Positions 1 through 64,000 of a stretch of 64,000 bases of DNA are shown here, in pieces. The notes below the pieces were generated by a model. The model searched no databases. It saw only the letters and a list, made by a program, of their open reading frames with translations, and was not told the DNA's origin. The stretch is from an uncultured Alphaproteobacteria bacterium (GTDB lineage: Bacteria; Pseudomonadota; Alphaproteobacteria; RF32; CAG-239). The DNA is taken from the NCBI GenBank assembly GCA_944391435.1, contig CALXTP010000004.1, positions 2,303-66,302 of the forward strand. The letters are read 5' to 3'. Both the position numbers and the translations under genes were made by a program. Numbering within the stretch: the stretch's first letter is position 1; each line of letters begins with the position of its first letter.

Positions 1-881
1 ATATTCTGGTTCCGAAACATTCACTGCTGTTTTATTTTCCGCTTTATTCTGCCCGGTGTTAAAGGAATCACGAAATGCTGTTGTCCTGAGCTTTCTCATC
101 ATCAGCATTTCCCTTTTGGCTTCGTCCGTTGTCTTTTGCAGTTCTGCCTCAATGTGGGACAGTTCTCTGTCCAGTTGGTTCTGCATTATAAAAGCCCCCT
201 TTTCCCGCATAAATTCTTTGCCTTCTTCCTTTAAAACAGGCCATTTGCCAAAAGGCATCGCGGTGCCATTTGCAATCCTTGCATTTTTCTGAGCCATAAC
301 CAGATTTTTGGATTCTTTGGAAAAATCCCTGCGTACAAAACTGCCATCTGCCGATTTCTCCAATCGCCAGATATCATCAATCTGCCCTTTGTCATCATAA
401 TGCTCCACCGTAATTCCCTTAACGGCTTTGCTGGAAAAACGGTTACCGCGCCTCTAAGCTCTTTCGTCAAACTATCCTTTGTCACTGCCCTTTCCAATGT
501 AAAAAGGCAGGATTCCGGATTAAAATCTTTTGGCAATCCCCAAACCTGATGCGGATTGCCGCCGGCATCGGTAAAAACAGCCGTGCACCCGTCTGCATTT
601 AAGCCTGATTCACGATCTGCCTCTGGTGAATCATACCAGACACTGCAATCCGCCTTAACCATCAACAAATTGCCCACATATTCGGGAGCCGGCTCGTCAC
701 TATAAAATCTGCGCACATCTCTGCGTAATTTTTCTTCTTCAATGACAAACATTTTTTCGGAACTCTCCAACATCCAAGCGGGAAAACGCACAGACTGGCC
801 GGCATTAACATTGGGAAAGTAAGAAGCTTCCATATCATCTTTTTCCGCCCCGCTTAGCAATTCATTATATCTTGTTTTCAT
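1..881 (-). pseudogene. Hypothetical protein, apparently frameshifted. Frame A is the 231..881 ORF; frame B is open from 453 down past the window start.
   Basis: The track ORF 231..881 ends in a W/R-rich tail (WRNRQMAVLYAGIFPKNPKIWLWLRKMQ...) that looks out of frame. The adjacent minus-strand frame is open from 453 to position 1 with plausible composition (…VKGITVEHYDDKGQIDDIWRLEKSADGSFVRRDFSKESKNLVMAQKNARIANGT…QNQLDRELSHIEAELQKTTDEAKREM…) and runs off the window. The frames switch near an A5/T5 homopolymer at 436-441. The alternative reading is two genes: 455..881 and <1..297 or <1..186, the latter with a strong SD (aaagggggc) before the ATG at 186. Confidence 0.4.
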
Positions 882-1060
882 TGACTTTCTCCTTTTTTAA
901 TCTTCCTCGCACACAATTAATGCTTATGTTTATTGTACCTTTAAAGTCACCACGCCCGTATTTAGCAATATATTGAAATAAAAAATTTTTTTTTACTTGA
1001 ATATTGCTGAAAAAAAAGGTACTTAAAAAATAAGCAATATTTTTCAATCAATTTTGCAAA

Positions 1061-1092
1061 CAAAAAAAGAGGATAGATTCTATCTACCCTCT
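1061..1092 (-). terminator. Rho-independent terminator downstream of accD (hairpin usable on both strands).
   Basis: Perfect inverted repeat agaggatagattc/tatctaccctct at 1068..1092. An A-run at 1061-1067 gives the U-tract on the minus strand. Confidence 0.5.
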
Positions 1093-1116
1093 TAATTTAA
1101 TCCAGCAACCTAAAAG

Positions 1117-1998
1117 CTACACTGCCTGTTTAACCGCCTCCTGTTTCGTCTGGCGGTTAGCCATCAGCAAACGCAAAACCCTGTCCACGGTTTCTTTAAG
1201 GTCTTTACGTTCTACCACAATATCAACCATGCCGTGCTCTTTCAGATACTCCGCCGTCTGGAAGCCTTCCGGCAGTTTTTCGCGGATAGTCTGCTCAATC
1301 ACGCGCTTGCCGGCAAAACCGATCATCGCCCCTTTCTCTGCAATATGGATATCCCCGATCATCGCAAACGACGCCGAAACGCCGCCCGTTGTCGGATCCG
1401 TAAAAATAGAAATATAGGGCAGGCCTTTTTCTTTAACCCGGTTAATCGCCGCCGTCGTCCGCGCCATCTGCATCAAGGACAACATGCCTTCCTGCATGCG
1501 GGCACCGCCCGACGCACTGACAATTATCAACGGGCAGTCATGGTCAAAAGCATAACGCGCCGCCGCAACAATGCCCTCGCCTACCGCTGTACCCATAGAA
1601 CCGCCCATAAAGGCAAAATCCATAACTGCCACAACGGCATCCATATCAGCCACTTTTCCGATACCGACTTTAATGGCATCGTCATTGCCCGTCTTTTTGC
1701 GATATACCTTCAACCGGTCAACATAGCGCTGCGTATCTTTAAACTTCAACGGGTCTTCCTTAACTGACGGCAAAACCATCTCGGTATAGGCACCGCCGTC
1801 AAACAGCTGCCGCAAACGCTTATCCACAAAAAGGCGCAAGTGATGCCCGCACTTGGTGCAAACATACATTGACTGTTTTAATTCCTTAGAAAACAGCATT
1901 TGCCCGCATTCCGGACATTTAACCCACAAATCGTCAGAAATCTCTTTCGGAGTCGTCTTCTTAATTTTTGGTCTGACAATATCTGTTAACCAATTCAT
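1117..1998 (-). CDS. accD: Acetyl-CoA carboxylase carboxyltransferase beta subunit
   Basis: N-terminal CxxC...CxxC zinc ribbon (CPECGQ...CTKCGH) and the conserved carboxyltransferase core (GGSMG, SGGARMQEG). Confidence 0.9.
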   Translation of the reverse strand: MNWLTDIVRPKIKKTTPKEISDDLWVKCPECGQMLFSKELKQSMYVCTKCGHHLRLFVDKRLRQLFDGGAYTEMVLPSVKEDPLKFKDTQRYVDRLKVYRKKTGNDDAIKVGIGKVADMDAVVAVMDFAFMGGSMGTAVGEGIVAAARYAFDHDCPLIIVSASGGARMQEGMLSLMQMARTTAAINRVKEKGLPYISIFTDPTTGGVSASFAMIGDIHIAEKGAMIGFAGKRVIEQTIREKLPEGFQTAEYLKEHGMVDIVVERKDLKETVDRVLRLLMANRQTKQEAVKQAV

Positions 1999-2103
1999 CT
2001 TTTACCTCTCTTTATTTTTTACGCTTTGCCGCTCCAAAGGCTGCTGCCGCAATTTCCGCCGAAAACAAAAGTCCCTCGGCACAACAGGCTCCGAGCAGAA
2101 TAT

Positions 2104-2532
2104 CTATTTGTCCTCAAGCGACGGTTTTGAAAAAAACTTCTTGATTTTCTGATTAAATGAAAATCCGCTTTTTCTCTCGGCCTTTTCGGCTTCTTCCTGC
2201 AGTGAAGAAAACTGATGGTTAAGCTTTTCATGCTCAATATTAAGCTTTTCATGTTCTTTAGACAAAGCCTTGTTTTCCTTTTTTTGTTTTCTGAGCTGCA
2301 TTCTGAGCGGGGCATAGGCTGACCAGGCAGAAAGCCTTCCGCAAAAATACCCCAAAAAGAACATTGCCAGATAAACCACGCTGACGCCAACCATCAGCGT
2401 CGATTCGGAAGACGCTTCGGAAATAGGCCAGATACCGACCAGTTCCGTATTGTTTTGCACCAGAAAAACCAAAAACAATGCAAAAAGCAGAATTTTAACC
2501 AACCACATATTTTCTCCTTTCTCAAGGACCAA
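2104..2532 (-). CDS. LapA/YciS-like inner-membrane protein (DUF1049-type)
   Basis: Two N-terminal TM helices followed by a coiled-coil K/E-rich tail. It sits directly downstream of ihfB, as is common in proteobacteria. Confidence 0.5.
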   Translation of the reverse strand: MVLEKGENMWLVKILLFALFLVFLVQNNTELVGIWPISEASSESTLMVGVSVVYLAMFFLGYFCGRLSAWSAYAPLRMQLRKQKKENKALSKEHEKLNIEHEKLNHQFSSLQEEAEKAERKSGFSFNQKIKKFFSKPSLEDK

Positions 2533-2537
2533 CCGGC

Positions 2538-2819
2538 TTAATTCTCGTTCATTTTTTCGTGCAGCTCTTTTCCTACCCGGAAATGGACGATATTGCGGTT
2601 TCCGATTTTAACTTTTTCGCCCGTTCTTGGATTTTGGGCCACTCTCGGCGCCCGCCGGTGAATAGAAAAAACACCAAACCCGCGAAATTCAACGCGCTGA
2701 CCCTTTGCCAGGGCTGCAGTCATGCTGGCAAAAATAACACTGACAATTTTTTCAATCTCGCTAATCATCAGATTCGGATTTTTTTTGGCAATATTTTCAA
2801 TTAATTCGGACCTAGTCAC
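2538..2819 (-). CDS. ihfB: Integration host factor beta subunit
   Basis: HU/IHF fold motifs (GFGVFSIHRRAPRVAQNPRTGEKV...VHFRVGKEL) match IHF-beta rather than HU. Confidence 0.8.
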   Translation of the reverse strand: MTRSELIENIAKKNPNLMISEIEKIVSVIFASMTAALAKGQRVEFRGFGVFSIHRRAPRVAQNPRTGEKVKIGNRNIVHFRVGKELHEKMNEN

Positions 2820-2909
2820 GGCACACCTCTTTCAACAAAAATAAATTCTTTCAAGTCTTTCAAACAAATCATATAGCATCACACTAACGACATAGCCATA
2901 TTTTTTTGC

Positions 2910-3566
2910 TTATTTTACACAAGTGTCTGCCCCTCTTATATACAGCGGTTTCGGAAAATCAAGATTTTTCTGCAGATATTTTTGATAAGTTGTGCGAAAC
3001 AAAGCATCTAAAGACATCATTTCGGCCAATTCAACCTGTTTTATCTGCAGTCCCAGCGACACGGAAAGCAGCCTTTCCACGCCGTCGCCGGCAAAACTGA
3101 CCTGATGCCCTTTCAGGCGTTTGGCGATTTCTTCACGCGTCAACGCTTCCGGCTGCCCGATTTTGCACAAGCGGGAATCAAACAGCTGAAAATAAAAATC
3201 TTCCCGTTTGGTTTCAATCACGACGGCATTATAAAAAGCTCGGTCTTTTTCATCCAGCATATTGGCATACACTTCAAACGCCGGCACACCCGTAAGCTGT
3301 AACTCCGGACTTCCGAGCGCCAATCCGCGTGCAAACGCCAGCCCGGCACGCACGCCGGTAAAAGACCCCGGCCCCGTGCACACGCCGAGCAAACTTATAT
3401 CCTTAAATTCCAAACGGTTGCTGTCTAACAAATTTTTAACACCGACCGCCAAATCTTCTGCCTGCCCGAATTCCTCGGCCTTTTCTTTCTTGCCGATGCA
3501 GGTCGTATCTTTGTAGAGACCGGCGACAATGCCGTTTCCAGTCGTATCAAAAACCAATGTATACAT
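2910..3566 (-). CDS. tsaB: tRNA threonylcarbamoyladenosine biosynthesis protein TsaB (YeaZ)
   Basis: MYTLVFDTT...GVCTGPGSFTGVRAGLAFARGLALG is typical of the inactive Kae1/YgjD-like TsaB. The start is taken at the internal Met at 3566. Confidence 0.75.
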   Translation of the reverse strand: MYTLVFDTTGNGIVAGLYKDTTCIGKKEKAEEFGQAEDLAVGVKNLLDSNRLEFKDISLLGVCTGPGSFTGVRAGLAFARGLALGSPELQLTGVPAFEVYANMLDEKDRAFYNAVVIETKREDFYFQLFDSRLCKIGQPEALTREEIAKRLKGHQVSFAGDGVERLLSVSLGLQIKQVELAEMMSLDALFRTTYQKYLQKNLDFPKPLYIRGADTCVK

Positions 3567-3708
3567 ATTGTTCACTCTTTCAATTTTTAGTTTGCCATCA
3601 GGCGGCAAATGTCTTAAAAAGATCTATATACCAAAACAAAAAAACAAACAACCATTTTTTTGGCGTAACATATTTTTACGCTTAACCGGCTGAATAGAAA
3701 GCGACAAA

Positions 3709-5331
3709 ATGAGCATAGAAACCATTACCATTTTTCTTTATGTCTGGCTGACCATAAGTTTATGTTTTCCCCTGCTGGCCGTTGTTTTGTTTCGTCGCAC
3801 CCGCAGGATAAAAAGCGAGCTCACCAAACGGGATTTAGCCAACAGTTATTATGAAGAAATGCTCTATGCGGCCAAAGACGGCTACCTGACCGGTTCCGTA
3901 TACAAAGACAAAGAATACCAATATTGTTCGCGCCGCCTGGCCACGCTGCTTAATCTGAAAAACGGGGAAAAGAGCACCGCTGCGGAGGTTTTTTCCGTAT
4001 TTGCACGCGCCGATGCCGAAAAGCTAAACGGCATGTACCTCGCATTGCAAAAAAGCGGCATAAGTTTTGAAACAATCGCCCGCAGCCAAAACAAAAAAAT
4101 CTTTGTCGTATCCGGCTGCCGCATCAGTTCTGCCGATTCCAAAATAGAAAGCAATTGCCTGTGGTTTCGTGACATCACGCACGAAACGGAATTTATTGAC
4201 CGCGCCACCGAAGAGGCGATATCTTGCCGCAAAGAAATGGAAGACTACCGGATTTTGATAGACAACCTGCCCTGTCCGGTATGGTTGCGCGATGACAAGC
4301 TGAACCTCCGGATTTTAAACCGACGGTACCTGGAATTGCTGGGATTGAAAAGTTTCAAAGACATCACGCCCGAAAACTCGGTTCTGCGCGACCTGGGTAA
4401 TACCACAAATCTGCTGGAAATGGCAAAAAATGCCCGTGAATCAAACACGCCGCAGAAAAAGAACATCAACATCCTGCATAACGGCGAACTCAAAAAATAT
4501 GAAATAACCGAAACGCCTTATTACGATTCGTCCCTGAAAACCTCCCACATTATCGGCTCGCTGATAGACATCACAAACTTTGACGAAGCCAAGCGCAGCT
4601 ATCAGGTCCACCTGGAAACGCACCTGGACATATTAAGCTCGCTGGATACGGCCTTTTGCATCGTCAACACCAGGCACGAGTTTACGTTCGGCAATGCCGC
4701 CTTTCTGAAATTATGGGGGCTGCCGCCGGATTTTCTGAACAACTCTCCCCATTACAACCTGTTTTTAGATAAGATTCGCGAACAGCGTACATTACCCGAA
4801 GTTTCGGATTTTAAAGCCTACAAAGAAGAAGAAAACAAGGCTTTTGACGCTTTAACGGAACAGCGGGAAGATTTGCTTTACATTCCTGACGGCCGCACAT
4901 TCCGGCGCATACGCGCCCCACACCCGGACGGGACGATTATTGCTTACGAAGACATATCCGACCGCCTGGCAGATGCCCGCCGCCTCAGCGATTTAATGTC
5001 CGTACAGCGCGGCATTTTGGACAATATCAGCGATTCGATTGTCATCTTCGCTCCGAATTTGAAGCTGAAAATCTACAATCCTGCTTTTATTAAGTTATGG
5101 GGCATAAATGCCATCGCCCTGGATGCGCTGCCGTCTCTGCGGGAGCTGCTGGATATGCAAAAGCCAAAGCTCCCCGAACTGGACGACTGGGAGACATTTC
5201 GCGAAGATATGCTAAAGCACATAACTGCCTGTACCCAATTTACGCTCAAATTGAAAAACAAACAAAAAATATTGGTAACGCCGGTCATCTTGGCAGACAC
5301 GTCTTTAATGATTACATATCGCCGGGAATAA
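3709..5331 (+). CDS. Membrane-anchored PAS-domain protein. No histidine-kinase H-box or ATPase motifs were seen.
   Basis: N-terminal TM helix, then repeated PAS-like segments (PCPVWLRDDKLNLRILNRRYLELLGL; AFCIVNTRHEFTFGNAAFLKLWG; IVIFAPNLKLKIYNPAFIKLWG). Confidence 0.5.
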   Translation: MSIETITIFLYVWLTISLCFPLLAVVLFRRTRRIKSELTKRDLANSYYEEMLYAAKDGYLTGSVYKDKEYQYCSRRLATLLNLKNGEKSTAAEVFSVFARADAEKLNGMYLALQKSGISFETIARSQNKKIFVVSGCRISSADSKIESNCLWFRDITHETEFIDRATEEAISCRKEMEDYRILIDNLPCPVWLRDDKLNLRILNRRYLELLGLKSFKDITPENSVLRDLGNTTNLLEMAKNARESNTPQKKNINILHNGELKKYEITETPYYDSSLKTSHIIGSLIDITNFDEAKRSYQVHLETHLDILSSLDTAFCIVNTRHEFTFGNAAFLKLWGLPPDFLNNSPHYNLFLDKIREQRTLPEVSDFKAYKEEENKAFDALTEQREDLLYIPDGRTFRRIRAPHPDGTIIAYEDISDRLADARRLSDLMSVQRGILDNISDSIVIFAPNLKLKIYNPAFIKLWGINAIALDALPSLRELLDMQKPKLPELDDWETFREDMLKHITACTQFTLKLKNKQKILVTPVILADTSLMITYRRE

Positions 5332-5374
5332 GGCATTCAGAACCGTTTTCCGTTACAAAAAGGAGCCTGTTGCA

Positions 5375-6169
5375 ATGACTGAAAAAGATGAAACCTTTGC
5401 ACCTAATCAAAAAAAGATTATTGACTGGGACAAAAAATCTGCCTCTGACGCCTCCCGTATCGGCAAGCGGCTGTCCGGCCGCGCCGCACTGCCGGATCAG
5501 GCTTCAACCGACAACAGCATCTCCCGGCTAAACACGCCGAAACCATCAGACAAAGCCTTGCGGCGCCTCCGGCAGAAAATACGGGAAGTGTACGATGAAG
5601 AAGATGAAGAAGAAGACGCATCACCTGATTTTTTTAATATCAACCTGCTTGGCGAAACGGAAGATGCAGCCGAAAGCACCCGCAGGCATACAGAAACGGA
5701 AACGATTCGCATCACAAAAGAACAACAGCTTGCCGGCAAATTAAACGCCATCCTCAGCACCTCTCTTGCCGCCAAAGAAGCCGGTCTGCCGCCATCTCCG
5801 ACTTCGCAAGATGCACGCCTTGCCAATGCGGCCGAATATGATATTCCCGGGATTCGCCGCAAGACATTAAAACAAAAGGTTTCCGAACCGCTGCATTTAA
5901 AAGGAGAACTGAAAGAGGACGGCCTGCCAAACGCTTTGCGCGGCATCAAAAAGACCAGAGACAGGCTACCCGAAGACGCCCTCAACGATTACCCCGCTTC
6001 GGATGCCGAAGAACTGGACAATGAAGATACCGAAGCCAAATTAGCCAAACTAATATTAAAAAAATCCGGGCGCCGCGCCCCAAACAAAAAACTATCCGAA
6101 CTGGTTCGGGAATCCTCAATAGCCGAAAAAGCCCGTTCTACCAAACAAAACGGCAATGAAAACGCCTGA
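5375..6169 (+). CDS. Hypothetical acidic, low-complexity protein
   Basis: 264-aa ORF with an RBS-like AAAGGAG upstream. It is D/E/K-rich and probably disordered. Confidence 0.4.
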   Translation: MTEKDETFAPNQKKIIDWDKKSASDASRIGKRLSGRAALPDQASTDNSISRLNTPKPSDKALRRLRQKIREVYDEEDEEEDASPDFFNINLLGETEDAAESTRRHTETETIRITKEQQLAGKLNAILSTSLAAKEAGLPPSPTSQDARLANAAEYDIPGIRRKTLKQKVSEPLHLKGELKEDGLPNALRGIKKTRDRLPEDALNDYPASDAEELDNEDTEAKLAKLILKKSGRRAPNKKLSELVRESSIAEKARSTKQNGNENA

Positions 6170-6184
6170 CGCTGCGAAACATAA

Positions 6185-6213
6185 TTGACACTTATAAAAT
6201 TTTGTGATATCCT
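6185..6213 (+). promoter_or_regulatory. Candidate sigma70 promoter for the 6246 operon
   Basis: TTGACA (6185-6190), a 17-nt spacer, then TATCCT (6208-6213), about 30 nt upstream of the ATG at 6246. Confidence 0.35.
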
Positions 6214-6245
6214 GAGCGGCGTTGATAAGTTAAAAATGCGAAGGT

Positions 6246-6668
6246 TTGGCTATGGAAAATCAATATTACACGCTCATTGAGAAACAGGATTTTTTTGAAA
6301 TAATAGAAAACAAATTCGGCGAACTGGCCGTATTCATCGACGCCCGCAAAGGCGAACCGGCTAACCCGATATTGGAGTTTGACGGCAAAAACTCCGCTTT
6401 GTTAAAACGTGACGGGCGCCTGGCTGTCAAATTGGAGGGCATAAATTCCGAAACAGCGGAAGTTCTGGCCGAATCGGAATTTGTCATGATTGTGGAGTTA
6501 TCCGGTGATACGGTAGAAAGAACCTACGGCGTGCCGGTTGAAATGGTAGAAGAAATCGCATTCCGCGGCCGCCAAACCCGCGCTGACGAATTAGAGCGCA
6601 TAAAGAGCAAAAATGAGCTGATAGAAGCTTTCGGTGCCGTTAAGATATGGAAAAGCGGAGAAAAATAG
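6246..6668 (+). CDS. Hypothetical protein occupying the HprK position upstream of EIIA(Man)-HPr. No Walker A motif.
   Basis: 140-aa ORF with good coding potential. It ends 2 nt before the EIIA start. Confidence 0.45.
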   Translation: MAMENQYYTLIEKQDFFEIIENKFGELAVFIDARKGEPANPILEFDGKNSALLKRDGRLAVKLEGINSETAEVLAESEFVMIVELSGDTVERTYGVPVEMVEEIAFRGRQTRADELERIKSKNELIEAFGAVKIWKSGEK

Positions 6669-6669
6669 A

Positions 6670-7068
6670 ATGATTGGAATAGTATTGGTAACGCATGGCC
6701 GCCTGGCCGATGAGTTTTTATCAGCCATGCAGCATATCGTCGGCCCGCAGCAGCAAATAGCCACCGCATGTATCGGCCCCAACGACGATATGAATATCCG
6801 CCGCGAAGATATTTTGCATAAAGTGCAGGATGTTGACAGCGGTGACGGGGTGGTTGTACTGACCGATATGTTCGGCGGCACTCCGTCAAACTTATCCATC
6901 TCCATCATGGACCACGCCAATATTGAAGTCATTGCCGGCATCAATCTGCCAATGCTTGTAAAATTAAGCTCTTTAAGAAAAGACAAGCCGCTTAAAGAAG
7001 CCGTTGCCGGCGCCAAGGAAGCCGGTATCAAATACATAACGATTGCTTCCGAGCTTCTTGGAAAATAA
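6670..7068 (+). CDS. PTS EIIA component, mannose/fructose family (ManX-like regulatory EIIA)
   Basis: MIGIVLVTHGRLADEF...VVLTDMFGGTPSNL matches EIIA-Man. A GGAG RBS lies 7 nt upstream. Confidence 0.75.
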   Translation: MIGIVLVTHGRLADEFLSAMQHIVGPQQQIATACIGPNDDMNIRREDILHKVQDVDSGDGVVVLTDMFGGTPSNLSISIMDHANIEVIAGINLPMLVKLSSLRKDKPLKEAVAGAKEAGIKYITIASELLGK

Positions 7069-7091
7069 AGCTGAATTAGGGAACAAAAAGA

Positions 7092-7370
7092 ATGGAAGAT
7101 AAGATTTCTGCAGAATTGGAAATTCAGAATGAACGCGGATTGCACGCCCGCGCCGCCGCCGCTTTTGTCAAAGCGACAGACGGATTAAACGCAAATATTG
7201 AAGTAGAACGCCTTGGGCAAACCGTAGGCGGCAGTTCCATTATGGGTCTGATGATGTTAGCTGCGTCCAAAGGCACCACCATAAAGGTTTCGGCAACGGG
7301 CCCTGATGCACAAAAAGCCATAGACGCCATAACACAATTGGTCAACAACAAATTCGGCGAAGAGAAATAA
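7092..7370 (+). CDS. ptsH: Phosphocarrier protein HPr
   Basis: IQNERGLHARAAA (His-15 region) and GSSIMGLMML (Ser-46 region). Confidence 0.8.
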   Translation: MEDKISAELEIQNERGLHARAAAAFVKATDGLNANIEVERLGQTVGGSSIMGLMMLAASKGTTIKVSATGPDAQKAIDAITQLVNNKFGEEK

Positions 7371-7372
7371 AA

Positions 7373-8305
7373 ATGAAGGGCACCCCGGCTCCCCGCAACA
7401 AAACCCTTATCTTATCGGAGTCGGACATTGCCGAATATTCTTCGCGTGCCGTTACCCTTTCCGGCAAAGCAAAATTAAACGACATCATAAACAAAACCAT
7501 CTGGCAGGATACTTTTGAGGCGCTGAAGTTTTTGCCGGCGGACTTTGCCGACCTGGTGATTGTTGACCCGCCATACAATCTGACCAAGAAGTTCGGCACC
7601 AAAGAATTTAAATCCATGGATTGGAACGACTACAAGCGTTGGATGGATAAATGGCTGGCAGAAATTTTTATTTCTTTAAAGCCGAACGGCAGCCTGTACA
7701 TATGTTCCGACTGGAACACATCAATAGCCGTCCCGGAAATAGCCGGCAAATATTTTCTACTGAAAAACCGCATAACCTGGGAACGGGAAAAAGGGCGCAG
7801 CTCCGGCAATAACTGGAAAAACTGCCTGGAAGATATATGGTTTTTTACCAAATCATCGGAATACACGTTCAATCTGGACGCCGTCAAGCTGAAGCGCCCG
7901 GTATTGGCACCGTATAAAGATGACAACGGCACCCCGAAAGATTGGCAGGAAGACGAGGAAATAGAGGGCGGAAAATATCGCCTGACCGCGCCGTCAAACT
8001 TGTGGACGGATATCTCCATTCCATTCTGGTCAATGGCAGAAAACACGCCGCACCCGACCCAAAAGCCCGAAAAGCTGATTGCCAAGCTGATACTGGCCTC
8101 CAGCAACGAAGGCGATGTGGTTTTTGACCCGTTTTTAGGCTCCGGCACCACCTCGGTAACCGCCGCCAAACTCGGCCGCCGCTACATCGGCATTGAACGG
8201 GAGCGCGAATATGTCGCCCTGGCGGAAAAAAGGCTGGAGATGGCACAAACAGATAAAACCATTCAAGGTTACGAAAACGGCGTATTCAAACTGCGCCATG
8301 CCTGA
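7373..8305 (+). CDS. Site-specific DNA adenine methyltransferase, beta-class (CcrM/M.HinfI family)
   Basis: Motif IV IVDPPYNL, HPTQKPEKL, and C-terminal motif I FDPFLGSGTT...GRRYIGIEREREY. The order and spacing match CcrM-type N6A methyltransferases. The ATG is 3 nt after the ptsH stop. Confidence 0.8.
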   Translation: MKGTPAPRNKTLILSESDIAEYSSRAVTLSGKAKLNDIINKTIWQDTFEALKFLPADFADLVIVDPPYNLTKKFGTKEFKSMDWNDYKRWMDKWLAEIFISLKPNGSLYICSDWNTSIAVPEIAGKYFLLKNRITWEREKGRSSGNNWKNCLEDIWFFTKSSEYTFNLDAVKLKRPVLAPYKDDNGTPKDWQEDEEIEGGKYRLTAPSNLWTDISIPFWSMAENTPHPTQKPEKLIAKLILASSNEGDVVFDPFLGSGTTSVTAAKLGRRYIGIEREREYVALAEKRLEMAQTDKTIQGYENGVFKLRHA

Positions 8306-8395
8306 CCCCGCGGCATCGTTTCACCCCGGATTCCTGCATTTGACAATTGCCGGATTTCATGTTACACTATATTGAAACGGATAAGGGGAAAAACG

Positions 8396-9637
8396 ATGGA
8401 TTCAATCCAGATATACGATGATTTTATTGAACGGCATAAGGACATTCCTTCTTATCTGGCCCGGCTCATCAGCAGCGAAAGAGGCAATTTGCCGCCACCT
8501 CGGGAAACGGCCGCTTATAATCTCGGCACCATGCAAAAAGACGCAGACATTGCTTTTTCTGACAATATTGCCATCGCCAATGCCCACCGTTTTCAAACCG
8601 AATTTAACCGTTACAAAACCGAAAACCCGCAAATGGGCGACACGGAAGCCCGTGCCCGGGTCGTATTTGACTTTTTACAACAAAACCACAGCCCCTTTTC
8701 CTATGATAAAAACAAAAGTGACATTTTGTGGGGCAATGTAACCAGAGAACTGTTCTACGGCGCCCCAAAAGATAGCGTATATGCCAACGCCACCTCAAAC
8801 ACCAACTTTTTTGACCGGAACATCGGCAATATGCAAATAATATGCATGGAGCCAAAATCTGCCGACAGCCTGCCCCGCAACGTCGCCGGTCTGTCCGAGG
8901 AAACAAAAGCCGCTTTCCTTGCCATTCCGCCGGAAGAGCGCCTGACAATCCTATTAAAGCGCGGCTTTTATCATGAGAGCATACACGCCACCATGCCGAC
9001 AACGGATGAAAGGAAATGCGATGCCTTTGCCATGTTAAAAGTAATGAAAGAACACCCTGCCCATACGCAAACCATTTTTGACATTTACAATATGCAGCGC
9101 TCCAAAACCGGGCACACCATTGAAAATATGTACCAAAAACGTGAAGGGACAAACGATTTCCGGCGCGAAATCAAAAAAGGCACCATGACCTATATAATGC
9201 CGGAAACATACAAAAAGCTTGAAGAATACGCCAAACATCCGGAAAAAATCCCCGTTGACGACGGCAGCCTGCTCAAGCTCGCCTGTTCTCTCACGTCAGA
9301 ACCAGAATTTTCCGACAAACAGCTTGATGCGTTTGTCAGCCTCATGTCTCAAAAAGAGATTACGGCAAATGATTTGGCAAACAACGAAATAATCCAAAGC
9401 TGCATGCGCCAGGGAAAATTTACGGACATAAACGCTTACATCAAAAGTGACAACGCCTTAAACAAATTTATAGAAAAACAAAAGTTTCAAAAAAGCATGC
9501 GAAAAATTACCGAATTGCGGCAAAAAATATCCCCCTCCGGCATCAGGCCGCCTTTAACCGCAGAAAAGACAAAAGAAAAACGCCAAATTTCGCCCATGGT
9601 ATTAAAAACATACCAAAACAGCAAACAAAACAACTAA
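8396..9637 (+). CDS. Hypothetical protein with no recognised domain
   Basis: 414-aa ORF with an AAGGGG RBS. It lies downstream of the methyltransferase. Confidence 0.45.
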   Translation: MDSIQIYDDFIERHKDIPSYLARLISSERGNLPPPRETAAYNLGTMQKDADIAFSDNIAIANAHRFQTEFNRYKTENPQMGDTEARARVVFDFLQQNHSPFSYDKNKSDILWGNVTRELFYGAPKDSVYANATSNTNFFDRNIGNMQIICMEPKSADSLPRNVAGLSEETKAAFLAIPPEERLTILLKRGFYHESIHATMPTTDERKCDAFAMLKVMKEHPAHTQTIFDIYNMQRSKTGHTIENMYQKREGTNDFRREIKKGTMTYIMPETYKKLEEYAKHPEKIPVDDGSLLKLACSLTSEPEFSDKQLDAFVSLMSQKEITANDLANNEIIQSCMRQGKFTDINAYIKSDNALNKFIEKQKFQKSMRKITELRQKISPSGIRPPLTAEKTKEKRQISPMVLKTYQNSKQNN

Positions 9638-9773
9638 ATCTACCCCCAACCCGGCGCAAAATCAAAAATTGCTATTGAGTTTTAACCTTTTCCGCTCTAT
9701 ATACTAACGTAGCGTCATAAACGCCAAAGCCTGCATTTTGCGGTTTTAACGACATATAGGGAAAAATCAAAAT

Positions 9774-11639
9774 ATGAAACCGATGAAAAGTATCTTATTC
9801 TGGCTCGTTGCTTTCATTTTGCTGAGCGTCATAATGAACGGCATGGCACCCGAAGCCAAAAAGAATGCTGCCGCACCGATTGCTTTTTCGGAATTTATGA
9901 ACAAAGCCGAAAACAATCAGATTGATTCCGTAACCATTATCGGCAATGACATCTACGGCACCTATGCCAACGGCGCCGAATTTCGCACATATGCGCCGTT
10001 TGACCCAAGCATGGTAGAAACGCTGCGCAAACAAGGCGTAAAGATTGAAGCCAAACCGATAGACACCTCAGAAAGTACGTTCTGGGGCATCGTCATTTCC
10101 TGGTTCCCGATGTTATTGCTCATCGGCGTTTGGATTTTTTTCATGCGCCAGGCAAATTCCGGCAACAACAAAGCCATGAGTTTCGGCAAATCCCGTGCCC
10201 GGCTGATTGAAAACACCAAAAAGGTAACTTTTGCCGACGTTGCCGGCGCAGACGAAAGCAAACAGGAGCTGGAAGAGATTATTGATTTCTTAAAAGACCC
10301 GCAAAAATTCCAACGCCTCGGCGGCAAGATTCCGAGAGGCGTGCTGCTCGTCGGACCTCCGGGAACAGGCAAAACCCTGTTGGCAAAAGCCGTCGCCGGT
10401 GAAGCGAATGTCCCGTTCTTTTCCATTTCCGGCTCAGATTTCGTTGAAATGTTTGTCGGTGTCGGAGCATCGCGCGTCCGTGATATGTTCGCCCAGGCCA
10501 AAAAGAATGCACCTTGCCTGCTGTTTATAGACGAAATAGACGCCGTTGGCCGCCATCGCGGCGCCGGTTTGGGCGGCGGCAATGACGAACGTGAGCAAAC
10601 CCTGAACCAGCTGCTGGTGGAAATGGATGGTTTTGAAGCGCACGAAAATGTCATCGTCATCGCAGCCACCAACCGTCCTGACGTTCTGGATCCGGCATTG
10701 CTGCGCCCCGGTCGCTTTGACCGCCAGGTTACCGTAAGCAATCCGGACGTTAAAGGGCGCGAGGAAATTTTAAAAGTCCATACCCGCAAAGTCCCGTTGG
10801 CAAAAGATGTCAATTTAAGCGTCGTCGCACGCGGCACGCCGGGTTTTTCCGGTGCCGATTTGGCCAATCTTGTCAATGAAGCGGCCTTGCTGGCTGCCCG
10901 CAAAAACAAATTAAAAGTAAGCTCAGCAGATTTTGACGAAGCCAAAGACAAGGTCCTGATGGGCAACGAACGCAAATCCATGGCAATGGACGAAAAAGAA
11001 AAGTGCCTGACCGCTTATCATGAAGCAGGCCACGCCGTTTGCTCGTTATACGTCAAAGACACCGATCCGATACACAAAGCCACGATAGTCCCGCGCGGAA
11101 GAGCTTTGGGCATGGTTCAGCAACTGCCGGAAAAAGACAAGTATTCTTATTCCCGCATCCAGATGCTGTCGCGTTTAGCCATCTTAATGGGCGGCCGCGT
11201 TGCCGAGGAGCTGAAATTCGGCTATGGCAACGTAACTTCCGGCGCTTCAGCGGATATCAATGCCGCAACCAACTTGGCACGCGCCATGGTAACGGAATGG
11301 GGGATGAGCGATGTCTTAGGACCGATTCGCTACTCAGAAAACTCTAATGAAGTTTTCTTAGGCCGCGCCGTAACCCAAAATCAAAATATGAGCGAAGAAA
11401 CAGCCCGCCTGGTAGACGCCGAAATCAAACGGTTTGTAACCGAGGGCTATGAAGAAGCGAAAAAGATTTTGCATGAACATCGCGCAGATTGGGAAAAGAT
11501 TGCAGAAGCTCTGATAGAATACGAAACGTTGACCGGCGATGAAATTAAAGAAATTCTGGCCGGCAAAACGATAGACCAGAACAAAGATGCTCCCGTTTCG
11601 GAAGAAAAACGCACAAAAGCATCTATTCCGGAACTGTAA
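9774..11639 (+). CDS. ftsH: ATP-dependent zinc metalloprotease FtsH
   Basis: Two N-terminal TM helices, AAA+ Walker A GPPGTGKT, the SRH region, and the zinc motif HEAGHA. Confidence 0.95.
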
Positions 11640-11654
11640 TGTACTTTCCCTCCG

Positions 11655-11685
11655 GAGGTCTGCCGCAAGGCAGGCCTCTTTTTTT
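11655..11685 (+). terminator. Rho-independent terminator after ftsH
   Basis: Hairpin gaggtctgcc-gcaa-ggcaggcctc followed by T7. Confidence 0.55.
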
Positions 11686-11836
11686 AGGCGCAAATAGCTT
11701 ATTTTTTGTATGCAGAAGACCTCCGGCTTTTTATGTCTGCTGCATTGCAGCTTAAAATATCTGCTCCAAACAACGCTTCAATTACAAAAAAAGGAGCCCT
11801 GTTGGACTCCTTAATTTTTTTACGCATTAATACGCA

Positions 11837-12403
11837 TTAAAACGATAGTACATCGCAATAATGCGGCTCCCATGCATTCATTCGCAACTTGCCGCGTTCA
11901 TCAAAAAACATGCTCCTCCGTCCGGCCGACAAGTTAACCTTTGCCAAACACTGAATTCGTAAAGGTTCGCCCAGATTGGAACATAACATCCATCCGCCGT
12001 CGGCATAACGCACCAGATGAAAATTTTTATTAACGGCAATAAAACCGCGAAGGTTTTCGTGGATAATCATCCCTTCTGCATTAGCCACCGACAAACAATT
12101 GCCTTTGACAACTTTATTGCTCTGGTCAATATCCAAAACCTCTTCAGAAAAGATTCTAAACCCGTCCAACATAATACTGCGTTGATCCTTATAGGAAATA
12201 AGCGCCCAATCCGGCGTATAAACATATTCCCCGTCCACGGTTTCAATCTTGTTGTAATGGCTGCCGACAGATACGCGCACAACCCCGGTCATCAAAGGAT
12301 ATTTTCCGCCCTTGGCGAACAAAGAACCGTTAGATAAACACATACCGTTGAAATTAGAACTTTTGCCAGCTGCCGCATAGGTAGCTAAAATTGAATTTTT
12401 CAT
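11837..12403 (-). CDS. Hypothetical repeat protein sharing a GGW(M/F)L motif with the 19955..20968 gene
   Basis: 188-aa ORF. Contains GGWMLCSNLGEP, which resembles GGWFLLSDNKWRPVVNEP in the other gene. Confidence 0.4.
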   Translation of the reverse strand: MKNSILATYAAAGKSSNFNGMCLSNGSLFAKGGKYPLMTGVVRVSVGSHYNKIETVDGEYVYTPDWALISYKDQRSIMLDGFRIFSEEVLDIDQSNKVVKGNCLSVANAEGMIIHENLRGFIAVNKNFHLVRYADGGWMLCSNLGEPLRIQCLAKVNLSAGRRSMFFDERGKLRMNAWEPHYCDVLSF

Positions 12404-12612
12404 ATCAAAAAAATTTTTTTATGTTATTTAATAATAGTCACATCCGTACAAAACTGATTCAACATACCACATTTTTTCCGATTGCGCAAGCTTTTTTGTC
12501 AATTTTTCAAAAAAATATTTTCTTGATTGTTTTCTCTCTCCGTTTTCTGTATTGCAGACACAAAAAAAAGGCGCCGGAGCACGCCCTAACGCCGTTTTTT
12601 CATAACAAAATA

Positions 12613-13284
12613 TCAGCTGTTCTTTTTTGCCAGCCGATATTGGGCAAGTATCACCATACAAATATACGGCAAAAACATCTCGCTTGATTCCTCCAACAGC
12701 TGGAATACGGCATACACATCATCAGGCAGCGATATCCCGTTATGAGCTTTGCGCCAATTTGACGGAAACCGGTCAATAACCTTGGCACACACGCCAACCG
12801 TGCATAACACAGCCACCGACCATGTAACCGGATTAAGCTCAAAAAAAGACTTTATCAGATGTTTTGAATATTTAACGGCCAAATACCCGACAGCGCCGGC
12901 CACAATCAAAAGAACCGCACCAAAAATAATCTTCTCGCTTAGCGGATTATTGGGATTAAGAAAAAAACGGGATTTAAACGGCGTCGTATCTGTCCGCGAC
13001 AAATGGTGTTGGATGCCTTCCTCCCGCAACAGCGCACAAAGAGCCAAAAACAAAAAAATTCCCCACGTCCGCATCTTGTCTTTATAATCATCAGCAATAA
13101 CCAACAACATACCGACAAGCAAAACATATCCTAAATGCGTAAAAACTTCAACAATTCCGCCTTCTTCGGTAAGAGGCAAAATACGGTCGGGATAAAACTG
13201 CAACAATCCCATACCGATAAAAGAAAGCCATAAAACCAAAAACGCAACCGGCGTAAAAAAAGGAGATAAAAATATTTTTTTCAT
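12613..13284 (-). CDS. Hypothetical polytopic membrane protein
   Basis: 223-aa ORF with about 6 hydrophobic helices. A hairpin plus T8 terminator follows on the minus strand at about 12560-12610. Confidence 0.45.
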   Translation of the reverse strand: MKKIFLSPFFTPVAFLVLWLSFIGMGLLQFYPDRILPLTEEGGIVEVFTHLGYVLLVGMLLVIADDYKDKMRTWGIFLFLALCALLREEGIQHHLSRTDTTPFKSRFFLNPNNPLSEKIIFGAVLLIVAGAVGYLAVKYSKHLIKSFFELNPVTWSVAVLCTVGVCAKVIDRFPSNWRKAHNGISLPDDVYAVFQLLEESSEMFLPYICMVILAQYRLAKKNS

Positions 13285-13389
13285 AAAAAAGTCCCAAATT
13301 AGTCAAACTCTGCTAAGAATACATTATTTTGCCGCAAAAACAATAAAAACACACTTTCTCCCACAGAAAAAGAATAAAAAAGGGAATGT

Positions 13390-13986
13390 TTATCCCCAAT
13401 CTGCCGTCGTATCGCTTTCTAAAATAGCAACAATCCTCTTCAGCGGCGCTTGTTCAACAAATTCTCCCCGGCGCACCCAAACGGCACTGCGCACGCCGTC
13501 AGCCTCATAAAACGGAGAAATTCGTATATACTCGCGTTTCAAAACATCAACGCTGTCCGTAATATCAATTTTTTCACCGTCAAGCTTTTCCGGCTCTCCG
13601 CCATAAACGCAATCCACCACAATGTGCGGTTTCAATTTTTCCTTCCCGCTCATAAACAACTTATAAATTTGCGCCCCTCCGGCGATATACAAATCACGTT
13701 CTTCTTTATCCAGCAACGCTGCAATATCGCGTTGCGTATGGATTATGCTGTGCCTTGCCACATCAGACAGTTCATAATTTTCATCAGCCGTCAAAACCCA
13801 AATAAAACAGCCGTCAATCGTCCTGCCGGGAAAACTTTCATATGTTTTGCGCCCGCACACAACGGTCTGCCCGGCAACCACCTGCAAAAAATGCCGGCTG
13901 TCGCTGGCAACGCTCCACGGTATCCTTTTGCCGATACCTATAAGATTGTCGTTTTCATGCCGGCACCACATTGCCACAATCGTCAT
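13390..13986 (-). CDS. folA: Dihydrofolate reductase
   Basis: IVAM...NLIGIGKRIPW...VVCGRKTYES and LYIAGGAQIY match the DHFR signature. It overlaps rnhB by 4 nt. Confidence 0.7.
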   Translation of the reverse strand: MTIVAMWCRHENDNLIGIGKRIPWSVASDSRHFLQVVAGQTVVCGRKTYESFPGRTIDGCFIWVLTADENYELSDVARHSIIHTQRDIAALLDKEERDLYIAGGAQIYKLFMSGKEKLKPHIVVDCVYGGEPEKLDGEKIDITDSVDVLKREYIRISPFYEADGVRSAVWVRRGEFVEQAPLKRIVAILESDTTADWG

Positions 13987-14609
13987 TTCAAAAACTCCTT
14001 TATCGGCGCATAAGATTTTCTATGCTCCGGCGTTATACCCAGTTTTTTCAACCCTTCTATATGTGCTTTAGTGCCATATCCGGCATTTTTTTCAAATCCA
14101 TACCCCGGATATCGGACGGCCATTTCTTCCATCAGCCGGTCGCGATACACTTTCGCCAAAATGGACGCTGCCGCCACCGAATAGGATTTTGCATCGCCTT
14201 TAACCACCGCCTTGGTTTTATAACCGAAATTTTTCGGCTCTCTGTTGCCGTCTATCAACACCAGCCCCGGCTCTATCCGTGCATTTTCTACTGCTCTTTT
14301 CATCGCCAAAAAAGAAGCATTCAAAATATTGATATCATCAATTTCCCGTGCCGATGCCAACCCAATTCCCAAACGCATGGTTCCGCGCAAAGCTTCCTGC
14401 TGCAGCAAATCATACAACATCTCCCTTTTCTTTTTGGAAAGTTTTTTGGAATCATTCAAATTATCAAGCAGCTGCGCATTAACATCTCGGCTGATAAATG
14501 TAGCACATCCGGCCACAACCGGTCCGGCCCACGGTCCTCTCCCCGCTTCATCAACACCGGCAACAACCACCTCGCGGCCGGCTTCATCTTCCAATAAAAA
14601 ATCAGGCAT
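13983..14609 (-). CDS. rnhB: Ribonuclease HII
   Basis: VAGVDEAGRGPWAGPVVAG...DDSKKLS, the RNase HII catalytic motifs. Confidence 0.9.
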   Translation of the reverse strand: MPDFLLEDEAGREVVVAGVDEAGRGPWAGPVVAGCATFISRDVNAQLLDNLNDSKKLSKKKREMLYDLLQQEALRGTMRLGIGLASAREIDDINILNASFLAMKRAVENARIEPGLVLIDGNREPKNFGYKTKAVVKGDAKSYSVAAASILAKVYRDRLMEEMAVRYPGYGFEKNAGYGTKAHIEGLKKLGITPEHRKSYAPIKEFLK

Positions 14610-14673
14610 ATCCTTTCTCCGTTGCTTTGAAAAAAGATATTACCGGATTCTAAAAAAAAACGCAACATCAATC

Positions 14674-14985
14674 TTAATGCTTCAAAATTTTCAACCCTTC
14701 ATATTCGGCTTCAATAATTCCGCCGACAATAACCGCCACATTTGGATAGCCGGCCTTTTCAAACCGTTCGGCCACTTCTGACGCCACACCGCCGGACATA
14801 CACAAAATATTAACGGCTTTTTTCCCGTCCGGATTATATTCCGCCATAAATTTATCCGGGTCAACATCATCCGCACGGATAAGGACATGCGGCAAAGCCA
14901 ATTGCTCCTGTTCATGTGCCTGCCAATCGCGCACATCTAAAATCAAAGATTTTTCATTCAAACTTTCCGGCCTGATAAAATACAT
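14674..14985 (-). CDS. Single-domain rhodanese-like sulfurtransferase
   Basis: LILDVRDWQAHEQ...NILCMSGGVASE, with the active-site Cys in a CxxG loop. Confidence 0.7.
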   Translation of the reverse strand: MYFIRPESLNEKSLILDVRDWQAHEQEQLALPHVLIRADDVDPDKFMAEYNPDGKKAVNILCMSGGVASEVAERFEKAGYPNVAVIVGGIIEAEYEGLKILKH

Positions 14986-15124
14986 TTTTAATCTCCTTCA
15001 CCGGAAAAAATAATTCCCCGTTTTGACGATTAAAGCTGGACTTTGGTATATTTAAACAGCTTCGCCGGATACGCCGCCTGCCTAAAAGAAAGCCCCATTT
15101 TGCAAAACTGTCCTCCCCTTATAT

Positions 15125-15160
15125 TTGCACAACAAAAAACGGCCGCCGAAGCAGCCGTTC
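15125..15160 (-). terminator. Rho-independent terminator downstream of the 15184 gene
   Basis: Minus-strand hairpin aacggctgcttcggcggccgtt followed by T7. Confidence 0.5.
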
Positions 15161-15183
15161 ACAGCACACTCTGTTGCCAGATA

Positions 15184-15969
15184 TTAAAGAGTCAATATAC
15201 GGTAATCTATGCCGTTGCCGTCAGCTCTTATAACATCAATCTGCAACGAACCTATGGCCACCGTCTTGTCATACATCGGAAATCTTAACGTTTTATTTTC
15301 TTCCGTCAGAGAACCTCCTTCTGCTGAAACAGTCTTATATTTAAAAACCATCTGGTTATTTTCAATGCCGGCATATCTCAATTCATAACTGGAAACCAGA
15401 TTATCATCGTCCTCATCAGATGCCTGCGCTGTCTCATGCTGGAACGTAACGCCTTCCGGCTCCAGCTGAAATTCGGTCCGCAGCAAAGCCAGCCTATCAT
15501 TAAATATGCGCCCGACCCGCGGATAAATATTGCCGTAATCATCCAGCAAAATAATGTCTTTCAGACGATTCGGCTCCACCAGCCGGTAAATCCGCCCGTC
15601 AATATCCGCTTCACCGATAATCCGATACAACTTTTCATCTGAAAATTCCACCGGAACGGTATAAGAAACCAGCGCGCCTTTTTTGGTCGGACGGACAAAT
15701 TCGTCATTGCGCACTTGCCGCACCACCGTTTTGGCAGAAACAACCTCCCCTCCCGGACCGGCATGCAGCTCATCGCCAATGGAAAAATCGCTGACAACTT
15801 CGGTTTCGCCGATTGTGTCCGCAACAACCCCATTATCATAATAGCGGATATTATAGGTATAGAAAAAATCGTTAAACGTATTACGCTTCCCCAAAATATA
15901 GTCGCCTTTCATATAATACGAACAGGAAGCAAGCGCCAACGCAGCCAAACCGATAAATATTTTTTTCAT
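15184..15969 (-). CDS. Hypothetical lipoprotein
   Basis: Lipobox signal peptide MKKIFIGLAALALASC. The start is taken at the internal Met at 15969. Confidence 0.5.
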   Translation of the reverse strand: MKKIFIGLAALALASCSYYMKGDYILGKRNTFNDFFYTYNIRYYDNGVVADTIGETEVVSDFSIGDELHAGPGGEVVSAKTVVRQVRNDEFVRPTKKGALVSYTVPVEFSDEKLYRIIGEADIDGRIYRLVEPNRLKDIILLDDYGNIYPRVGRIFNDRLALLRTEFQLEPEGVTFQHETAQASDEDDDNLVSSYELRYAGIENNQMVFKYKTVSAEGGSLTEENKTLRFPMYDKTVAIGSLQIDVIRADGNGIDYRILTL

Positions 15970-16058
15970 AACATAATCTCTTTTTAACGTTTCCACCATT
16001 ATATTTATGCAACCAGAAAAGAAAGATGTAAACAAAAAAATATTTATGAGGCAAATCT

Positions 16059-16934
16059 ATGCATAACTTTGGCAAAAGCTGTAAATTGATAAAATTCGCG
16101 CCGGTAGAGGCTTTGGCTACGCCGGAAGCCGAATTTTTGGAAGAAATGTTTGACGTTGTCGCCATCAACTATACCGATGACGGCAAAGAGGAATATGTCG
16201 GCTACGCGCCGCTTGACTTTAACGCCGCTGCATTCGCCGCCGCAGCCGGCCAGAGGCAGCTGCACCTGCCGGATTTTTCCGAAGAGCTTTTGGAAAGCAA
16301 AAACTGGCTTAAAGAAAACGTCATTCGTTTCGCCCCTTTTGAAATCGGCGATTTTATGATATATGGCATTCACGAAGCCTCTTGTCCGCCAACCGCAAAG
16401 ATTCCGGTACAAGTCTATGCGGCCACGGCCTTTGGTTCCGAGCATCAGACCACCCGGATGTGCCTGTCTGCCATCAGCGAACTGCACCAGAAGATAAAAA
16501 CGCCGCGCAAGATTCTGGATATGGGCACCGGCTCCGGCATACTGTCCATCGCCGCAGCCAAAATCTGGCACCTCGCGCCGCAAATCATTGCCGCCGACAT
16601 TGACACAGAAGCCGTAGACGTTACCCAAAGCAATGCTTTAACCAACAACACGGAAACATCAATAACCGCCATACTAAGTGACGGCTATCAAAATCCCGTG
16701 ATAACCCAAACGGCTCCCTATGATTTGATATTTGCCAACATTCTGGCCAATCCGCTCAAAGCCATGTCCGCATCGGCATACCAAAATCTGACACCGGGCG
16801 GCTGTTACTTAATTTCCGGATTTATTGACAACCAGGAACAGGATATTATAGAACAACATCAGCAAATCGGGTTCAGCCTGCTAAAAACTTATCAAATGGA
16901 AAACTGGCGTGCGGCTCTGTTGCAAAAGAAATAA
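16059..16934 (+). CDS. prmA: Ribosomal protein L11 methyltransferase
   Basis: SAM-binding motif ILDMGTGSGILSIAAAK...AADID. The length and layout match PrmA. Confidence 0.75.
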   Translation: MHNFGKSCKLIKFAPVEALATPEAEFLEEMFDVVAINYTDDGKEEYVGYAPLDFNAAAFAAAAGQRQLHLPDFSEELLESKNWLKENVIRFAPFEIGDFMIYGIHEASCPPTAKIPVQVYAATAFGSEHQTTRMCLSAISELHQKIKTPRKILDMGTGSGILSIAAAKIWHLAPQIIAADIDTEAVDVTQSNALTNNTETSITAILSDGYQNPVITQTAPYDLIFANILANPLKAMSASAYQNLTPGGCYLISGFIDNQEQDIIEQHQQIGFSLLKTYQMENWRAALLQKK

Positions 16935-16981
16935 TTTTGCCGGCAGCAGCCCTTCGCCCAATCTGACAATCGGAGGCGCGT

Positions 16982-18658
16982 ATGGATATCAAAACCGTTC
17001 AAAAGGAACTAAAAGCCGCAAAACTTTCCGGCCGGCTTTTTATGTTTGGCAACATGTTCATTGATGAAGACATTCTCCCGGAAGAAAATCAGATTCGCAA
17101 ACTGACCGGCTTTACCGGGTCATACGCGCTGTTATTCATAACGCCGGCCAAAGCCTTTCTGTTTGTAGACGGACGCTATGAATTGCAAGCCAAAAAAGAA
17201 GTCAACCTGCGCCGCACGGAAATTGTCAAGCTTTCCGAAACAAGCCTGCCTCGTTGGCTGCAGAACAATTTTGCCAAAACCGCCGCCCGCATTAGCTATA
17301 ACCCGTGGACAATCACCCCTAAAACCCTATCCTCGTTACAACACGCATTGCCGCGGGCAGAATTTATCCCCGCAGAAGATGCCGACCGCCGGCTCAGCCC
17401 AAAAAAAGTAAAGGTTTTCACGCATCAGAAAAAATTTACCGGCAAGACATCCAAAGAAAAACTGGCCGAATTTGCCGCCCACCTCAAAAAAAGCGGATTA
17501 GACGCCTTTCTGGTAACTTCGGCAGCCAATGCCTCCTGGCTGCTTAACTTACGCTCGGACGCCCTGCCATATACCCCTGTCTTCCGCGCTTTCGTATTGG
17601 TAGAAAAAAACGCCTCATATAAAATCTTCGCCGAAAATACAGATAAGGAAGGTGCTCTCCCCTTCCAAAAATTAGCCGAAATCCTTCCCCTCTATGCCAA
17701 AATCGGCGCCGACTTCAGCACCATGCCTGCAATAATTTCTTCTTTTGCCCCCGGCATTGTCAATTATCCGGACATAATAACGGATTGGAAAGCCGTCAAA
17801 AACCCCGTGGAACTGAAAGGCGTGCGCAGCGCCCATTTGCGCGACGGTGTTGCCATCACCAAATTTTTGTTCTGGCTGTCCAAAAACCACAAAGGCAAAA
17901 CCGAAACGGACATCACTGCAAAATTATTGGATTTTCGCAAAAAAGAATTGAATTTCTATTCAGAAAGCTTTGCGCCGATTGCCGGCTCCGGCGCCAATGC
18001 CGCAATTGTCCACTACAATCCGGCCAACCAAACGCCTTCCCTGCTGAAAAAAAACTCTGTGCTGCTGCTGGATACCGGCGCACAGTATTATGACGGCACG
18101 ACGGATATTACCCGCACCATCGCGCTCGGCACGCCGTCTGCCGATATGATAGAAAAAAACACCTTGGTTTTAAAAGCACACATTGCGCTGGCATCTGCCG
18201 TTTTCCCCAAACAGACCGGCGGCAACGAGCTGGATTTAATCGCCCGCCAGCCATTATTAAAGCAAGGACTTGATTTTGCCCATGGCACCGGGCACGGGGT
18301 CGGTTTTTTTTCCGATGTCCACGAAGGGCCGGCACGCATATCCGTCCACGCCAAAGGCAGTGCCCCATTGCAAACAGGCATGATAACATCAGTTGAACCC
18401 GGCTATTACAAAGAAAACGCTTTCGGCATCCGCATAGAAAATCTTTATGCCGTCAAGCCGCAAAAGGGAACGCCTTTTTTACATTTTGAAGTTTTGACGC
18501 TGGTCCCCCTTGATAAAAAGCTCATCAATAAATATCTTTTAACCACAGAAGAATTAAATTGGTTAAACCGCTACCACCGCCAGGTATTCCTGAGCCTGAA
18601 AAAATATCTGACACGCCAGGAATTGGAATGGCTGCGCGATGCATGCTCGCCGCTCTGA
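16982..18658 (+). CDS. Xaa-Pro aminopeptidase (M24B, aminopeptidase P family)
   Basis: Pita-bread fold metal-binding motifs HGTGHGVGFF...EPGYY...IRIEN. Confidence 0.8.
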   Translation: MDIKTVQKELKAAKLSGRLFMFGNMFIDEDILPEENQIRKLTGFTGSYALLFITPAKAFLFVDGRYELQAKKEVNLRRTEIVKLSETSLPRWLQNNFAKTAARISYNPWTITPKTLSSLQHALPRAEFIPAEDADRRLSPKKVKVFTHQKKFTGKTSKEKLAEFAAHLKKSGLDAFLVTSAANASWLLNLRSDALPYTPVFRAFVLVEKNASYKIFAENTDKEGALPFQKLAEILPLYAKIGADFSTMPAIISSFAPGIVNYPDIITDWKAVKNPVELKGVRSAHLRDGVAITKFLFWLSKNHKGKTETDITAKLLDFRKKELNFYSESFAPIAGSGANAAIVHYNPANQTPSLLKKNSVLLLDTGAQYYDGTTDITRTIALGTPSADMIEKNTLVLKAHIALASAVFPKQTGGNELDLIARQPLLKQGLDFAHGTGHGVGFFSDVHEGPARISVHAKGSAPLQTGMITSVEPGYYKENAFGIRIENLYAVKPQKGTPFLHFEVLTLVPLDKKLINKYLLTTEELNWLNRYHRQVFLSLKKYLTRQELEWLRDACSPL

Positions 18659-18697
18659 GAATTGGCAACAAAGCAGTTTATCTGCAAACAACGGGAG

Positions 18698-19168
18698 ATG
18701 AATATGGCTGTGCCGACAACATATTTTCATACAATCTGCCTGGTTGCAGCCGCGTTCTTCTTTTCGTTTCCGCAGCAGGCTGACGCCGGCGCGGCAACAC
18801 CCTCGCTGCAATCATTGTACATCAATCCCGAAAATCAACGCCTGCCCGAAGCCTTGATTTTTTACAATTCATCCGCCCCATGCGAAAATTGCTCCCGGGC
18901 TGCCGATATGGTTATCAGCACCCTGCGCCGCAACTATGCCGGCAGGCTGCGCATTTACCTGATAGATGCCGCCCGCCATCCGGAATTTATTGCAGCCTTT
19001 TCGTTATCCGGGCCGCTTACGCTGGTTTTAGTCCGTATTTCGGACGGTGCCGCTTTCGGCTACACTTCTCTTACCGGCCTGCAAAGCCAAACCGGAGATG
19101 CTGCATCTTTCTCCAACGTTATTACCGAAAAAATCAATAATTTTTTAAATCTTTCTCCCGAAAATTAG
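18698..19168 (+). CDS. Hypothetical secreted protein, possibly thioredoxin-like
   Basis: Signal-peptide-like N-terminus, C-x-x-C (CENC), and a GGGAG RBS. A weak call. Confidence 0.35.
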   Translation: MNMAVPTTYFHTICLVAAAFFFSFPQQADAGAATPSLQSLYINPENQRLPEALIFYNSSAPCENCSRAADMVISTLRRNYAGRLRIYLIDAARHPEFIAAFSLSGPLTLVLVRISDGAAFGYTSLTGLQSQTGDAASFSNVITEKINNFLNLSPEN

Positions 19169-19259
19169 GAATTTGCTAAGTATCTCTGCCCTAAAATGCA
19201 AATAAATATTTACACCACGCTGCTTTTTTGCTATATTAAAAAAAAGCAAGGAGAACAGA

Positions 19260-19892
19260 ATGAACAAAATCTTAAGCTGGTTAAAACCTCAGGCTCCGCA
19301 AGAGCCCGTATCCGGCCAAACGCAGAAATTCATAGACATTAAGCGCAGTTCCACCATCATAAACTTTATACATCCGGGACATCCGCTTTATGACAATGTT
19401 GTCGCCAAAGAAGAAAACAAACTGAGGATTCTCGCCCCTAATGAAACGGCCTACAGCGAAAACAGCCTCTTGCACAAATTCGTAGCCATTGCAATTTACA
19501 AAGGCTCAAGCTACCTGATTGTCAATTCATTAAAACATTATAAAGAGCAAAGCATCGGCGGGCTTTTGCAATTTGATGAAAACATCTATAACATCATTCC
19601 TTTCTTTGAAAACGAAACGGAATATCAGACTGCCGGCGAATATACGTTCCGTGAAACATACGAATACGACCATCCGGTGGAAAGCTATGCCTTTTTGGCC
19701 GACTACCAGGGAAAAAGCATTAAAATGTCTCTGGAGCGCGGCAAACAGCCCCTGACGCTCAAAATGATAGATCAAAACCGGAAATTATTTACATCAAAGC
19801 TTTCCGCCCGGCAGATTGAAATAATAGATTATATTATCATGCCGGCCATTAACGCCTACGCCGGTCTGGTGCAAAAGCATAAAATATCATAA
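19260..19892 (+). CDS. Hypothetical protein
   Basis: 210-aa ORF with an AAGGAG RBS. A terminator follows. Confidence 0.45.
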   Translation: MNKILSWLKPQAPQEPVSGQTQKFIDIKRSSTIINFIHPGHPLYDNVVAKEENKLRILAPNETAYSENSLLHKFVAIAIYKGSSYLIVNSLKHYKEQSIGGLLQFDENIYNIIPFFENETEYQTAGEYTFRETYEYDHPVESYAFLADYQGKSIKMSLERGKQPLTLKMIDQNRKLFTSKLSARQIEIIDYIIMPAINAYAGLVQKHKIS

Positions 19893-19915
19893 GTTTTTTT
19901 CTGTATACAAAAAAA

Positions 19916-19944
19916 GCAGCTGTCGCCGAGACAGCTGCTTTCCG
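19916..19944. terminator. Bidirectional Rho-independent terminator between convergent genes
   Basis: Perfect hairpin gcagctgtc-gccga-gacagctgc, flanked by A7 upstream and a T-rich run downstream. Confidence 0.6.
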
Positions 19945-19954
19945 TTTGTAAAAC

Positions 19955-20968
19955 CTAAACCAAAAAAGGGATTGACGTACCGTCGTCCGCAGATATTTTT
20001 GTGCCGTCAGGCAAACAAAAAAATCCCGTCGCATTAACCGACACATGCAGCCAGCCGTTTGATACCTGCCTGACAACTACATGCCCGCCGACAACAGTAT
20101 CTCCGAACAGCAAAGACGAAGAAACCTGCCCGGTGTCGCATGAGCGCAAGCTTCGGACATCCGAATAAAGCAGCGTCCCTTCCGGCGAATAAAGCAGCCA
20201 TCGGTCTTTCGTTTTGCAAAGGTAAAATCCGTTGGCAAACATTGCCACACCCGAAACAGCCTCCTGTTTAAGCTGTAAATCAGCATCATACACGTTAGCC
20301 ACACCGCCGGAAACATCTTCAGCCAAAAACAAATCAGGCTCGTTAACAACCGGACGCCATTTATTATCCGACAGCAAAAACCAGCCGCCGGGCAATGGCG
20401 CAAAATATTTTCCGTAATCAACCCGTTTGACCGTTTCGCCGGTCTCTGCCGCTTTCAGCTGCAACTCGGTTTTTCCGTCGCATGTCAGGGCAAACACCAC
20501 ACCGGCAGCATCCTTTCCGTTAAAGATTTTGACTTCGTCAACATCAAAACAGGCAAAAGTCTGGTTTTGAAACTGATTTTTTGCAAAGTGGATAACCTGC
20601 CACCGCTTGGTTTCAGACTGCAACGCGACAAAATCATCGCCTAAAACTTCCGCCTGCATTGCCGGCATTGTCATACCGGAAATTTCCAATCGCCAACAAA
20701 ACTTATCTGCCGACGAAACAGGAATCTGCTTCAAAACAGAGCCGTTCAAAAAGACATAAACATCATTAAGATGCTTTTCCGCCAGCCGGCCGGCATTGTC
20801 ATATAATACAACGCCGTCCTCATTCAGCAGCGCAAAACTGCCGTTGCTGAACTTTTGGGCACCCAGGCAGACGCCATAGGTTCTCAAATTTTTTTTGCAA
20901 ACAACCAGCCTTGGTTTTGCAAATTTTTTAACAAACTTGGATTCCATAATCATAACAAACATAAACAT
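19955..20968 (-). CDS. Hypothetical repeat protein (KxW / GGWFLL-type repeats)
   Basis: 337-aa ORF with internal repeats (KDRWLLYSPEG, NKWRPVVNEPD, KRWQVIHFAKNQF). Confidence 0.45.
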   Translation of the reverse strand: MFMFVMIMESKFVKKFAKPRLVVCKKNLRTYGVCLGAQKFSNGSFALLNEDGVVLYDNAGRLAEKHLNDVYVFLNGSVLKQIPVSSADKFCWRLEISGMTMPAMQAEVLGDDFVALQSETKRWQVIHFAKNQFQNQTFACFDVDEVKIFNGKDAAGVVFALTCDGKTELQLKAAETGETVKRVDYGKYFAPLPGGWFLLSDNKWRPVVNEPDLFLAEDVSGGVANVYDADLQLKQEAVSGVAMFANGFYLCKTKDRWLLYSPEGTLLYSDVRSLRSCDTGQVSSSLLFGDTVVGGHVVVRQVSNGWLHVSVNATGFFCLPDGTKISADDGTSIPFLV

Positions 20969-21125
20969 AAAAAAACGACGTCAGTATAAGCCAAAGTTTA
21001 TGCTTGTCAACCGGTTTATCGCTTCAAAAAAAATAAATACGGCTTATATGATTACCGGCTCACCGGGTTTAAGCTCATAAAAAAACGCCCGACCGACCAT
21101 GTTTTAAAAAGCAAGGAGAAACATC

Positions 21126-21386
21126 ATGGGAAAAATCATCCGTTACATTATTTATTTTTTGCTTATCATCGCAGCATTCGTTTTAATTCGCGGCATATTT
21201 ACCGGCAGCATTAACAGCAACACAACCATCGGCCAGGCCGCAACTGACGTTCGGGAGGGCAGTATGCAAACTTTGGAAAATATGAAAAACAGCGCTTCTT
21301 CCGCCGTCAACAAATTAACCGGGCATGAACCGGCGGCACAATCGGGCAATCTTCCATCATCAGCTATTTCCAATACCCAAAATTAG
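21126..21386 (+). CDS. Small membrane protein, hypothetical
   Basis: One TM helix. AAGGAG RBS. Confidence 0.4.
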   Translation: MGKIIRYIIYFLLIIAAFVLIRGIFTGSINSNTTIGQAATDVREGSMQTLENMKNSASSAVNKLTGHEPAAQSGNLPSSAISNTQN

Positions 21387-21694
21387 CCCTCCTCAACACT
21401 CTGAGCAACCGGCAATAAATTCCGCTTTCCGGCACCTCCCTAAGCTATATTGATATTACCGGGACATAGCGATTCGCTTTTCGCTGCCGTATAAAGCAAC
21501 CATTTCACTCGCAAACGCGCCGCCACACATAAATACGGCCGCAAAAATTCACCCCTTTGCCGGCAAAAAAATTCAACATCTTCACTTAATCTCTCTTGCG
21601 GCAACAGGAACAACATCTCCTTGCATAACTTTACCCGCGCCCTCAAAGAACAGTGGCCTGGAGCAACAATTCCATCTGCAATTTCCGCAGGCAA

Positions 21695-21722
21695 CAAAAA
21701 AGGGGCGACAACATCGCCCCAT
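21695..21722 (-). terminator. Rho-independent terminator of rplQ
   Basis: Minus-strand hairpin ggggcgatgttgtcgcccc followed by T6. Confidence 0.6.
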
Positions 21723-21746
21723 AACTTTCTTTGCTGTTCAGCGCAA

Positions 21747-22199
21747 TCAGGCAGCAGCCGTTTCCGTATCGTTCGCGGCAGCTTCAGCTGCGGCTTTTTC
21801 AGCCTTAACGCGTTCAATATCCTTTGCACCTTTGGCATTAACATCTCTGTCAACCAATTCAATAATAGCCATCGGCGCACAATCGCCATATCTGTAACCG
21901 GCTTTCAAAACGCGGGTATAGCCGCCCTGGCGTTCTTTATAACGCTCGGCCAAAACAGAAAAAAGCTTTGCGACAACTTCATTGTCACGCAAGAAAGACA
22001 AAGCCAGACGGCGGGAATTTAAATCGCCCTTTTTGGCATAAGTAATCATGCTCTCGGCAAAAGTTCTTAATTCTTTGGCTCTCGGAAGGGTAATCGTAAT
22101 CTGTTCATGCGTAAACAAAGCATTCGTCAAATTAGCAAACAAAGCCCTGCGTTGGCTCTTCGGCATATTAAACCGTCTGTGTGCATCACCATGTCTCAT
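21747..22199 (-). CDS. rplQ: 50S ribosomal protein L17
   Basis: [45 protein letters not shown] matches the L17 N-terminus. It has an Ala/Glu-rich C-terminal extension. The start is taken at Met 22199. Confidence 0.85.
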
Positions 22200-22494
22200 T
22201 TTAAGTTTCCTTTCTTTTTTCTGTGCCCCGGAACCCGGAGCGGATAAAAACACTCCCGCACCACCTTCATGTATGCGGAAAACCTTTGAGAAAACACTTG
22301 CAGACAACAATTTTAAGACTTATGTCCTTCAACAACCCTAAAACTTATGTCTTTCAATTTTGCCGTAAAAAAAGCAGGCAAGATTCCGATTCTCTCAAAA
22401 TCTTGTCCGCTTATACCCTATTATTTCTGATTTGTAAAGCTTTTTCTTTATACATTCCCAAAATTCGGATACAGGCGCAAAACCTTAGCATTTT

Positions 22495-22995
22495 TTAAAA
22501 ACGTACTCTATTTTCAAGTGCCTTTTCAAATATAGACACGGTAATTTGTTGACCGCTGCCGCCATAAGCCGCCGCGCCGCCGTGCCCGTCCCCTTGAAAA
22601 GCTTTTTTCTGAAGTTCCTCTTTCCCGGCTTCTGCCATCTCCGGAAGCTGGCCGCTAAACCCGCCGCTAAGTTCAAATCTGCTGCTGCCGGCCATATAAT
22701 TAAGCCTCTCGCCGTCAGATTTCAGAATAGCCCTTACATCTTTAAATCTATCTACATCGTACCCGGCAAAAACTCTTTCAACGGCATTCTTCATACTTGC
22801 ACATTGAGCTTTTAAGGCTGCTCTCAATTCTGTATGAAACAACGCTGCCGCGTCTGGCCCGCCTGCCATCTGCGGAGCTTCTTGCCTTCTGGCAACACTT
22901 TCCCCGACACGAACGGTTTCCTGCCTCTGCACTTTGCCGGGCGCAGCCAGTGCCGCTCCCATCATAGCCACCGTTTCCGCATTAACCACACTCAT
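22495..22995 (-). CDS. Hypothetical protein
   Basis: 166-aa ORF, G/A-rich. It sits directly upstream of rplQ, where rpoA is normally found. Confidence 0.4.
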   Translation of the reverse strand: MSVVNAETVAMMGAALAAPGKVQRQETVRVGESVARRQEAPQMAGGPDAAALFHTELRAALKAQCASMKNAVERVFAGYDVDRFKDVRAILKSDGERLNYMAGSSRFELSGGFSGQLPEMAEAGKEELQKKAFQGDGHGGAAAYGGSGQQITVSIFEKALENRVRF

Positions 22996-23061
22996 CGCTT
23001 ATCTCCCCGGTATTTCAAGTATTCTAATTATCATACTATAATTATTTGCCGACTGCAACAA

Positions 23062-24495
23062 TTATTTGCCGCCGCAAAGTTTTTTCCACTCTACCTGCTT
23101 ATGGCGGTACATTTCGGCATTATCGCCTTTCAGCGCCTGAAATTTGCGTGCAATGGTATATTGCGGCAGCAATTTTTTAATTTCCGCAACATCTCTTCCC
23201 CATTGCCCGGGACGGATTCGTATTTTCTTTCCCTGGCCGGCAGAAACCTTTACCATCGCCTCGCCTGTTTCTGCATCTTCAAATTCATTAAGTGCCAGCC
23301 TCAGATTATCCAACCCGCCCGGCAACAAAAATTCTATAAACTCGCCGCCGTTGATATAATTGCGTAACTCAAAAATGGCCTCATCGCCCTGCCACTCCAC
23401 AATAGAGCCGGCAAACAGCCATTCGCCGAGCGTCCGCGTATATTCGTAGTTCTGGCTGATATTCGTTAGTTTCCCGTCATGAAAGCCAAGGCAATAGCCG
23501 CGATTCTGCAAAGTCATCAGTTCAGGCATATACTTATCGCCGTTCCACACCTCCGGGTCGGCATAATAATCATCAATGGCCTGACGGTATGCACGCGCCA
23601 CCACGCCGGCATAATACTCCGTTTTGTTGCGCCCTTCCACTTTCAACGAATCCATTCCTATGCGCAGCAAATCATTCAACCTCGGCATCAGACACATATC
23701 CTTGGAATTAAGCAGATAGCTGCCATGTTCGTCTTCTACCACTTCATAATACTCGCCCGGGCGAAAGTCCTCTTCCAGCAGATATTCAAAATTATTTTTG
23801 TTTTCATCGTTTATTACCAGCTCGCGCACGGTACCGTCCTTCATTCTCAAATGCAGCTTATAATGCCAGCGGCAGCAATGCGCACACTTGCCCTTGTTGG
23901 CACTGCGGTCGGCCAAAAAGTTGGAAATCAGGCACCGGCCGGAATAAGACATACACATCGCTCCGTGTACAAAACACTCCAAAGCAACATCCGGGCAGCG
24001 GCGGCGGATTTCTTCCATCTCGTTAAAAGTAACTTCCCTTCCGAGAACGCAAAGTTTCGCCCCCAGGGATTGCCAAAACTTCACGGTCAAGGCCGAACAA
24101 ATATTAGCCTGGGTAGATACAAAGCGGTTTAATTCCGGTGCATTTTCTTTTAAATAATAAAAAACGCCCGGGTCGGCAACCAAAACGCCGTCCGGCCCGA
24201 GTTCCCTCAGCGTCCGGACAAACTGCGGCAGCTTGTCGGCCTCTTCGTTGTGCACATAAAGATTAAGCGTCAGATAAATTTTTTTCCCCTTGCGATGTAC
24301 CAGCTCAATCCCTTCTGCCAATTCATCCAGCGAATATTGCGATTGTGTCCTGAGGCTCATATCGGGTGTTCCGGCATACACGGCATCTGCCCCATACAAC
24401 AAAGCCGTTTTAAGCTTAACCGGCGAGCCGGCCGGCAGCAGCAATTCTGATTTATGTTCGGCCTTTTTTAATTCCATTGCTTTATTCTCCGTCAT
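23062..24495 (-). CDS. Peptidase U32 family protein (RlhA/YegQ-like)
   Basis: N-terminal U32 core (LLLPAGSP...GADAVY...E..H) and the Cys cluster CAHCCRWHY. Confidence 0.8.
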   Translation of the reverse strand: MTENKAMELKKAEHKSELLLPAGSPVKLKTALLYGADAVYAGTPDMSLRTQSQYSLDELAEGIELVHRKGKKIYLTLNLYVHNEEADKLPQFVRTLRELGPDGVLVADPGVFYYLKENAPELNRFVSTQANICSALTVKFWQSLGAKLCVLGREVTFNEMEEIRRRCPDVALECFVHGAMCMSYSGRCLISNFLADRSANKGKCAHCCRWHYKLHLRMKDGTVRELVINDENKNNFEYLLEEDFRPGEYYEVVEDEHGSYLLNSKDMCLMPRLNDLLRIGMDSLKVEGRNKTEYYAGVVARAYRQAIDDYYADPEVWNGDKYMPELMTLQNRGYCLGFHDGKLTNISQNYEYTRTLGEWLFAGSIVEWQGDEAIFELRNYINGGEFIEFLLPGGLDNLRLALNEFEDAETGEAMVKVSAGQGKKIRIRPGQWGRDVAEIKKLLPQYTIARKFQALKGDNAEMYRHKQVEWKKLCGGK

Positions 24496-24556
24496 TTATT
24501 TAATCCTTTTTTCAGCAGCGCCAACACACACATTGCCATAATTATAATACCGCCCG

Positions 24557-25405
24557 CTATATCCGGACAAGGCTTTTCGGCCTGACGGTCAAACTGCCGA
24601 GTGGCGTCGTATCTATTTTTATTTCCAAAACATATGGGACGCCTGTTTCCTGTTGTACGCCTATCCACATAAAAATCGGGCGCTCAGCGCTGACATCCCA
24701 TAAGATATTATCATTGTTTTCTTTCAAATTTTCTATATAAAACGAACATTTATACGAGTTTTCCGTCCGCCGCAGCCAGTCAAAATAGCGATTGTCCGTC
24801 CCTTCATCAGCCAGGACGACCCGATAATGTTTTTTGCCGTCATAAATTTCCCGCCGCATATTGCAGCTTCGGCTTTTCTCAAACTGTTGCAAAAGTTCGG
24901 CAAACACTGCCTGCAAATCGGCCGCATCGGCGCTGGCGGGCACATCGCGTATCGGCACGGTATTCTTTTTGGCATCTTTGGTAGAAATACGCTGATAGGC
25001 AACACCGTTGCCGTCATAAAAAATCCGTTTGGTACGGATATGGCTGCGGGATTGCGTATACGTCTGATAAATTTCGGGCAAAATTCCCCTGCCTCTGCCG
25101 TCAGCGTCGCCTTTTTTGCCGCGGCTCTCATAACGGCCGATAAAAGGATAAAGCGTCTGAAACAGGTTGGCCGTCTGCACCTCTGCACTGATAACATAAC
25201 GTCCGCCGGCCTGTTCATCATACTGCAAAACAACGTCCGCCGCGTCAAACAAGCCGATTTCAACATCCATCTCCTGTCTAAAGCCGCCGGCTTGCGCCGT
25301 TTCGCAGCACAAAGCCAGCAACACCGCCGATAAAACTCTTTTCAAGCCCAAAATTTTAACCTTTCTTAATTTTTTTCTTTTAAATTCAAAACAGCAGCAA
25401 CCCAT
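24557..25405 (-). CDS. Hypothetical secreted protein
   Basis: Signal-peptide-like LKRVLSAVLLALCCETAQA. The start codon is uncertain and may be non-ATG. Confidence 0.4.
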   Translation of the reverse strand: MGCCCFEFKRKKLRKVKILGLKRVLSAVLLALCCETAQAGGFRQEMDVEIGLFDAADVVLQYDEQAGGRYVISAEVQTANLFQTLYPFIGRYESRGKKGDADGRGRGILPEIYQTYTQSRSHIRTKRIFYDGNGVAYQRISTKDAKKNTVPIRDVPASADAADLQAVFAELLQQFEKSRSCNMRREIYDGKKHYRVVLADEGTDNRYFDWLRRTENSYKCSFYIENLKENNDNILWDVSAERPIFMWIGVQQETGVPYVLEIKIDTTPLGSLTVRPKSLVRI

Positions 25406-25508
25406 CGTGTTTTATAAAACATCTGGTTTATTTGTAAAGAAAATTTCAACGCACGCCGGCAAAAAAGCTGCGGGCTGGCCATGCCGAAACAAAGCCAAAG
25501 GAGCAAAA

Positions 25509-26417
25509 ATGGCACAAAACATCATGGTAATTATGGGCGGATTTTCTTCTGAAAGGGAAGTCAGTCTGCAAAGCGGCCAAAACGTCGCCGCCGCCCTGCG
25601 CCGCAAAGGATATACCGTCACCACCCACGACCTGACAGATTCGCATAAACTGATATCGGCTTTAACCCGCCGCAAACCCGACGTCGTTTTCAACGCGCTT
25701 CACGGCAACTGGGGCGAAGACGGAACCATACCCGCCCTGTTGGATTTGTTACAAATTCCTTACACGCATTCGGGGGTGGCTGCCTCCGGAATCGGTATGA
25801 ACAAATACCTGACCAAACTCATTGCCAAAGACGCCGGCATCAAAACCGCTTTCGGTCGCAAGATGACGGCTCGTGAATTCAGCACCATCGGTGCCACGCT
25901 GGCTCGTCCGTATGTCGTCAAACCGGTCTCAGACGGCTCATCGGTCGGCGTTTTCATCGTAAAAGAACAGGAGGACATCTTCCAAATCCGGTATGACATC
26001 CCCGAAACCGAACTTTTGGTTGAAAGATATATTCCCGGCCGGGAACTGACGGTTATGTGTCTGGAGGGAAAAGCAGGCGTCGTAACCGAAATGTGCCCCA
26101 GAGACGATTTTTACGATTACAAACACAAATACACTGCCGGTCAAACATTACATATCCTGCCGGCAGATATTCCGGCAGATGTTGCAAAAACTTGCCTGTC
26201 CTGTGCCGAAACCATGCACAATAAATTAGGCTGCAAAACGATTTCGCGTTCAGACTTTCGTTATAACCCGGAAGATGGCGTTGTCTTTTTGGAAATTAAC
26301 ACCCACCCCGGCATGACTGCATTGTCTCTCGTTCCCGAACAGGCAAAATACCTGGGCATTTCCTATGAAGATTTATGCGCAAAACTGGTAGAGGACGCCT
26401 CATGCCGAAAGATGTAG
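25509..26417 (+). CDS. ddl: D-alanine--D-alanine ligase
   Basis: ATP-grasp Ddl motifs (IMVIMGGFSSEREVSLQSG...ALHGNWGEDGT...). A GGAG RBS lies before the ATG at 25509. Confidence 0.9.
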   Translation: MAQNIMVIMGGFSSEREVSLQSGQNVAAALRRKGYTVTTHDLTDSHKLISALTRRKPDVVFNALHGNWGEDGTIPALLDLLQIPYTHSGVAASGIGMNKYLTKLIAKDAGIKTAFGRKMTAREFSTIGATLARPYVVKPVSDGSSVGVFIVKEQEDIFQIRYDIPETELLVERYIPGRELTVMCLEGKAGVVTEMCPRDDFYDYKHKYTAGQTLHILPADIPADVAKTCLSCAETMHNKLGCKTISRSDFRYNPEDGVVFLEINTHPGMTALSLVPEQAKYLGISYEDLCAKLVEDASCRKM

Positions 26418-27364
26418 CCAACATTCCGATAATCGTCATTGCCGGTCCCACCGCCTCCGGAAAATCCGGATTGGCACTTGCCTTGGCCGAATGCCTCGGC
26501 GGAACCGTCATCAATGCCGATTCCATGCAAATATACAAAGACATCCCTGTTTTAGCCGCCACGCCTTCTCCGGAAGATAAAAAACGCGTTCCCCACCGCC
26601 TGTATGAAATATATGATGCTTCCGTCCGCGGCAACGTGGTTGACTGGTTTGCATTGTGCCGGGAAGAAATAAAGCTAGCCCGCAACGCCGAAAGGTTTCC
26701 GATAGTCGTCGGCGGCACCGGCTTCTATCTGGAAACGCTGACCAAAGGCGTTACCCCCATACCGGAAACGCCGGAAGACATTCGCCTTGAGGTAGAACAT
26801 CTCTGCCAAACCAAAGGGTTGCCGGAATTATATAATATTCTGCAACAAACGGATCCGCAAACGGCCGCCCGTCTCAGTCCCAACGACACGACGCGCATCC
26901 GGCGTGCCGTAGAAATTTGGAAACACACCGGGCACCCCCTGTCCTACTGGCACAGCCGGCCGTTAAATGCCGGCTATCGTCCCGACGAATTCATTTGCAT
27001 TCAAATAAAGCCCGAACGCAGCGATTTATATACCCGCATCGGCATCCGTTTTGATTCCATGCTGGCAGAAGGTGCCGTAAACGAAGTGCAAAAGCTGGTA
27101 GCCCGCGGGCTGTCCGATTCGCTTCCGGCAATGCGCGCGCTCGGCGTACAGGAGTTAAAATCGTATCTGGCAGGCCTTTGCAGCCTGGAAGAAGCAGCCG
27201 ACACGGCTAAAATGCACACCCGCCAGTATGCCAAACGCCAAATGACCTGGTTTAACAACCGGTTCAAAGCAGATTTTACCTTTGCCGGATGTTATGGCGG
27301 CAATAATCCGCCCGCCTGCAGTTTCGTCAACGAACTTGTTGATAATTTGCAAAAAAGGGCATAA
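26402..27364 (+). CDS. miaA: tRNA dimethylallyltransferase
   Basis: P-loop IVIAGPTASGKS and INADSMQIYKD...PH. It overlaps the end of ddl. Confidence 0.9.
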   Translation: MPKDVANIPIIVIAGPTASGKSGLALALAECLGGTVINADSMQIYKDIPVLAATPSPEDKKRVPHRLYEIYDASVRGNVVDWFALCREEIKLARNAERFPIVVGGTGFYLETLTKGVTPIPETPEDIRLEVEHLCQTKGLPELYNILQQTDPQTAARLSPNDTTRIRRAVEIWKHTGHPLSYWHSRPLNAGYRPDEFICIQIKPERSDLYTRIGIRFDSMLAEGAVNEVQKLVARGLSDSLPAMRALGVQELKSYLAGLCSLEEAADTAKMHTRQYAKRQMTWFNNRFKADFTFAGCYGGNNPPACSFVNELVDNLQKRA

Positions 27365-27415
27365 ACTGCTTGCAAAATTATCGCTTTATCCTTAAAAGAT
27401 AAAGAAAATATATAA

Positions 27416-28471
<1,056 letters not shown>

Positions 28472-28499
28472 AGGCACACGGCAGCATTAAGGAAGCAAT

Positions 28500-29363
28500 A
28501 TGAAACGCCAAAAAGTACTGTTCCTGAAAGAAAACTATGTCTTACGGATACTAAAGAACTTTATGGTGGCAGGGCTGTTTGCAATAGCCCTGCTCTTGAT
28601 TTTAGTGCACAAAATAGACTTGGGGCTTATTTCCGGTGTTTCCAAAGGTGTTTTTTATATAACGGCACCGCTCATCCGCGTCGCGGCATTGCCTGCCGAT
28701 GCCATAAGTTTCGGCTATAAAAAGGCTGCAGAAATCGTCAACATTTATCAGGAAAACGAAAAACTGCGGCAGGAAAATCAGGAATTGTTTCTTCTGAAAG
28801 ATAAAATAAGAGCCGTACGCGCCGAAAATAAAATCTTGAAAAAGCTGCTCCATCATATAGACCTGCCCCAGGAAAAGAGCTACACGGCGCGTGTTATCGC
28901 CGAAAACGGCAGTGCCTTCACCAATTCGTTGATAATTTATTTAGGCGAGGCTGCTCCCGAAATCAAAAGCGGATATGCCGTCGTAAACGAACAAGGGCTG
29001 GTCGGGCGCATAGACATGGTCAGCGGTGCTTATGCCCGTGTCACGCTCATTACCGATATCAACTCCAAAATTCCCGTCGTATCACAAAAAAGCCGTGACC
29101 GTGGCATTTTAACCGGACATAACACCCGCGAACTGTCCCTGATTTTCACACCTTTGCTGGCAGAATTACACAAAGGCGACCTATTGGTTACTTCGGGCAT
29201 CGGCGGAGGCCTTCCCGCGGATATTCCGGTAGCCCGCATCACGCGCGCCGGAGTGGAAAATATAACGGCAGCCCCGTTATTTTCAGCTTCTTCGCTGGAA
29301 ATAGTCAAAATCATCGTATATGATATTCTGCCGGACAACGCAACGACCGGGGAGCTGGAGTAA
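28500..29363 (+). CDS. mreC: Rod shape-determining protein MreC
   Basis: N-terminal TM, a coiled coil, then a beta-rich domain. Placement is mreB-mreC-mreD. Confidence 0.8.
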   Translation: MKRQKVLFLKENYVLRILKNFMVAGLFAIALLLILVHKIDLGLISGVSKGVFYITAPLIRVAALPADAISFGYKKAAEIVNIYQENEKLRQENQELFLLKDKIRAVRAENKILKKLLHHIDLPQEKSYTARVIAENGSAFTNSLIIYLGEAAPEIKSGYAVVNEQGLVGRIDMVSGAYARVTLITDINSKIPVVSQKSRDRGILTGHNTRELSLIFTPLLAELHKGDLLVTSGIGGGLPADIPVARITRAGVENITAAPLFSASSLEIVKIIVYDILPDNATTGELE

Positions 29364-29893
29364 TGACCGCTCTAAAAAATTTCCTAACCAATCTCAGCGT
29401 TTTTATCATCCCGCTTTTGAGCATTCTTGTCATGGTGCTCATTTTTTACATTCCCCGCTACTCGGAATTTTGGAATTTGCTGCGCAGTGTCCCCTTTTAT
29501 ACGGGAATTTACTTTTGGATAAGCCAGCGTCCGGACGCCTTCAACAGTGTTTCCGCCTTTGTTCTGGGCACTTTCGCCGACATAACTGCCGGCACGCCGC
29601 TGGGTGTAGGCATTATCACATTTTTGGTCCTGTATTTTTGCAGCTTGCACTTGTCCGCTTATTTTAACGTCAAAAAATTTGCATACTCATGGCTTTTGTT
29701 TATATTGCTCGCCGGAATCACACTGTTGTTCAAAGGCCTGCTGGTATGCGCATTCTACCGCTCGCTTATTCCTTTAAAACCGCTTGTATTTGAATTTTTG
29801 CTGGTTTCCGCCCTTTATCCTCTGCTGGCCCGTTTTTATATCTGGACGGAACGCCGTTTCATCCATCTGGAGGAACGTTATGAAAAAATCTAA
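29363..29893 (+). CDS. mreD: Rod shape-determining protein MreD
   Basis: Small polytopic membrane protein downstream of mreC. ATGA overlap with mreC. Confidence 0.7.
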   Translation: MTALKNFLTNLSVFIIPLLSILVMVLIFYIPRYSEFWNLLRSVPFYTGIYFWISQRPDAFNSVSAFVLGTFADITAGTPLGVGIITFLVLYFCSLHLSAYFNVKKFAYSWLLFILLAGITLLFKGLLVCAFYRSLIPLKPLVFEFLLVSALYPLLARFYIWTERRFIHLEERYEKI

Positions 29894-31691
29894 CGAAAAA
29901 CTCCGGATACTGTTAAAACGCTCATTGGTTTTATTCAGTGCCAACATTTTTTTATTTTTTATCCTGGTTGGGCGCCTCTATTACTTGCAAATATACCAGG
30001 GCGAAAAGTATGCCGTTTTGGCAGACAGCAATCGCCTTTCAACCCGGCTTCTGGTACCGCCGCGCGGCAGCATCAACGACCGCAACGGCGTAGAATTGGC
30101 CACCAATATCCAAAACTTCCAGGCTTTGCTGATTGCCGAACAGACACGCGGCAGCATAGACAATCTTCTGCAGGAAATAGCACCTCTGCTTTCCCTTTCC
30201 GAAAAAGACAAAGCACGCATCAAAAAAGACATTTCCACCCATCGGCGATTTGTCCCGGTCAAAATAAAAGACAATCTGAGCTGGAACGAAGTAGCAGCCT
30301 TAATGATAAATAATTACCGCTGGCCGGGACTCATCATAGACCAGGGATTAATTCGTTACTATCCGTTCGGAAAATATACGGCACACCCGCTTGGTTACGT
30401 CGGCTCCGTCTCCGAACAAGACTTGCAGAACTCTGACGCGCCGCTGCTGCAAGTACCGGGTTTTAAAATAGGAAAATCAGGCTTTGAAAAAACTTATGAC
30501 GAAAGCCTGCGCGGCACTGAAGGCATACTGAAATACGAAGTCAATGCCTACGGGCGCATTATGCGCGAGATAGAAAAAACAGACGGCATAAAAGGCAGCG
30601 ATTTGGACCTGACCATAGACATCCGCCTGCAGAAAGCGGCTTTTGACGCTTTCGGAGACGAAGCAGGTGCCGCTGTCGTCTTGGATGTACATACCGGTGA
30701 AATCCTGGCTTTTGTCTCCACGCCCGCATTTGACCCGAATCTGTTTGTTGACGGCATCTCCCACAAAAACTGGAACAGCCTGCGCAATAACGAAAAAACG
30801 CCGTTAACCGACAAAGCCGTTTCCGGACAATACTCTCCCGGTTCAACTTTTAAGATTGTCGTCGCCCTGGCTGCCCTTGAAGCCGGTATCATTGATGAAA
30901 AGACAACCTATAACTGTACCGGAAGGATGCAGCTCGGCAATCACCTGTTCCATTGTTGGCGCCACTATGGGCACGGCAAACAAAACCTGGTAGAAGCCAT
31001 CAAAAATTCCTGCGATATTTATTTTTATGAAACGGCCCTGGAACTGGGCATTGAAAAAATAGCCGCCATGAGCCGACGCCTAGGCCTGGGGCAAGTCTAT
31101 GATTTAGGCTTGGAAAATCAAAAATCAGGCGTCATTCCGGATAAAAAATGGAAACAGGAAAAACTCAAAGCTCCCTGGCAACAGGGCGAAACGGTTATTG
31201 CCGGCATCGGCCAGGGTTATGTCCTTGTAACTCCGATACAACTGGTAACCATGCTGTCCCGCGTTGTCAACGGCGGTTATGCCGTTTCGCCGACTTTCAT
31301 AAAAAGAAAAGAGGCCGCCCCGGCCGAACCATTAGGCATATCCGAAAAAAATATCGCCTTGGTCAAACAAGGTATGTTTGAAGTCGTCAATGGCACCGGA
31401 GGCACTGCCGCCCGCGCCAAATTCAAAAATTCGGACATTAAAATCGGGGGAAAAACGGGAACAACGCAAGTACGGCGCATCAGTTTAAAAGAACGGGCCG
31501 AAGGGATAAAAAAAGATGAAGATTTGCCTTGGAAATACCGCAATCATGCTTGGTTCATGGCATACGCTCCGCACGATAACCCGCGCTACGCCGTCGCTGT
31601 CATCGTTGAACACGGGCGTTCCGGATCCGGCGTTGCAGCCCCCATTGCCTCAAAAATTTTGGAAGAAGCGATTAAATTGGATATCAGATAG
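29880..31691 (+). CDS. mrdA: Penicillin-binding protein 2 (elongasome transpeptidase)
   Basis: TM anchor, then STFK (active-site Ser), SCD and KTGT motifs. A GGAGG RBS lies before the ATG at 29880. Confidence 0.9.
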   Translation: MKKSNEKLRILLKRSLVLFSANIFLFFILVGRLYYLQIYQGEKYAVLADSNRLSTRLLVPPRGSINDRNGVELATNIQNFQALLIAEQTRGSIDNLLQEIAPLLSLSEKDKARIKKDISTHRRFVPVKIKDNLSWNEVAALMINNYRWPGLIIDQGLIRYYPFGKYTAHPLGYVGSVSEQDLQNSDAPLLQVPGFKIGKSGFEKTYDESLRGTEGILKYEVNAYGRIMREIEKTDGIKGSDLDLTIDIRLQKAAFDAFGDEAGAAVVLDVHTGEILAFVSTPAFDPNLFVDGISHKNWNSLRNNEKTPLTDKAVSGQYSPGSTFKIVVALAALEAGIIDEKTTYNCTGRMQLGNHLFHCWRHYGHGKQNLVEAIKNSCDIYFYETALELGIEKIAAMSRRLGLGQVYDLGLENQKSGVIPDKKWKQEKLKAPWQQGETVIAGIGQGYVLVTPIQLVTMLSRVVNGGYAVSPTFIKRKEAAPAEPLGISEKNIALVKQGMFEVVNGTGGTAARAKFKNSDIKIGGKTGTTQVRRISLKERAEGIKKDEDLPWKYRNHAWFMAYAPHDNPRYAVAVIVEHGRSGSGVAAPIASKILEEAIKLDIR

Positions 31692-31699
31692 GAAAGAAA

Positions 31700-32833
31700 A
31701 TGGCCATTGCTCTAAATCAAAATCAGGAATTAAGCTTAAAGGAACGCTTTTTCAACTTAAACTTCATCTTCATTTTTATCCTCATCATACTGGCCGCCAT
31801 CGGCTGCATGACATTATATTCGGCTGCCGGCGGCAAAATGACGCCATGGGCGCTGAACCAGGGGATTCGTTTCGGCTTAGGCTTGGTGGTTATGCTGACA
31901 GCTGCGCTTATCCCGCCGGAATTTTATTATAAAACGACCACAATTTTCTATCTGTTCACCCTTTTCCTGCTGTTGTATGTAGATATTGCCGGCCACAGAG
32001 GCATGGGCGCCCAACGCTGGATAAACCTCGGATTTTTCAAACTCCAACCATCGGAATTGATGAAAGTTGCCGTCGTCCTGCAGCTGGCTCGTTATTTCAG
32101 CAACACGCCCTATGAAGATATCCGCACCATTCGCGGCATCATCATCCCGGTCATTATCGTGGCGGTTCCCGTCGCTTTCATTATGATTCAGCCTGATTTG
32201 GGAACATCTTTGATGGTTTTGTTTTGCGCCGCAGCTTTGTTTTACCTGGCCGGTGTCCAATGGTGGAAATTTGCTGCCGCCGCCGGTGCCGTAGCCGCCG
32301 CAGCCCCGGTACTCTGGCATTTTCTCCACGATTATCAAAAAAACCGCATTTTAACTTTTCTTAATCCCGAACGCGATCCGCAGGGAGCCGGCTATCACAT
32401 CATTCAGGCAAAAATAGCCTTAGGCTCCGGCGGGGCCTGGGGCAAAGGCTATTTATCCGGCACACAGAGCCACTTAAATTTTCTGCCGGAAAAACACACG
32501 GATTTTATCTTTACGACCTTTTCGGAAGAATTCGGCATGGCCGGAGGCATTGTTATTTTGTTGTTAAACCTGATATTGATAAGCTACGGCTATTGGTTTG
32601 CTTTCCGCATACATAACTCCAATTATTTTGGCAAAATGGTCATCTTAGGCCTTAACACCAATTATTTTCTGTATGTATTCATCAACATCGCCATGGTCAT
32701 CGGACTGCTGCCGGTTGTGGGGATACCGTTGCCGCTTATCAGTTATGGCGGAACGGTTATCATCTCGGTTATGGCCAGTTTTGGCATTATGATGTCATTT
32801 TATGCCAACCGCGACCGGGAATTGAAAAAGTAA
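31700..32833 (+). CDS. mrdB: Peptidoglycan glycosyltransferase RodA (SEDS family)
   Basis: 10-TM SEDS protein downstream of mrdA. Contains the conserved loop LPEKHTDFIF. Confidence 0.9.
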   Translation: MAIALNQNQELSLKERFFNLNFIFIFILIILAAIGCMTLYSAAGGKMTPWALNQGIRFGLGLVVMLTAALIPPEFYYKTTTIFYLFTLFLLLYVDIAGHRGMGAQRWINLGFFKLQPSELMKVAVVLQLARYFSNTPYEDIRTIRGIIIPVIIVAVPVAFIMIQPDLGTSLMVLFCAAALFYLAGVQWWKFAAAAGAVAAAAPVLWHFLHDYQKNRILTFLNPERDPQGAGYHIIQAKIALGSGGAWGKGYLSGTQSHLNFLPEKHTDFIFTTFSEEFGMAGGIVILLLNLILISYGYWFAFRIHNSNYFGKMVILGLNTNYFLYVFINIAMVIGLLPVVGIPLPLISYGGTVIISVMASFGIMMSFYANRDRELKK

Positions 32834-32904
32834 TCCCATAATCTCCTTGAAAAAGAAAATACCGCACATATATAGCAAAATATGCGGATACCAAGGAGGA
32901 AACA

Positions 32905-33315
32905 ATGCCATATTTACGGATAACTGCCATTTTTTGCACCATGGCCATTTTATCGTCATGTGCTTCACCGCAAAAATATAACACCCGCCTTAATCAGGAA
33001 TTGGGAAAAAGCCAACAGCAGCTGATAAGCAGTTTCGGCACGCCGTCATCTGTAAAAAAATTTGCCAACGGTGACAAAATAATCTCATACGTTAACCTCA
33101 ATTATCAAACCATTCCGGACCCGGATTACGACTTCAGTACCGATTTTATGACCGAAAATGAATTATTCACCCCTTTTACTTTCGGCGGAGATGAAATACC
33201 GATAGGGAATTTTATGGGAGAAACGATTACCGATTATTGCAAAACAGATTTCTACCTCACCGGCAACATCGTTACCTCTTGGCAATGGCGGGGCAACGCT
33301 TGCGGCGTTTTATAA
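32905..33315 (+). CDS. Hypothetical lipoprotein
   Basis: Lipobox AILSSCAS. Confidence 0.45.
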   Translation: MPYLRITAIFCTMAILSSCASPQKYNTRLNQELGKSQQQLISSFGTPSSVKKFANGDKIISYVNLNYQTIPDPDYDFSTDFMTENELFTPFTFGGDEIPIGNFMGETITDYCKTDFYLTGNIVTSWQWRGNACGVL

Positions 33316-33347
33316 CAAAACAACAATATCTGTCCGCCTGCCGCCGC

Positions 33348-34337
33348 TTAAATCCGTTGGCATTCCTTTTCACCTAAACGCAAAGCGAAAATTTTTTGAA
33401 TATCTGAATCTTTTTGTTCATCTGCAACATCAACGGCGCTGGCACGTTCAAACGGAATATTCCTTTTTTGATAACGCTCGCTCAAAATATCTTCCATCTT
33501 TTTACACCGCTCAAAACTATTCTTCAGGCTCTGTTCCAGACTATCGCGGTTGATTTCAGGCGAAGGTTCTTCCCTATCTTTAACAGGTGTCATATTGATG
33601 CCGTTTTCCCGAAAAATATTAACCAGCCTGTTTTGCATTTCAGGTGACAAATGTTTGAGCGCAGCTTGTTGCGGACGTTGGCGCAAATAATCAACCAACC
33701 GCATTTTTTCCTCTCTGTTCATAATACGCGACATCGTTTTTCTGATTTCATTATCCGCTTCGTCCAAAGTCATTCCGGAAAGAGATCCACCGTTCTGCGC
33801 CTTACGATAAGCCCTGTCCGCCGTTTTCGCCAAATGGATAATATATTTTTCCGGTTGATGTTCTCGCCATTCTTTTTCAATAATTTGCCGGTCTTTTTCG
33901 CGCAAAGCCAGCCAGCGAGCTTTTTGTTCCGGACTAAAAGGCTGATTGCCGGCTTCTTTAAGCAATTGCATACGCTGCTCGCGGTTGGCCGTCATTTCCG
34001 CCACGGTTTCCGCAGCATATCCGAGCGCCAACAGGCTGACACTATAGTTAATCAGGGCTCGGCTTTCTTTTTCTTCTTCGTTCAGCTTTTCTTCTTCGGC
34101 ATCAACAAAATCATCTGCCGCCACATTACCATCCAACACTTCGCGCGGCAAAACATCACTGTACCTATCCTTAACCCATTCCGGCACATATTCCCATATT
34201 TTATAATGTGTTTCATGCCGGCTCAAAATAGCCGTCAACACGTCATCCGGCACATCTTCAGCTGTTGCCCGCCGATAATCATCCGGATAATTGGCATATA
34301 AAAATCTCTCAAAATCATCAGAACACTTAGACATCAT
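33348..34337 (-). CDS. Hypothetical protein
   Basis: ORF 33348..34451. The start is more likely at 34337, where a GGGAG RBS precedes ATGATG. Confidence 0.45.
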   Translation of the reverse strand: MMSKCSDDFERFLYANYPDDYRRATAEDVPDDVLTAILSRHETHYKIWEYVPEWVKDRYSDVLPREVLDGNVAADDFVDAEEEKLNEEEKESRALINYSVSLLALGYAAETVAEMTANREQRMQLLKEAGNQPFSPEQKARWLALREKDRQIIEKEWREHQPEKYIIHLAKTADRAYRKAQNGGSLSGMTLDEADNEIRKTMSRIMNREEKMRLVDYLRQRPQQAALKHLSPEMQNRLVNIFRENGINMTPVKDREEPSPEINRDSLEQSLKNSFERCKKMEDILSERYQKRNIPFERASAVDVADEQKDSDIQKIFALRLGEKECQRI

Positions 34338-34478
34338 ATTTCTCCCGCATCCCGATTGACACTTCATTGGTACTATAATATCATATTTTTTACTGCCTGA
34401 CAATAAAAAAATCCCGAAACCTGACGATTTCGGAATTTTACATTGTAGCAATTGTAACGATGTTTTCTGCTGTCATTT

Positions 34479-34865
34479 TCACGAATCAAGATATTTTTCC
34501 GCATCCCGGTTGCAATATTTGTTCATATACAACACAAACCTGAACACCAAAAAACATCCGGTCAGCAAAACCGCCAAAAACAAACAGCTTGCCACGTTAT
34601 AAACGCCTGCCAAATAGCTTATCCTGCCCATAAACAGTATCAGCAGCATAATAAACAACACCCGCAGATTCAACGAACGGCGTTGGATAAAGCTGATAAG
34701 CAAAGCCTCTGCCTGGCCGATACAGGCAATAACCAAACAGACAAACGCAACTGTTTCTTCCGAAAAATAGGAAATTGCAAACAACAGCAGACACGCTGCA
34801 AAAACAACATTTGTTACAACTTTTAATTTAAAACGTTCCATAAAAATAATATTAAAAAACAACAA
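34479..34865 (-). CDS. Small polytopic membrane protein, hypothetical
   Basis: 128 aa with 3-4 hydrophobic helices. Confidence 0.35.
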   Translation of the reverse strand: MLFFNIIFMERFKLKVVTNVVFAACLLLFAISYFSEETVAFVCLVIACIGQAEALLISFIQRRSLNLRVLFIMLLILFMGRISYLAGVYNVASCLFLAVLLTGCFLVFRFVLYMNKYCNRDAEKYLDS

Positions 34866-34942
34866 AATATCTGAATAACTTTATAACCGCTCCAACTCTA
34901 ACAACAGACAAATTTAAAATCAAGCCCCCTAAAAAAATATTT

Positions 34943-35932
34943 TTATCCCCGGCTAAATCCGTTGCGCAACATTTCCAGGCTCAAAGCCGTTGCCGCCTGC
35001 ACAGAGGGGCTGCCGCCCAAATCGTTTAACATCAGAAAATCATGGATAGTCCCGTTAACACGCACGGCAAAAGTCAAAACGCCGGCATCATCAAGCTTTC
35101 TGGCATAAGCCTCGCCTTCATCGCGCAGAACATCATTTTCCGCCGTAACCACCAGCGCCGGCGGCAACCCCTGCAAATCATGCTTTGTCGCCGCCAGCGG
35201 GCTGGCCTCTTTGCTCTTGCGTTTTTCCAGATCTGGCAGATACTGTTGCCAAAACCATTCCATTGCCTTTTTTGTCAGCCACGGCCCCGAAGCAAACTGT
35301 TCATACGATTCGGTATTAAAATCGGCCCCTGTTACCGGATAAAACAGCAGTTGAAAATCTATTTTCGGCACAAACCCGTTTTCTTTTGCCATCAGCGCCA
35401 TAACTGTCGCCATATTGCCGCCAACGCTGTCGCCGGCAACGGCCAGCCTGGAAACATTAAGTCCGTATTTATGCCCGTTTGCAACAATATCAGACAACGC
35501 ATGAAACAAATCATCCGTTATCTGCGGAAACTGCCCCTCCGGTGCCGGCGTATAAAGGGGAAAGATAACAGACGCCGGCACCCCTTTTGCCAAAACGGAA
35601 ACCAGCCGGCGATGCGTAAAGGCATCTCCCATAACCCAGCCTCCGCCATGGATGTAATAGATTGTTCCCAAAGGCTCAACACCGCCCAACGGATTAAAAA
35701 CCCTCAGTGTCATCGTCCGCCCGCCGGCCAGCTCCGCTTTTATATCGCGAAATTCAATATCCGGCACATCAACCGGTATGGCAGCCTGCTCATTATGCAA
35801 AAATTCGCGTGCCTCTTCCGGAGTCAGTTCCTGCAAAGGCCGCCCGCCTGTTTTGTTAATTTTTTCAATAAATTCCCGTTCCGCCGAAAATAAATTTGCT
35901 TTTTTCATGTTTTCATCCTCCCTGTCAGACAA
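34943..35932 (-). CDS. Alpha/beta hydrolase (hormone-sensitive-lipase-like esterase)
   Basis: Oxyanion HGGGW motif and nucleophile elbow GDSVGG. Confidence 0.8.
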   Translation of the reverse strand: MSDREDENMKKANLFSAEREFIEKINKTGGRPLQELTPEEAREFLHNEQAAIPVDVPDIEFRDIKAELAGGRTMTLRVFNPLGGVEPLGTIYYIHGGGWVMGDAFTHRRLVSVLAKGVPASVIFPLYTPAPEGQFPQITDDLFHALSDIVANGHKYGLNVSRLAVAGDSVGGNMATVMALMAKENGFVPKIDFQLLFYPVTGADFNTESYEQFASGPWLTKKAMEWFWQQYLPDLEKRKSKEASPLAATKHDLQGLPPALVVTAENDVLRDEGEAYARKLDDAGVLTFAVRVNGTIHDFLMLNDLGGSPSVQAATALSLEMLRNGFSRG

Positions 35933-36298
35933 ATAAACCGTATTTCGCCGTTTTCAACCCCGGCATTTTTACTTTTTACCGCAAAAAAAGATTGACAACC
36001 CCCACGGATATATCTAACTTAAAACCAAGCCGATACATTATCAGCCAGTGCCTTGAGAAAGGTGCGGGGCTGTCGTAAGCTCTTATATGTCGCGGTGTTG
36101 GATAGCATCGTTAGTTGCTGCTTAAAAAGCAACATATATCCCCGACTGAGAAGGTCGGGGAGCTTTCGGCGCATGTCCAAAGGTGCCTTTATCTCTGAAA
36201 TAGCACCCGAAAGGTTGAAAGAATCATCTCGACATATATGATTTACGAACTTCTCGACCGCCTTTTCCATAGGTGGTTTTTCTTTATGGGGAAGTGCT

Positions 36299-37861
36299 TT
36301 GATGACCGGTTCTTTTTTATCTTTCTTCACAACCGCCACCCGCAAGCTGGATATTCTCCAACAAAAACAAAATCTAATTTTTATATGCAGTTGCACACTT
36401 TTCGCGCTCATAACAATAACGCGCATATTCACCGCTAATTATTTCTTTTTTGATACGGCCGAACATATACATGCCTCATGGCTGGTCAGCATCGGGAAAA
36501 TCCCCTATCGGGATTTTTTTGAACATCATAATCCGTTGCTGTGGTTTTGCCTTGCCCCGCTCACGCAACTGTTTGAAAGAAAGATTTGCCTGATTTTCAT
36601 TGTTCGTTTTGTTGCCGTTATAAGTTGGGCAGCCTGCCTTGCCGTTATATACAAGATAAGCCGAAAATTTTTGTATGACAAACCAAAAGCGCAACTATCC
36701 GTATTGATTTTATTGTCAATCCCCTCCATTTGGGCTGATGCCATAAATATCCGCCCAGACACCTTTATGCTGCTAAGTTTTTTAATGGCCGTATATTTCC
36801 TGTATAATTATCTGGACGGTGCCGGCAGGGCTTCATTGGCTATTTCATATATCTGCTTATCCCTGTCTTTCCTGTTTTTACAAAAAATGCTGTTTCTTGG
36901 CATGGGATTCGCAATAGCCAACCTGTTATTATGGCAACAAAAAAAGATTAAAACGGCCGATATTTGCCTCGCCGCCCTGTATGCGCTTATCCCTCTGATA
37001 ATTTTTCTTTTTTACCTGATAGACAATGATTGTCTGCACACCTGGTTTTACTACAATTTTCCGTTCAACACCCAGCTGAAAAGTTTTTACAAATCCTATA
37101 CATCTGGCCTTTCCGCCCGGCTGGGCACTTTTACAGCCTTATCGCTGCTCGTTTTGGCCAGGTGGTTCCGTCCGACTTGGCAAACGCTTATTATCTGTTG
37201 TTGCGGAATAAGCGCTTTGATGATGGTTAAATTTTTTGCCCCGCACCCCTGGTATTACGTCCCCTATTGGGTATTCGCATCAATCCTTTTAGCCGGCATT
37301 ATCGGCAAAAGCAAATATTTTAGTTTATGGTTTGCCATAATCCTGTATTGCTTCCTGAACACATCAGCAGCACTTCTTCCCAAACAGCACAATATTCTTT
37401 TCGCCCAGACATTGCAAAACATAAAAGATATTATGGAGCATTCTTCAAAACAAGACACCGTGCTCAATCTAAAAAAGGAAACCATCCACCTGTTTAACCA
37501 CGACGCCTTTTATCATTGGTTCGGTTTTCATAATGTTGCTATTTGCGATGCCATCTACAACCGGAAACAGTATTTTGATATAAACACCGCCATAAAAAGC
37601 GCCAAACCGGATATTATCATTTTCGACGGCAATTCATTTTTCCCGGTTGCCCACGATGTTGTTATGACGCAGCGTGAAAACTATCGCATTGCCAGAAACC
37701 AGCATATTATCCAAAAAGCAAGAACGTTCCCGGCAATACTGTCCAAAATAAGCTATCCGCAAGATGACTTCTGGAAAGTTGATAAAAAATGGATAAAACA
37801 GCATTATCAAAAAATAGAAAACACCGATATCTGGAAAAAGCGCCCCGTTCCCGGAACATAA
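36299..37861 (+). CDS. Polytopic membrane protein, putative GT-C-fold glycosyltransferase (paralog 1 of 3)
   Basis: About 11 TM helices and a C-terminal soluble domain. The first extracytoplasmic loop carries the conserved EHIHASWLV..PYRDFFEHHNPL shared with the paralogs at 45489 and 46993. Confidence 0.5.
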   Translation: MMTGSFLSFFTTATRKLDILQQKQNLIFICSCTLFALITITRIFTANYFFFDTAEHIHASWLVSIGKIPYRDFFEHHNPLLWFCLAPLTQLFERKICLIFIVRFVAVISWAACLAVIYKISRKFLYDKPKAQLSVLILLSIPSIWADAINIRPDTFMLLSFLMAVYFLYNYLDGAGRASLAISYICLSLSFLFLQKMLFLGMGFAIANLLLWQQKKIKTADICLAALYALIPLIIFLFYLIDNDCLHTWFYYNFPFNTQLKSFYKSYTSGLSARLGTFTALSLLVLARWFRPTWQTLIICCCGISALMMVKFFAPHPWYYVPYWVFASILLAGIIGKSKYFSLWFAIILYCFLNTSAALLPKQHNILFAQTLQNIKDIMEHSSKQDTVLNLKKETIHLFNHDAFYHWFGFHNVAICDAIYNRKQYFDINTAIKSAKPDIIIFDGNSFFPVAHDVVMTQRENYRIARNQHIIQKARTFPAILSKISYPQDDFWKVDKKWIKQHYQKIENTDIWKKRPVPGT

Positions 37862-37864
37862 AAA

Positions 37865-37941
37865 TGGTGTCAGCGGCGGGACTCGAACCCACTACCCACA
37901 GTTTAGGAAACTGTTGCTCTATCCTGATGAGCTACGCCGAC
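37865..37941 (-). tRNA. tRNA-Arg (anticodon CCU)
   Basis: Hand-folded 77-nt cloverleaf on the minus strand: 7-bp acceptor stem, D-arm GCTC/GAGC, anticodon loop TTCCTAA, T-arm GTGGG-TTCGAGT-CCCGC, discriminator A, encoded CCA. Confidence 0.85.
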
Positions 37942-38051
37942 AACCCAGATACTGGCTTACCGTCAAAAATAATAAAAAGCAAGCAAAATTTTAACACTCC
38001 CGCGATTTTAGCACTTAATTCCCGGTACAAAACGGACATATCCTCCACCGT

Positions 38052-39641
38052 TCAGGCCAAAGCCGCCCGGATAAGCTGCTGGGCATACGGCGTCTGCGGA
38101 TGTGAAAAAATATCGTTGGCCGTCCCTTTTTCCACAATTCTCCCATGGCGCATAACCGCCACTTCATGTGAAATGGCACGCACCGCCCGCATATCGTGAG
38201 AAATAAATAAATAGGCAATACCTGTCATCTTTTGAATTTTTTTAAGCAACTCCAGGATTTCTGCCTGTACCGTCACATCCAAAGCCGATGTCGGCTCATC
38301 TAAAATCATGATTTTCGGTTCAACAACCAATGCTCTTGCAATGGCAATACGCTGCCGTTGTCCGCCGGAAAACTCATGCGGATACTTATCCAGAATATCC
38401 TCGTCCGTTAACCCGACATCGGCCAAAACATTTTTCACCCGTTCTTCCTTCTGCTTTTCCGTAAGTTGTGAAAAATGGACCAACAGCCCCTCTTCCACGA
38501 TTTTCCTTACAGTCATCCGCGGATTGAGGGAATTATACGGGTCTTGAAAAACAATCTGTACATTTTTGCGAAAATCCTTTTCATTGCGGATATGGACGGA
38601 TTTCGCTATCAGGATTTCCCCCTGATAGCGGATAAGGTCCGCCATACACAACCCGAGCGTTGTTTTTCCCGAGCCGGATTCGCCGACAATCCCCAACGTT
38701 TTCCCCTCATACAAAGCCAAAGAAACATCTTGAACGGCATGAATTTCTTTAACCGTTTTGCCTAACAGATTTTTTTTCAGCGGAAAACTGACCGACAAAT
38801 GGCGTGCTTCCATCAGTTTGCGTGACGCAAAATCAACCAGCGGGTTCGTCCGGTAAAACGCCGCCAAAAGCTCTTTCGTATATGGGTGCATCGGCGCGTT
38901 AAAAATATTGCCGACACTCCCCTGTTCCACAATAACGCCATGCCGCATAACCAGCACACGGTTAGCTATTTTCCGTACCAGCATCAAATCATGGGAAATA
39001 AAGATGACGGCCATGCCGAATTTTTCTTTCAGCCGCAGCAACAAATCCAAAATTTGCTTTTGCACCGTTACATCCAAAGCCGTCGTCGGCTCATCGGCAA
39101 TCAAAACTTTCGGCTTATTGGCCACAGCCATGGCAATCATCACCCGTTGCCGCTGTCCGCCGGAAAGTTCAAACGGATAAGCATTCATCCTTTCCCCGGC
39201 ATTTTCTATCCCAACCAGGCGCAGCAGATAACGCGCGCGCGCCCATGCTTTTCTAGCCGAAACTTTTTTATGAACCCGGATAACCTCCGCAACCTGTTCT
39301 CCGATTTTTACCAACGGGTTCAGCGAGCTCATCGGTTCTTGAAAAATCATGCTGATATCATTGCCGCGAATATTCTGCCACTCGCTCTCCGACAATGCCG
39401 TCAGTTCTTTTCCTTCAAACAAAATAGAATTGGTGCTCTTATACAATACTTTTTTCGGATTAATCAGCCCCATCAGTGACAAAGCCGTTACGGATTTTCC
39501 CGAACCGGATTCGCCGACGATAGCCAGCACCTCGCCGGGTTCCACTGCAAAACTGCTGTTATAAACAGCTGAAAACAGCCCGCCCTCGGCATTGATAAAG
39601 CGGACATTCAGGCTTTTAACTTCCAACACCGGTTCCGTCAT
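38052..39641 (-). CDS. yejF: ABC transporter ATP-binding protein with two fused ABC domains (YejF/DppDF-like)
   Basis: Two Walker A sites (GESGSGKS twice), two LSGGQRQR signatures, and two Walker B sites (ILDEPTSALD, LIADEPTTALD). 529 aa, the same as E. coli YejF. Confidence 0.85.
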   Translation of the reverse strand: MTEPVLEVKSLNVRFINAEGGLFSAVYNSSFAVEPGEVLAIVGESGSGKSVTALSLMGLINPKKVLYKSTNSILFEGKELTALSESEWQNIRGNDISMIFQEPMSSLNPLVKIGEQVAEVIRVHKKVSARKAWARARYLLRLVGIENAGERMNAYPFELSGGQRQRVMIAMAVANKPKVLIADEPTTALDVTVQKQILDLLLRLKEKFGMAVIFISHDLMLVRKIANRVLVMRHGVIVEQGSVGNIFNAPMHPYTKELLAAFYRTNPLVDFASRKLMEARHLSVSFPLKKNLLGKTVKEIHAVQDVSLALYEGKTLGIVGESGSGKTTLGLCMADLIRYQGEILIAKSVHIRNEKDFRKNVQIVFQDPYNSLNPRMTVRKIVEEGLLVHFSQLTEKQKEERVKNVLADVGLTDEDILDKYPHEFSGGQRQRIAIARALVVEPKIMILDEPTSALDVTVQAEILELLKKIQKMTGIAYLFISHDMRAVRAISHEVAVMRHGRIVEKGTANDIFSHPQTPYAQQLIRAALA

Positions 39642-40633
39642 CTTTTCCTCTTATCCATGGCATCGCGCACCCCTTCGCCGATAAAGATAAGTGCCGTTAA
39701 AAGCATTGAAAGCACAAAAAAGATGCTCAACCCAATCCACGGCGCCTGCAAATTATCCTTTCCCTGGCGCACCAAATCGCCGAGCGACGGATATTCATGT
39801 CCGAGCCCCAGCCCCAAAAAGTCCAGCGCCGTTAATGCCACAATGGCTCCTGCCATAATAAACGGCACAAACGTAACCGTCGTAACCAATGCATTCGGCA
39901 AAATATGCCGCCACATAATCCGAAAATTCCCCACGCCGATAGCTTTCGCCGCTTTCACATATTCAAAATTGCGCGCCCGCAAAAATTCTGCCCGCACCAT
40001 CCCCGTCAACTCCGTCCATGAAAACAGCAGCAAAATAAGCAGCAGTGTCCAAAACGTCGGCACAAAAATGCTTGCCACAATAATTAAAATAAACATTTGC
40101 GGCATTGAATCCCATATTTCAATCACCCTTTGCAAAACAATATCCGTTTTTCCGCCGAAATATCCCTGCACGGCGCCGGCAAAAATTCCTATAACCGACG
40201 ACAACAGCGTCAAAAGAAATGCAAAAACAAACGACAAACGGATTCCATACAAAAGCCTTGCCGCAATATCCCGGCCTTCCTCATCTGTCCCCAGCCAATG
40301 CCGTTTGGACGGCGGCGCCGGAAAAGGCTCATTCATCTCATAATCCACCGTATTATAAGAAAAAGGGATAGGCGGCATAACCATATACCCGTCCGCCTCT
40401 ATGTTTTTACGGATAAGTTCGTCCTTATAATCTGCTTCAGTCGGGAAATCGCCGCCAAAACGCGCATCGGTATACACCTTAAAAATCGGAAAAAAATACT
40501 CGCCGTCATATTTCAGGACAATCGGCTTGTCATTTGCAATAACTTCAGCCAACAGCGACAAAAGCAGCATAACCGATAACAAAACCAGCGCCGCTTTTCC
40601 CCGTCTATTTTTTATATATTTGCCTGCCTGCAT
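39638..40633 (-). CDS. yejE: ABC transporter permease, DppC/OppC family (YejE-like)
   Basis: N-terminal TM, a long periplasmic loop, and the EAA-type loop AAKAIGVGNFRIMWRHILPN. ATGA overlap with yejF. Confidence 0.8.
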   Translation of the reverse strand: MQAGKYIKNRRGKAALVLLSVMLLLSLLAEVIANDKPIVLKYDGEYFFPIFKVYTDARFGGDFPTEADYKDELIRKNIEADGYMVMPPIPFSYNTVDYEMNEPFPAPPSKRHWLGTDEEGRDIAARLLYGIRLSFVFAFLLTLLSSVIGIFAGAVQGYFGGKTDIVLQRVIEIWDSMPQMFILIIVASIFVPTFWTLLLILLLFSWTELTGMVRAEFLRARNFEYVKAAKAIGVGNFRIMWRHILPNALVTTVTFVPFIMAGAIVALTALDFLGLGLGHEYPSLGDLVRQGKDNLQAPWIGLSIFFVLSMLLTALIFIGEGVRDAMDKRKR

Positions 40634-40737
40634 GGCCTCTCCGCAAAAACAACGTCCTTTATCCCTGTTTGTATACCAATCTGTTGAATAATCAATAATA
40701 AAATAAATTTATTGCCGCTTTTCCTCAGGCACACAAA

Positions 40738-43086
40738 TCATTGTACCGCCGCTGCCGGAGCCGGAGCAACATTCGCTGCCGGTGCTGCCTCTGCCGGAAC
40801 CGGAGCCGGTGCAACATTAGCCGCCGGGGCTACCTCTGCCGGAACAGGAACCGGCGCAGCATTCGCTGCCGGTGCTGCCTCTGCCGGAACAGGAGCCGGC
40901 GCAACATTCGCTGCCGGTGCTGCCGCTGCAGGAACAGGAACCGGTGCAACATTCGCTGCCGGAGCCGCCTCTGCCGGAACCGGAGCCGGCGCAGCAACAT
41001 GTGCCAAAGGAACATTCCTCACTTCATTGTTAAAAGAACGCATCTCCCCGTTATCATCCATTTCCAAAATCAAATCATCTGTCGGAGCATAAACACGGTT
41101 AGATTCAGCCGGCTGCGAAGCTGAAGCTTTCCTCCCTGAATTTACATTTCTCTCTGCGCCAAAAACTTCTTTATTCTTTTGCTTCGCCTGCAATTTTTTC
41201 TGGTACGTCTGGCTTTTTTGCTTATAAACCTCATACCAATCCCGATAATTGGCGGCAATGTTAGATATTTTGCTGCCACGTAAAACCGAATTGTTAATCA
41301 AATTCTGTTTCAAGCTGACGGCTTCATCAGGCTGCATTTTCATATTATCAATCGTATAGCAATAATCCTGATAACGGATAAGTGTTTTTGTAAAATCGCT
41401 CGCCAGGCAGATATTGGCATTAATCAAAAATTTCGGCCGTTTACCTTTGCGTATGGCCAGGCTGACCAATTGATCCTTCACAAAGTTTGCATATCTGCCG
41501 CCGGTCATTCCCGCCAATTCGCGAATATTGCTCACGCCTTGTACAATAACATCGGTTTTACGGCTCTTGGGGCTGGCCTGCATCTCATCCATATATTCCT
41601 GCAGTTTGCCGATAACACACTTGGCCTGGTCGGCATATGCCTTTCGTTTTTCGTCAATACCGCCTCTGGTCAATGAATTATCTTTCATCGCCACCCATTC
41701 TTTCCGCGGTTTCAAATTGCAAAACTCATCATATATATAAATATCGGAAGGCAAATCCACATAAACCATATAAACTTGTCCCCATGGATCCCTGATATAA
41801 TCTTCCGTCACTTCATCAATCAGGCTGACAGCCCCTTCCTGTGAAACCCGGCGATTCTCAGCCGTAACTTTATACCCTCTGATAGCAGACATCCCCGCCA
41901 GCAAATCTGCCACCGACTTCAATTCCTTGCTTTTAATGCTCAGCACCCATTCGGCCAGCAGGGCATAAACATTTTGTTCCAAAGTCCGGTTAGAATCATA
42001 CAACGGCACCGTTTTATAACTTTTAACCACACATCTGTCCGTATTCAGATTGTTGCCCGTAACACAAAAATTAAACCCTGGCATGGCATAAGTGCTGAGC
42101 CCATAGCCGTTTTCCCGCAAATAATCATACAAACGGTTTTCCTCCAGGCTGAAATAATCCAGTCCGCCGTGAATAAACTCCCATTTATTGATAAACTCCG
42201 AATATGCCCGATTCCCGCTGGTTGTACTGGTATAGTCAACTTGATTAAAGATATCAATAATATTGCTTACCGTATCATTTTTCTTAACAAAAGCATTCGG
42301 ATAAACTTCAAAACCGTTAATGGCAAAAAAGCCAATCATCAAATCGCGCAACTCGCGCAAATTATGGTCTTTCATACTGCTCAAAAACTGATAAGACGGA
42401 AAACGCGGCAGCATAAAATAAACCATATTTCCTTCCCGGTCTTTGCCTGCCTGTGAAGCAAGTGCTTTAACTTCCGTATATTCCCCTTTGGGCTGTTGGA
42501 TAAACTCGTTATTTTTAATACCCAATACGCCGGCAAACATCAAAACCATCGTAACAAAAAGCATGGCAAATGTTGAGCGAAAAGCAAAAAAGATAATAAC
42601 GCCCAACAACAAGCCGACCAGCCATGTACTGGGAACAATGCCGATAAAAGTCAGCCAGCTGGCTTTTTTTTCCAGCCACTTTTCAATAAACGTATCCGCA
42701 TCAAACAACGCAAACTGGTAAAAGAATACGATTGTCACCAAAAGTGTTACCACCGCGCACACGACATTTTGTACATCTTTTGAAAAAGATAAAATCAGCA
42801 TAAGCAAAAAGGCAACAACAAAAACCCCGCCGCAAATAACCAACACTGCTTCATTAACTTTGCCGTTTTCAATCAATTTGCCGTTGATGGAATAAATAAA
42901 CATCACAAAATCTATTGTAAACAGCAAAAAGATATAAAAAGCTCGCAAAAACTTATCATAAAAGTGGTTGGCATTTCCCGTCCAGCTGGCAAATCTGCTT
43001 GAACGGCTTTTTTTTCTTAAAACCAAAGGCTGATTAACTCCCTCGTTCATAATTCCCTCTGTCAAAATTGGACTTTTGTTTACCAT
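40738..43086 (-). CDS. Large membrane protein: 5-6 N-terminal TM helices, roughly 450-aa extracytoplasmic domain, C-terminal Pro/Ala-rich 15-aa tandem repeats
   Basis: 782-aa ORF. The C-terminus carries the repeat APAPVPAEAAPAANV about 5.5 times. The globular domain was not recognised. Confidence 0.55.
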   Translation of the reverse strand: MVNKSPILTEGIMNEGVNQPLVLRKKSRSSRFASWTGNANHFYDKFLRAFYIFLLFTIDFVMFIYSINGKLIENGKVNEAVLVICGGVFVVAFLLMLILSFSKDVQNVVCAVVTLLVTIVFFYQFALFDADTFIEKWLEKKASWLTFIGIVPSTWLVGLLLGVIIFFAFRSTFAMLFVTMVLMFAGVLGIKNNEFIQQPKGEYTEVKALASQAGKDREGNMVYFMLPRFPSYQFLSSMKDHNLRELRDLMIGFFAINGFEVYPNAFVKKNDTVSNIIDIFNQVDYTSTTSGNRAYSEFINKWEFIHGGLDYFSLEENRLYDYLRENGYGLSTYAMPGFNFCVTGNNLNTDRCVVKSYKTVPLYDSNRTLEQNVYALLAEWVLSIKSKELKSVADLLAGMSAIRGYKVTAENRRVSQEGAVSLIDEVTEDYIRDPWGQVYMVYVDLPSDIYIYDEFCNLKPRKEWVAMKDNSLTRGGIDEKRKAYADQAKCVIGKLQEYMDEMQASPKSRKTDVIVQGVSNIRELAGMTGGRYANFVKDQLVSLAIRKGKRPKFLINANICLASDFTKTLIRYQDYCYTIDNMKMQPDEAVSLKQNLINNSVLRGSKISNIAANYRDWYEVYKQKSQTYQKKLQAKQKNKEVFGAERNVNSGRKASASQPAESNRVYAPTDDLILEMDDNGEMRSFNNEVRNVPLAHVAAPAPVPAEAAPAANVAPVPVPAAAAPAANVAPAPVPAEAAPAANAAPVPVPAEVAPAANVAPAPVPAEAAPAANVAPAPAAAVQ
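40741..40995. repeat. 45-bp tandem repeat array, about 5.5 units, coding
   Basis: Units gcaacattcgctgccggtgctgcctctgccggaacaggagccggc with point variants. Near-identical to the array at 44600..44865. Confidence 0.85.
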
Positions 43087-43164
43087 ACGCCATATTTATT
43101 AAATAAAAGCTTAACCTATTTAAAAAGCCGAAAAATTTTCTAAAAAAAATAATCACTATTATTC

Positions 43165-43192
43165 TTGAATTTAAAAAAAAATCCCCTATAAT
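43165..43192 (+). promoter_or_regulatory. Near-consensus sigma70 promoter of ssrA
   Basis: TTGAAT (43165-43170), a 16-nt spacer, TATAAT (43187-43192). The predicted TSS is about 43199. Confidence 0.5.
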
Positions 43193-43199
43193 TCTTCTT

Positions 43200-43506
43200 A
43201 GTATGTGCTTCGGCACACACTTTGATACGAAAAGCCGCATGAAATAGATATATTGGACCCGGGGGCGGTACCCGGCACCTCCACCATAGACGGGGGTGAA
43301 ACAGGTTTGACAGTGTATAGTAAAGATGCGTGGGCTGTATTCGGCAAGACACCACCGTTATCGGTTCAAATCAAATAAACGCAAATGATAATTTTGCACC
43401 GGTTGCCGTAGCCGCATAAGGCAAAGCAACAAATGAAATTCTTCTGGTTATGGTTAACCGGGAGTGGGGAAGGAGCCGCCCAGCAACAGAAGGGCTCATT
43501 TTATTT
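43200..43506 (+). ncRNA. ssrA: tmRNA (ssrA), circularly permuted two-piece type as in alphaproteobacteria
   Basis: The acceptor 3' end GGCACCTCCACCA ends at 43286 after a T-arm CCGGG-GGCGGTA-CCCGG. Five nt later the 5' acceptor strand GGGGGTG (43292) pairs with CACCTCC and includes a G3:U70 pair. The tag ORF GCA AAT GAT AAT TTT GCA CCG GTT GCC GTA GCC GCA TAA (43381-43419) gives ANDNFAPVAVAA. A terminal hairpin at 43473-43497 is followed by a T-rich run. Confidence 0.75.
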
Positions 43507-43531
43507 AATATCTGCAGAAAGACATTTGGGA

Positions 43532-43996
43532 ATGACAGAATTTGTAACCGAAATAAATTATGACAAGCTGATTGAAAAGGCCTTAAAACAAGTTGTCGTT
43601 GAAGCATTAAAGATTGCGGAAGCGCAAGGGCTCCCCGGAGAAAACCATTTTTACATTACATTTAAGACAAATTTCCCCGGCACCTCCGTTCCAAGTGATT
43701 TGCAAATCCAATACCCGGAAAATATGACCATCGTTTTACAGCATCAATATGCCAATCTCCGGGTCGGAACCGATTCTTTTTCTGTTGAGCTGAGTTTTGG
43801 CGGCCGCCCGCAAACGCTCGTCATTCCTTATGACGCCATCACCTATTTTGCCGACCCGTATGCCAAATTCGGTTTGAGCTTTTCGTTTTATGAAAACGGC
43901 GACGTCCACTCGCTTGATGAAATTGAACCTGAAAAGAAAGTTGCCGGCGAAACCGCACAAATTATCTCCTTTGACAGCTTTAGAAAGAAAAAATAA
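43532..43996 (+). CDS. sspB: ClpXP adaptor SspB (stringent starvation protein B-like)
   Basis: HFYITFKTNFPGTSVP...IVLQHQYANLRVGTDSFSVELSFGGRPQTLVIPYDAITYF parallels E. coli SspB HLVVDVTLPGVQVP...IVLNIAPRAVGNLELANDEVRFNARFGGIPRQVSVPLAAV. The basic C-terminal tail ...SFDSFRKKK resembles a ClpX-binding peptide. The start is taken at Met 43532. Confidence 0.6.
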   Translation: MTEFVTEINYDKLIEKALKQVVVEALKIAEAQGLPGENHFYITFKTNFPGTSVPSDLQIQYPENMTIVLQHQYANLRVGTDSFSVELSFGGRPQTLVIPYDAITYFADPYAKFGLSFSFYENGDVHSLDEIEPEKKVAGETAQIISFDSFRKKK

Positions 43997-44229
43997 TGCA
44001 AAAATATTCCGTTGTTATTGCCGGAAAACATTACACCAGCATTTCTTTGGAAAAAGAATTTTATCAGCAGCTTAACATATTGGCATTGGAACAACGCAAG
44101 CCCGTAAACCAGTTGATTACGGAAATTGACAGTACAAAAACCGTTTCCAACTTATCGTCGGCACTACGCCTTTATATATTAAAATCCTTGCAAGACAAGC
44201 TCAACTGCTTGGAATCTTCCGTTTCATAA
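43996..44229 (+). CDS. Ribbon-helix-helix domain protein (RHH_4 family)
   Basis: GKHYTSISLEKEFYQQLNILALEQRKPVNQLITEID...NLSSALRLYIL matches the RHH_4 pattern (HxTSxxLExxFWxxL...LIxEID...NLSSAxRLFxL). Confidence 0.6.
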   Translation: MQKYSVVIAGKHYTSISLEKEFYQQLNILALEQRKPVNQLITEIDSTKTVSNLSSALRLYILKSLQDKLNCLESSVS

Positions 44230-44251
44230 GATAAGAAAAAATTATAAACAA

Positions 44252-45397
44252 TTAAAGGCCGCCATCTTCATCCGCTGCTTCCGGCAAAACGGGATTTTCC
44301 GTTATACTCTCCAAAGACTTTTCTGCTGCATTTTCCGATAAAGTTTCGCTTTGGATATCTTTATGCTCCCCTTCATTCTTCACCGCATCGCCTGTTGCTC
44401 GCGACTCAGCTTCTTCCTCAGAAACTGCTTCAGACTGTGCCTTTAGCAAATCGGCCAATCCTCCGGCCGATACAGCACCATGCAATTCAATTTCTTGGGC
44501 ATGGCTTGTTTCCCGATTGGTTTCATCTGATTTTTCAACAACTGCTTCCGCATCTGCTGCACCTTCTTTAACCTCTGCCCCTGCCGGCGATTCGCCTGCT
44601 ATGGCATTCGCCGCTGGTGCCGCCCCTGCCGGAACAGGAGCCGGCGCAACATCTACCGCCGGAACAGCCTCTGCCGGAACCGGAGCCGGCGCAACATCCG
44701 CCGCCGGTGCTGTCGCTGCAGGAACTGGAGCCGGCGCAACATTCGCTGCCGGTGCCGCCTCTGCCGGAACTGGAGCCGGCGCAACATCCGCCGCCGGTGC
44801 CGCCTCTGCCGGAACTGGAGCCGGCGCAACATTCGCTGCCGGTGCTGCCTCTGCCGGAACAGCTATATCTTCAGCAGCAATACCTTCTTTAACATCCTCC
44901 CCTGTGGACGGCATTTCAGCATCTGTACTTATCGCAGGCGCCACACCTTCTTTTACTTTTTTAAATCCGCCCTTTCTCTTCTTAAAATCAATTTTACCCT
45001 GTTCTGCCTCTTTATCCCGGGATAGTTTGGCATTATAATTTTCGCTCTTCGGACGTGCAGCTTCAGCCGCCTCCTCTTCCATCTTCCGCTTGGTTTCCTT
45101 AACTTCCTGAACAATAGCATCCGGAATAAAGCCGGTATCGCCGCTTTCTACAGCCTTGGTAACCGCCTCAAATTTAAATGCCTCATATTTATTCTGATAC
45201 CAAGTCAAAATTTCTTCCGGTTTAACCCCCTGACTCATCGGATAATATGCTGCGCCTCCGGCAGCCAACGCCAAAATAAACAATATCCACAGCGGATGCC
45301 TGAGAATAAACAGCAACACAAAAATCGGAAAAGTGATAACACTCAGCACTATATAAAAAAATCTGAACAAACTACTCCGTTTTTTCGGCTCGGCCAT
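44252..45397 (-). CDS. Membrane-anchored protein with Pro/Ala-rich 15-aa tandem repeats and an acidic C-terminal tail
   Basis: Two N-terminal TM helices, a K/E-rich segment, about 6 repeats of AAPAANVAPAPVPAE, then a D/E/S-rich tail. Confidence 0.55.
   Translation of the reverse strand: MAEPKKRSSLFRFFYIVLSVITFPIFVLLFILRHPLWILFILALAAGGAAYYPMSQGVKPEEILTWYQNKYEAFKFEAVTKAVESGDTGFIPDAIVQEVKETKRKMEEEAAEAARPKSENYNAKLSRDKEAEQGKIDFKKRKGGFKKVKEGVAPAISTDAEMPSTGEDVKEGIAAEDIAVPAEAAPAANVAPAPVPAEAAPAADVAPAPVPAEAAPAANVAPAPVPAATAPAADVAPAPVPAEAVPAVDVAPAPVPAGAAPAANAIAGESPAGAEVKEGAADAEAVVEKSDETNRETSHAQEIELHGAVSAGGLADLLKAQSEAVSEEEAESRATGDAVKNEGEHKDIQSETLSENAAEKSLESITENPVLPEAADEDGGL
44600..44865. repeat. 45-bp tandem repeat array, about 6 units, coding
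   Basis: gcaacattcgctgccggtgccgcctctgccggaactggagccggc and variants. The same repeat family as 40741..40995. Confidence 0.85.
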
Positions 45398-45488
45398 TTT
45401 TTCCTCCCGGCTTTTCCGTTATTGACAATACCTTAATCATAGACGCAGATGTTTAAAACATACTTAACGGCAGTTTGCTAAATTGCCA

Positions 45489-47030
45489 TCAATCTTCATA
45501 AGACCACTGTCCTGTCGCCACATTCAGGACACACTTTTTCTGCTCATATTCCGGTTTCAAACGATAGATAGAACCAAACCTTGTCGGCTGATAGTATTTT
45601 TCAACAACAGCCGGATCAATATAGTGTACAACTTCCGGTTTTCGCGTTTCATCGGAAAATTTGTTAAAATAGCTCCGCCCGTAGATAAATTTAGGCCTTA
45701 AACGCAAAATAAGCCCATTCACGTCAGGTTTCGGATAAATTCCCGTTTCTTCACCGATAACATCAAGTTGCCCGATAAGCTGCCAATAATAGGCCGGATC
45801 TTTGCCAAATAAATTGTACATCATGCCATCGCCATTAAAAACATAATCACAAGGGTTGATGGAGCGTGCAATATAGTCCGGCAAATATTCCCGCCCGTTC
45901 TGAGACAAAATCAGTCCCCGTTGAAACAAAAACACATGATAAAAAGCAAAATACAATCCGGCTATAATCAGCCAAACAACCAAATGGCACTTTTCATAAA
46001 GCCTCGCCAACAGCGGAACAGCGCATAAAACCGCAAAATAAAGCAACAGCCAATAATAATACGAATATGGCGAAAAATAAAATTTCCGCTGCACAAATTC
46101 CGCGACAAACAACAAAGCAATAACCCGCCAATATCGGTTTTTGCCCCAAAGAGCCACCACCGTTCCCACAAAAGCAGCCACAGACCAGACCAACATATAT
46201 GTCGGCAGTTCAACCACCCGGCCGAGATCAAACCCCCGTTCCAAATTCAGATTAAACGTATAATTGGAATCATAATAAAGCCCGACCATATCATAATGCA
46301 CCAAATACAAAATAAAAACGGCCACCATGAGTAACGGCAGAATCATGGCTCTGGCCATATCTGCCGTCTTAATGTATTTTTTGTACCAAAAATAAAGCCC
46401 CGTAATCCCCAAGACAGCCAGCGGAAACAACGCCTTTTGTGCAAAAAAGAACGATAATGCAAACCAAACGAACGCCACCGCCAGATGCCGAAAATTTTGC
46501 TGTTTGAGATACAAAAAATAATAATAAAGCCCTCCCGTCAGGCAAAAAACCATATAATTATCCGGCCGAAAATCCACGGCATACAGCTTATAACTCGGCG
46601 TTGCAATAGCGGCCGCGGCCACTACGCCCCACAGTTTATTGCTCAAAAATTCGGCATTTATGCGATATACATACACCAGCGACTTCAAAAAAACCAAAAA
46701 GGAAATCAGGCACACAACTTCCGTTATCGTTGCATTATAAGCAAATAAAGCCGTTAATGGCGCAAACAGATACCACATCAGCGGATTATGGTGCTGGAAA
46801 AAATCCCGATAAGGCACCAGCCCCTGCATAATCAAAAAGCTGGAATGGATATGCTCTATATTATCCCCGTTTTGCGTCGGCACATGCGCCGTCATCATCA
46901 CATACATAATAGATACGGATACCAGATAAACCCCCAACGCCCCGAAAGCACCGAATTTATCTATAAGTGCATAAAAAGACCGGCCCATTTGTTTAATTCT
47001 TTCCATATTGCCAAACTCCCGTCTTTTCAT
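45489..47030 (-). CDS. Polytopic membrane protein, putative GT-C-fold glycosyltransferase (paralog 2 of 3)
   Basis: EHIHSSFLIMQGLVPYRDFFQHHNPLMWY motif and about 11 TM helices. The start is uncertain (47030, 47006 or 46988). Confidence 0.5.
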   Translation of the reverse strand: MKRREFGNMERIKQMGRSFYALIDKFGAFGALGVYLVSVSIMYVMMTAHVPTQNGDNIEHIHSSFLIMQGLVPYRDFFQHHNPLMWYLFAPLTALFAYNATITEVVCLISFLVFLKSLVYVYRINAEFLSNKLWGVVAAAAIATPSYKLYAVDFRPDNYMVFCLTGGLYYYFLYLKQQNFRHLAVAFVWFALSFFFAQKALFPLAVLGITGLYFWYKKYIKTADMARAMILPLLMVAVFILYLVHYDMVGLYYDSNYTFNLNLERGFDLGRVVELPTYMLVWSVAAFVGTVVALWGKNRYWRVIALLFVAEFVQRKFYFSPYSYYYWLLLYFAVLCAVPLLARLYEKCHLVVWLIIAGLYFAFYHVFLFQRGLILSQNGREYLPDYIARSINPCDYVFNGDGMMYNLFGKDPAYYWQLIGQLDVIGEETGIYPKPDVNGLILRLRPKFIYGRSYFNKFSDETRKPEVVHYIDPAVVEKYYQPTRFGSIYRLKPEYEQKKCVLNVATGQWSYED

Positions 47031-48564
47031 CTTTTACACAATCGCGTCGGATATATTCTTTTTTCAGGCGATATAATCCGCGCGGATATTCAAAATAAAC
47101 CTCTTTCTGAAGTTCAAAATTCCATTTTCCGTCGTTGACGATTTCCGTCGGCTCATATAATTTATCCAGCACCTCCTTATTAAAGGTATAAATTGTTTGC
47201 TCTTCATCAAAAAAACTCTTTATATCATCAACCCAGATAAACTTAGGGCGATATTTTTGGATAAGCGCACCATAATCATCATAATCATGCAGCCCGATTT
47301 TTGCACCGACAATCGACAGACGCCCCGGAATAAACCAATAATATTCCGGAGTTTTGCTAAACAAAAACAAAATTCCACCATTGCCTGTTAAAACATAATC
47401 GCACCGGTTTGTTTGTTCCCACAAATACTCCAAAACCGTCTTGTGATATTTATAAACAATATCATTATAAAAGCACATACCCATATAAATAAGATAACAC
47501 TGTATCTCCACAAACACGATAAGCAGCAGGATTTTCCATTTTTCTGCCAATTTCATGACACCGGCAGCAGCTAACGGAACGGCAAAGAAATACGCTTCGT
47601 AATAGTAATAAACATGTGGGGAAAAATAAAAGACCTTGCTGGCATAAATAAGTACAAACAGCCACACCCAGCAACGAAAATACCGCCCCATATATTTATA
47701 CAGGGCAATTCCCGAAAATATCGCCGCGCCAAACATAATATTGGCAATATCCCAAGCTCTGTTTATACGCCTGTCGCCAAATAGATCCACCATCTCCCGG
47801 TTAAAAGCAAAATTCATTTGATAGTAAACATCCCATAAACCGGCAGACCATAAATACAAAGCAAGGCACGCCGCACTGGCCAGCGGAAAAATAATGGCTG
47901 AGCCAAAATCGCGCCATTTCATTTCCCGCGTATAAAGAAGCCAGCCAGACCAAACCGCAACCAATGGAAAATAAAACAACGCCTTTTGGCAAAACAAAAA
48001 AGCAACCCAGAAAGCGGCATACGAAAAAATCAAATCGCGGCGTTTCTTATCGCGCATATAGCAAAACAGATAATATATGCCCGCCATAACGCAGGTAAAC
48101 ATATAATTATCCGGCTTGAAATAAACATAATACAAAAATATTCCGGGCGCCAGCAGCATCAACACGGATAACAAAGCCGCCGTCCGCCCGCTTAAAAACT
48201 CCGTAATAACTTTATATAAAAAAACAAGCCCTATAACAAAAAACAAAAAAGTGATATAATTAACGACTCCGAATACATGAATATTTCTCTCAAGTAAACC
48301 TACAACCGGAGCAAACAAATACCATAACAGAGGATGATGATGTTCAAAAAAATCACGATACGGCACAGCCCCCTGATGGACTAAAAAACTGGCCTGGATA
48401 TGTTCGGCAATATCGCCTTCCGCCCACTCAAAATACACTGTAGCAAGGCTGACAAGCCCCAATATCACCAATAAATTAACAAACAGGGTAGCATCAATCC
48501 ATATCGGAAAGCGCCGCCACACCGTCTGCCAAATATTTTCCAGTCCGTGTTTCACGTACCCCAC
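46993..48564 (-). CDS. Polytopic membrane protein, putative GT-C-fold glycosyltransferase (paralog 3 of 3)
   Basis: EHIQASFLVHQGAVPYRDFFEHHHPLLWY motif. GTG start 7 nt after the malQ stop. Confidence 0.5.
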   Translation of the reverse strand: MGYVKHGLENIWQTVWRRFPIWIDATLFVNLLVILGLVSLATVYFEWAEGDIAEHIQASFLVHQGAVPYRDFFEHHHPLLWYLFAPVVGLLERNIHVFGVVNYITFLFFVIGLVFLYKVITEFLSGRTAALLSVLMLLAPGIFLYYVYFKPDNYMFTCVMAGIYYLFCYMRDKKRRDLIFSYAAFWVAFLFCQKALFYFPLVAVWSGWLLYTREMKWRDFGSAIIFPLASAACLALYLWSAGLWDVYYQMNFAFNREMVDLFGDRRINRAWDIANIMFGAAIFSGIALYKYMGRYFRCWVWLFVLIYASKVFYFSPHVYYYYEAYFFAVPLAAAGVMKLAEKWKILLLIVFVEIQCYLIYMGMCFYNDIVYKYHKTVLEYLWEQTNRCDYVLTGNGGILFLFSKTPEYYWFIPGRLSIVGAKIGLHDYDDYGALIQKYRPKFIWVDDIKSFFDEEQTIYTFNKEVLDKLYEPTEIVNDGKWNFELQKEVYFEYPRGLYRLKKEYIRRDCVKDEKTGVWQYGKN

Positions 48565-48571
48565 CCTCTTG

Positions 48572-50707
48572 CTAGCGCCATTTTTTCACCGCGGCAATAT
48601 GGCGATGATACATTTCGCTGTCCGCAATATCTTCTACCTCAACCGGAAGTTTGCTGCGCCAATTCGGATATAAGGGCACATCTGTCCCCGGCAGGTTTTG
48701 TATCTTCTCGGATTGGAAAATATCTTCCGGCTGCAACATAAACACTTCGCTGTTGGATTTTGCCATATAGGCATGAACAGCTTCTTCAATCCCCTCCGGA
48801 TAGCCGTCGCCGTAAAGATAATCAGATTTTCTCAACCGGTCCGCCGGCCATACGCCCTCGCCGTCCAATGCCTGCAGCAAAAGCCATCGTTCATGCTCAC
48901 GCCAGTGATACCCGTTCTGCATTTCCTCTTCGGTATATAGGCCCAACTCATGCATCAAGCCGATTTCCCTGGCATACCACCAGGCTTTTAACGGCGGCAT
49001 ATCATGTGTCCCGACTGAAGCGAAATAAGCACGCTCATATTCTTCCGGCTTTTTCATTGTGCCGTTTTCATCTTTACGTTCAACCCACAACACGCCGAGA
49101 GAATAAATATTACGTTCCCGGAGCATATCCTGAAAACCGTCCGACACATTGCCGATACATTCGCCGACCACGACACATTTGTTCAAATAGCTTTCCAGCG
49201 CCAAAATATTGAACATATCCTCGGCATTATACATCAGATACGTTCCTTCTTCGCCTTTGTCGGGAATCAAATACAAACGTGAAAGCCCCATCACATGGTC
49301 AATCCGAACAGCTCCGGCATAACGCATATTGGCGCGCAAAATACGGATAAACGGCTTATATGCCCGTTCTTTGAGTTCAAAAGGGTTAAACGCCCCCAAC
49401 ATCCATTTCTGCCCGATGGGAAAGCTGTTATCCGGCGGCGCCCCTGCACCGCTGTCTTGCATATAAAGATACTTATCGCCCCACACTTCGGCACTGTTTT
49501 TGGAAACGCCTACCGGCAAATCCCGATAAAGTCCGACAGCCAGGCCGCGTTCTTTTATTTTAGTAAAAACTTCCTGCAGCTGCCTGTCTGCCTCAAATTG
49601 TAAAAATTTGAAAAAATCTATCTCTTCGCTGTGCCCGGCCACAAATTTTTCCATTTCGTTGCCCATAGACATTTTATCAATGCTTTTAACTTTTTTTTGC
49701 CCGTTCTTTTGGGCATTGTGCCTCATTTCTTCATACGCCTGAAAAACAGCCAGCCTCTGCAATTCTCCCGTATCATTCGCCGCAAATTCTTCAAATTTTT
49801 TGTAATAATCGGATTTGCGTTGCTTCATCACCCGTGCAAAAATACGCCGCAAAGCCTTTATCTTCGCCGTATAAACTGTCGTATAGTCAATATTTTCGCT
49901 TTCCCTGGCCGTGGCAATTGCCGCCTCGTCCTTATCCTGCGCCTCATAAAAAGGCACCCTTTCCACATCAATATAAATCGGATTTAAAAATAAACGGCTG
50001 ACCGATGCATACGGGCTGGCACATTCGGGATAATCATGCTGTAACACATTAAGCGGGTTAAGCCCGATAATATCGCCGCCGCTTTGCGCCAAAACATCAA
50101 CCATCCGGCTCAAATCCGTAAAATCACCCACGCCCCAATTCCGGCGGCTTTTCAGCGAATACAGCTGCAGCGCAAAGCCAAACAATTTATCTTTGCCTTT
50201 CTTATCCAACCCATAACATGTACACGGAGCCACCGCCAATATGGTCTTATATGTAGCTTTGGCCGTTTTAACATCTATGTCATAATATCCGGGCGCCATA
50301 TCGGCGTCAATATCATAGCGCAATTTAACATATGACGTACGAGATTCTTGCCTTTTCTCCATTTCGGTCAAACACCCCGGCAACGGTTGAAAATCTCCGC
50401 TTCCTTCCGGCGCATAAAAAAAAGCTGCTCCGCTCTCGGCTTCCTTTTCCGTCAACACGATATCAATATTTTTATTATCTGTTTTTCGCACATACACCAC
50501 GTCCAAAGCATATTGCCAGCGCTTTTTTTCTATCCTTTCCAAAGACTTGCGGATTTCCTCGTCGTTTTTGGCATGATAGCCGAGGCTTTCAATAAAAAAG
50601 CGCACCAAGTCATCGCTGGCTTCTCGGGTTTTAACAGAACCGCATGTATATGTAAAACGGGTACAAACGCCCAATTTTTCCGCCAAAACGTCTAAAATTC
50701 CGCTCAT
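48572..50707 (-). CDS. malQ: 4-alpha-glucanotransferase (amylomaltase), long MalQ form
   Basis: 711 aa with the GH77 catalytic region (RIDHVMGL..., GECIG, GTHDMPP). Confidence 0.9.
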   Translation of the reverse strand: MSGILDVLAEKLGVCTRFTYTCGSVKTREASDDLVRFFIESLGYHAKNDEEIRKSLERIEKKRWQYALDVVYVRKTDNKNIDIVLTEKEAESGAAFFYAPEGSGDFQPLPGCLTEMEKRQESRTSYVKLRYDIDADMAPGYYDIDVKTAKATYKTILAVAPCTCYGLDKKGKDKLFGFALQLYSLKSRRNWGVGDFTDLSRMVDVLAQSGGDIIGLNPLNVLQHDYPECASPYASVSRLFLNPIYIDVERVPFYEAQDKDEAAIATARESENIDYTTVYTAKIKALRRIFARVMKQRKSDYYKKFEEFAANDTGELQRLAVFQAYEEMRHNAQKNGQKKVKSIDKMSMGNEMEKFVAGHSEEIDFFKFLQFEADRQLQEVFTKIKERGLAVGLYRDLPVGVSKNSAEVWGDKYLYMQDSGAGAPPDNSFPIGQKWMLGAFNPFELKERAYKPFIRILRANMRYAGAVRIDHVMGLSRLYLIPDKGEEGTYLMYNAEDMFNILALESYLNKCVVVGECIGNVSDGFQDMLRERNIYSLGVLWVERKDENGTMKKPEEYERAYFASVGTHDMPPLKAWWYAREIGLMHELGLYTEEEMQNGYHWREHERWLLLQALDGEGVWPADRLRKSDYLYGDGYPEGIEEAVHAYMAKSNSEVFMLQPEDIFQSEKIQNLPGTDVPLYPNWRSKLPVEVEDIADSEMYHRHIAAVKKWR

Positions 50708-50717
50708 AAATCTCTCC

Positions 50718-52790
50718 CTATTTCTTTATTTCAAAACACAACACCGACCACGCCGGAACCCATATTTCGGCAGCCGAAGAGCAATTTTCAGTTTCAAATT
50801 TTCCCGAACTGTCCAACAGCAGATTCCATTTATAAGATTTCTTAAAATGCGGCAATTTCCATTTCAAACTGTTGGCCTGTGCGTTCAAAATGACCATAAA
50901 CATTTTTTCCCTTGCCGCCACTACATAAGATAACGACTTGCGATTCGCCTGATACCAGTCATTTCCGGAAAATTCCGTTCCCTTTTCGGTAAACCAGGCC
51001 AAATCTTTTGTCCCGTTTTTATCAATAGCCGTTCCGGTAAAAAAGTTCTTACGGTTAAAGACCCCCATTCTTCTCCGCAGCCGTATCAAATTTTTGACAA
51101 ACCGCACATTGGCAATTTCTTCGGAACCGATGGCATCCCAAACCAGATAAGATATAACGTTATTCTGGCAATAGGCATTGTTATTGCCGAACTGTGTATT
51201 CATAAACTCATCGCCGGCGCGCAACATCGGCGTACCGAAAGAAAGCAATAATGTGCTCATCATCGCCCTCTGCCGCTGTTTGCGGTTTTCTAAAATGTCT
51301 TTATTATCGGTCAATCCTTCAAAGCCGGAATTATAACTCCAGTTGGCATCGGTACCGTCGCGGTTATCTTCGCCGTTAGCCTGGTTATGCTTATGGTTAT
51401 AGCTAACCAGATCATACAGTGTCATACCGTCATGCACGGCCAGATAATTAACGGAACTCCAGATTGTCCGCTGGCTCGGTCCGAAAATATCGCTGGATCC
51501 CGAAAGCCTGCTGGCTAATTCTCCGATTTGCCGGTCATCGCCGCGCCAGAACCTCCTGACAACATCGCGATAACGGTCGTTCCACTCCATGCTGCCGGGC
51601 GGAAAAGCGCCCAGCTGATAACCGCCTATGCCGACATCCCATGGCTCGGCAACCATTTTAACCAGTTGCAAAACCTCATCTTGCCGCACGGACATCATAA
51701 AACCGCTGCTTTGGCTGAACTCCTGCTTAACACGCGCCAGCGAAGTTGCCAAATCCAGCCGGAATCCGTCCACATGCATTTCCTCCACGAGATAACGCAT
51801 TGAATCCATCACCAGCGTCAGGACATATGGATTCTGCAAATTAAACGACGCGCCGCAACCGGTACTGTCATAATAGTAACGCTTGTTGGTGCCGTCCAGA
51901 GTATAATAGCTTTCGTTATCTATGCCGCGATAGCAGAGTGTCGGGCCCAAGTGATTGCCTTCCAGCGTATGGTTATACACCATATCCAAAATAACTTCCA
52001 ACCCGTTTTCATGAAACCTCTTTACCATTTTCTTAAAATTGCTGATATCGGCATTCACCATATAGCTTGGTTCCATCGCAAAGAAATTCAGCGTTTCATA
52101 CCCCCAAAAATTCTCCTTTTGCCCGGCGCTCCGCTCTGCCATAAAAGCATTAACCGGCATCAGCTCCACCGAAGTAACGCCCAGCCACTTCAGATAGCCG
52201 CAAACGCTGCGGCTGGCCAGACCGGAAAACGTTCCCCTCTTGGCATCCTGAACTTTCGGATGCATGCGCGTATACCCTTTAACATGCAGTTCATAAAAAA
52301 CGGTCTTTGCCGCATCAACCTGTGGCGGCACATCTCCTTCCCAGTCAAAATCGCTGCTGTCCGTTACCACCGACTTCGGAACATACGGCGCACTGTCCAG
52401 CGTGGAAAAAGAAAGATCCTTATCCGGACTATCAACATCATAGCCGAATATGGCTTTATGCCAAAGCAGCCGGCCAACCAGCTTTTTCGCATAAGGATCC
52501 ATCAACAGCTTATTTGGATTAAACCTTTTCCCCTTCGCCGGTTCATACGGCCCGTAAACACGATAGCCGTAAACCTGCCCGGGTTGCACCCCTTCAAGGT
52601 AAATATGCCAGATATTATTCTCACGCACGGGAAGCTCATATCGCGCCAGCTCTTTAACGCCGCTCTTATCAAACAGGCATAGCTCAACCTTTGTTGCGCC
52701 GGCCGAAAACAAAGCAAAATTAACACCCCACTCGTCAACGGTTGCGCCCAGCGGATAAGCGCGCCCTTCCCATACTCTGATATCTGGCAT
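50718..52790 (-). CDS. glgX: Glycogen debranching enzyme
   Basis: N-terminal PLGA...GVNFALFS, GH13 motifs (DMVYNHT, GFRLDLA, EPWD, YLAVHDG). Confidence 0.9.
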   Translation of the reverse strand: MPDIRVWEGRAYPLGATVDEWGVNFALFSAGATKVELCLFDKSGVKELARYELPVRENNIWHIYLEGVQPGQVYGYRVYGPYEPAKGKRFNPNKLLMDPYAKKLVGRLLWHKAIFGYDVDSPDKDLSFSTLDSAPYVPKSVVTDSSDFDWEGDVPPQVDAAKTVFYELHVKGYTRMHPKVQDAKRGTFSGLASRSVCGYLKWLGVTSVELMPVNAFMAERSAGQKENFWGYETLNFFAMEPSYMVNADISNFKKMVKRFHENGLEVILDMVYNHTLEGNHLGPTLCYRGIDNESYYTLDGTNKRYYYDSTGCGASFNLQNPYVLTLVMDSMRYLVEEMHVDGFRLDLATSLARVKQEFSQSSGFMMSVRQDEVLQLVKMVAEPWDVGIGGYQLGAFPPGSMEWNDRYRDVVRRFWRGDDRQIGELASRLSGSSDIFGPSQRTIWSSVNYLAVHDGMTLYDLVSYNHKHNQANGEDNRDGTDANWSYNSGFEGLTDNKDILENRKQRQRAMMSTLLLSFGTPMLRAGDEFMNTQFGNNNAYCQNNVISYLVWDAIGSEEIANVRFVKNLIRLRRRMGVFNRKNFFTGTAIDKNGTKDLAWFTEKGTEFSGNDWYQANRKSLSYVVAAREKMFMVILNAQANSLKWKLPHFKKSYKWNLLLDSSGKFETENCSSAAEIWVPAWSVLCFEIKK

Positions 52791-52828
52791 ATACCCTCTC
52801 TCTAAATTTTAAGACACCTGACAACCGT

Positions 52829-55126
52829 TTATCTGATACGTTTGATGACAATGGTTGACAACGGCGGCAGGACAACATTGATGGAATGCGGACGACCGTT
52901 GGCTCCCTCGTCGGAGGCATATATCTCGCCTTCGTTCTTAACGCCACTTCCCCAATAGTTTTTATCATCGCTGTTAAAGATTTCCTGATAAACGCCGCCA
53001 TCCGGAACACCGAGTCTGAAATCATGTCTGACCACCGGTGTAAAGTTGCTGATGACAATCATATAATTATTATAATCATGTCCGCGGCGGATATAAGAAA
53101 TAACACTGTCATTGGCATCGGCATGGTCAATCCATTCAAAGCCTTTGCTGTCAAAATCTTCTTCATAAAAAGCAGAATTTCCTTTGTACATCAGGTTCAA
53201 ATCGCGCACGCAGTTTTGCATTCCTTTATACATCGGATATTGCAGCAAATGCCACCGCAGGCTCTCGTTGGAATTCCATTCCCAATCCTGCCCGAACTCG
53301 CACCCCATAAACAACAGCTTTTTGCCCGGATGTGTCCACATAAACCCGTAATAGGCACGCAGATTGGCAAACTTCTGCCATTCGTCGCCCGGCATCTTAT
53401 ACAGCATGGAGCCTTTGCCGTGAACCACTTCATCATGTGAAATCGGCAGGATGAAATTTTCATTAAATGCATACAACAAACCAAACGTCAGTTTGCCGTG
53501 TTCATATTTGCGATATACGGGGTCTTTGCTGATATATGTCAGCGTATCGTTCATCCATCCCATATTCCACTTAAAGCCGAAACCGAGCCCGCCCATAGAT
53601 GTCGGACGCGATACCATCGGCCACGCCGTTGATTCTTCGGCGCAAGTCATAATGCCGGGACAAGTGCCATAGCACAATTCGTTCATCTTACGGATAAACG
53701 ATATGGCCTCCAGATTTTCGTTTCCGCCATAAATATTCGGTACCCATTCGCCGGGTTTGCGGGAATAATCCAGATAAAGCATAGACGCCACCGCATCAAC
53801 ACGCAGCCCGTCAATATGATATTCTTTCAGCCAATACAAAGCGCTTGAGCACAAGACATTGCTGACTTCTGTCCGCCCGTAATTGTAGATTTTCGTTCCC
53901 CAATCTTTATGCTCGCCTTTGCGCGGATCGGCATGCTCATAAAGATGTGTGCCGTCAAACTCTACCAGCCCGTGGCCGTCTTTCGGAAAGTGTGCCGGCA
54001 CCCAATCCATAATGACGCCGATATTGGCCTGATGGAATTTATCAATCATATACCGGAAATCATCAGGATTACCGAAACGCGACGTCGGCGCAAACAAACC
54101 GGTTACCTGATATCCCCACGAAGCATCAAGCGGATGTTCACAAACCGGCAAAAATTCAACATGCGTAAATCCCATATTCATAACATAGGGGACCAAGCTA
54201 TCGGCAAGTTCGCGATACGTCAAAAATTCGCAACCGTCTTTCCCTTTTCTGCGCCATGAGCCGAGATGGACTTCATAAATGCTCATCGGGCGGTCAAAAC
54301 TGTTGTAAGATGCACGATACTGCATCCAATCATTATCTTTCCATTTAAAATGGTTCAAATCATAAACAATGGAAGCCGTCCTCGGACGCACCTCGGCATA
54401 AAAAGCCATCGGGTCGCTCTTTGTCAGGATATACCCTTCATGTGTTTTGATTTCGTATTTATAAAGTTCGCCTTCTCCGATGTTCGGGATAAAGATATCC
54501 CACACGCCGCAATTATAATGCTTGCGCATAACATTTACGCGTCCGTCCCAGTTGTTAAAAGCGCCGACAACCGAAACGCGTTTAGCGTTCGGAGCCCAAA
54601 CCGAAAAAGCGACACCCTTCACGCCGTTTAACTCCAGCAAATGCGCACCGAGTTTTTTATACAGGTCAAGATGGTTTCCCTCGGCAAAAAGATATTCGTC
54701 AATATCGCCCAGCGTAGAAGGGAAAGAATAGATATCCTCTTCCTCATACGTTTCATTTTTATCATTGGTAACTCTGAATTTGTGTTTAAAATTTTCCGTA
54801 TTCATAACACCGAGATTTATCTGGTAAAAACCTCTGTCGTCCAGTTTTGTCATCATGCCCAGCGAATTGCCGTTTCCGTCCAAAAGCTCAATAGACTTCG
54901 TTTTCGGCTTATAAGCGCGGATAAAGACTTCCTTGCTGCCTTTATCGCGATGAATGCCCAGCACGGCCATTACATTTTCATAATCACCGTTAATAATGCA
55001 TTCCATTTCTTTTTGTGAAAGCAGATTTTTCATATTCTTCCCGTTGCAAGAACTCAATACCGCAAAATTCTGCGGCTGTCCGTTTTTTTCAGATTTTACA
55101 GTTTGATTTTGAACTGTGCTGGCCAT
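52829..55126 (-). CDS. glgB: 1,4-alpha-glucan branching enzyme
   Basis: GH13_9 motifs ([30 protein letters not shown]) and the N-terminal ...MAVLGIH. Confidence 0.9.
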
Positions 55127-55751
55127 AACTATAACTCCAATAGATAAACAAAAAATACATCACTGGATATGTATAAAACAAAACAAAAAAATTGCAAGAA
55201 TTTTGTCGTTGATTTCCTCTGTTTACAAAACATTTTTTCTTTTAAAAACAACAAGCTTATGTTTTAAAAACACTTTTGCTTTTCTCTGCGCCTAAATAGC
55301 TTCGTCTTTTCTTTCGCACGCGGAAAAAATATTTCACATTTTTTCCGGCATCGGATATCGTCTCTTATATAATCCGGCCGTCTGCTTTTTGCGATATGTT
55401 TTTTGCACAAGAAACGAAAAAAATTTTTTTTTATTTTTTTTTGCTTTTTTTGCCGGACGCCCGCCGGAAACTGTCTTTTTTTTCGCTCTTCTTTTTAACT
55501 TAAAATTAAAAAAATTAAGGCGCTAAAACAAAATGTTAACACCGTACACAACAAGTCGTCAGACAGATATTTCGGGTACATTTTAACAGCTTGAAAAAAT
55601 TTTATTTTTCCTGTTTTTTTTAATCTTTTTTTAATCTATTTATGTATATACAATGACTAACAACAACAAACGATGAAATTCGTATTTACAAAATAAAAAT
55701 TATATTTATACTTAACCTTGTTTTATAACACAAATTATTTGGAGAATTGAT

Positions 55752-55973
55752 ATGACATTCAATGAAAACTTAATCAGAGAAGCTGCTTACTACAACTGGC
55801 AGAATGCAGGCTGCCCTTTTGGCCAGGATGAAAAATTCTGGAATATGGCAATTGAGCAGATTTATGGCTCAAAGGCTACTAAATCCTGCTGCAGCTCTTC
55901 TTCTTCTTCCAAGAAGACGGCTTCTTCCAGCAAAAAAACTTCTTCTTCTTCTAAATCAAAATCCAAGAAGTAA
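55752..55973 (+). CDS. DUF2934-family small protein with a Ser/Lys-rich low-complexity tail
   Basis: IREAAYYNWQNAGCPFGQDEKFW matches the DUF2934 core. A GGAG RBS lies upstream. Confidence 0.55.
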   Translation: MTFNENLIREAAYYNWQNAGCPFGQDEKFWNMAIEQIYGSKATKSCCSSSSSSKKTASSSKKTSSSSKSKSKK

Positions 55974-55996
55974 GATGTGCTGAAAAGCAAAAAAAA

Positions 55997-56026
55997 GGAC
56001 CACCTTGACCAAGGTGGTTTTTTTAT
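55997..56026 (+). terminator. Rho-independent terminator
   Basis: Hairpin ccacctt-gacc-aaggtgg followed by T8. Confidence 0.7.
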
Positions 56027-56281
56027 ATTTCTTCTAACGCACCACATTTTTTCTCCGGTGTATTTTTTCTGGCAACGTTTTTATGGTTCTCCGTATTTTT
56101 TATGTTTGCCCATATTGAAAACATGCATCTTTGCCGGCAACAGTCTTAAAAATTCGCCCTTATTTCTGCACATTCTGCCGCCCGGATATTTTTTTGCAGT
56201 TTTTCAACTGCCGCGTTTTGGCGTTTACTTAATATTAAAATATCCCGGCTACACTCTTTTATACGATAAGAGAAAAACAAA

Positions 56282-57520
56282 ATGGAAAACTGCAGGATGA
56301 AAAGTTCAAACCCGTTAAAAAGGCTGGATATAGCCTGTTTTTTACGTTCACAGCTGTATCTGGCTCCGGTTCTGCTGCTTTTTTATCAACAAAACGGCCT
56401 GAGCATCGCCGACTTCGTCCTCTTTCAGGGTATTTTCCAGCTGACCGGGATTTTATTTGAAATTCCCTGCGGCTACATTGCCGATGTCATATCCAAAAAG
56501 AAAGTCCTGATTCTGGCCTTTTTTTGTTTTTTCATGCGAGCAGTTTTATGGCTGGAATTTTCGGGTTTATACATCGTCCTTCTGGGCGAATTGTTCAATG
56601 CCCTGTCCCGTGCCTTTCTTTCCGGTGTATATGACAGCTACATATATGATTATCTGAAAAACGAAAACCAAACAAAAAAAATGTTAAAAGAATGTGGCAA
56701 AACCAATTTTGCCATGTCCTCCGGAGCAATGTTTGCCGCTGTTTTCAGTGCTGTTTTATACGACAATTTCGGCACCGTCGTTTTGCTTTCGCTGGAACTG
56801 GTTTTAACCCTCATCAGCATCATACTGTTGACAACATTGCCCAATCCGCCTTCAGCGCGGCCGCACGCCCAAACCTTAAAAGAAAAATTTATTGAAATTA
56901 AAGACACGACCATCGCCACCGTCAAAAACCCAAACATCAACATTTATATTTTATACTCGGCGCTTTTATTCTCCACTACTTCGCTTTTCTGTTGGTGTTT
57001 CCAGCCTTTGCTGACCCTTTCCGCCGCACCTGTTTTGATGTTCAGCTCCATTTACGTCATCAACCACGCCCTGCGGGCCGGATTCTCTTATTACGTCAAC
57101 AAGCTGCAAAAATTCTTCGGTTTCAACCGCCTTCTGGTCGTAACCACTTTTCTGTGTTTATATTCTTTTGCCTGCATGGTTCTGAGTTTTTATTTCAGAA
57201 TGCCGAATATTGCCATTACCTGTCTGATATTTGTCTGCATCGGCATCGGTTTCCAACTGGCTTTTGCCATTGCCAACATCAACCACATCCACCAATACGC
57301 CAATGAAGAAACCAGAGCGACAATCTCCTCGGTAAATAATATGCTCCAACAAACCCTGTCCGGCATCTCTCTGATATGCTTCAAATTTGTCATTGAACCG
57401 GGGGATAACATTCCCGGCCTGAGTTTTTCCGCCGCTTTTCTGCTGTTCGGGCTGTTCTATATGAGCCTGTTTACCGTACTTTCTTATATAATTTTTCATC
57501 GCCATCCGGAAAAGAATTAG
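56282..57520 (+). CDS. MFS transporter
   Basis: 12 predicted TM helices. An MFS-like loop GYIADVISKKK follows TM2. Confidence 0.7.
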   Translation: MENCRMKSSNPLKRLDIACFLRSQLYLAPVLLLFYQQNGLSIADFVLFQGIFQLTGILFEIPCGYIADVISKKKVLILAFFCFFMRAVLWLEFSGLYIVLLGELFNALSRAFLSGVYDSYIYDYLKNENQTKKMLKECGKTNFAMSSGAMFAAVFSAVLYDNFGTVVLLSLELVLTLISIILLTTLPNPPSARPHAQTLKEKFIEIKDTTIATVKNPNINIYILYSALLFSTTSLFCWCFQPLLTLSAAPVLMFSSIYVINHALRAGFSYYVNKLQKFFGFNRLLVVTTFLCLYSFACMVLSFYFRMPNIAITCLIFVCIGIGFQLAFAIANINHIHQYANEETRATISSVNNMLQQTLSGISLICFKFVIEPGDNIPGLSFSAAFLLFGLFYMSLFTVLSYIIFHRHPEKN

Positions 57521-57629
57521 CCCGGATAAGCCATAAAAAAACTCACGGATTTCCCTCTGCCTTTAACGAAATATAAAGTAATGTCTGCTTTAATGAATGC
57601 AAACATTTAACCAGCTTAAGGAATATCGG

Positions 57630-58067
57630 ATGTCTGCTTGGATTATTTTTCTCATCATTGCGTTAATATGTTTCATCGCTGAAATATATGCACCGACAAT
57701 GTTTTTTATGAATTTTGCCCTTGCCGGGGTTGTTTGTGCCCTGTTGGGTCTGCTGACGGATAATTATAACATTTTGATACCGATTTTTACCATCTTATCC
57801 ATCATCTTCATTCTGTTCTTGCGCCCGTTGCTTAACATTAATCCCAAACGCGACAAAGAACATAGTTTTGAATCCCAATATATCGGCAAAATCGCCACAG
57901 CCACCACGGATATCAATGCTTTTTCTGGACGTCTTAGCATCTATGACGAACAGTGGGAAGCACGCACAACTGATGAAAACGCGGCAGAAATCAAAAAAGG
58001 AACCAAAGTAAAAATCATTCGCCACGATGATTTGACCATGTATGTTGAAAAGAAAGGAAAGAAATAA
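57630..58067 (+). CDS. NfeD-family membrane protein (short form), partner of the SPFH protein
   Basis: Three TM helices plus a C-terminal OB-fold-like domain. It lies directly upstream of the SPFH gene, with ATGA-style coupling. Confidence 0.6.
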   Translation: MSAWIIFLIIALICFIAEIYAPTMFFMNFALAGVVCALLGLLTDNYNILIPIFTILSIIFILFLRPLLNINPKRDKEHSFESQYIGKIATATTDINAFSGRLSIYDEQWEARTTDENAAEIKKGTKVKIIRHDDLTMYVEKKGKK

Positions 58068-59050
58068 TGGAAGTCGTATTATCCCTTTTGCTCCTGGCCG
58101 GCATTTTATTTGCCATCAAAGGCTGCATTATCGTTGAACAGCAGGAAGTCATCATCGTCCAGCGTTTGGGCAAGTACAAAGAAACCCTGACTGCCGGTCT
58201 GAACTTCATCGTCCCTTTCATAGATTCGCCGAAAGTTTTTTATCAAAAAGTCAATACGGGCGTTGAACGTGACGGCAGAAGCTACAGTTACATTCACAAA
58301 ACCTACCGGCTGGACTTGCGTGAAACGGTATATGACTTTCCGCGCCAAAACGTTATCACCAAAGACAACGTTTCCATCGCCATCAATGCTGTCCTTTATT
58401 ACCAGATTATCAATCCGGAAAAAGCCGTTTACGGCGTTGAAAACCTGTCGGAAGCAATTGAAAAGCTGACCCAGACCACCCTGCGCCAGCTCATCGGAAA
58501 AATGGAATTGCAGGAAACCCTCGTTTCGCGTGATAAAATCAACGACGAATTGCGGAGCATTTTAGATGCAGCTTCTGACAAATGGGGCGTAAAGGTCAAC
58601 CGCATTGAATTGCAGGATATTATGCCGCCGAGCGACATTCAGGCCGCCATGGACAAGCAAATGAAAGCCGAGCGTGAAAAGCGCGCCATGATTTACGAAG
58701 CCGAAGGCCAGAAAGAATCAGCCATCCGCATTGCCGAAGGCGAAAAAGAAGCGGCCATCCGCCAGGCAGAAGGCGCAAAAGAAGCCGAAATTTTACGCGC
58801 AGAAGGCATCGCCCAGGCTCGTAAAATAGAAGCAGACGCCGAAAAGGAAGCGATTCACCGCATCATAGAAGTTCTGTCTTCCAAAGGGCAGGCTGACAAA
58901 TATCTGATTGCGATGAAATATCTTGAAACCCTGAAAGATATCACATCAGGCAAAGATAACAAAATCGTCTATATGCCCTATGAAGCCAGCGCAGTTTTAA
59001 GTTCCATTGACGGCATCAAGGAATTATTATCCGCGCATAAGAACATATAA
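58067..59050 (+). CDS. SPFH/band-7 (stomatin-like) domain protein
   Basis: N-terminal TM, then an SPFH core (IIVEQQEVIIVQRLGKY...NVSIAINAVLYY) and a coiled-coil A/E/K-rich C-terminus. Confidence 0.8.
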   Translation: MEVVLSLLLLAGILFAIKGCIIVEQQEVIIVQRLGKYKETLTAGLNFIVPFIDSPKVFYQKVNTGVERDGRSYSYIHKTYRLDLRETVYDFPRQNVITKDNVSIAINAVLYYQIINPEKAVYGVENLSEAIEKLTQTTLRQLIGKMELQETLVSRDKINDELRSILDAASDKWGVKVNRIELQDIMPPSDIQAAMDKQMKAEREKRAMIYEAEGQKESAIRIAEGEKEAAIRQAEGAKEAEILRAEGIAQARKIEADAEKEAIHRIIEVLSSKGQADKYLIAMKYLETLKDITSGKDNKIVYMPYEASAVLSSIDGIKELLSAHKNI

Positions 59051-59087
59051 AAACGCGCAACAGCACACGGCAACTGAAAGGTATAAA

Positions 59088-59447
59088 ATGTTTATATTGT
59101 TAACCGTTGGAATTTTCATCTTAAAATTTCTGGCCGTCGGCGTTGTCGGATTATTTTTTGCCGAAGATTTGGAGTTAACAAAAGAAGTCGGCGGCTCAAT
59201 ATATTCCGTATATTTCACCCTCGGTGCCGGTGCATTTGTTGCGCTTTTTCTTTTTGCCTTAGGCAAAAGGCTGTTCTGGCTGATAGTCTTTGCCGTCCTT
59301 GCTTTTTCATATTTCGGAATGTACCACGAAGTGCCGGAAATAGCGGAAATACATCGGCAAAACGATATAAAAAGCCGTTATTTCAAAGACACGGATACTT
59401 TTTTTGCCCGTATGGAAGATGTCTTTAACGCCATCAATAAAAAATAA
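59088..59447 (+). CDS. Hypothetical membrane protein
   Basis: Three hydrophobic helices. AAAGG RBS. Confidence 0.4.
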   Translation: MFILLTVGIFILKFLAVGVVGLFFAEDLELTKEVGGSIYSVYFTLGAGAFVALFLFALGKRLFWLIVFAVLAFSYFGMYHEVPEIAEIHRQNDIKSRYFKDTDTFFARMEDVFNAINKK

Positions 59448-59624
59448 AGCCAAAGCTGTCTTTTAAGATAGCATCAAACAACCGTTAAGGCAAAAAGCTT
59501 CAGCCGCCCGGCAAAAGATTCCCTCTGCCTTTTTCTTAAAATTCCAATCCAAAAAGCATTTGCCTTATTTATAAAAATATGTTATCCTGTATAGCAATGA
59601 GATTTTAAGCGGAGAAAATAAAAA

Positions 59625-61139
59625 ATGAAAACATACACCATGGATCAACTTGTAACTTTTAATTCGGAACAAATTGACCAAATCCAAAAATCCATTGACA
59701 ACGACGCCCTCGCCTATTTGGAAGAACAAAACGCCGGCCTTTCTTTTTTAAGTGCAAAAGACCGTATGTATCTGGAAGAATACTACACCGACACGATGGA
59801 AAAATACCGCCTGCTGTATGAGGCTATCGTTTCCGGATTTTCCACCACCCATAATGCCGGCTTTCCGGAAAATATATACAATATCAATTTAAAAGACGGC
59901 AGCATAGAAACAGACCGCAACGGGCGGCACATCAGCTATTCAACCGAAATTCTGGCGCCTTGCACCACAGCCATGCTCCATTACATCAACAGTGAATGCA
60001 ACAACGTTTTCGTCATTATTCCCCCGATAAAAGGCATAGAACGCACCATAGAAAAATTAATGACGGAATGCCATCGCGAATATAATGACGAACGCAAACA
60101 AAAACTGCAAAAATTTGAACAGGATTCGTTTGAAGACGAACCGGAACTCCCTTTCCCGCTAACCCCAAGAGCCAGACAAACCTGCGCCACGGCCGTCGCC
60201 TTAAACGCCCGCAAAAACGAACTCGCCACAGATAATATTCTGCTAGATATTGCCCGGACAGAAATATTGCCGCGTGACATTTACCGCCTGTCCATTACAT
60301 CAAAATATCCCGGAGATTTAGAAGAACTCATCCGCGAGTTGGAACAAAAATTCCCTCCTTATATCAGATTTGAAAAAGGCGAACGCAACCTCTACAAAAA
60401 GAACTTAAGTGAAAATACCCGCAACTATTTTGACATAAAAAAGATTGCCCGCATCACCATTCCAAACAGCGACCGCACTTTCTGCATTGAATTTCAATTT
60501 AAGCAAACCAATATGTTCTTTGCCCATATCCGTTCGCACAGTGCCTATGAAGAATTTCGGATTCTGGAAGCTAAATATTTGGCACTAAAAGAGGCAGAAA
60601 ACAAAAATAAAACCCAAAGCGGCAAACAAAAGCTGCAGCAGCTGAAAAAACAATGTGAAGAAAAGAAAGAACTTTGTTTAAAAATCCACCGCAACGCCGT
60701 CCACCAAAGCAATCTGTATTTAATGCACAAACTGCTCTGGCTGGACGACAACGCACACGGTTTGCGCCGCCATCCCGAATACCCGGACGGAAAGTTTAAA
60801 CACTCCATAGAAATCCTAAAGAAAAACTACATTATTGAAAGCTACGAGCCATTTGACGGTGCGACGGCCTTTGCCACTTCGCCCGACGAATACCTCAACA
60901 AATCCTACTATCTGAAAATGATAGGGCTGTTACCGGAAAGCTTTGACGAACTCGGCAAAAACGCTAAAGAACACATCAACAAAACCTGGAATTCGCTAAC
61001 CCCTGCCGACATCAAAGATTTCTCGCGCATTACCGGTACGGCGCTCAAATACCAGGATATCGTCCGCGACATTCAAAAACAGCGCCGCATGATGGATCCG
61101 GCAGCATTGCTGACCGTTTTTGCCCAAAATGAACGTTGA
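59625..61139 (+). CDS. Hypothetical protein with no recognised domain
   Basis: 504-aa ORF with a GGAG RBS. The K/E-rich middle may be coiled-coil. Confidence 0.45.
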   Translation: MKTYTMDQLVTFNSEQIDQIQKSIDNDALAYLEEQNAGLSFLSAKDRMYLEEYYTDTMEKYRLLYEAIVSGFSTTHNAGFPENIYNINLKDGSIETDRNGRHISYSTEILAPCTTAMLHYINSECNNVFVIIPPIKGIERTIEKLMTECHREYNDERKQKLQKFEQDSFEDEPELPFPLTPRARQTCATAVALNARKNELATDNILLDIARTEILPRDIYRLSITSKYPGDLEELIRELEQKFPPYIRFEKGERNLYKKNLSENTRNYFDIKKIARITIPNSDRTFCIEFQFKQTNMFFAHIRSHSAYEEFRILEAKYLALKEAENKNKTQSGKQKLQQLKKQCEEKKELCLKIHRNAVHQSNLYLMHKLLWLDDNAHGLRRHPEYPDGKFKHSIEILKKNYIIESYEPFDGATAFATSPDEYLNKSYYLKMIGLLPESFDELGKNAKEHINKTWNSLTPADIKDFSRITGTALKYQDIVRDIQKQRRMMDPAALLTVFAQNER

Positions 61140-61684
61140 GCACAAAATTTTCAATACTGTTTTTTTGGTTGACTGTTGCAATACAAGCGGTATATACTGC
61201 CGCTTGTATAAATATTTTTATGAACCGCTTAAATTTATGTATTATGGAAGAAAAAGTATCCGCTAATCAGCACACGGCGAGTTTCCCGTTAAAAATCTTA
61301 ATCCAAAAAGCAGACGGATCGTTTGTTCAATCCGAAACGCCGGTCAAAAACGGTATCTACCTTGGCTTCTGCATCAAAAACCGGGCATGGCTGTTAAGAA
61401 AAATGCCCACGGAAGCATGTCCGCCCGCAGTGTTTATCCAAGCGCTCGCTAACATGACTGGGTTGCCTTTATGCTATCCTGACGAAAAAGATTTTAACAA
61501 CCTTGCTTCTGCGTCAGGCGATGTAAAAAAAACCTTTGACCTGTTGCAAAAAATCCAAGGCACGGCTTCTCTTTGGCGCATCAGCAGTTACAATGCCGCC
61601 GAAAAAGAAACCCTGCAGCATTACTTGCAAAACGAGCAACACGGGTTCATCCGGCTGGCCATTAACTTGGATAAGATGTTCTAG
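61136..61684 (+). CDS. Hypothetical protein
   Basis: The ORF overlaps the upstream stop (TTGA). The true start may be the downstream ATG at about 61220-61244. Confidence 0.35.
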   Translation: MSTKFSILFFWLTVAIQAVYTAACINIFMNRLNLCIMEEKVSANQHTASFPLKILIQKADGSFVQSETPVKNGIYLGFCIKNRAWLLRKMPTEACPPAVFIQALANMTGLPLCYPDEKDFNNLASASGDVKKTFDLLQKIQGTASLWRISSYNAAEKETLQHYLQNEQHGFIRLAINLDKMF

Positions 61685-61713
61685 CTGCATCTTTTGTTTA
61701 TGCGGATAAGTTA

Positions 61714-61744
61714 AACGTTTTCCTTACAAGGAAAACGTTTTTTT
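61714..61744. terminator. Bidirectional Rho-independent terminator
   Basis: Hairpin aaacgttttcc-ttaca-aggaaaacgttt followed by T4 (an A-run on the other side). Confidence 0.6.
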
Positions 61745-61764
61745 ATGCTCATACAACAGCGCCT

Positions 61765-62979
61765 TTATCCCTTCAAAAAAGCACGGCCGCCATCCCGGCA
61801 CAACAAAGAAGATACGGCCAGGCAAACCAGACCGTTGCATATAAACACTTTATCCACCCCATAGATATCAGCCGGAATGCTGAAACAGGCAATTCCAAGC
61901 GGCAAAGCTGCCGCCGTAACAAACTGGACATAGCCAAACATCCGCCCGTACATTTCAGCCTCTGTCCGTTCCTGTACCAGGGTTGTAATCGGCGTATTGT
62001 AACAGGGAACGGATACGCCCGCCAAAAAGTTGATGCACAAATACGCCCCAAAAGCCGGAACTACACCCAATCCGGCCATAAAAAAGCCATAAAATGCCGC
62101 CGCGGCAAACATCAGATAAATTTTCGCCACCCTTTTCCCCAATCCTGCCGCCGCCATGCCTCCGATTACCATGCCCAGGCTGTACACTGCCTCTGCACCG
62201 CTGAGCAACCGCACATCGCCGCCAAACTTGGTAGTGACCAGCAGCGGATTAAGAAACGCCGACGGGCTTATAAGAAACAAAACAACAAACTGAAACAGCA
62301 GCAAACGACGCATAAAAATATCTTTCCGCAGAAAAGCATATCCATCTTTCATTTTTTGCCCAAAGCTCTTCATTCGGGAACTTTTCTGTTCCTCTTTCAC
62401 AACCGGCCGAACCTTTATAAACAGCAAAATTGCCACGCCGGCAACCGCCGTAACAATATCCGTCAGCAACACCGCCGTAAAAGACAGATAATTCAACAAC
62501 ACCCCGCCGGCCAATGGCGCCAACAACATCATGCCCGAATTAAGCGCTGCATTAATTCCGTTTACTTTCATAAGCTTATTTTTATCGGCAAGCTGCGGCA
62601 GCATAGCATTGACTGCCGGCATCTGTACACCGGTTGCCAGCGCCCGGATAACCAGTACGGCAAAAATAACCGGCATTGATTCCCGGCCGAGATAAAACTG
62701 CCAGGCCAACCCTGCCGTTGCCGCCGCCGTCAACATATCCGCCGCAACAATAACCTTTTTCCGTGAATATCGATCAATCCACACACCGGCAAAAACCGAC
62801 ACCGCCAATTGCGGCAAAAAGCCGGATATAGCAGAAACCGCCAACATTGTCGCCGATTCTGTAACCAGCGTCACATACCATACCACGGCAAACTGGACAA
62901 TCAGCGACCCGAACAGTGAAACCGTCTGCGCTCCCAAAAACCATATAACCGTATGTTTTTCAATTTGCCGCACCATCAC
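61765..62979 (-). CDS. MFS transporter
   Basis: 12 TM helices. The loop after TM2 reads GVWIDRYSRKK, an MFS motif-A-like sequence. Confidence 0.7.
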   Translation of the reverse strand: MMVRQIEKHTVIWFLGAQTVSLFGSLIVQFAVVWYVTLVTESATMLAVSAISGFLPQLAVSVFAGVWIDRYSRKKVIVAADMLTAAATAGLAWQFYLGRESMPVIFAVLVIRALATGVQMPAVNAMLPQLADKNKLMKVNGINAALNSGMMLLAPLAGGVLLNYLSFTAVLLTDIVTAVAGVAILLFIKVRPVVKEEQKSSRMKSFGQKMKDGYAFLRKDIFMRRLLLFQFVVLFLISPSAFLNPLLVTTKFGGDVRLLSGAEAVYSLGMVIGGMAAAGLGKRVAKIYLMFAAAAFYGFFMAGLGVVPAFGAYLCINFLAGVSVPCYNTPITTLVQERTEAEMYGRMFGYVQFVTAAALPLGIACFSIPADIYGVDKVFICNGLVCLAVSSLLCRDGGRAFLKG

Positions 62980-63003
62980 ATCAACACCATAAAAATATGC
63001 CGA

Positions 63004-63435
63004 TTACGGACGCGGTACCCCGTCCCAGTTTTTGCCGTTGACCAACAGATGTCGCACAAACGGCCGCTGCCCTTGGCGATACGAAAACACCATCTCTGCG
63101 ACATTATGGCTGTTTTGAATATCCTGTTCCAGCGCTTTGGCATATTTTTCCGGCACATAAAAGCGCCCGGTCTTCAGTGCTGAAAAATCAGCCTTGGGGC
63201 AGATATTATCCGCAAACTGCCCGCAATCCGTCGCTTCCCAATCCAATTCATAGCGTATATAATGCCCCGCCAGCAAATCCCTGGGATCATAGCCGCGCAA
63301 CCGTATTTTGACCGACACCCCCGCCGCACTCTGCCATACTAAATAGGCTATCAACCCCGCCATCAAAAACACCGGCAGCATAATCAAAACCGTATTCTTC
63401 AACTTTTCAGACATGTTTAATCCCCTTACATGCAA
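63004..63435 (-). CDS. Membrane-anchored hypothetical protein (possibly GDYXXLXY-family-like)
   Basis: One N-terminal TM helix. Contains the segment RGYDPRDLLAGHYIRYELDW. A weak call. Confidence 0.35.
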   Translation of the reverse strand: MHVRGLNMSEKLKNTVLIMLPVFLMAGLIAYLVWQSAAGVSVKIRLRGYDPRDLLAGHYIRYELDWEATDCGQFADNICPKADFSALKTGRFYVPEKYAKALEQDIQNSHNVAEMVFSYRQGQRPFVRHLLVNGKNWDGVPRP

Positions 63436-63985
63436 ATTGAACCGCCCTGGGTGCGCATCCGAGCAGCAACAATAGCACGCTGCCGCCGATAATCAGCCCG
63501 ACCCCGGTTTCAAACAATCCGAGCGTATTACCCAGGTTAATATACAGCATCATCACCAGCCACCCGGCAAATTTAACATTCCGTCGCAGCAATTGTCCGT
63601 TTTTATACCGCCAGAAAACAAAGGATAAAGCCAACAACAACACAACCGCCCGCCCCAGACGGCACAACCCGTCATAATTATCAAACCCAGCAACTAAAAT
63701 ATATAACGCCAGCGATAAATAAAAAACAAATACCGCCTCTTTTTTCAAGATTGTGCCAAACGCCGCACCACGGACACATCTCTCCAATCCATAGCCGATT
63801 CCGGCCAGCCCCAAAAATAACAACAATATAATCTCCGGCACCCAATGCCCAATTTGCGGATGTTCTGCCAGCCATCCGCTTAAATTATCTGCGGCATAAC
63901 AAAACGCCCACCCCAAAAATAACGGCACCCAGAAATAAGAAACCATTTTCTGTTTAGGCACAAACAACAGGGGCAACGTCATCAA
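63407..63985 (-). CDS. Hypothetical polytopic membrane protein
   Basis: 192-aa ORF with 5-6 hydrophobic helices. It overlaps the downstream gene by 29 nt. Confidence 0.4.
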   Translation of the reverse strand: MMTLPLLFVPKQKMVSYFWVPLFLGWAFCYAADNLSGWLAEHPQIGHWVPEIILLLFLGLAGIGYGLERCVRGAAFGTILKKEAVFVFYLSLALYILVAGFDNYDGLCRLGRAVVLLLALSFVFWRYKNGQLLRRNVKFAGWLVMMLYINLGNTLGLFETGVGLIIGGSVLLLLLGCAPRAVQFACKGIKHV

Positions 63986-64000
63986 CGCCCAAATCCCGAA

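Follow-up and report, generated by a model that had tools for sequence, protein, structure and literature searches.

The locus lies in a window of 64,000 nucleotides of DNA from an uncultured gut alphaproteobacterium. ORF and Pfam analysis of the window revealed a head-to-tail row of four genes encoding u140, EIIA(Man), HPr and a beta-class N6-adenine DNA methyltransferase. The features of the locus are listed below with their coordinates in the window.

6185..6213, + strand: sigma-70-type promoter-like site (TTGACA, 17 nt with TG, TATCCT) upstream of u140; score 10/12
6252..6668, + strand: u140, a 138-aa protein, first cistron; an alternative TTG start at 6246 gives 140 aa
6670..7068, + strand: ptsM-like EIIA of the mannose family, starting 1 nt past the u140 stop; Pfam PF03610, E 1e-29
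7092..7370, + strand: HPr/NPr phosphocarrier protein; Pfam PF00381, E 1.2e-27; TIGR01003, 92.8 bits
7356..7375, + strand: coupling junction, with SD-like GGCGAAGAG within the last HPr codons, TAA at 7368-7370, a 2-nt spacer (aa) and the methyltransferase ATG at 7373
7373..8305, + strand: beta-class SAM-dependent N6-adenine DNA methyltransferase, 310 aa; PF01555, E 1.5e-46
7565-7576, 8057-8068 and 8132-8152, + strand: methyltransferase motifs DPPY, TQKP and FLGSGTT, respectively
8340..8368, + strand: second promoter-like site (TTGACA, 17 nt, TACACT), 3' of the methyltransferase and 5' of the 413-aa ORF and ftsH; score 10/12
8396..9637, + strand: u413, a variable, clade-restricted 413-aa protein with an invariant HExxH at 8972-8986
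9774..11639, + strand: ftsH, the conserved downstream neighbour; Pfam Peptidase_M41, AAA and FtsH_ext
11654-11679: terminator-like hairpin past ftsH

The original prediction had placed the methyltransferase ATG just past the ptsH stop, behind genes for a 140-aa protein, EIIA(Man) and HPr. The ORFs and Pfam matches agree, with two bases separating the TAA from the ATG at 7373. Two protein lengths needed correction: the first gene encodes 140 aa only from the TTG and 138 aa from the ATG, and the downstream ORF encodes 413 aa, not 414.

The order u140-EIIA-HPr-methyltransferase is kept in all 80 of the species-representative genome loci retrieved and in six metagenome contigs. Identity among the 80 species-level genomes is 65-95% for the methyltransferase, and across the 80 loci it is 65-91% for u140. 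Among the 85 loci scored for spacing between HPr stop and methyltransferase start, 39 have a 4-nt overlap (ATGA or GTGA; spacing -4); the spacing is -1 in a further 14, and the other 32 have one of +2 to +17. Two loci (L009 and L032) carry a 330-nt in-frame insertion and still keep the ATGA overlap start. The overlap-type junction outlasts divergence that has reduced identity to 41% in TsaB and 33% in the PAS protein. In most species ftsH lies 66-125 nt 3' of the methyltransferase. The EIIA phospho-histidine motif VTHG is invariant in 80 orthologs, as are HPr GLHARAAA (His18), G.SIMGLMMLAA (Ser49) and the C-terminal FGE in 81 sequences. No EIIB, EIIC or EIID gene was found within about 10 kb of the operon, and the locus has no Rfam riboswitch or sRNA match at gathering thresholds. 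These data establish the identities of the four genes, their conserved order and the conserved HPr-methyltransferase coupling arrangement, and the four-gene arrangement is more than chance.

The first cistron, u140, has no Pfam, NCBIfam or PADLOC match, no PDB sequence match and no Walker A motif. A domain of roughly 95 aa, spanning residues about 8-102, also occurs as a standalone protein and in fusions with TIR, STAND-NTPase/TPR, Sel1 and ankyrin proteins. AF2 gave a poor model for u140 (pLDDT 46) because the supplied homologs were close ones only. A divergent HprK was considered for u140 and rejected, as the protein has no P-loop and no Hpr_kinase family match.

Elsewhere in the window, an alpha-type tmRNA confirms the class Alphaproteobacteria. 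The PAS protein encoded upstream of the operon has no kinase domain recognisable by Pfam. Housekeeping genes such as ftsH and tsaB lie near the operon, and gene spacing is tight throughout. One related contig is 2.03 Mb long, and genomes of the clade are roughly 2 Mb. A literature search on the biology of RF32 and gut Alphaproteobacteria yielded microbiome surveys only.

Class of the methyltransferase and its relation to CcrM

Beta-class N6-adenine methyltransferases are recognised by DPPY, not SPPY/F, by T(Q/E/D)KP, and by motif IV preceding motif I, FxGxG (PMC3973325). In the protein encoded here, motif IV DPPY occupies residues 65-68, motif X TQKP residues 229-232 and motif I FLGSGTT residues 254-260, placing motif IV N-terminal to motif I. 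This motif order, with the PF01555 match, bears out the predicted beta-class N6-adenine DNA methyltransferase, and the DPPY and TQKP motifs rule out N4-cytosine specificity. The protein aligns over its full length to M.BceJIV, MboIIA and RsrI; the catalytic, adenine-contact and SAM-contact residues are kept, and there is next to no variation in DPPY, TQKP, FxGSGTT and the DNA-contact loops among 81 orthologs. Methyltransferase identity correlates with that of the flanking genes (r 0.81-0.98; mean 75% versus 83% for FtsH), and its GC content is like that of its neighbours. A scan for [DNS]PP[YFWH] found this single DPPY-type methyltransferase in the 64-kb window and no second one. The methyltransferase looks active and vertically inherited, and from its sequence we infer that it has enzymatic activity.

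The methyltransferase had also been predicted to be CcrM-like, a description that fails in the family sense. The CcrM family is defined (PMC3973325) by a C-terminal domain of about 90 aa (CcrM 271-358), the deletion of which abolishes activity. The alignment to CcrM (6PBD) extends to residue 289 of the query, paired with chain position 259, and leaves only about 20 query residues; the C-terminal domain is absent from the 310-aa protein. Loop-2B of CcrM has 30 residues, of which Arg44 reads G1 and Pro45 is the wedge. The loop is 13 residues shorter here (three gaps), with Lys73 and Phe74 in place of Arg44 and Pro45. The NCBIfam CcrM equivalog model NF050803 gives 114.6 bits, in two stretches, against a cut-off of 830, and in the phmmer ranking CcrM comes after M.BceJIV, MboIIA and enzymes of the YhdJ type. 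The protein is not assigned to the CcrM family because the C-terminal domain and the Arg44/Pro45 Loop-2B are absent and the NCBIfam score is far under the cut-off.

It could still be argued that this is the true CcrM ortholog of the lineage, methylating GANTC with a cell-cycle function and merely relocated behind ptsH. The methyltransferase is a beta-class N6-adenine enzyme that is highly conserved in an alphaproteobacterial clade, and it shares the CcrM-family trait of orphan status and vertical inheritance, as judged by the flanks of 80 loci and by divergence that tracks its neighbours. The genome signature looked for in the CcrM family is GANTC that is scarce overall yet over-represented between genes. 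The GANTC statistics were computed as in Gonzalez 2014, with observed/expected ratios (O/E) by base composition and 24 control pentanucleotides. The O/E, 0.42 for the window and 0.53 for the clade, is near the values for CcrM-bearing orders (PMC3973325), yet GANTC is only 8th and 4th lowest, respectively, of the 24 control pentanucleotides. The intergenic O/E is 0.64 in the window and 0.59 in the clade, not above 1. These statistics have no discriminating power, since depletion is as strong in many of the control pentanucleotides. With the required domain missing, the altered loop and the model scores also against it, a relocated CcrM ortholog would be very surprising. The methyltransferase is better seen as analogous to orphan enzymes of the CcrM, YhdJ or M.BceJIV type than as a CcrM ortholog. 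There is an annotation risk here: these proteins should not be named CcrM, nor should GANTC be assumed as their target.

Restriction-modification and the downstream ORF

As predicted, there is no evident restriction endonuclease: none is recognisable within about 8-10 kb of the methyltransferase or in the flanks of the 80 loci. In the window and the 80 loci its neighbours are u140, EIIA, HPr, u413 in some and ftsH, with no adjacent cognate endonuclease as in a Type II system, and none has a PADLOC endonuclease or defence match. An alternative is that the methyltransferase belongs to a restriction-modification system as its modification enzyme, the endonuclease being the 413-aa ORF or encoded elsewhere; conservation would then reflect addiction, not regulation. 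The best PADLOC match of the methyltransferase is a Type II methyltransferase model (224 bits), not the orphan model, which makes an endonuclease encoded away from it conceivable. Across the clade GATC is strongly avoided, with a median O/E of 0.23, which shows long-standing restriction-like pressure, and TCGA avoidance specific to this species points the same way. The nearest isolate homolog, from Prevotella (54.6% identity), sits among uncharacterised genes. However, Type II restriction-modification genes are normally adjacent and patchy, not fixed in a housekeeping operon with vertical divergence, and ftsH directly follows the methyltransferase in most of the 80 loci. The word statistics, searched for a target motif, gave avoidance only (GATC and TCGA); intergenic DNA showed no enrichment, and nothing tied the avoided words to the enzyme.

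The 413-aa ORF does not supply the missing half. Full-length u413 occupies this position in L002-L006, and it occurs there otherwise only in L008, L013, L014 and a same-species contig (L001, truncated). L001 and L007 carry internal deletions of it. Even some near-identical strains lack it or have it deleted while their methyltransferase is intact, and u413 is dispensable. None of its 58 homologs has a Pfam domain, and homologs elsewhere lie in unrelated contexts with no methyltransferase neighbour. H193, E194, H197, D204 and E205 are invariant in the homolog alignment. The AF2 model is of high confidence (pLDDT 91), and its fold has no match in the PDB or BFVD; nor does u413 have a PADLOC, Pfam, nuclease or defence model match or a nuclease motif beside its HExxH. 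The ORF is preceded by its own promoter-like site. An orphan-methyltransferase partner, a novel endonuclease and an unrelated protein had all been proposed for this ORF. The first two are rejected on its variability, its deletion in relatives, its other contexts and the lack of a nuclease match, and only the third stands: u413 is independent of the methyltransferase module. That the methyltransferase is part of a restriction-modification system is rated improbable.

Expression of the operon and a link to nutrient signalling

A conserved promoter lies solely upstream of u140. The AATTGACA box and the -10 box hold the same position across species in an alignment of upstream regions, and of 78 loci, 68 have a promoter-like match no more than 150 nt 5' of u140, with a score of 10-11/12 in 57 of those 68. 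A promoter scan across the loci found no conserved internal promoter in the operon; internal matches are at background level, and in the 85 loci scored the HPr-methyltransferase gap leaves no room for a separate promoter. The sole strong conserved promoter-like site being that of the first gene, and the methyltransferase being tightly coupled to HPr, the predicted single transcription unit of methyltransferase and regulatory PTS is apparent. A weak internal promoter may nonetheless drive the methyltransferase. The stretch 8200-8371, which includes the second promoter-like site, is kept in L007, a locus without the 413-aa ORF. A purine-rich SD-like GAAGAG lies within the C-terminal codons of HPr, 8 nt 5' of the methyltransferase ATG. 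It seems likely that the four genes are co-transcribed and that the methyltransferase start is coupled to HPr by ribosome re-initiation.

The interpretation favoured here, with a probability of roughly 0.65, is that a domesticated solitary beta-class N6-adenine methyltransferase serves as the fourth cistron of a regulatory PTS operon in a clade of uncultured gut Alphaproteobacteria. Transcription would begin at the sigma-70-type promoter upstream of u140, and ribosomes finishing HPr would re-initiate at the overlapping or adjacent methyltransferase start; the enzyme would therefore be made in fixed proportion to HPr. By analogy with other beta-class enzymes the methyltransferase is probably a dimer. 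It would use SAM to methylate adenine in a motif that is neither demonstrably GANTC nor GTWWAC, and the product would serve as an epigenetic mark with a housekeeping role and not in restriction. The arrangement suggests that DNA methylation is expressed in step with nutrient signalling in this clade, and from gene context we infer a functional tie between PTS state and methylation.

Operon membership could also result from genome compaction and not from function. Under this alternative the linkage is real but neutral: an orphan methyltransferase came to lie after ptsH, is carried along by a constitutive promoter and has nothing to do with the PTS. The small genomes, the tight gene spacing and the housekeeping neighbours (ftsH and tsaB) are in keeping with it, and an interaction between PTS and methylation is a proposal. 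However, the overlap junction persists while TsaB and the PAS protein diverge, and the coupled start is kept despite the 330-nt insertion. Furthermore, other Alphaproteobacteria have sahH in the same slot, co-transcribed with ptsO (PMC2937029), and PTS mutations in Caulobacter specifically compensate the loss of an orphan adenine methyltransferase (PMC4551980). Neutral linkage is therefore considered unlikely.

The domesticated fourth-cistron reading can be extended. PTS and adenine methylation may form one module, in which the enzyme took over a CcrM-like housekeeping role in a lineage devoid of canonical CcrM. The PTS would set how much of the enzyme is made and perhaps, by direct binding of HPr or P~HPr, how active it is. 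This extension is speculative and rather doubtful. If it were true, genome methylation would report carbon/nitrogen status, and the locus would represent, in hard-wired form, the genetic interaction between PTS and CcrM in Caulobacter and the ptsO-sahH linkage of Rhizobiales.

Epigenetic regulation in bacteria is mainly the work of orphan adenine methyltransferases, Dam, CcrM and M.BceJIV among them. The way in which physiology governs their expression is understood for very few. Here a conserved orphan enzyme is predicted to be coupled to HPr in at least 80 species of abundant uncultured gut Alphaproteobacteria. If the linkage is functional, the clade offers a simple natural system to test whether nutrient signalling sets DNA methylation, and it would show another kind of beta-class enzyme filling the role of CcrM.

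Comparison with known systems

The canonical alphaproteobacterial regulatory PTS locus of Brucella, Sinorhizobium and Agrobacterium comprises a response regulator, a sensor kinase, hprK, ptsM, ptsO and sahH (PMC2937029), and in Brucella ptsO is co-transcribed with sahH, a SAM-cycle gene (PMC2937029). Like the canonical locus, the window has an adjacent ptsM-ptsO pair followed by a SAM- or methyl-metabolism gene, a sensor-type gene upstream (the PAS protein) and no PTS permease genes nearby, and the phosphorylation sites EIIA VTHG, HPr His18 and HPr Ser49 are intact. The two differ on either side of the pair: the upstream slot holds an unrelated 138-aa protein lacking a P-loop in place of hprK, and the downstream slot holds a DNA methyltransferase in place of sahH.

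The best match with a solved structure is M.BceJIV (PDB 8URK; E 3e-34, residues 52-289), an orphan epigenetic regulator of Burkholderia cenocepacia that acts on GTWWAC. Its catalytic Asp/Pro/Tyr, Thr216/Lys218 and most SAM contacts are kept in the window enzyme. The base contacts compared were TRD Arg180, Leu182, Phe183 and Trp188, loop-6F Arg203, His205 and Gln207, loop-45 and the cytosine pocket. Only 2 of 15, Trp107 and Gly138, are kept, indicating that the specificity of the window enzyme differs from that of M.BceJIV.

YhdJ of E. coli and Salmonella is a non-essential "CcrM-like" orphan enzyme that acts on ATGCAT. It resembles the window enzyme in architecture and length class (294 versus 310 aa), and E. 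coli YhdJ aligns full-length at about 35% identity. PRK11524 (YhdJ) is the top NCBIfam match of the window enzyme at 142.9 bits, yet falls under the equivalog cut-off of 292. ATGCAT has no special statistics in the window or the clade. YhdJ is likewise encoded just downstream of a regulatory gene, the global regulator fis, though across an 85-nt gap with no overlap.

Finally, CcrM of Caulobacter crescentus (GANTC) shares with the window enzyme the beta-class N6-adenine type, the DPPY and TQKP motifs, orphan status and vertical conservation in alphaproteobacteria. Unlike CcrM, the window enzyme has an unalignable TRD, lacks the C-terminal DNA-binding domain and has a short Loop-2B, and its clade has unremarkable GANTC statistics. 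CcrM is expressed from its own cell-cycle (CtrA-dependent) promoter, whereas the window enzyme appears to have no promoter of its own, being arranged for translational coupling to HPr. In Caulobacter, mutations in hprK and ptsP suppress the loss of ccrM (PMC4551980), and the PTS is the principal way by which that loss is made good. The link between the PTS and adenine methylation is thus genetic for CcrM and physical for the enzyme described here.

Organization and conservation of the PTS-methyltransferase locus

The window encodes four head-to-tail ORFs on the + strand: an uncharacterized protein (u140), EIIA, HPr and an adenine methyltransferase, followed by a further ORF, u413. The original description of these four genes is correct save for small length details; the downstream ORF encodes 413 aa rather than 414, and the first gene, listed as 140 aa, encodes 138 aa counted from its ATG. 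Neither u140 nor u413 has a Pfam or NCBIfam match.

Features of the locus (window coordinates)
6185-6213, + strand: sigma-70-type promoter-like site (TTGACA, 17 nt, TATCCT) 5' of u140, aligning across species
6252..6668, + strand: u140 (alternative TTG start at 6246), no family match
6670..7068, + strand: EIIA, mannose family (Pfam EIIA-man, E 1e-29)
7092..7370, + strand: HPr (Pfam PTS-HPr, E 1.2e-27)
7373..8305, + strand: methyltransferase, 310 aa (Pfam N6_N4_Mtase, E 1.5e-46)
8340-8368: promoter-like site before u413
8396..9637: u413, 413 aa

The HPr stop codon (TAA, 7368-7370) is separated by 2 bases from the methyltransferase ATG, and a Shine-Dalgarno-like stretch, GAAGAG, lies 8 nt 5' of this ATG within the final HPr codons. 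The C-terminal Phe-Gly-Glu of HPr (7353..7367) is invariant across 81 orthologs. This stretch may be dual-coding, since its codons (ttY ggN gaR) also supply the purine-rich Shine-Dalgarno-like sequence of the methyltransferase.

Twenty-two metagenome contigs carry an identical methyltransferase together with the same neighbors. A search that took one genome from each species gave 462 genomes encoding a relative, and the best 80 of these served for comparison of loci. All 80 are uncultured Alphaproteobacteria MAGs of gut, rumen or faecal origin, with labels that include Alphaproteobacteria bacterium, Rhodospirillales, "Acetobacter sp. 46_36" and Candidatus Scatocola. An alpha-type two-piece tmRNA confirms the class for the window; this tmRNA (tag ANDNFAPVAVAA) lies at 43161..43510, and a tRNA-Arg(CCT) at 37865..37941. 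When the window proteins were compared with all loci by tblastn, u140, EIIA, HPr and the methyltransferase were contiguous in 80/80 species. Over these loci identity drops from 95% to 65% for the methyltransferase, to 41% for TsaB and to 33% for the upstream PAS protein. The proposed arrangement is thus real and conserved throughout the clade.

Spacing from HPr stop to methyltransferase start in 85 loci
-4 nt (ATGA or GTGA overlap): 39/85
-1 nt: 14/85
+2 to +17 nt: 32/85

For one further locus, L075, the scripted search gave no start candidate; there the HPr and methyltransferase matches from tblastn overlap by ~10 nt. Two loci (L009 and L032) carry a 330-nt insertion encoding a Pro/Ala/Ser-rich segment, which leaves the reading frame from the ATGA overlap start intact and yields a 420-aa protein, suggesting that the coupled start itself is selected for. 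The insertion adds ~110 aa at the N-terminus (L009 7650..8912), and the overlap with HPr is retained in both. Such an N-terminal insertion probably accounts for database clusters of 340-353 aa (P0001, P0016).

Of 78 loci, 68 have a promoter match no more than 150 nt 5' of u140, in most cases with 10-11 of 12 positions matched. Matches inside the u140-HPr coding region are scattered and for the most part weak (the best score is 9 of 12 in 41 of 46 loci), which is background level. No Rfam element, including riboswitches, was found in the locus. The most economical reading of the sequence would be a single transcription unit, as originally predicted, in which translation of the methyltransferase is coupled to HPr by re-initiation. 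In more distant species (L033, L039-L041, L052, L053, L059, L061-L064 and others) TTAAC precedes the conserved -35 box upstream of u140, giving TTAAC-N6-TTGACA, an arrangement like that of a CtrA-box half-site. It is absent from the subclade of the window.

Two genes precede the operon (3709..5331 and 5375..6169), both conserved in 56-57 of 80 loci. The first encodes a membrane-anchored 540-aa protein with two PAS domains, without a recognizable histidine-kinase domain, and lies where other Alphaproteobacteria have the two-component system. The second encodes an acidic, low-complexity 264-aa protein with no family match. u140 itself contains a ~95-aa domain that matches neither a Pfam model nor a PDB sequence; its consensus in a diverse alignment (A3) is E.E..Y.I..N..G.L...I.AR...P..P.L.YDG...ALL.R......LD.I....R..L.....VL.VE......REY..PV. 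Profile search retrieved 194 relatives (E<1e-3), among them standalone proteins of ~100 aa and fusions to TIR domains, to a STAND NTPase with TPR repeats, to Sel1 repeats and to ankyrin repeats.

Identity and inheritance of the methyltransferase

The motif order of the enzyme is that of the beta class (DPPY 65-68, TQKP 229-232, FLGSGTT 254-260). Judged by the criteria in Gonzalez et al. 2014 (PMC3973325), these motifs mark an N6-adenine enzyme. The motifs are near-invariant across the 81 orthologs, as are the loops between them (NRIxWEREKGR...NNWKNC.ED, PKDW and PSNxWTDISIPFWSM), which argues for an active enzyme with a single specificity throughout the clade.

The original designation of the enzyme as CcrM-like holds for its class, but not for the CcrM family. 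That family is defined by an additional conserved C-terminal domain (Gonzalez et al., PMC3973325). In CcrM this domain (residues 271-358) contacts the non-target strand, its removal abolishes activity, and the 30-residue Loop-2B reads G1-A2-N3 via Arg44 and Pro45 (Horton et al. 2019, PMC6787082). The window protein stops ~20 residues past the methyltransferase fold, lacking the C-terminal domain; its Loop-2B is shorter by 13 residues, with Lys73 and Phe74 in the positions of Arg44 and Pro45. Alignment with CcrM by phmmer gave two fragments only, and the NCBIfam CcrM equivalog scored 114.6 bits (cut-off 830). A true CcrM ortholog is therefore disfavored. For GANTC the observed/expected (O/E) ratio in the window is 0.42; across 1.17 Mb of clade loci it is 0.53. 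Among the 24 control pentanucleotides GANTC ranks only 8th lowest in the window and 4th lowest in the clade, and in neither is it over-represented in intergenic DNA.

The best NCBIfam match is the YhdJ-type PRK11524 (142.9 bits, cut-off 292), and BLASTP gave 35% identity to E. coli YhdJ across 257 residues. The closest solved structure is M.BceJIV (8URK, E 3e-34), an orphan regulator that recognizes GTWWAC. With the contacts described for it (PMC11380664) mapped on the alignment, the window enzyme keeps the catalytic and SAM-binding residues but only 2 of 15 base-contact residues, indicating a different specificity. In PADLOC a Type II methyltransferase model scored best (224 bits), ahead of the orphan-methyltransferase model, which gave 111 bits in two fragments. 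Among cultured organisms, the closest homolog is that of Prevotella sp. oral taxon 299 (54.6% identity), which is surrounded by uncharacterized genes. This homolog (str. F0039, NC_022111.1; 5001..5954 of locus L091) lies in a Bacteroidota genome between uncharacterized ORFs of 374 and 161 aa, and the match spans residues 1-305, including the N-terminal extension. This placement is a hint that gut and oral lineages once exchanged the gene horizontally. Given these resemblances, the enzyme appears to be a beta-class methyltransferase of Type II origin that the lineage captured and fixed.

Methyltransferase identity correlates with that of flanking genes (r 0.81-0.98), and mean identity is 75% for the methyltransferase, 83% for FtsH and 69% for HPr, a pattern that fits vertical inheritance under strong purifying selection. 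The GC content of the gene does not differ from that of its neighbors, and the 64-kb window contains no second DPPY-type methyltransferase.

The enzyme could instead be half of a restriction-modification system. As originally noted, no restriction endonuclease is evident; none of the 80 species has a nuclease adjacent to the methyltransferase, and the pattern is vertical and operon-fixed. An unlinked endonuclease would be compatible with the striking clade-wide depletion of GATC (median O/E 0.23; 65 of 65 loci among L008-L086 below 0.6), but on balance restriction-modification is disfavored. The window has 32 GATC sites (O/E 0.15, maximal-order Markov model). TCGA depletion is sporadic, with O/E from 0 to 1.1 among species and 0.08 in the window, and residual GATC sites show no intergenic enrichment. 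These counts suggest that a pressure directed at GATC acts throughout the clade and that a species-specific restriction system for TCGA is encoded elsewhere.

The downstream ORF u413

The original prediction offered u413 as a partner of the methyltransferase, a novel nuclease or an unrelated protein. The first two options are contradicted by its patchy occurrence and the absence of any nuclease match. At this position it is matched only in a few close relatives (L008, L013 and L014). A further sample of the window's species (L001) has it cut to 136 aa by a ~900 bp internal deletion, and in L007 it is nearly wholly deleted beside a methyltransferase that is 95% identical. In most species ftsH comes next after the methyltransferase, 66-125 nt away. 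All 58 homologs are from related MAGs and none carries a Pfam domain; in other genomes they lie near rpoA or amid EF-hand genes, with no methyltransferase nearby. Because it varies among relatives, occurs in other contexts and has its own promoter-like site, u413 is an unrelated, dispensable, clade-specific protein, the third option.

In a 31-sequence alignment the invariant residues of u413 are an HExxH motif (H193, E194, H197), D204 and E205; the motif is at 8972..8986. The AF2 model is confident (pLDDT 91.2) and mostly helical. Foldseek found no match to the fold in PDB or BFVD, the profile had no match among PDB sequences, and no PADLOC model matched. u413 is possibly a metallopeptidase-like enzyme, and may represent an undescribed family of this kind restricted to these gut Alphaproteobacteria.

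Comparison with known links between the PTS and methylation

The locus places a known type of system, the orphan beta-class adenine methyltransferase, in a new operon setting. In Alphaproteobacteria the conserved gene order is response regulator, sensor kinase, hprK, ptsM (EIIA), ptsO (HPr) and sahH, and in Brucella RT-PCR placed ptsO and sahH on a common transcript (Dozot et al. 2010, PMC2937029). The window clade retains the ptsM-ptsO core with invariant phosphorylation sites, whereas u140 occupies the position of hprK and a SAM-dependent DNA methyltransferase that of sahH. The sahH product, SAH hydrolase, relieves product inhibition of methyltransferases.

In Caulobacter, every evolved delta-ccrM line acquired mutations in hprK or ptsP (Gonzalez and Collier 2015, PMC4551980), and these mutations increase transcription of ftsZ and mipZ (PMC4551980). 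These suppressors indicate that the PTS and an orphan adenine methyltransferase converge on cell division in Caulobacter. The main alternative to a functional link in the window clade is that the linkage reflects neutral hitch-hiking in compact genomes. A functional link between the PTS and methylation is a reasonable hypothesis. While no proof of function, the parallels with the PTS-CcrM and ptsO-sahH links raise the interest of the locus beyond that of a positional curiosity.

Follow-up and report, generated by a model that had tools for sequence, protein, structure and literature searches.

Three paralogous genes and their surroundings

The 64,000-nt stretch of DNA analysed here (the window), from an uncultured gut alphaproteobacterium, carries three open reading frames for proteins of about 520 amino acids, all of them present with the coordinates and strands that the original prediction had given:

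36299..37861, + strand: copy A, a predicted 520-aa GT-C-fold membrane glycosyltransferase; solitary
45489..47030, - strand: copy B, a 513-aa paralog (505 aa from Met9); downstream member of a tandem pair
46993..48564, - strand: copy C, a 523-aa paralog; upstream member of the tandem pair

Their shared ancestry was supported by BLASTP, with expectation values far from chance (E=1e-80 and 33% identity over 532 columns for B versus C; E of about 1e-39 to 1e-46 and 27-31% identity for A versus B or C). At the DNA level, similarity among the three genes is kept solely around the loop motif described below, indicating that the duplications are old. The most likely start of copy A is the ATG at 36302, which yields 519 aa and matches identical database proteins; the gene caller placed the start of B at Met9 (505 aa) and that of C three codons later. 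B and C stand in tandem on the minus strand, overlapping by 38 nt if the longest B start is used. As had also been proposed, the third copy lies apart: A ends 4 nt ahead of a tRNA-Arg(CCT) gene (37865-37941), at a distance of 7.6 kb from B. Searches of the window by tblastn and with the family HMM, on which copy B scored 480 bits, revealed no fourth or degraded copy. Phylogenetically, C falls in the "up" and B in the "down" clade of pair type 1, and purifying selection acts on both, with dN/dS values of about 0.08 for B and about 0.16 for C (versus the L052 ortholog).

Immediately ahead of C on the minus strand, separated by gaps of 7-38 nt, are three genes identified with Pfam:

52829..55126, - strand: glgB
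50718..52790, - strand: glgX
48572..50707, - strand: malQ, its stop codon 7 nt before the start of C

The same glgB-glgX-malQ-C-B order was found in 8 related MAGs, and the five genes probably share a transcription unit, with no functional link to the glycogen genes shown. The tight linkage of C and B to these genes is not accounted for by the GT-C envelope model presented below. Promoter and terminator scans around the tandem pair gave signals at the level of the shuffle background and are uninformative as to operon structure. Downstream of the pair lies a conserved Pro/Ala-repeat protein whose repeats hold neither Ser nor Thr and whose two N-terminal TM helices would put them in the cytoplasm. 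Annotation of the whole window revealed no donor synthase or flippase and no homolog of ArnC, ArnE or ArnF; likewise, no arnBCADEF-like genes, no GtrA-like flippase or GtrB-like polyprenyl-phosphate sugar synthase linked to A, B or C, and no glgA, glgC or exporter were detected there.

Comparison of the window with conspecific strains by blastn (L085 and L087) revealed a shortened allele of copy A:

35978..36851, no strand: 874-bp segment missing in some strains of the same species

The sequences flanking this deletion are 98-99% identical on both sides between L085 or L087 and the window, and the missing segment comprises the upstream region and codons 1-184 of A, including TM1, the motif loop and the RPD motif; the predicted catalytic half of A is thereby lost. 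A full-length allele is present in L081 and in L088-L090. Homopolymer-driven phase variation was considered and is unsupported, as the longest runs are of 7 nt and the truncated alleles arose from a clean deletion. Hypervariability of the B/C locus between strains had been suspected because the homolog search gave no near-identical B or C; it was ruled out by strain L088, where B shows 98.6% amino-acid identity and the B/C region 98.2% DNA identity.

Fold and conserved external loops

Searches against Pfam gave PMT_2 (PF13231, GT-C clan) as the only meaningful family match, with scores above the gathering cut-off of 26.1 bits for A (43.8 bits) and C (28.4 bits) and just short of it for B (22.2 bits); most homologs have a precomputed PF13231 match. 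The AlphaFold model of A (pLDDT 92.9) contains 11 TM helices and a C-terminal alpha/beta domain. TM1 (residues 24-45) is followed by a two-helix first external loop (EL1, 46-96; helices 50-64 and 80-91) and ten more TM helices, in agreement with the layout that had been read from the sequence. Structural similarity to solved GT-C enzymes was significant, placing the proteins in the GT-C fold superfamily (Pfam clan CL0111), to whose polytopic architecture (7-13 TM helices) with a structured loop after TM1 the model conforms. The proposed GT-C nature is thus supported both by the PMT_2 matches and by the modelled architecture. Two outcomes had been named as arguing against it, a match to a permease or polymerase and loss of the motif from homologs; no such match appeared, and the motif is kept. 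The likeness drawn at the outset to ArnT, PMT_2 and PglB holds as regards the GT-C fold and PMT_2, while the proteins are orthologs of none of ArnT, PMT and PglB. A count of positive charges according to the positive-inside rule, with crude helix boundaries, was undecided (9 in, 8 out), so the topology was taken from fold homology.

The soluble C-terminal domain is present as predicted:

37379..37858, + strand: copy A, C-terminal alpha/beta domain, about residues 361-520, predicted periplasmic

Its supposed CDYV..G.G signature occurs only in B and C, the corresponding sequence in A being QDTVLNLKK; the signature found family-wide is YYWF ... KPKFI. The domain gave no significant structural match, and no CBM-type domain was found in it. 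Sequence searches of the PDB with 3-sequence and 75-sequence profiles returned nothing relevant, and NCBIfam holds no model for the family, its best match being a weak one of B to LA_3751/3752 (20.9 bits; cut-off 200). NCBI's automatic annotation reads "glycosyltransferase family 39"; this presumably goes back to the PMT_2 domain and does not show that the proteins belong to GT39.

Translated in all six frames, the whole window contains PYRDFF[EQ]HH.PL at three sites and no others, 36503-36538 (+), 46779-46814 (-) and 48328-48363 (-), and the longer pattern EHIxxSxLxxxGxxPYRDFFxHHxPLxW is carried by A, B and C, both as originally described. Counted from the invariant Asp that precedes the motif, the three loops read:

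36452..36544, + strand: copy A EL1 motif, residues 52-82, DTAEHIHASWLVSIGKIPYRDFFEHHNPLLW, with D52, E55, H56, D72, H76 and H77
48322..48414, - strand: copy C loop motif, residues 51-81, DIAEHIQASFLVHQGAVPYRDFFEHHHPLLW
46773..46865, - strand: copy B loop motif, residues 56-86, DNIEHIHSSFLIMQGLVPYRDFFQHHNPLMW

In 75 homologs with 19-41% identity to A, the invariant residues are D52, E55, H56, G66, P69, D72, F73, H77, W82, P153, D154, Q195 and N257, and D52 is also invariant in 101 locus members. The expected invariant loop Asp exists, and the protein has three invariant Asp residues (D52, D72 and D154) and not one. D52, 7 residues past the end of TM1 in the AlphaFold model, stands at the start of the loop and fits by position the catalytic acidic residue that had been postulated in EL1; the Asp of PYRDFF (D72) is a second invariant one. 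Three further conserved elements lie beyond EL1:

36752..36760, + strand: copy A R152-P153-D154, where the fourth TM helix begins on the periplasmic side; P153 and D154 invariant
36875..36886, + strand: copy A F-L-Q195-K196 in the third external loop; Q195 invariant, K196 in 95/101 members
37055..37069, + strand: copy A N253-F-P-F-N257 within the fourth external loop, which is helical; N253 in 99/101 and N257 in 100/101 members

The helices of this fourth external loop (EL4) span residues 246-264 of the copy A model. In the 11-TM model all invariant residues sit in loops on one side, the external one, and the core residues are also kept in representatives from a word-index-free search. Compared between paralog groups, EL1 stands out as the best-conserved region (52%). 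The C-terminal domain (62%) and EL4 (59%) keep their sequence among members of a group, but between groups conservation falls to 27%.

Relationship to ArnT and other GT-C enzymes

To relate these residues to a solved enzyme, we used the roles described for ArnT (PMC5377068, PMC7801869), whose first periplasmic loop contains functionally required Tyr and Lys residues in the RYA and YFEKP motifs (PMC5377068); the "RxD" motif of GT-C enzymes corresponds to motif M3 in PMC7801869. Position 2 of the PMT_2 model falls on H77 in A, on H81 in B and on K61 of YFEKP in E. coli ArnT, and the match on B begins precisely at H81, the second His. From the Asp to the His/Lys there are 25 residues (30 in ArnT), from the His/Lys to the EL2 Asp 77 (74 in ArnT) and from the His/Lys to the EL3 Lys 119 (118 in ArnT). 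By position, D52 matches ArnT D31 (E. coli) or D55 (C. metallidurans) (PMC7801869), R152-P153-D154 matches the RxD motif and D135 (E. coli) or D158 (C. metallidurans), and K196 matches K179 (MTKGF). In A, B and C the RYA position reads E-H-I and the YFEKP position F-F-E/Q-H-H-x-P, the place of the required Lys being filled by the second His of the motif and not by an acidic residue. A His-His in place of the ArnT Lys is worth a note, not surprising. As EL1 His residues the family has H56, H76 and H77; in ArnT, EL1 provides a Lys and EL4 an H-E-H triad.

Alignment of the family profile with the single E. coli ArnT sequence by hhalign gave a probability of 0.6%, and a shallow 9-sequence ArnT profile gave 1.7%, a weak test; the motif region is aligned unreliably, and a homolog search aimed at deepening the ArnT profile yielded only relatives at least 76% identical. 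As these profile alignments were not significant, the mapping onto ArnT rests on the start of the Pfam model, residue spacing and fold, not on superposition. On this basis, D52 after TM1 would act as the canonical EL1 Asp (ArnT D55, Pmt1 D77), and H77, with H76 in this subgroup, could stand in for the YFEKP Lys, which is in contact with both lipid phosphate and metal. The RPD Asp, D154, would be the equivalent of ArnT D158, K196 the EL3 Lys and Y319 the equivalent of ArnT Y345, with E55, H56 and D72 as candidates for extra metal or sugar ligands.

No match to PF02366 was obtained for A, B or C even at E<=10, whereas E. coli ArnT scored 211 bits, and the combination of PF02516 and WWDxG that distinguishes STT3/PglB/AglB (GT66) was not found. 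The absence of RYA, YFEKP and PF02366 indicates that the three proteins are not orthologs of ArnT or PMT. The clade is an uncharacterised branch of GT-C enzymes and not a new kind of system. It differs from ArnT (GT83; PDB 5EZM/5F15) by its multiple copies per genome and the lack of an arn operon nearby, and from PMT/POMT (GT39) and TMTC1-4 by the lack of PF02366, MIR, PMT_4TMC and TPR domains. The mycobacterial GT-C enzymes Emb, Aft and PimE gave much lower structural scores and carry other extra domains (CBMs); no DPA-pathway genes were seen here.

The motif clade comprises at least 1,024 representatives at 50% identity (E<=1e-30), and the genome matches seen were almost all from MAGs of gut and rumen Alphaproteobacteria, one of which has at least 8 family copies. 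Tandem pairs recur in a fixed order, and the paralogs are scattered among housekeeping genes, as would be expected if they shared unlinked donors. Only 1 of 79 loci (L013) has a flippase or synthase near a family member, which lies there beside a GtrA flippase, a methyltransferase and an ArnC-like GT2; apart from occasional LptE or MlaC neighbours, nothing specific to LPS was found in the neighbourhoods. A search of plasmids and phages with copy A (tblastn) gave no match. Our literature search yielded no paper on the family, and what it found on RF32 consists of microbiome surveys and reviews.

Possible function and its implications

Taken together, homology, fold and modelled architecture suggest that A, B and C are probably anciently diverged paralogs of an uncharacterised GT-C clade, closest to ArnT in structure, which would transfer sugars to the envelope in the periplasm. 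By analogy with known enzymes, their most likely role is the transfer of sugars from a polyprenyl-phosphate donor to envelope glycans, each paralog with its own acceptor. Such donors could be shared and produced by unlinked synthases of the GtrB/ArnC type, and each paralog group may be specific for a different acceptor or linkage through its divergent EL4 and C-terminal domain. More speculatively, the acceptors would be envelope glycoconjugates such as LPS lipid A-core, O-antigen or another periplasm-exposed glycan, with copy A providing an accessory, strain-variable decoration.

Rhizobium leguminosarum, also an alphaproteobacterium, has several ArnT-like membrane enzymes, the paralogs RgtA, RgtB, RgtC and RgtD; rgtA and rgtB are neighbours, and the synthase of the lipid-linked GalA donor that all of them share is encoded elsewhere. 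This is the closest functional analogy to the present family: many paralogs, one donor and different envelope acceptors. RgtA and RgtB use the outer Kdo of LPS as acceptor for GalA (PMC4402001). In Gtr systems, undecaprenyl phosphate is loaded by a GT2 synthase and the donor carried across the membrane by a small flippase, and a GT-C enzyme whose periplasmic parts are acceptor-specific modifies the completed glycan (PMC11127046). The logic that we infer for the family is the same as that of GtrA/GtrB/Gtr* in Shigella and Salmonella and of GT136 ORF12 in Citrobacter youngae, and a strain-variable presence such as that of copy A is typical of these decorations. In contrast to Gtr systems, neither the window nor 78 of the 79 loci shows a synthase or flippase linked to the GT-C gene, phage and plasmid copies are lacking, and so is a CBM-type domain.

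Other functions were weighed against this one. The three proteins could be PMT/TMTC-type protein O-glycosyltransferases moving a hexose (e.g. mannose) from polyprenyl-phosphate to Ser/Thr of proteins in the periplasm or outer membrane, with B and C as a putative Pmt1-Pmt2-like heterodimer, but this is unlikely given the lack of PF02366 (on which ArnT scores so highly), PMT_4TMC and MIR domains, and given that ArnT was the best structural match, with more residues covered (414 vs 331). The protein encoded downstream of the pair also speaks against it, since its repeats offer no Ser/Thr and are likely cytoplasmic. Genuine ArnT (GT83) orthologs, which would modify lipid A phosphates with L-Ara4N or a similar amino sugar and so make the cell resistant to cationic peptides, are highly improbable: this reading is largely refuted by the motif tests described above (RYA and YFEKP; PMC5377068), and the Pfam and hhalign results, the absence of arnBCADEF-like genes nearby and a model with 11 TM helices instead of 13 point the same way, while at least eight paralogs in one MAG would be ill-suited to a single lipid A modification. 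Least probable of all, to the point of being barely credible, are inactive GT-C-like scaffolds, comparable to PIG-U/GAB1 in the GPI transamidase, or glycan polymerases or ligases in place of single-sugar transferases.

The position of C and B raises a further possibility, that they serve alpha-glucan metabolism together with glgB-glgX-malQ, building or decorating an extracytoplasmic alpha-glucan or capsule-like glucan from lipid-linked glucose. The spacing from glgB to B, between a 38-nt overlap and a 38-nt gap with C only 7 nt after malQ, and the order kept in the 8 related MAGs favour it, as does L015, where a family member of a different clade follows a distinct malQ-like gene (only 30% identical) at a distance of about 0.8 kb. 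Nevertheless, the syntenic MAGs are close relatives and not independent, their glgB genes being 83-95% identical, and the remaining paralog groups are all found in unrelated housekeeping contexts. GlgB, GlgX and MalQ are enzymes of the cytoplasm, on the other side of the membrane from an outward-facing GT-C active site, and the window holds no glgA, glgC or exporter, so that we regard such a role as very unlikely. A bolder version of the envelope hypothesis is doubtful as well, namely that PY-x-DFF-x-HH proteins would deserve CAZy-level rank as a GT-C family of their own, with a donor or metal site reorganised around His residues, an abutting PRK07208-type flavoenzyme in some subfamilies, tandem C-B proteins as obligate heterodimers and a strain-variable surface glycan code. 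If it were true, a flavoenzyme-aided unusual sugar (e.g. oxidised or ring-contracted) would be displayed on the surface and would matter for the persistence of gut Alphaproteobacteria in the host.

Returning to periplasmic sugar transfer to the envelope as the preferred function, it is of use for the surface biology of gut microbes, while its value for enzymology is modest, as it would add one more uncharacterised GT-C branch, already loosely labelled "glycosyltransferase family 39". Residues D52, E55, H56, D72, H77, D154, K196, N253, N257 and Y319 constitute a ready mutagenesis plan, and the 874-bp deletion offers a ready natural comparison between strains. Metagenome assemblies are our sole source on the gut and rumen Alphaproteobacteria that carry the family, and we found no description of their envelope. 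That one MAG encodes at least eight such glycosyltransferases facing outward strongly hints at an elaborate glycan on the cell surface, and the deletion of copy A in some strains of the same species suggests that this glycan varies between strains. Such a surface would be exposed to host immunity and to phages.

The three copies and their variation between strains

The original prediction of three paralogous membrane proteins was borne out in placement and strand, all three ORFs (A, B and C) being found where expected. When the 64-kb window was read in six frames, their proposed common loop motif, PYRDFF[EQ]HH.PL, occurred exactly three times, one match per ORF, and the longer loop pattern D-x-x-EHIxxSxLxxxGxxPYRDFFxHHxPLxW was present in A, B and C alike. 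B and C are indeed tandem, same-strand neighbors, with C upstream and B downstream, and A lies beside a tRNA gene as described, tRNA-Arg(CCT) beginning 4 nt past it. The C-terminal CDYV..G.G element, attributed to all three copies, was detected in B and C only. No fourth or decayed copy was found in the window with tblastn and the family HMM.

Paralog copies and directly associated features
36299..37861, + strand: copy A, 520-aa ORF
45489..47030, − strand: copy B, 513-aa ORF
46993..48564, − strand: copy C, 523-aa ORF
48572..55126, − strand: glgB, glgX and malQ, packed tightly with C and B on one strand
35978-36851: 874-bp segment, deleted in several metagenome contigs with 98–99% nucleotide identity to the window

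In BLASTP comparisons, B matched C with E = 1e-80 (33% identity) and A matched B or C with E of about 1e-39 to 1e-46 (27–31% identity), and the DNA of the three genes could be aligned across the motif region only. Judged from these alignments, the copies are clearly homologous, yet old. The real start of A is probably the ATG at 36302, as identical 519-aa database proteins begin there.

The 874-bp deletion removes the region upstream of A and its codons 1–184, including TM1, the motif loop and RPD, leaving a remnant ORF of 319 aa or shorter; its edges are clean, with no obvious direct repeat at the junctions. Other conspecific contigs carry an intact A, one of them with B at 98.6% identity and C present. 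Copy A is thus a dispensable gene that is polymorphic between strains, which is often the case for accessory enzymes that modify the surface. A word-indexed protein search recovered A's own 90% cluster, and the best values for B and C were 57% and 52% among the matches listed. A conspecific contig (L088:15971-18505) carries both B and C, and the missing near-identical B and C clusters are probably a search artefact.

GT-C fold and conserved residues

The proposal of a GT-C architecture was supported by Pfam, in which PMT_2 (PF13231, GT-C clan; cut-off 26.1 bits) was the sole meaningful family for the three proteins: A (43.8 bits) and C (28.4 bits) passed, and B (22.2 bits) fell just under. NCBIfam and PDB sequence searches gave no useful match. 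An AlphaFold2 model of A, made from a 75-sequence alignment, was confident (pLDDT 92.9, pTM 0.93) and had the anticipated layout: TM1 is followed by a first external loop of two helices, ten further TM helices and, at the C-terminus, an alpha/beta domain. On the PMT_2 matches and this predicted model we regard the GT-C fold as established. The automatic database label for these proteins is "glycosyltransferase family 39".

Among 75 homologs with 19–41% identity to A, residues D52, E55, H56, G66, P69, D72, F73, H77, W82, P153, D154, Q195 and N257 were invariant, and Y70, F74, H76, P79, L80, N253 and Y319 nearly so. Three Asp rather than one are invariant. As retrieval favored the motif (homologs through a word index, genome loci through the pattern DFF[EQ]HH[NH]P), it was rechecked in the 150 best-ranked representatives from a HMMER search that was exhaustive and used no word index. 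DFF.HH.P was present in 105 of the 134 new proteins, and the 29 exceptions all retained D-x-x-E-H, P-[YF]-x-D and the second His, with H76 replaced by N, V, S or P and F74 or P79 variable. The core of the motif is kept in these representatives, but its strict form is not kept in all of them; PYRDFF(E/Q)HHxPL thus marks this subgroup, and across the wider family the motif takes a looser form. The same search placed at least 1,024 representatives (50% identity) in the family at E ≤ 1e-30 and 3,574 at E ≤ 1e-10.

A comparison of the GT-C/PMT clan ties conserved motifs to ArnT residues (PMC7801869), and the family has invariant residues, the candidate counterparts, at each of six such places.

Clan landmarks in external loops (EL; PMC7801869) and putative family counterparts (copy A numbering)
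EL1 start: Asp pair, ArnT D55/E56, Pmt1 D77/E78; family D52
Second EL1 helix start: basic residue touching metal and lipid phosphate, ArnT E84/K85; family FFE-H76-H77
EL2: RxD, ArnT D158; family R/K-P-D154
EL3: Lys; family Q195-K196
EL4: metal ligands, ArnT H265-E266-H267; family N253/N257
EL5: Tyr close to phosphate, ArnT Y345; family Y319

We infer this mapping from the start of the PMT_2 match and from landmark spacings rather than from a superposition, a direct profile-profile alignment of the family to ArnT having been insignificant. The PMT_2 match starts at model position 2, and the residue aligned there is H77 in A, H81 (the second His) in B and, for E. coli ArnT, K61 of YFEKP. In the family, the EL1 Asp precedes the His/Lys by 25 residues (ArnT, 30), and the His/Lys is followed by the EL2 Asp after 77 residues (ArnT, 74) and by the EL3 Lys after 119 (ArnT, 118).

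Genomic context and family expansion

The gene order is glgB, glgX, malQ, C and B, with C starting 7 nt past malQ and a Pro/Ala-repeat membrane protein of 381 aa following 91 nt after B. Neither glgA nor glgC was found in the window. Upstream of glgB, at 55993-56024, is a strong hairpin that resembles a bidirectional terminator.

Other features of the window
7373..8305, + strand: N6/N4 DNA methyltransferase
8372..9637, + strand: 421-aa protein without Pfam match, after the methyltransferase gene
15184..16035, − strand: ORF without Pfam match (E ≤ 1e-4)
19955..20968, − strand: ORF without Pfam match (E ≤ 1e-4)
33348..34451, − strand: ORF without Pfam match (E ≤ 1e-4) or NCBIfam match
40738..43086, − strand: 782-aa polytopic membrane protein that includes a large soluble portion
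40757-40993: 45-bp tandem array, 5.3 copies, C-terminus of the 782-aa protein
43161-43500: permuted alpha-type tmRNA (ssrA), tag ANDNFAPVAVAA
43433..43996: sspB, longest ORF, first 68 nt overlapped by the tmRNA
44605-44860: 45-bp tandem array, 5.7 copies, inside the 381-aa protein
59625..61139, + strand: ORF without Pfam match (E ≤ 1e-4) or NCBIfam match
61136..61684, + strand: ORF without Pfam match (E ≤ 1e-4) or NCBIfam match

The tmRNA type identifies the host as an alphaproteobacterium. Translation of sspB probably begins near 43532, since homologs align only from residue 27–34 on. Flanking ssrA and sspB, the genes for the 782-aa and 381-aa proteins contain arrays about 85–88% identical to each other, in both of which the repeat codes for one 15-aa Pro/Ala unit (APAPVPAEAAPAANV); conspecific length differences (782 vs 755, 807 or 830 aa; 381 vs 342 aa) are probably due to repeat copy number. 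The 782-aa protein had no match in Pfam, NCBIfam or PDB sequences and is kept at the same position in 7 related MAGs (53–82% identity). The methyltransferase and the 421-aa protein may be a restriction-modification pair, and the last two ORFs, overlapping by 4 nt, may form an operon.

One genome for each species of Bacteria and Archaea was scanned, yielding 411 confirmed family stretches; of the best 80, nearly all came from MAGs of uncultured Alphaproteobacteria from the guts of humans, ruminants and other animals. The closest species representative among the matches listed was an "uncultured Acetobacter sp." MAG (glgB 95% identical), and MAG JAZNKG01 has at least 8 members among the loci kept. 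A neighbor-joining tree of 101 members resolved about ten orthologous groups. Slightly overlapping same-strand tandem pairs occurred at 20 of 79 loci and are of three separate types; upstream and downstream genes are distinct clades in each, indicating that pair order has been retained since each duplication. In pair type 1, C is the upstream and B the downstream member, and A belongs to another clade. Purifying selection acts on B and C, with dN/dS against orthologs in the closest MAG of about 0.08 and 0.16, respectively (neighboring genes, 0.02–0.08), all approximate because dS is close to saturation.

Other paralog groups neighbor housekeeping genes (for example valS, pgk, gap, lptE, holA, clpX, nth, uvrC, tsaD, pgsA and a HAD hydrolase). 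At 24 of 79 loci, in two subfamilies (L001, L002, L003, L008, L010, L022 and 18 more, e.g. L037:8384-9952), a PRK07208-type FAD oxidoreductase abuts the family member on the same strand. This FAD/NAD-binding protein of ~525 aa (NCBIfam NF005546/PRK07208 "hypothetical protein", about 800 bits) is distantly like CrtI, HemY and UDP-galactopyranose mutase, and has no homolog in the window. At another locus, a cluster (L013:6010-9656, − strand) divergent from a family member (9944..11452, + strand) encodes a flippase resembling GtrA (145 aa), a SAM methyltransferase of 223 aa, a GT2 of the ArnC/GtrB kind (318 aa; identity to E. coli ArnC, 33%) and an orphan of 550 aa without Pfam match, which may be another GT-C; the cluster looks like a three-component periplasmic glycosylation module.

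Predicted function

A, B and C are predicted, with good confidence, to be active GT-C glycosyltransferases moving a sugar from a polyprenyl-phosphate donor, a donor type inferred from the fold, to a periplasmic-face acceptor. D52 and D154 would be the canonical acidic pair, and H77, K196 and Y319 would grip the donor phosphate. The donors would be supplied by unlinked synthases, and our guess for the acceptor is an envelope glycan such as LPS. No polyprenyl-phosphate sugar synthase or flippase was found in the almost fully annotated window. The same donor/acceptor logic is known from three-component systems of the Gtr and GT136 types (PMC11127046); another example is Rhizobium, whose RgtA/B put GalA on the outer Kdo of LPS (PMC4402001).

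The proteins would work in an ArnT/PMT-type manner, yet lie outside those families. PMT-like protein O-glycosylation, possibly via B-C heterodimers, is unlikely; PMT-specific domains are absent from the family, as is the WWD motif of STT3. A role linked to the adjacent alpha-glucan genes, which we hold to be improbable, would fit the position of a family member of a different clade (locus L015) downstream of a distinct malQ-like gene. In 7–8 MAGs the genes stand in the same order, glgB-glgX-malQ-GT-C(-GT-C)-repeat protein-sspB-782-aa protein-ABC transporter, but these are close relatives and their synteny is weak evidence of function. True ArnT function is very improbable: the first periplasmic loop of ArnT has two functionally required motifs, RYA and YFEKP (PMC5377068), neither of which occurs in A, B or C; PF02366, on which the E. 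coli protein scores 211 bits, is also missing, and no arn genes are nearby. Least probable of all is a non-catalytic or polymerase role. A confident transporter or polymerase match, the outcome set against the original proposal, did not arise.

Between paralog groups, conservation peaks by a wide margin in EL1 (52% identity), and the C-terminal domain and EL4, with 62% and 59% identity within groups, have 27% between them. This pattern is expected if the paralogs have a common donor chemistry and different acceptors. Mycobacterial Emb/Aft enzymes likewise use one common lipid-linked arabinose donor. The enzyme class is well known; the branch to which A, B and C belong is uncharacterised and already recognised by Pfam, and each of its paralog groups may have its own acceptor specificity.

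Follow-up and report, generated by a model that had tools for sequence, protein, structure and literature searches.

The locus lies in a window of 64 kb (the whole stretch of DNA that was analysed) from an uncultured gut alphaproteobacterium, and comprises two minus-strand genes, A and B, that flank a two-piece tmRNA gene, sspB and a ribbon-helix-helix (RHH) gene (Table 1). The arrangement B, RHH-sspB-ssrA, A is a conserved gene cluster in gut Rhodospirillales, and the RHH gene, co-oriented with sspB, keeps its position in every related locus. ARAGORN reports ssrA as tmRNA* with the tag ANDNFAPVAVAA. The listed sspB ORF begins at 43433 and overlaps the tmRNA; since the orthologues in three related loci (L002, L007 and L016) are called as 154 aa, its true start is likely to be Met34. 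Gene A probably starts 12 codons downstream of the start of its ORF, because the protein collection holds the exact 770-aa product and the homologues all begin with M-x-E-x-V-x-Q-P-L. The 782-aa protein described by the sequence-only reading is thus correct as an ORF and probably too long as a product.

Table 1. Features of the locus, in window coordinates.
Feature	Position	Strand	Description	Basis
Gene A	40738..43050	-	probable product 770 aa; ORF reaches 43086 (782 aa)	
Array A	40741..40992	-	5 full 45-bp units + 27-bp partial unit	TRF, unit table
ssrA	43161..43500	+	two-piece (permuted) alphaproteobacterial tmRNA	Rfam RF01849 200 bits, RF04321 142 bits
sspB	43532..43996	+	likely 154 aa from Met34	Pfam PF04386, 2.6e-38
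RHH gene	43996..44229	+	ribbon-helix-helix (RHH_4)	Pfam PF13467, 1.5e-16
Gene B	44252..45397	-	381 aa	ORF
Array B	44603..44860	-	33-bp partial unit + 5 full 45-bp units	TRF, unit table

Each of the two minus-strand genes carries a tandem array of the same 45-bp unit. Tandem Repeats Finder (TRF) calls array A at 40757-40993 (period 45, 5.3 copies, 86% matches, score 362) and array B at 44605-44860 (period 45, 5.7 copies, 86% matches, score 379) and finds no further array of this kind elsewhere in the 64-kb window. A 29-nt probe taken from the unit has 8 matches at up to three mismatches, every one of them within the arrays, against 0 expected from shuffles. Both arrays are read in the frame of their genes, 45 bp being 15 codons, and encode units of the APAPVPAEAAPAANV type; the period is kept without indels and the repeats are continuous with the conserved parts of the proteins. 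Array A supplies the last 84 residues (84 codons) of protein A, with the stop codon at 40738-40740 directly after it, whereas array B (86 codons) forms residues 179-264, in the middle of protein B. Head-to-tail units with a length that is a multiple of three are the layout of an in-frame coding VNTR. The plus-strand ORFs that span the arrays are artefacts, stop-free by-products of the repeat.

TRF, the ORFs, Pfam and Rfam together bear out the basic claim of the sequence-only reading, i.e. one 45-bp unit in frame in two minus-strand genes, about 3.6 kb apart, that flank ssrA-sspB-RHH. Its description of the arrays as near-identical is right about the shared unit and overstated as to degree. 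With blastn, the arrays align over 224 nt with no gaps at 86.2% identity (E 2e-68), and the likeness ends exactly at the array borders; in any register their identity is 81-86%, which is about the identity inside each array. The best pair of A and B units in the window has 35 consecutive identical bases in common. The two arrays are direct repeats separated by 3,610 bp. Recombination between them can therefore only delete the intervening segment, and the inversion that had also been proposed is impossible. All 8 same-species contigs retain the 3,610-bp interval, with no rearrangement or deletion seen between the arrays. A deletion of this kind would take out ssrA and most of gene A.

Protein A is predicted to consist of five N-terminal TM helices (30-54, 67-89, 91-113, 141-156 and 160-182 in the AF2 model), a large extracytoplasmic domain, a helical stalk and a disordered repeat tail, as judged from AF2, Foldseek and hydropathy. 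The AF2 model has a pLDDT of 78, which falls below 50 across residues 641-770. AF2 and Foldseek assign an alkaline-phosphatase-superfamily fold to the extracytoplasmic domain; the Foldseek matches are MCR-1 (9nww, E 7e-8), PbgA/YejM (6v8q and 6xlp), EptA (5fgn), LtaS (2w5q) and sulfatases. The matches to MCR-1, PbgA and EptA are full-length (E 7e-8 to 6e-6), although the TM-scores are low (0.22-0.50). PbgA/YejM(LapC), EptA/MCR-1 and LtaS likewise combine five TM helices in the inner membrane with an extracytoplasmic alkaline-phosphatase-superfamily domain, and by predicted structure protein A has the PbgA/EptA/LtaS fold. Its sequence, however, has no detectable similarity to these proteins. 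It matches no Pfam family at E <= 0.01, Sulfatase and related models included, and no NCBIfam at E <= 1 beyond low-complexity noise, and the profile search against PDB sequences returned only ribosomal eS8 noise. The 101 homologues are all from uncultured gut Alphaproteobacteria, and protein A has six invariant Cys residues. The 5-TM PbgA/EptA-like architecture and these six Cys suggest a periplasmic location of the repeat tail. To our knowledge, no PbgA/YejM, EptA/MCR-1 or LtaS protein has a repetitive Ala/Pro C-terminal tail.

Protein B, which has 91 homologues and no match in Pfam or NCBIfam, begins with a two-helix membrane hairpin (about 9-33 and 35-55 by hydropathy and AF2). In the alignment, the hairpin is followed by a conserved helical basic/acidic segment that ends with KKRKGGFKK, and then by a long, acidic tail (net charge -35) that is predicted to be disordered and contains array B. 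The pLDDT is below 50 in the array, and the remainder of the tail past it is also predicted to be disordered. By the positive-inside rule, the tail is more likely to be cytoplasmic.

The consensus units of A and B in the population encode the identical peptide, APAPVPAEAAPAANV, and differ at only 3/45 nt, all of them synonymous, so that the arrays, judged by their nucleotide sequences, are shown to descend from the same DNA. Alternatively, the same peptide might have been selected in both proteins, e.g. for binding one partner, and the DNA likeness would then have arisen without shared descent. Such convergence could be suspected because the A and B tails of other species share short motifs without DNA identity, and because the B family conserves a motif at the C-terminus. 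In L016, A ends with GELDLF and B with LELDLF, with 4/5 codons different; in L002, A ends with IPTLLP and B has four P.LLP motifs, again with different codons. This sharing of motifs inside genomes outside the present species is not significant, however (permutation p 0.12-0.24). The codon choices at individual positions also speak against convergence: 12/15 consensus codons are identical in A and B, versus 5.7 expected when the same peptide and the local codon usage are taken as given (P = 7.6e-4). Both arrays have GCT at Ala3, GTT at Val5 and Val15 and GCA at Ala7, and both use GAG instead of the commoner GAA. On the codon test, convergence is disfavoured, and we regard it as highly improbable.

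Common descent does not mean that the arrays are still being homogenised. The sequence-only reading expected concerted evolution, in which frequent gene conversion between A and B would keep the two arrays within a genome in step. Several observations are compatible with it: beyond the near-equal consensus units (42/45 nt), the pooled p-distance between A and B units (0.179) barely exceeds those within A (0.144) and within B (0.168), and exact stretches of 17-38 bp are shared by A and B across the contigs, near the minimum length for RecA pairing. The rare variants AASAA, APASVP, EAVPA, PVANV, VPAP and CCA recur in both arrays, in different strains, which could reflect occasional exchange instead of recurrent mutation. 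In the sister species L006, the motif is Val-rich in A as well as in B; this shift from the Ala-rich form of the present species is parallel in the two genes and looks like concerted evolution, although the lower GC content of L006 (41% vs 44%) is an alternative cause.

What tells against frequent exchange is that the arrays of one genome are no closer to each other than to those of other genomes. Across the 8 contigs there is no excess of A-B similarity within the same strain (permutation p 0.52 for the mean distance and 0.31 for the nearest neighbour), and none of the 36 A units is identical to any of the 21 B units. Synonymous variants private to one array last across strains. The array-specific variants include, in B, CCA (codon 4), Asp (codon 14) and a terminal GCC and, in A, GCT (codon 10). 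Moreover, two strains (L009 and L010) have identical proteins A, the array included, but different B arrays. Recent homogenisation between the arrays is thus not supported by the strain comparison, and ongoing concerted evolution appears unlikely.

Variation in copy number, which had also been anticipated, was seen in 8 contigs or assemblies of the same species from different samples that carry both arrays. Array A ranges from 4.6 to 9.6 units (69-144 aa) and array B from 2 to 5.7 units (30-86 aa), with about 7.4 units in an additional protein B allele, although the exact copy numbers of these 130-430-bp tracts may be wrong since the sequences all come from metagenome assemblies, most of them apparently built from short reads. 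Besides the counts, the unit orders and unit sequences vary between strains in both arrays. Seven protein A alleles of 755-830 aa fall into one 90% cluster, and the protein B alleles have 325-406 aa. The flanks, in contrast, are stable: the interval between the arrays is exactly 3,610 bp in 8/8 contigs, at 99.0-99.7% identity, and the strains share 99.0-99.9% identity in the body of gene A. In these metagenome assemblies the arrays thus have the polymorphic copy number and conserved flanks of VNTRs, and at the level of the assembled sequences they are shown to gain, lose and reshuffle 45-bp units far faster than the nearby DNA changes.

Short-read assemblers have difficulty with repeats of this length, and trouble at the arrays is visible as a 100-N gap in L006, a frameshift in P0111 and the beginning of contig L012 within B. 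One real array might accordingly have been duplicated or cross-assembled into the second gene, with the copy-number differences being collapse errors. We give this very little credence, because in at least 8 assemblies, made independently from different samples, both arrays are in frame between flanks that are unique and conserved, each array keeps its private variants, and the strains differ in unit sequences and not in counts alone.

The high allelic diversity between flanks that are about 99% identical might also suggest an adaptive contingency locus, in which switches of repeat number would let an exposed envelope protein evade recognition by phage, colicin or the host. In the tolA precedent, infection by phage fd and tolerance of detergent are linked to the number of repeats (PMC3477136). 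However, proteins A and B are anchored in the inner membrane with no sign of surface exposure in hydropathy and AF2, and the copy-number changes are always in frame, so that there is no on/off switching. Furthermore, the lengths of A and B show no correlation (Spearman rho -0.33, p 0.47, n=7; Pearson r -0.35 for all 8), and the units differ from one another by about as many nonsynonymous as synonymous codon changes, with no clear sign of diversifying selection. A contingency function is therefore very doubtful.

We conclude, with a probability of roughly 0.7, that the arrays are two in-frame VNTRs encoding intrinsically disordered Ala/Pro/Val-rich spacers, one of which was seeded from the other, and that they have since been largely independent. 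Ectopic copying, by non-allelic gene conversion or duplication, would have seeded one array from the other on the branch ancestral to this species and its sister species; exchange between them would have been at most rare thereafter, and turnover inside each array may proceed by replication slippage or unequal RecA-type recombination. The units presumably provide generic extended spacing, with only weak constraint on the exact length. The array would form a free periplasmic C-terminal tail behind the PbgA/EptA/LtaS-like domain of protein A, and in protein B a spacer between the conserved membrane-proximal module and the acidic C-terminal part. Since the protein B tail is probably cytoplasmic, a compartment-specific binding role of the units would be unlikely. 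In more distant species, protein A still ends in P/A/V/E-rich repeats, of unrelated units, and gene B carries other repeats.

The arrays had been likened to the periplasm-spanning linkers of TonB and TolA. The TonB spacer is a Pro-rich, extended, low-complexity segment that reaches into the periplasm from a protein anchored in the inner membrane, and the composition of both arrays fits such a Pro- or Ala-rich spacer. In TonB, a single TM helix cooperates with ExbB/ExbD, and the C-terminal domain binds to receptors in the outer membrane; both features are missing in proteins A and B. Instead of a single N-terminal TM anchor, A has five TM helices and B a two-helix hairpin, and in neither is the spacer followed by a folded C-terminal domain (TonB_C or TolA domain III): array A runs into the stop codon, and the remainder of B is predicted to be disordered with no Pfam match. 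Given the TM count and the absent C-terminal domain, membership in the TonB/TolA family is not supported. As an analogy, the spacer comparison seems reasonable for protein A only, the B tail being more likely cytoplasmic. The linkers of 2-oxo-acid dehydrogenase E2 subunits, which are Ala/Pro-rich and cytoplasmic and join folded domains, resemble the units in their runs of A, P, V and E and in their presumed semi-rigid extended conformation; we know of no case in which they are strain-variable VNTRs common to several genes.

The closest parallel in terms of variation is E. coli tolA, whose in-frame repeat tract is strain-variable, contracts in a RecA-dependent manner and tunes stress tolerance (Zhou, Michiels & Aertsen 2012, PMC3477136). 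In both cases, an in-frame coding repeat with strongly strain-variable copy number encodes an Ala-rich extended segment of an inner-membrane-anchored envelope protein. In TolA, however, one TM helix serves as the anchor, domain II is helical and the repeat is followed by a globular domain III, whereas nothing but the stop codon follows array A, the units here are Ala/Pro-rich and predicted to be disordered rather than helical, and the unit is also present in a second, unrelated neighbouring gene. For Borg elements, fast-evolving tandem repeats are reported that stay in frame and extend proteins by intrinsically disordered segments (PMC9879509); these are alike in adding disorder, although Borgs are archaeal extrachromosomal elements of another host.

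A further possibility, which we consider doubtful, is that the disordered tails of A and B are a functionally coupled pair contacting one common partner, with the shared array as the footprint of module exchange. The motifs ELDLF (C-terminal), P.LLP and AGGL..L recur in A and B tails across species without DNA identity. If this is true, the 45-bp array would be the visible DNA footprint of swapping between two interchangeable tails.

The 45-bp array is a fairly ordinary sort of bacterial variable repeat, and it is unusual only in being common to two unrelated genes. In-frame VNTRs in envelope proteins are already a known source of rapid strain-level variation, and the tolA case indicates that repeat number is able to tune stress and phage tolerance. 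The present locus adds a clean natural example, in an uncultured gut alphaproteobacterium, of a repeat module that would have been copied between unrelated neighbours and then diverged, and the paired arrays let the turnover rates within and between arrays be compared. The arrays are weak points for short-read assembly and, at the same time, would be usable as high-resolution strain markers for this species. The more useful by-product is a conserved, unannotated family of predicted PbgA/EptA/LtaS-like architecture in gut Rhodospirillales, together with its partner-like small membrane protein.

The two arrays, A in a 770-aa membrane protein (protein A) and B in a 381-aa membrane protein (protein B), were recovered by Tandem Repeats Finder with the strand, position, unit and copy numbers that a sequence-only reading had assigned to them, and the open reading frames agree. 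No further array of the 45-bp kind is found by this program in the 64-kb window. Both arrays lie inside long minus-strand ORFs and encode, in a common frame, 15-residue units of the APAPVPAEAAPAANV type. A 29-nt unit probe allowing up to 3 mismatches hits 8 sites, all within the arrays, and none in 100 shuffles. The arrays align without gaps over 224 nt at 86.2% identity (blastn, E 2e-68), and the similarity ends at the array borders. To call them near-identical is nevertheless too strong, because the arrays differ from each other (81-86% identity) as much as the units within each array do. Pattern searches with GTTCCGGCAGAGGCNGCNCCGGCNGC in genome and metagenome contig collections, from which the species is absent, gave nothing beyond isolated chance matches to unrelated, GC-rich genomes, and nothing relevant was found in the literature on proline-alanine periplasmic linker VNTRs (variable-number tandem repeats).

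Features of the array locus and of other segments of the window (window coordinates)
Feature	Position	Strand	Description
Strain-variable segment	~36000-38000		past the ABC-transporter ATPase gene
tRNA-Arg(CCT)	37865-37941		beside the variable segment
Gene A	40738-43050	minus	protein A, 770 aa
Array A, codon level	40741-40992	minus	84 codons; abuts the stop codon directly
Array A, Tandem Repeats Finder	40757-40993		period 45, 5.3 copies, 86% matches, no indels, score 362
Two-piece alphaproteobacterial tmRNA (ssrA)	43161-43500	plus	Rfam RF01849, 200 bits; ARAGORN tag ANDNFAPVAVAA
sspB	between arrays	plus	PF04386, 2.6e-38
RHH_4 gene	between arrays	plus	PF13467
Gene B	44252-45397	minus	protein B, 381 aa
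Array B, codon level	44603-44860	minus	86 codons, residues 179-264 of protein B
Array B, Tandem Repeats Finder	44605-44860		period 45, 5.7 copies, 86% matches, score 379
PMT_2-like gene	45489-47030	minus	multi-TM; weak PMT_2 (ArnT/GT39-like glycosyltransferase) hit
PMT_2-like gene, overlapping paralogue	46993-48564	minus	multi-TM; weak PMT_2 (ArnT/GT39-like glycosyltransferase) hit
327-aa ORF	58067-59050		contains the 33-bp repeat
33-bp repeat	58700-58785	plus	2.6 copies

Variation in copy number and sequence, which had been anticipated from the window alone, was confirmed for both arrays. The 90% cluster of protein A contains seven alleles (755, 770, 777, 787, 807, 815 and 830 aa; 770 in the window) that differ almost wholly in the tail, and the alleles of protein B (325 aa in four different sequences, 340, 355, 370, 381 and 406 aa) vary only in the array. 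Across the window and seven more same-species contigs carrying both arrays, array A covers 69-144 aa and array B 30-86 aa, with unit order and point variants changing from contig to contig; exact copy counts are provisional, as these are metagenome assemblies, which are hard to assemble across such tracts. The inter-array interval, on the other hand, is exactly 3,610 bp in all eight contigs (99.0-99.7% identical), and identity over the body of gene A is 99.0-99.9%. Two of the contigs (L009 and L010) encode an identical protein A and differing B arrays, which, together with the spread of alleles and the stable flanks, establishes the variation of both arrays. Evolution is much faster in the arrays than in the DNA that flanks them.

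The repeat tracts of gene B are error-prone in metagenome assemblies: in the sister-species locus L006 the gene (7437-8825) contains a 100-N gap, a related protein sequence (P0111) has a frameshifted array, the gene is split by a frameshift in the related locus L007 (3114-4126), and contig L012 begins within it. Assembly collapse by itself could not produce the differing unit sequences. The lengths of the two arrays do not co-vary significantly (Pearson r -0.35 over eight contigs; Spearman rho -0.33, p 0.47, n=7 with the duplicate L010 omitted), giving no sign that the two tails need matched lengths.

Consensus units were derived from the 35 distinct A units and 20 distinct B units of the population. 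They match at all but 3 of 45 positions, each of these being a synonymous third position, so that the peptides are identical; 12 of 15 codons are the same, compared with 5.7 expected for the same peptide and local codon usage (P = 7.6e-4). Judged from this codon choice, the two arrays have common DNA ancestry. Ongoing homogenisation, the concerted evolution that the sequence-only reading had expected, is not borne out. The distances between A and B units are no smaller within a strain than across strains (permutation p 0.52 for the mean, 0.31 for the nearest neighbour), no exact unit is common to the two sets, and each array has private variants, namely CCA at codon 4, Asp at codon 14 and terminal GCC in array B, and GCT at codon 10 in array A. 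The pooled p-distances are 0.144 for A-A, 0.168 for B-B and 0.179 for A-B. Since some rare variants are seen in both arrays, occasional exchange between them may still take place. Within a single genome, exact matches between A and B reach at most 17-38 bp (35 bp for the window), which is around the lower limit for homologous recombination, and the 14% divergence around such matches should suppress recombination further.

It had also been proposed that recombination could delete or invert the ssrA-sspB-RHH segment. Deletion is possible in principle, but inversion is not, because arrays on the same strand are direct repeats, between which crossing-over deletes and never inverts. Such a deletion would join residues 1 to ~180 of protein B to the end of protein A, with loss of the remainder of B, of the RHH gene, sspB and ssrA, and of nearly all of A. 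Neither this product nor an altered interval occurs among the eight contigs, and protein searches returned no such product.

A related motif in both genes is found only in the closest other species, L006 (protein A 82% identical), where A ends in VETVPVVNVVSVPTEVAPVVNTVP and B has AVPVVDVATVPVAD within a larger repeat; the sharing is thus probably older than the split between the two species. The parallel Ala-rich versus Val-rich flavour of both genes hints at some past concerted change, although the lower GC content of L006 (41% versus 44%) offers an alternative cause of the same shift. The terminal P/A/V/E-rich tandem repeat of protein A persists in more distant species, but its units and periods are unrelated there (for example a 16-residue AEVAPVAQPAAAVETP unit and a ~20-residue SSQTQPAASAQEVNVAPVAT unit). 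The repeats of the B orthologues are different too, for instance in L002 (a 36-residue unit) and L007 (a GEPDVAVKKAVEAA unit).

Across the B orthologues, an internal AGGL..L helix is held in common and the C-terminus has a conserved acidic-hydrophobic motif, D-[IV]-F-[ST]-D-E-x-F-x-x-L-x-L-F, that is degenerate in the window species (…EDGGL). A reading of this terminus as a beta-clamp-type QL[SD]LF motif was considered and set aside; the window species has lost the motif. In some species the A tail closes in the same way as B, with GELELF or GELDLF, and in L002 protein A ends in IPTLLP and B carries four P.LLP motifs (loci L016, 4044-4850 and 6001-8652; L002, 7512-8819 and 10001-12700). These ELDLF and PTLLP motifs were rejected as conversion tracts: the codons of A and B differ in both cases, with no DNA identity, which places the likeness at the protein level. 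Sharing of tail k-mers within the same genome was not significant in the genomes of five other species (p 0.12-0.24). On a less likely reading, the A and B tails would address one common partner.

The order of two PMT_2-like glycosyltransferase genes, B, RHH/sspB/ssrA on the other strand, A, and a YejB/E/F-like ABC transporter adjoining gene A was kept in all related loci fetched; the tandem PMT_2-like pair lies directly upstream of B. The mechanically called SspB ORF (187 aa, beginning at 43433 on the plus strand) runs into the 3' end of the tmRNA gene; translation probably begins instead at Met34 (43532), for a product of 154 aa like those called in L002, L007 and L016. A tie between the ssrA tag and the repeat peptide was rejected, the resemblance being compositional only. 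The strain-variable segment holds an integrase, an HTH gene and a DNA methyltransferase gene in L011 (11360-14364), a PMT_2 glycosyltransferase gene in L015 (11145-12704) and apparently also in the window, and short ORFs of no known kind in L009 (11370-12329) and L001 (15301-15729); this pattern suggests a variable or integration hotspot linked to the tRNA gene. Elsewhere, the 33-bp repeat encodes an AEGxKEAxIRx coiled-coil in an ORF that, by eye alone, is SPFH/band-7 (stomatin-type)-like, and appears to be an ordinary feature typical of that family.

Homologues of both proteins come solely from uncultured gut Alphaproteobacteria, under the MAG labels 'Acetobacter sp.', 'Alphaproteobacteria bacterium' or Candidatus Scatocola (a Rhodospirillales genus); this holds for every one of the 101 hits of protein A, a conserved family. 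Profile searches of A against Pfam, NCBIfam and PDB sequences gave no true match. For A and B together, the Pfam/NCBIfam scans returned low-complexity noise alone (GltJ, DnaX tau), and the PDB sequences only low-complexity matches to eS8 and huntingtin. The AlphaFold2 model of protein A is confident (47 homologues; mean pLDDT 78, 345 residues at 90 or above) and has five N-terminal TM helices, a large alpha/beta domain with six invariant cysteines, a helical stalk and then, from residue 641 onwards, a tail with pLDDT <50. Its full-length Foldseek matches in the PDB are MCR-1 (9nww, E 7e-8), PbgA/YejM (6v8q, 6xlp) and EptA (5fgn), with LtaS and many sulfatases at the domain level. The model thus describes an inner-membrane protein with an extracytoplasmic alkaline-phosphatase-superfamily domain, which groups with PbgA/YejM, EptA/MCR and LtaS by structure and not by sequence. 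Given this five-TM architecture and the invariant cysteines, the repeat tail of A is predicted to be free in the periplasm.

Protein B is modelled with confidence as a two-helix membrane hairpin (residues 9-33 and 35-55), followed by conserved helices, an invariant basic patch KKRKGGFKK and a disordered acidic tail of net charge -35 that holds array B. From the four Lys/Arg at its N-terminus, the positive-inside rule predicts that both ends, including the tail, are cytoplasmic. The N-termini of A (residues 12-21, RKKSRSSRFASW) and B (residues 5-13, KKRSSLFRFFY), both cytoplasmic, are alike before the first TM helix, which may be chance or a common short motif.

Overall, the sequence-only observation is confirmed and its interpretation supported in part: the arrays are in-frame VNTRs with fast turnover inside each array and a common DNA origin. 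Among known phenomena the intragenic repeat of E. coli tolA comes closest; its contractions are RecA-dependent, and tolerance of detergent, osmotic stress and phage changes with the number of repeats (PMC3477136). By analogy, units probably turn over by slippage or unequal recombination. The shared unit was probably seeded between the neighbouring genes by one or a few ancient ectopic copying events. The suggested likeness to TonB/TolA spacers is a loose analogy that applies to protein A and not to B; the TM anchors do not fit that family, and its C-terminal domain is absent. The units would form an extended, disordered Ala/Pro spacer of weakly constrained length. If the B tail is cytoplasmic and the A tail periplasmic, one peptide would be working in two compartments, which would speak for a generic spacer rather than for specific binding. 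The arrays are useful as strain-typing markers, and the locus is a case from nature in which neighbouring genes that are not related share a copied repeat module; through protein A it also points to an unannotated PbgA/EptA-like family.

What the first reader, a model, noticed from the sequence alone, without database searches (positions are those of the whole stretch)
43165..44229. Permuted two-piece tmRNA followed directly by its proteolysis adaptor sspB and an RHH_4 protein
The ssrA locus has the alphaproteobacterial circular permutation: the acceptor 3' end (…CACCTCCACCA) comes first, then a 5-nt linker, then the GGGGGUG 5' strand with a G3:U70 pair. The tag reads ANDNFAPVAVAA. The next gene, starting about 25 nt after the tmRNA terminal hairpin, has clear SspB N-domain similarity. 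It is followed, overlapping the stop, by an RHH_4 ribbon-helix-helix protein. Direct ssrA-sspB linkage is not the E. coli arrangement, where sspA-sspB sit elsewhere. Here the tag and its ClpX adaptor would be a single locus. The tag's C-terminus (…PVAVAA) differs from the …FAVAA/…ALAA forms I recall.
Basis: partly seen in the sequence, partly recalled or inferred. Interest (0 to 1): 0.55.

Follow-up and report, generated by a model that had tools for sequence, protein, structure and literature searches.

The report
Ordinary alphaproteobacterial tmRNA–sspB–RHH gene cluster
This is a real two-piece (circularly permuted) tmRNA gene followed by its SspB-type ClpX adaptor gene and a small ribbon-helix-helix gene, but the same arrangement is standard across Alphaproteobacteria, so it is an ordinary locus in an uncultured gut lineage.

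Summary

**tmRNA.** ARAGORN calls a permuted tmRNA at 43194..43510 with tag ANDNFAPVAVAA. Rfam alpha_tmRNA scores 200 bits. The encoded CCA, the 5-nt linker TAGAC and the G3:U70 pair are all present.

**Downstream genes.** ORF 43532..43996 matches Pfam SspB at 133 bits. Its best solved relative is Caulobacter SspB-alpha. ORF 43996..44229 matches RHH_4 at 61 bits, and its ATG overlaps the sspB stop (TAATG).

**The arrangement is not unusual.**
- ssrA lies directly upstream of sspB in all 74 of 80 related gut or rumen MAG loci that could be scored. Four more were not checked by Rfam and two lacked upstream sequence.
- The same holds in Caulobacter, Sinorhizobium and Agrobacterium, and in 48 of 54 environmental alphaproteobacterial contigs.
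- RHH_4 follows sspB in 80 of 80 gut-clade loci.
- Usually preceded by DUF4169, RHH_4 also follows sspB in Rhizobiaceae and in 29 of 36 environmental contigs.
- Tags ending in PVAVAA are common.

**What is specific to this clade.** The locus is compact. The intervening linker is minimal, 5 nt against about 26-80 nt elsewhere. There is no DUF4169. Only about 21-31 nt separate the tmRNA end from the sspB start, which suggests co-transcription.

**What remains open.** The function of RHH_4 is unknown. Overall interest is low.

The parts
43165..43192 (+). Sigma-70-type promoter of ssrA (TTGAAT, 16 nt, TATAAT). The predicted transcription start is near 43199-43201.
   Evidence: The promoter scan gives 10 of 12 matches. 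The CTTGAA...TATAAT/TATACT boxes align in essentially all related loci. The Rfam alpha_tmRNA model covers this region.
43194..43510 (+). Circularly permuted tmRNA (ssrA) precursor gene.
   Evidence: ARAGORN calls it tmRNA*. Rfam RF01849 scores 200.2 bits and RF04321 scores 142.2 bits.
43200..43286 (+). Acceptor piece: the 5' hairpin, the strands that pair with the coding piece, the T-arm, the 3' acceptor strand CACCUCC, the discriminator A and the encoded CCA (43284-43286).
   Evidence: Rfam structure alignment and the sequence itself. The 5' end is inferred from the promoter position.
43287..43291 (+). Intervening linker TAGAC, removed during processing. It is at the minimum length seen in this clade.
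   Evidence: Sequence. Linker surveys: 5-21 nt in most gut-clade relatives, about 26-80 nt in Rhizobiaceae and environmental loci.
43292..43510 (+). Coding piece: the 5' acceptor strand GGGGGUG (with G3:U70), the tag reading frame, the 3' domain and a terminal hairpin followed by a T-run (ATTTTATTT).
   Evidence: The 3' end is approximate: 43500 by Rfam, 43510 by ARAGORN.
43381..43419 (+). Tag reading frame GCA AAT GAT AAT TTT GCA CCG GTT GCC GTA GCC GCA TAA, encoding ANDNFAPVAVAA and a stop.
   Evidence: ARAGORN. The identical tag occurs in 44 related loci.
43532..43996 (+). sspB, alphaproteobacterial type (SspB-alpha), 154 aa. It has an N-terminal substrate-binding domain, an acidic linker and a conserved C-terminal tail IISFDSFRKKK.
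   Evidence: Pfam SspB at 132.8 bits. PDB 2qas/2qaz (Caulobacter SspB) at E 3e-30 and 2nys (Agrobacterium) at E 3e-25. The tail is conserved with Caulobacter and Rhizobiaceae. The start at 43532 is preferred over 43433 because of in-frame stops in relatives.
43996..44229 (+). RHH_4 ribbon-helix-helix protein, 77 aa. Its start overlaps the sspB stop (TAATG).
   Evidence: Pfam PF13467 at 60.6 bits. A homologue sits in the same position in 80 of 80 gut-clade loci, with a junction of -4 to +3 nt in 78 of them. A profile hits PDB 3kk4, an uncharacterised protein. The AF2 model (pLDDT 81) matches 3kk4 first and single-chain Arc second.

Best explanation
This is the standard alphaproteobacterial trans-translation and proteolysis cluster, in a compact form carried by an uncultured gut or rumen alphaproteobacterial lineage. 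A sigma-70-type promoter at 43165-43192 drives a permuted tmRNA precursor. Cleavage by tRNA-processing enzymes at G1 (43292) and trimming back to the encoded CCA (43286) would remove the 5-nt linker. That yields an acceptor piece and a coding piece held together by base pairing (inferred from the family, not shown here). Alanyl-tmRNA, recognised through G3:U70, enters stalled ribosomes and appends (A)ANDNFAPVAVAA. The next gene encodes an SspB-alpha adaptor. Its N-domain is expected to bind the ANDNFA-proximal part of the tag. Its conserved C-terminal tail (IISFDSFRKKK) is expected to tether the complex to the ClpX N-domain, while ClpX engages the C-terminal ...VAA (inferred by homology with Caulobacter SspB-alpha). 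Only 21-31 nt separate the tmRNA end from the sspB ATG, and no promoter-like site lies in that gap. The sspB-RHH_4 message is therefore most likely made by read-through of the weak tmRNA terminal hairpin and T-run, which would link adaptor expression to ssrA transcription (inference, about 0.55). RHH_4 is translationally coupled to sspB. It is most likely a small DNA-binding regulator whose target is unknown (inference, low confidence).
For: tmRNA identity: with the structure read. SspB identity. RHH_4 identity. Conservation of the layout: in the 80 related genome loci, 63 have an ARAGORN tmRNA ending 9-42 nt before sspB. All 11 ARAGORN-negative loci that were tested have an Rfam alpha_tmRNA in the same place. 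All 80 have RHH_4 directly after sspB. In Caulobacter, alpha_tmRNA lies upstream of sspB on the same strand. In S. meliloti and Agrobacterium the order is tmRNA, sspB, DUF4169, RHH_4. Among environmental contigs, 48 of 54 have tmRNA upstream and 29 of 36 have RHH_4 downstream on the same strand. CC2102, a 162-aa Caulobacter protein that I take from memory to be SspB-alpha, is reported as present in virtually all Alphaproteobacteria (PMC1182365, PMC2241609). No promoter-like site was found between 43420 and 43531.
Against: No RNA data were available, so two-piece processing and co-transcription are not shown. The terminator scan did not call the tmRNA terminal hairpin, because its loop is longer than 8 nt, and the region does not fold better than shuffled sequence (z = -1.1). 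How much transcription terminates or reads through is therefore unknown. A weak promoter-like site inside ssrA (43365-43392, 9 of 12) could serve sspB instead. RHH_4 is absent next to sspB in Caulobacterales, and other genes separate it from sspB in many environmental loci. Its link to trans-translation may therefore be only positional. No operator-like repeat conserved near the promoter was seen.
Confidence: 0.88

Rival explanations
1. sspB-RHH_4 is transcribed from its own promoter, embedded in the 3' half of the tmRNA gene, rather than by read-through from the ssrA promoter.
For: A 9-of-12 promoter-like match, TTCAAA-16-GATAAT, lies at 43365-43392. A T-run follows the tmRNA terminal hairpin, which could stop most ssrA transcripts. 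Other alphaproteobacteria have gaps of 100-300 nt that could hold separate promoters.
Against: The match is at chance level: 7 sites were found against 3.2 +/- 1.9 expected in shuffles. Its -10 hexamer is made of the conserved tag codons AAT GAT AAT, so its conservation cannot be read as promoter conservation. Gaps of only 9-42 nt are the rule in this clade.
Confidence: 0.35
2. The RHH_4 gene has no functional connection with tmRNA or SspB. Its position is inherited gene order. It may be a remnant of an independent DUF4169-RHH_4 module, with tight packing in a compact genome producing the stop/start overlap.
For: In Rhizobiaceae and soil contigs the tight pair is DUF4169-RHH_4. That pair is often separated from sspB by 1.6-2.4 kb. 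Caulobacterales have other genes after sspB. A solved homologue of the family comes from the betaproteobacterium Bordetella pertussis (PDB 3kk4).
Against: Same-strand linkage downstream of sspB persists across at least two distant alphaproteobacterial groups. The stop/start junction is kept at -4 to +3 nt in 78 of 80 gut-clade loci that have diverged to 50-87% RHH_4 identity.
Confidence: 0.5
3. The true SspB product is the 187-aa ORF starting at ATG 43433, as some public gene calls have it. That would make the protein overlap the tmRNA 3' domain.
For: The frame is open from 43433. The 99%-identical database protein P0001 is recorded as 187 aa.
Against: Most homologues are 153-155 aa. In 79 related loci the codon aligned to 43532 is ATG in 74. 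An in-frame stop lies within 16 codons upstream in 41 loci, and most of the loci inspected have no upstream in-frame ATG. The extension coincides with conserved tmRNA sequence.
Confidence: 0.04

Closest known systems
Caulobacter crescentus/vibrioides ssrA (two-piece tmRNA; Keiler, Shapiro and Williams 2000) with sspB-alpha (CC2102; Lessner et al. 2007; structures 2qas/2qaz)
   Same: Both have a permuted alpha_tmRNA directly upstream of sspB on the same strand. The SspB N-domain is 46-49% identical. The C-terminal tail has the same pattern, IVSLDQFRKK in Caulobacter against IISFDSFRKKK here. The tags share ANDNFA...AVAA.
   Different: The Caulobacter tag is ANDNFAEEFAVAA. Its ssrA-sspB gap is about 120-440 nt, against 21-31 nt here. 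The genes after sspB there are a 4HBT thioesterase and Peptidase_C13, not RHH_4. The regex-derived Caulobacterales linker is about 214 nt, against 5 nt here.
Rhizobiaceae cluster ssrA - sspB - DUF4169 - RHH_4 (Sinorhizobium meliloti, Agrobacterium larrymoorei; Agrobacterium SspB structure 2nys)
   Same: The gene order and strand are the same, and an RHH_4 gene closes the cluster. The S. meliloti RHH_4 is 36% identical and shares the HxTS..LE..F and NLSSA.R.Y.L motifs.
   Different: A DUF4169 gene sits between sspB and RHH_4. It is absent from the window. The linker is 30-38 nt and includes a hairpin. The ssrA-sspB gap is about 200 nt. The tags are ANDNYAEARLAA and ANDNNAKEYALAA.
E. coli ssrA/smpB and the sspA-sspB operon
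   Same: The pathway logic is the same: the tmRNA tag, an SspB dimer that tethers tagged proteins to the ClpX N-domain, and ClpXP degradation (established knowledge; review PMC3985003).
   Different: E. coli has a one-piece tmRNA, and sspB is unlinked to ssrA. The window protein scores only 13-15 bits against the NCBIfam gamma/beta SspB equivalog models, whose cut-offs are 135-202 bits. From memory of Chowdhury et al. 2010, the E. coli ClpX-binding tail (LRVVK) differs from the alpha type.

Membership tests
Alphaproteobacterial permuted (two-piece) tmRNA, Rfam RF01849 / RF04321 | The covariance-model score exceeds the curated gathering threshold. | tested here: met
   200.2 bits against a threshold of 50, and 142.2 bits against 47. 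Both hits cover the full length of the model.
Alphaproteobacterial permuted (two-piece) tmRNA, Rfam RF01849 / RF04321 | Circular permutation: the T-arm, 3' acceptor strand and CCA come before the 5' acceptor strand and the tag reading frame. | tested here: met
   CCA lies at 43284-43286, G1 at 43292 and the tag at 43381-43419. ARAGORN flags the gene as permuted (tmRNA*).
Alphaproteobacterial permuted (two-piece) tmRNA, Rfam RF01849 / RF04321 | A 7-bp acceptor stem with the G3:U70 alanine identity pair. | tested here: met
   GGGGGUG (43292-43298) pairs with CACCUCC (43276-43282), and G3 pairs with U at 43280.
Alphaproteobacterial permuted (two-piece) tmRNA, Rfam RF01849 / RF04321 | A tag reading frame that resumes on an Ala codon, starts with ANDN and ends in a hydrophobic ...AA degron plus a stop. 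| tested here: met
   ANDNFAPVAVAA followed by a stop. The same or near-identical tags occur in 63 relatives.
Alphaproteobacterial permuted (two-piece) tmRNA, Rfam RF01849 / RF04321 | The mature RNA exists as two base-paired pieces after the intervening sequence is removed. | not testable with these tools
   This needs Northern blots or RNA-seq. A free CCA 3' end is required for charging, so cleavage is expected.
Alphaproteobacterial permuted (two-piece) tmRNA, Rfam RF01849 / RF04321 | The partner protein SmpB is encoded in the genome. | tested here: inconclusive
   No smpB was found in the 64-kb window (tblastn best E 3.8). The rest of the genome is not available.
SspB-alpha (alphaproteobacterial ClpXP adaptor for ssrA-tagged proteins) | The SspB substrate-binding domain (Pfam PF04386) is present. 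| tested here: met
   132.8 bits against a cut-off of 27, covering residues 13-129.
SspB-alpha (alphaproteobacterial ClpXP adaptor for ssrA-tagged proteins) | The protein is closer to the characterised alpha-type adaptors than to the gamma/beta-type SspB. | tested here: met
   The best PDB hits are Caulobacter 2qas/2qaz (E 3e-30) and Agrobacterium 2nys (E 3e-25). The NCBIfam gamma/beta equivalog models give only 13-15 bits.
SspB-alpha (alphaproteobacterial ClpXP adaptor for ssrA-tagged proteins) | A flexible linker followed by a conserved C-terminal ClpX-binding tail of about 10 residues. | tested here: met
   S146, D148, F150 and R151 are invariant. The tail follows [IV][VI]S[LIF]DxFRKK across the window, the gut clade, Caulobacter and Rhizobiaceae. 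Binding itself was not tested. That this tail is the ClpX-binding element rests on my memory of Chowdhury et al. 2010.
SspB-alpha (alphaproteobacterial ClpXP adaptor for ssrA-tagged proteins) | The protein binds the cognate ssrA tag and enhances ClpXP degradation. | not testable with these tools
   This needs a biochemical assay.
RHH_4 (Pfam PF13467) | The profile match exceeds the gathering threshold. | tested here: met
   60.6 bits against a cut-off of 25, covering residues 2-64 of a 67-position model.
RHH_4 (Pfam PF13467) | The protein has a ribbon-helix-helix fold. | tested here: met
   The AF2 single-sequence model has pLDDT 80.9, with strand 14-19 followed by helices 20-32 and 37-45. The Foldseek top hits are 3kk4, a family member, and permuted single-chain Arc. 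The E-values are weak (0.03 and 0.23).
RHH_4 (Pfam PF13467) | The protein binds DNA or has a regulatory function. | not testable with these tools
   No characterised member was found. The literature search for PF13467 / RHH_4 returned nothing relevant. PDB 3kk4 is deposited as uncharacterised.
Rhizobiales-type ssrA-sspB-DUF4169-RHH_4 cluster | A DUF4169 gene lies between sspB and RHH_4. | tested here: not met
   There is no DUF4169 homologue anywhere in the window (best E 2.7). sspB and RHH_4 overlap directly.

The most novel reading that the evidence does not exclude
RHH_4, and DUF4169 where it is present, could be an unrecognised dedicated component or regulator of the alphaproteobacterial tmRNA-SspB-ClpXP pathway. 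In this clade the sspB-RHH_4 mRNA could be made from the same primary transcript as the tmRNA, so that processing of the tmRNA 3' end creates the 5' end of the mRNA. A related lead concerns DUF4169. Its proteins begin with [IV][IV]NLRx[AF]RK[RQK], which resembles the SspB-alpha C-terminal ClpX-binding tail. They might therefore dock on, or compete for, the ClpX N-domain.
Probability: 0.2. Interest if true: 0.45.

Novelty: new member of a known kind. Interest (0 to 1): 0.12.

Why it matters
It matters little for discovery. The locus confirms that an uncultured gut or rumen alphaproteobacterial lineage keeps the canonical two-piece tmRNA and its SspB-alpha adaptor as one compact unit. It has three practical uses.

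1. **Annotation.** sspB starts at 43532, not at the 187-aa call that overlaps ssrA.
2. **A natural minimal example.** A permuted tmRNA with a 5-nt intervening linker could be used to study precursor processing.
3. **A flagged gene neighbourhood.** The ssrA-sspB-(DUF4169)-RHH_4 neighbourhood is widely conserved, and two of its members still have no known function.

Tried and rejected
1. **Primary papers on SspB-alpha.** I tried to read Lessner 2007 (PMC1797230), Chowdhury 2010 (PMC2865724), Chien 2007 (by DOI) and Kuhlmann and Chien 2017 (PMC5534377). None is held. The claim that the linkage is already known therefore rests on my own locus comparisons and on memory.
2. **Literature searches.** Searches for 'downstream of ssrA' with sspB, for the tag string, and for PF13467 / RHH_4 found nothing useful.
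3. **Terminator and fold at the tmRNA 3' end.** The scan called no canonical terminator there. The fold is no better than shuffled sequence (z = -1.1).
4. **Operator search.** I looked for an RHH operator near the ssrA promoter by aligning 110 nt upstream from 64 loci. Only the -35 and -10 boxes are conserved, together with a block that belongs to the start region of the divergent upstream gene. The AATAAT-CACT-ATTATT palindrome at 43150-43165 is not conserved.
5. **RHH_4 function.** The PDB profile search and Foldseek reached only an uncharacterised family member (3kk4) and generic Arc-type folds.
6. **The longer ORF.** I considered and rejected the 187-aa ORF as the true SspB.
7. **Other pathway genes in the window.** smpB and clpX are absent. 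The only AAA+ hit is FtsH at 9774..11639.

Full report
**Observation**

ARAGORN reports a permuted tmRNA at 43194..43510 (+) with tag ANDNFAPVAVAA. Rfam's alpha_tmRNA model matches end to end at 200.2 bits (E 2e-56, 43161..43500), and the newer tmRNA_permuted model matches at 142.2 bits.

Reading the sequence directly:
- The 3' acceptor strand CACCUCC is 43276-43282.
- The discriminator A and CCA are 43283-43286.
- A five-base linker TAGAC is 43287-43291.
- The 5' strand GGGGGUG is 43292-43298, so G3 pairs with U70.
- The tag frame is 43381..43419.

The stated start coordinate (43165) is the -35 hexamer of a TTGAAT-16-TATAAT promoter. These boxes align in essentially all relatives.

**The two proteins**

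*SspB.* ORF 43532..43996 (154 aa) matches Pfam SspB at 132.8 bits. Its best solved relatives are Caulobacter SspB (2qas/2qaz, E 3e-30) and Agrobacterium AGR_C_3712p (2nys). Against NCBI's equivalog models for the E. coli-type SspB it scores only 13-15 bits. It is therefore the alphaproteobacterial type.

An alignment with Caulobacter, Sinorhizobium, Agrobacterium and gut-clade proteins shows three parts: a conserved N-domain, a variable acidic linker, and a conserved C-terminal tail following [IV][VI]S[LIF]DxFRKK (IISFDSFRKKK here). From memory of Chowdhury et al. 2010, the Caulobacter ClpX-binding determinant spans the last ten or so residues, which fits. I could not retrieve that paper.

The longer ORF from 43433 (187 aa, as in database protein P0001) is a gene-calling artefact. 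In 79 relatives the codon aligned to 43532 is ATG in 74. In-frame stops lie within 16 codons upstream in 41 of them.

*RHH_4.* ORF 43996..44229 (77 aa) matches RHH_4 at 60.6 bits. Its ATG overlaps the sspB stop (TAATG).

**Is the arrangement unusual? No.**

*Gut and rumen relatives.* A scan of one genome per species returned 80 loci with SspB 60-92% identical. All come from uncultured gut or rumen Alphaproteobacteria under various labels, including 'Acetobacter sp. 46_36', 'Candidatus Scatocola' and HGM16780.
- ARAGORN finds a permuted tmRNA ending 9-42 nt before sspB in 63 of them.
- All 11 ARAGORN-negative loci that I tested have a full-length Rfam alpha_tmRNA in the same position.
- Of the remaining six loci, two lack enough upstream sequence and four were not checked with Rfam.
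- All 80 have an RHH_4 homologue directly after sspB. The stop/start junction lies between -4 and +3 nt in 78.

*Cultured lineages.* In Caulobacter sp. 1776 and in a 3.6-Mb Caulobacterales genome, alpha_tmRNA (tag ANDNFAEEFAVAA) lies upstream of sspB on the same strand. In Sinorhizobium meliloti and Agrobacterium larrymoorei the order is tmRNA, sspB, DUF4169, RHH_4.

*Environmental contigs.* A metagenome scan with a consensus SspB returned 80 soil, freshwater, marine and compost contigs.
- Of 54 with at least 700 nt upstream, 48 carry a permuted tmRNA just upstream on the same strand. The six negatives were also Rfam-negative.
- Of 36 with at least 2.4 kb downstream, 29 carry RHH_4 on the same strand. 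DUF4169 lies just before it in 26.

*Published distribution.* Gupta's group lists CC2102, a 162-aa Caulobacter protein, as present in virtually all Alphaproteobacteria (PMC1182365, PMC2241609). That CC2102 is SspB-alpha is from my memory of Lessner et al. 2007.

Within the class this is the default layout.

**The tag**

The PVAVAA ending is also ordinary. ANDNFAPVAVAA occurs 44 times among the gut-clade loci. ANDNYAPVAVAA occurs 7 times, ANDNYAPVALAA 15 times and ANDNYAPVAQAA 15 times among the environmental loci.

**What is specific to this clade**

1. *Short intervening sequence.* The stretch between CCA and G1 is very short. It is 5 nt here and 5-21 nt in most relatives, against 30-38 nt with a hairpin in Rhizobiaceae and about 26-80 nt in environmental loci. 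About a dozen relatives instead carry inserts of 88-575 nt. The 2025 tmRNA database paper already notes that the longest known tmRNA gene is a permuted one from the genus HGM16780, with a repetitive element in its intervening sequence (PMC11915505). This clade is therefore already represented in curated tmRNA data.
2. *No DUF4169.* The gene is absent from the window, and sspB and RHH_4 are translationally coupled.
3. *Tight spacing.* sspB begins 21-31 nt after the tmRNA end, with no promoter-like site in the gap.

**Mechanism**

The following steps are inferred from the family or by homology; none is shown by RNA or biochemical data here.
- The precursor is transcribed from the 43165-43192 promoter.
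- tRNA-processing enzymes cut at G1 and trim to CCA, releasing two base-paired pieces (review PMC3985003; PMC11915505).
- AlaRS charges the RNA through G3:U70.
- Stalled ribosomes resume on GCA at 43381 and append ANDNFAPVAVAA.
- SspB-alpha dimers bind the tag and tether substrates to ClpX through the C-terminal tail.

Inferred from anatomy, at about 0.55: sspB-RHH_4 is expressed by read-through from ssrA. The rival is a promoter embedded in ssrA. The only candidate (43365-43392) is a chance-level match built from tag codons.

RHH_4 is a predicted ribbon-helix-helix protein. The AF2 model has pLDDT 81, and its best structural matches are the uncharacterised family member 3kk4 and Arc. Its role is unknown. 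I found no conserved operator near the promoter. Its absence next to sspB in Caulobacterales and its looser spacing in many soil contigs allow the possibility that the linkage is only historical.

**Verdict**

The locus is a compact member of a known, class-wide arrangement. Interest is low. The residual novelty lies in the uncharacterised RHH_4 and DUF4169 genes that travel with ssrA-sspB, and in the likely tmRNA-mRNA co-transcript.

Noticed in passing
L084:3538-3753, L085:3667-3864 and about 40 environmental loci (e.g. L155, L118, L143); not in the window: DUF4169 proteins, encoded between sspB and RHH_4 in Rhizobiaceae and many environmental Alphaproteobacteria, start with M-x-[ED]-[IV]-[IV]-N-L-R-x-[AF]-R-K-[RQK]. 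This resembles the SspB-alpha C-terminal tail [IV][VI]S[LIF]DxFRKK. It may be a ClpX N-domain docking motif. This is a lead only.
   Followed up: partly
L077 (575 nt), L051 (252), L071 (201), L065 (188), L035/L042 (160-161), L032 (156), L057/L068 (147), L052 (96), L037 (88): Some relatives carry long inserts in the tmRNA CCA-to-G1 intervening sequence, where the window has 5 nt. No Rfam family matched the inserts in the loci scanned. PMC11915505 mentions a repetitive element in the intervening sequence of an HGM16780 tmRNA.
   Followed up: partly
window 40738..43086 (-) and 44252..45397 (-): The two genes flanking the ssrA cluster (782 aa and 381 aa) have no Pfam match. Both contain the same Pro/Ala-rich repeats of about 15 aa (AAPAANVAPAPVPAE...). 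The 782-aa protein also looks like a multi-pass membrane protein.
   Followed up: no
window 36299..37861 (+), 45489..47030 (-), 46993..48564 (-): There are three paralogous PMT_2-like (GT-C fold glycosyltransferase) membrane proteins. Two are adjacent and overlapping. A 4-alpha-glucanotransferase lies next to them at 48572..50707.
   Followed up: no
window 43433..43996: Public gene calls (P0001, 187 aa, 99% identical) start SspB at an upstream ATG inside the tmRNA gene. Comparative evidence places the start at 43532.
   Followed up: yes
window about 43085..43125: A block (CATAT..TTAAATAAAAGCTTAAC) is conserved across L001-L031. It lies about 70-80 nt upstream of the ssrA -35 box. It coincides with the start codon and leader of the divergent 782-aa gene and is probably that gene's translation or transcription signal.
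   Followed up: no
window 9774..11639 (+): FtsH, another protease that degrades ssrA-tagged proteins, is encoded in the window. clpX and smpB are not.
   Followed up: partly
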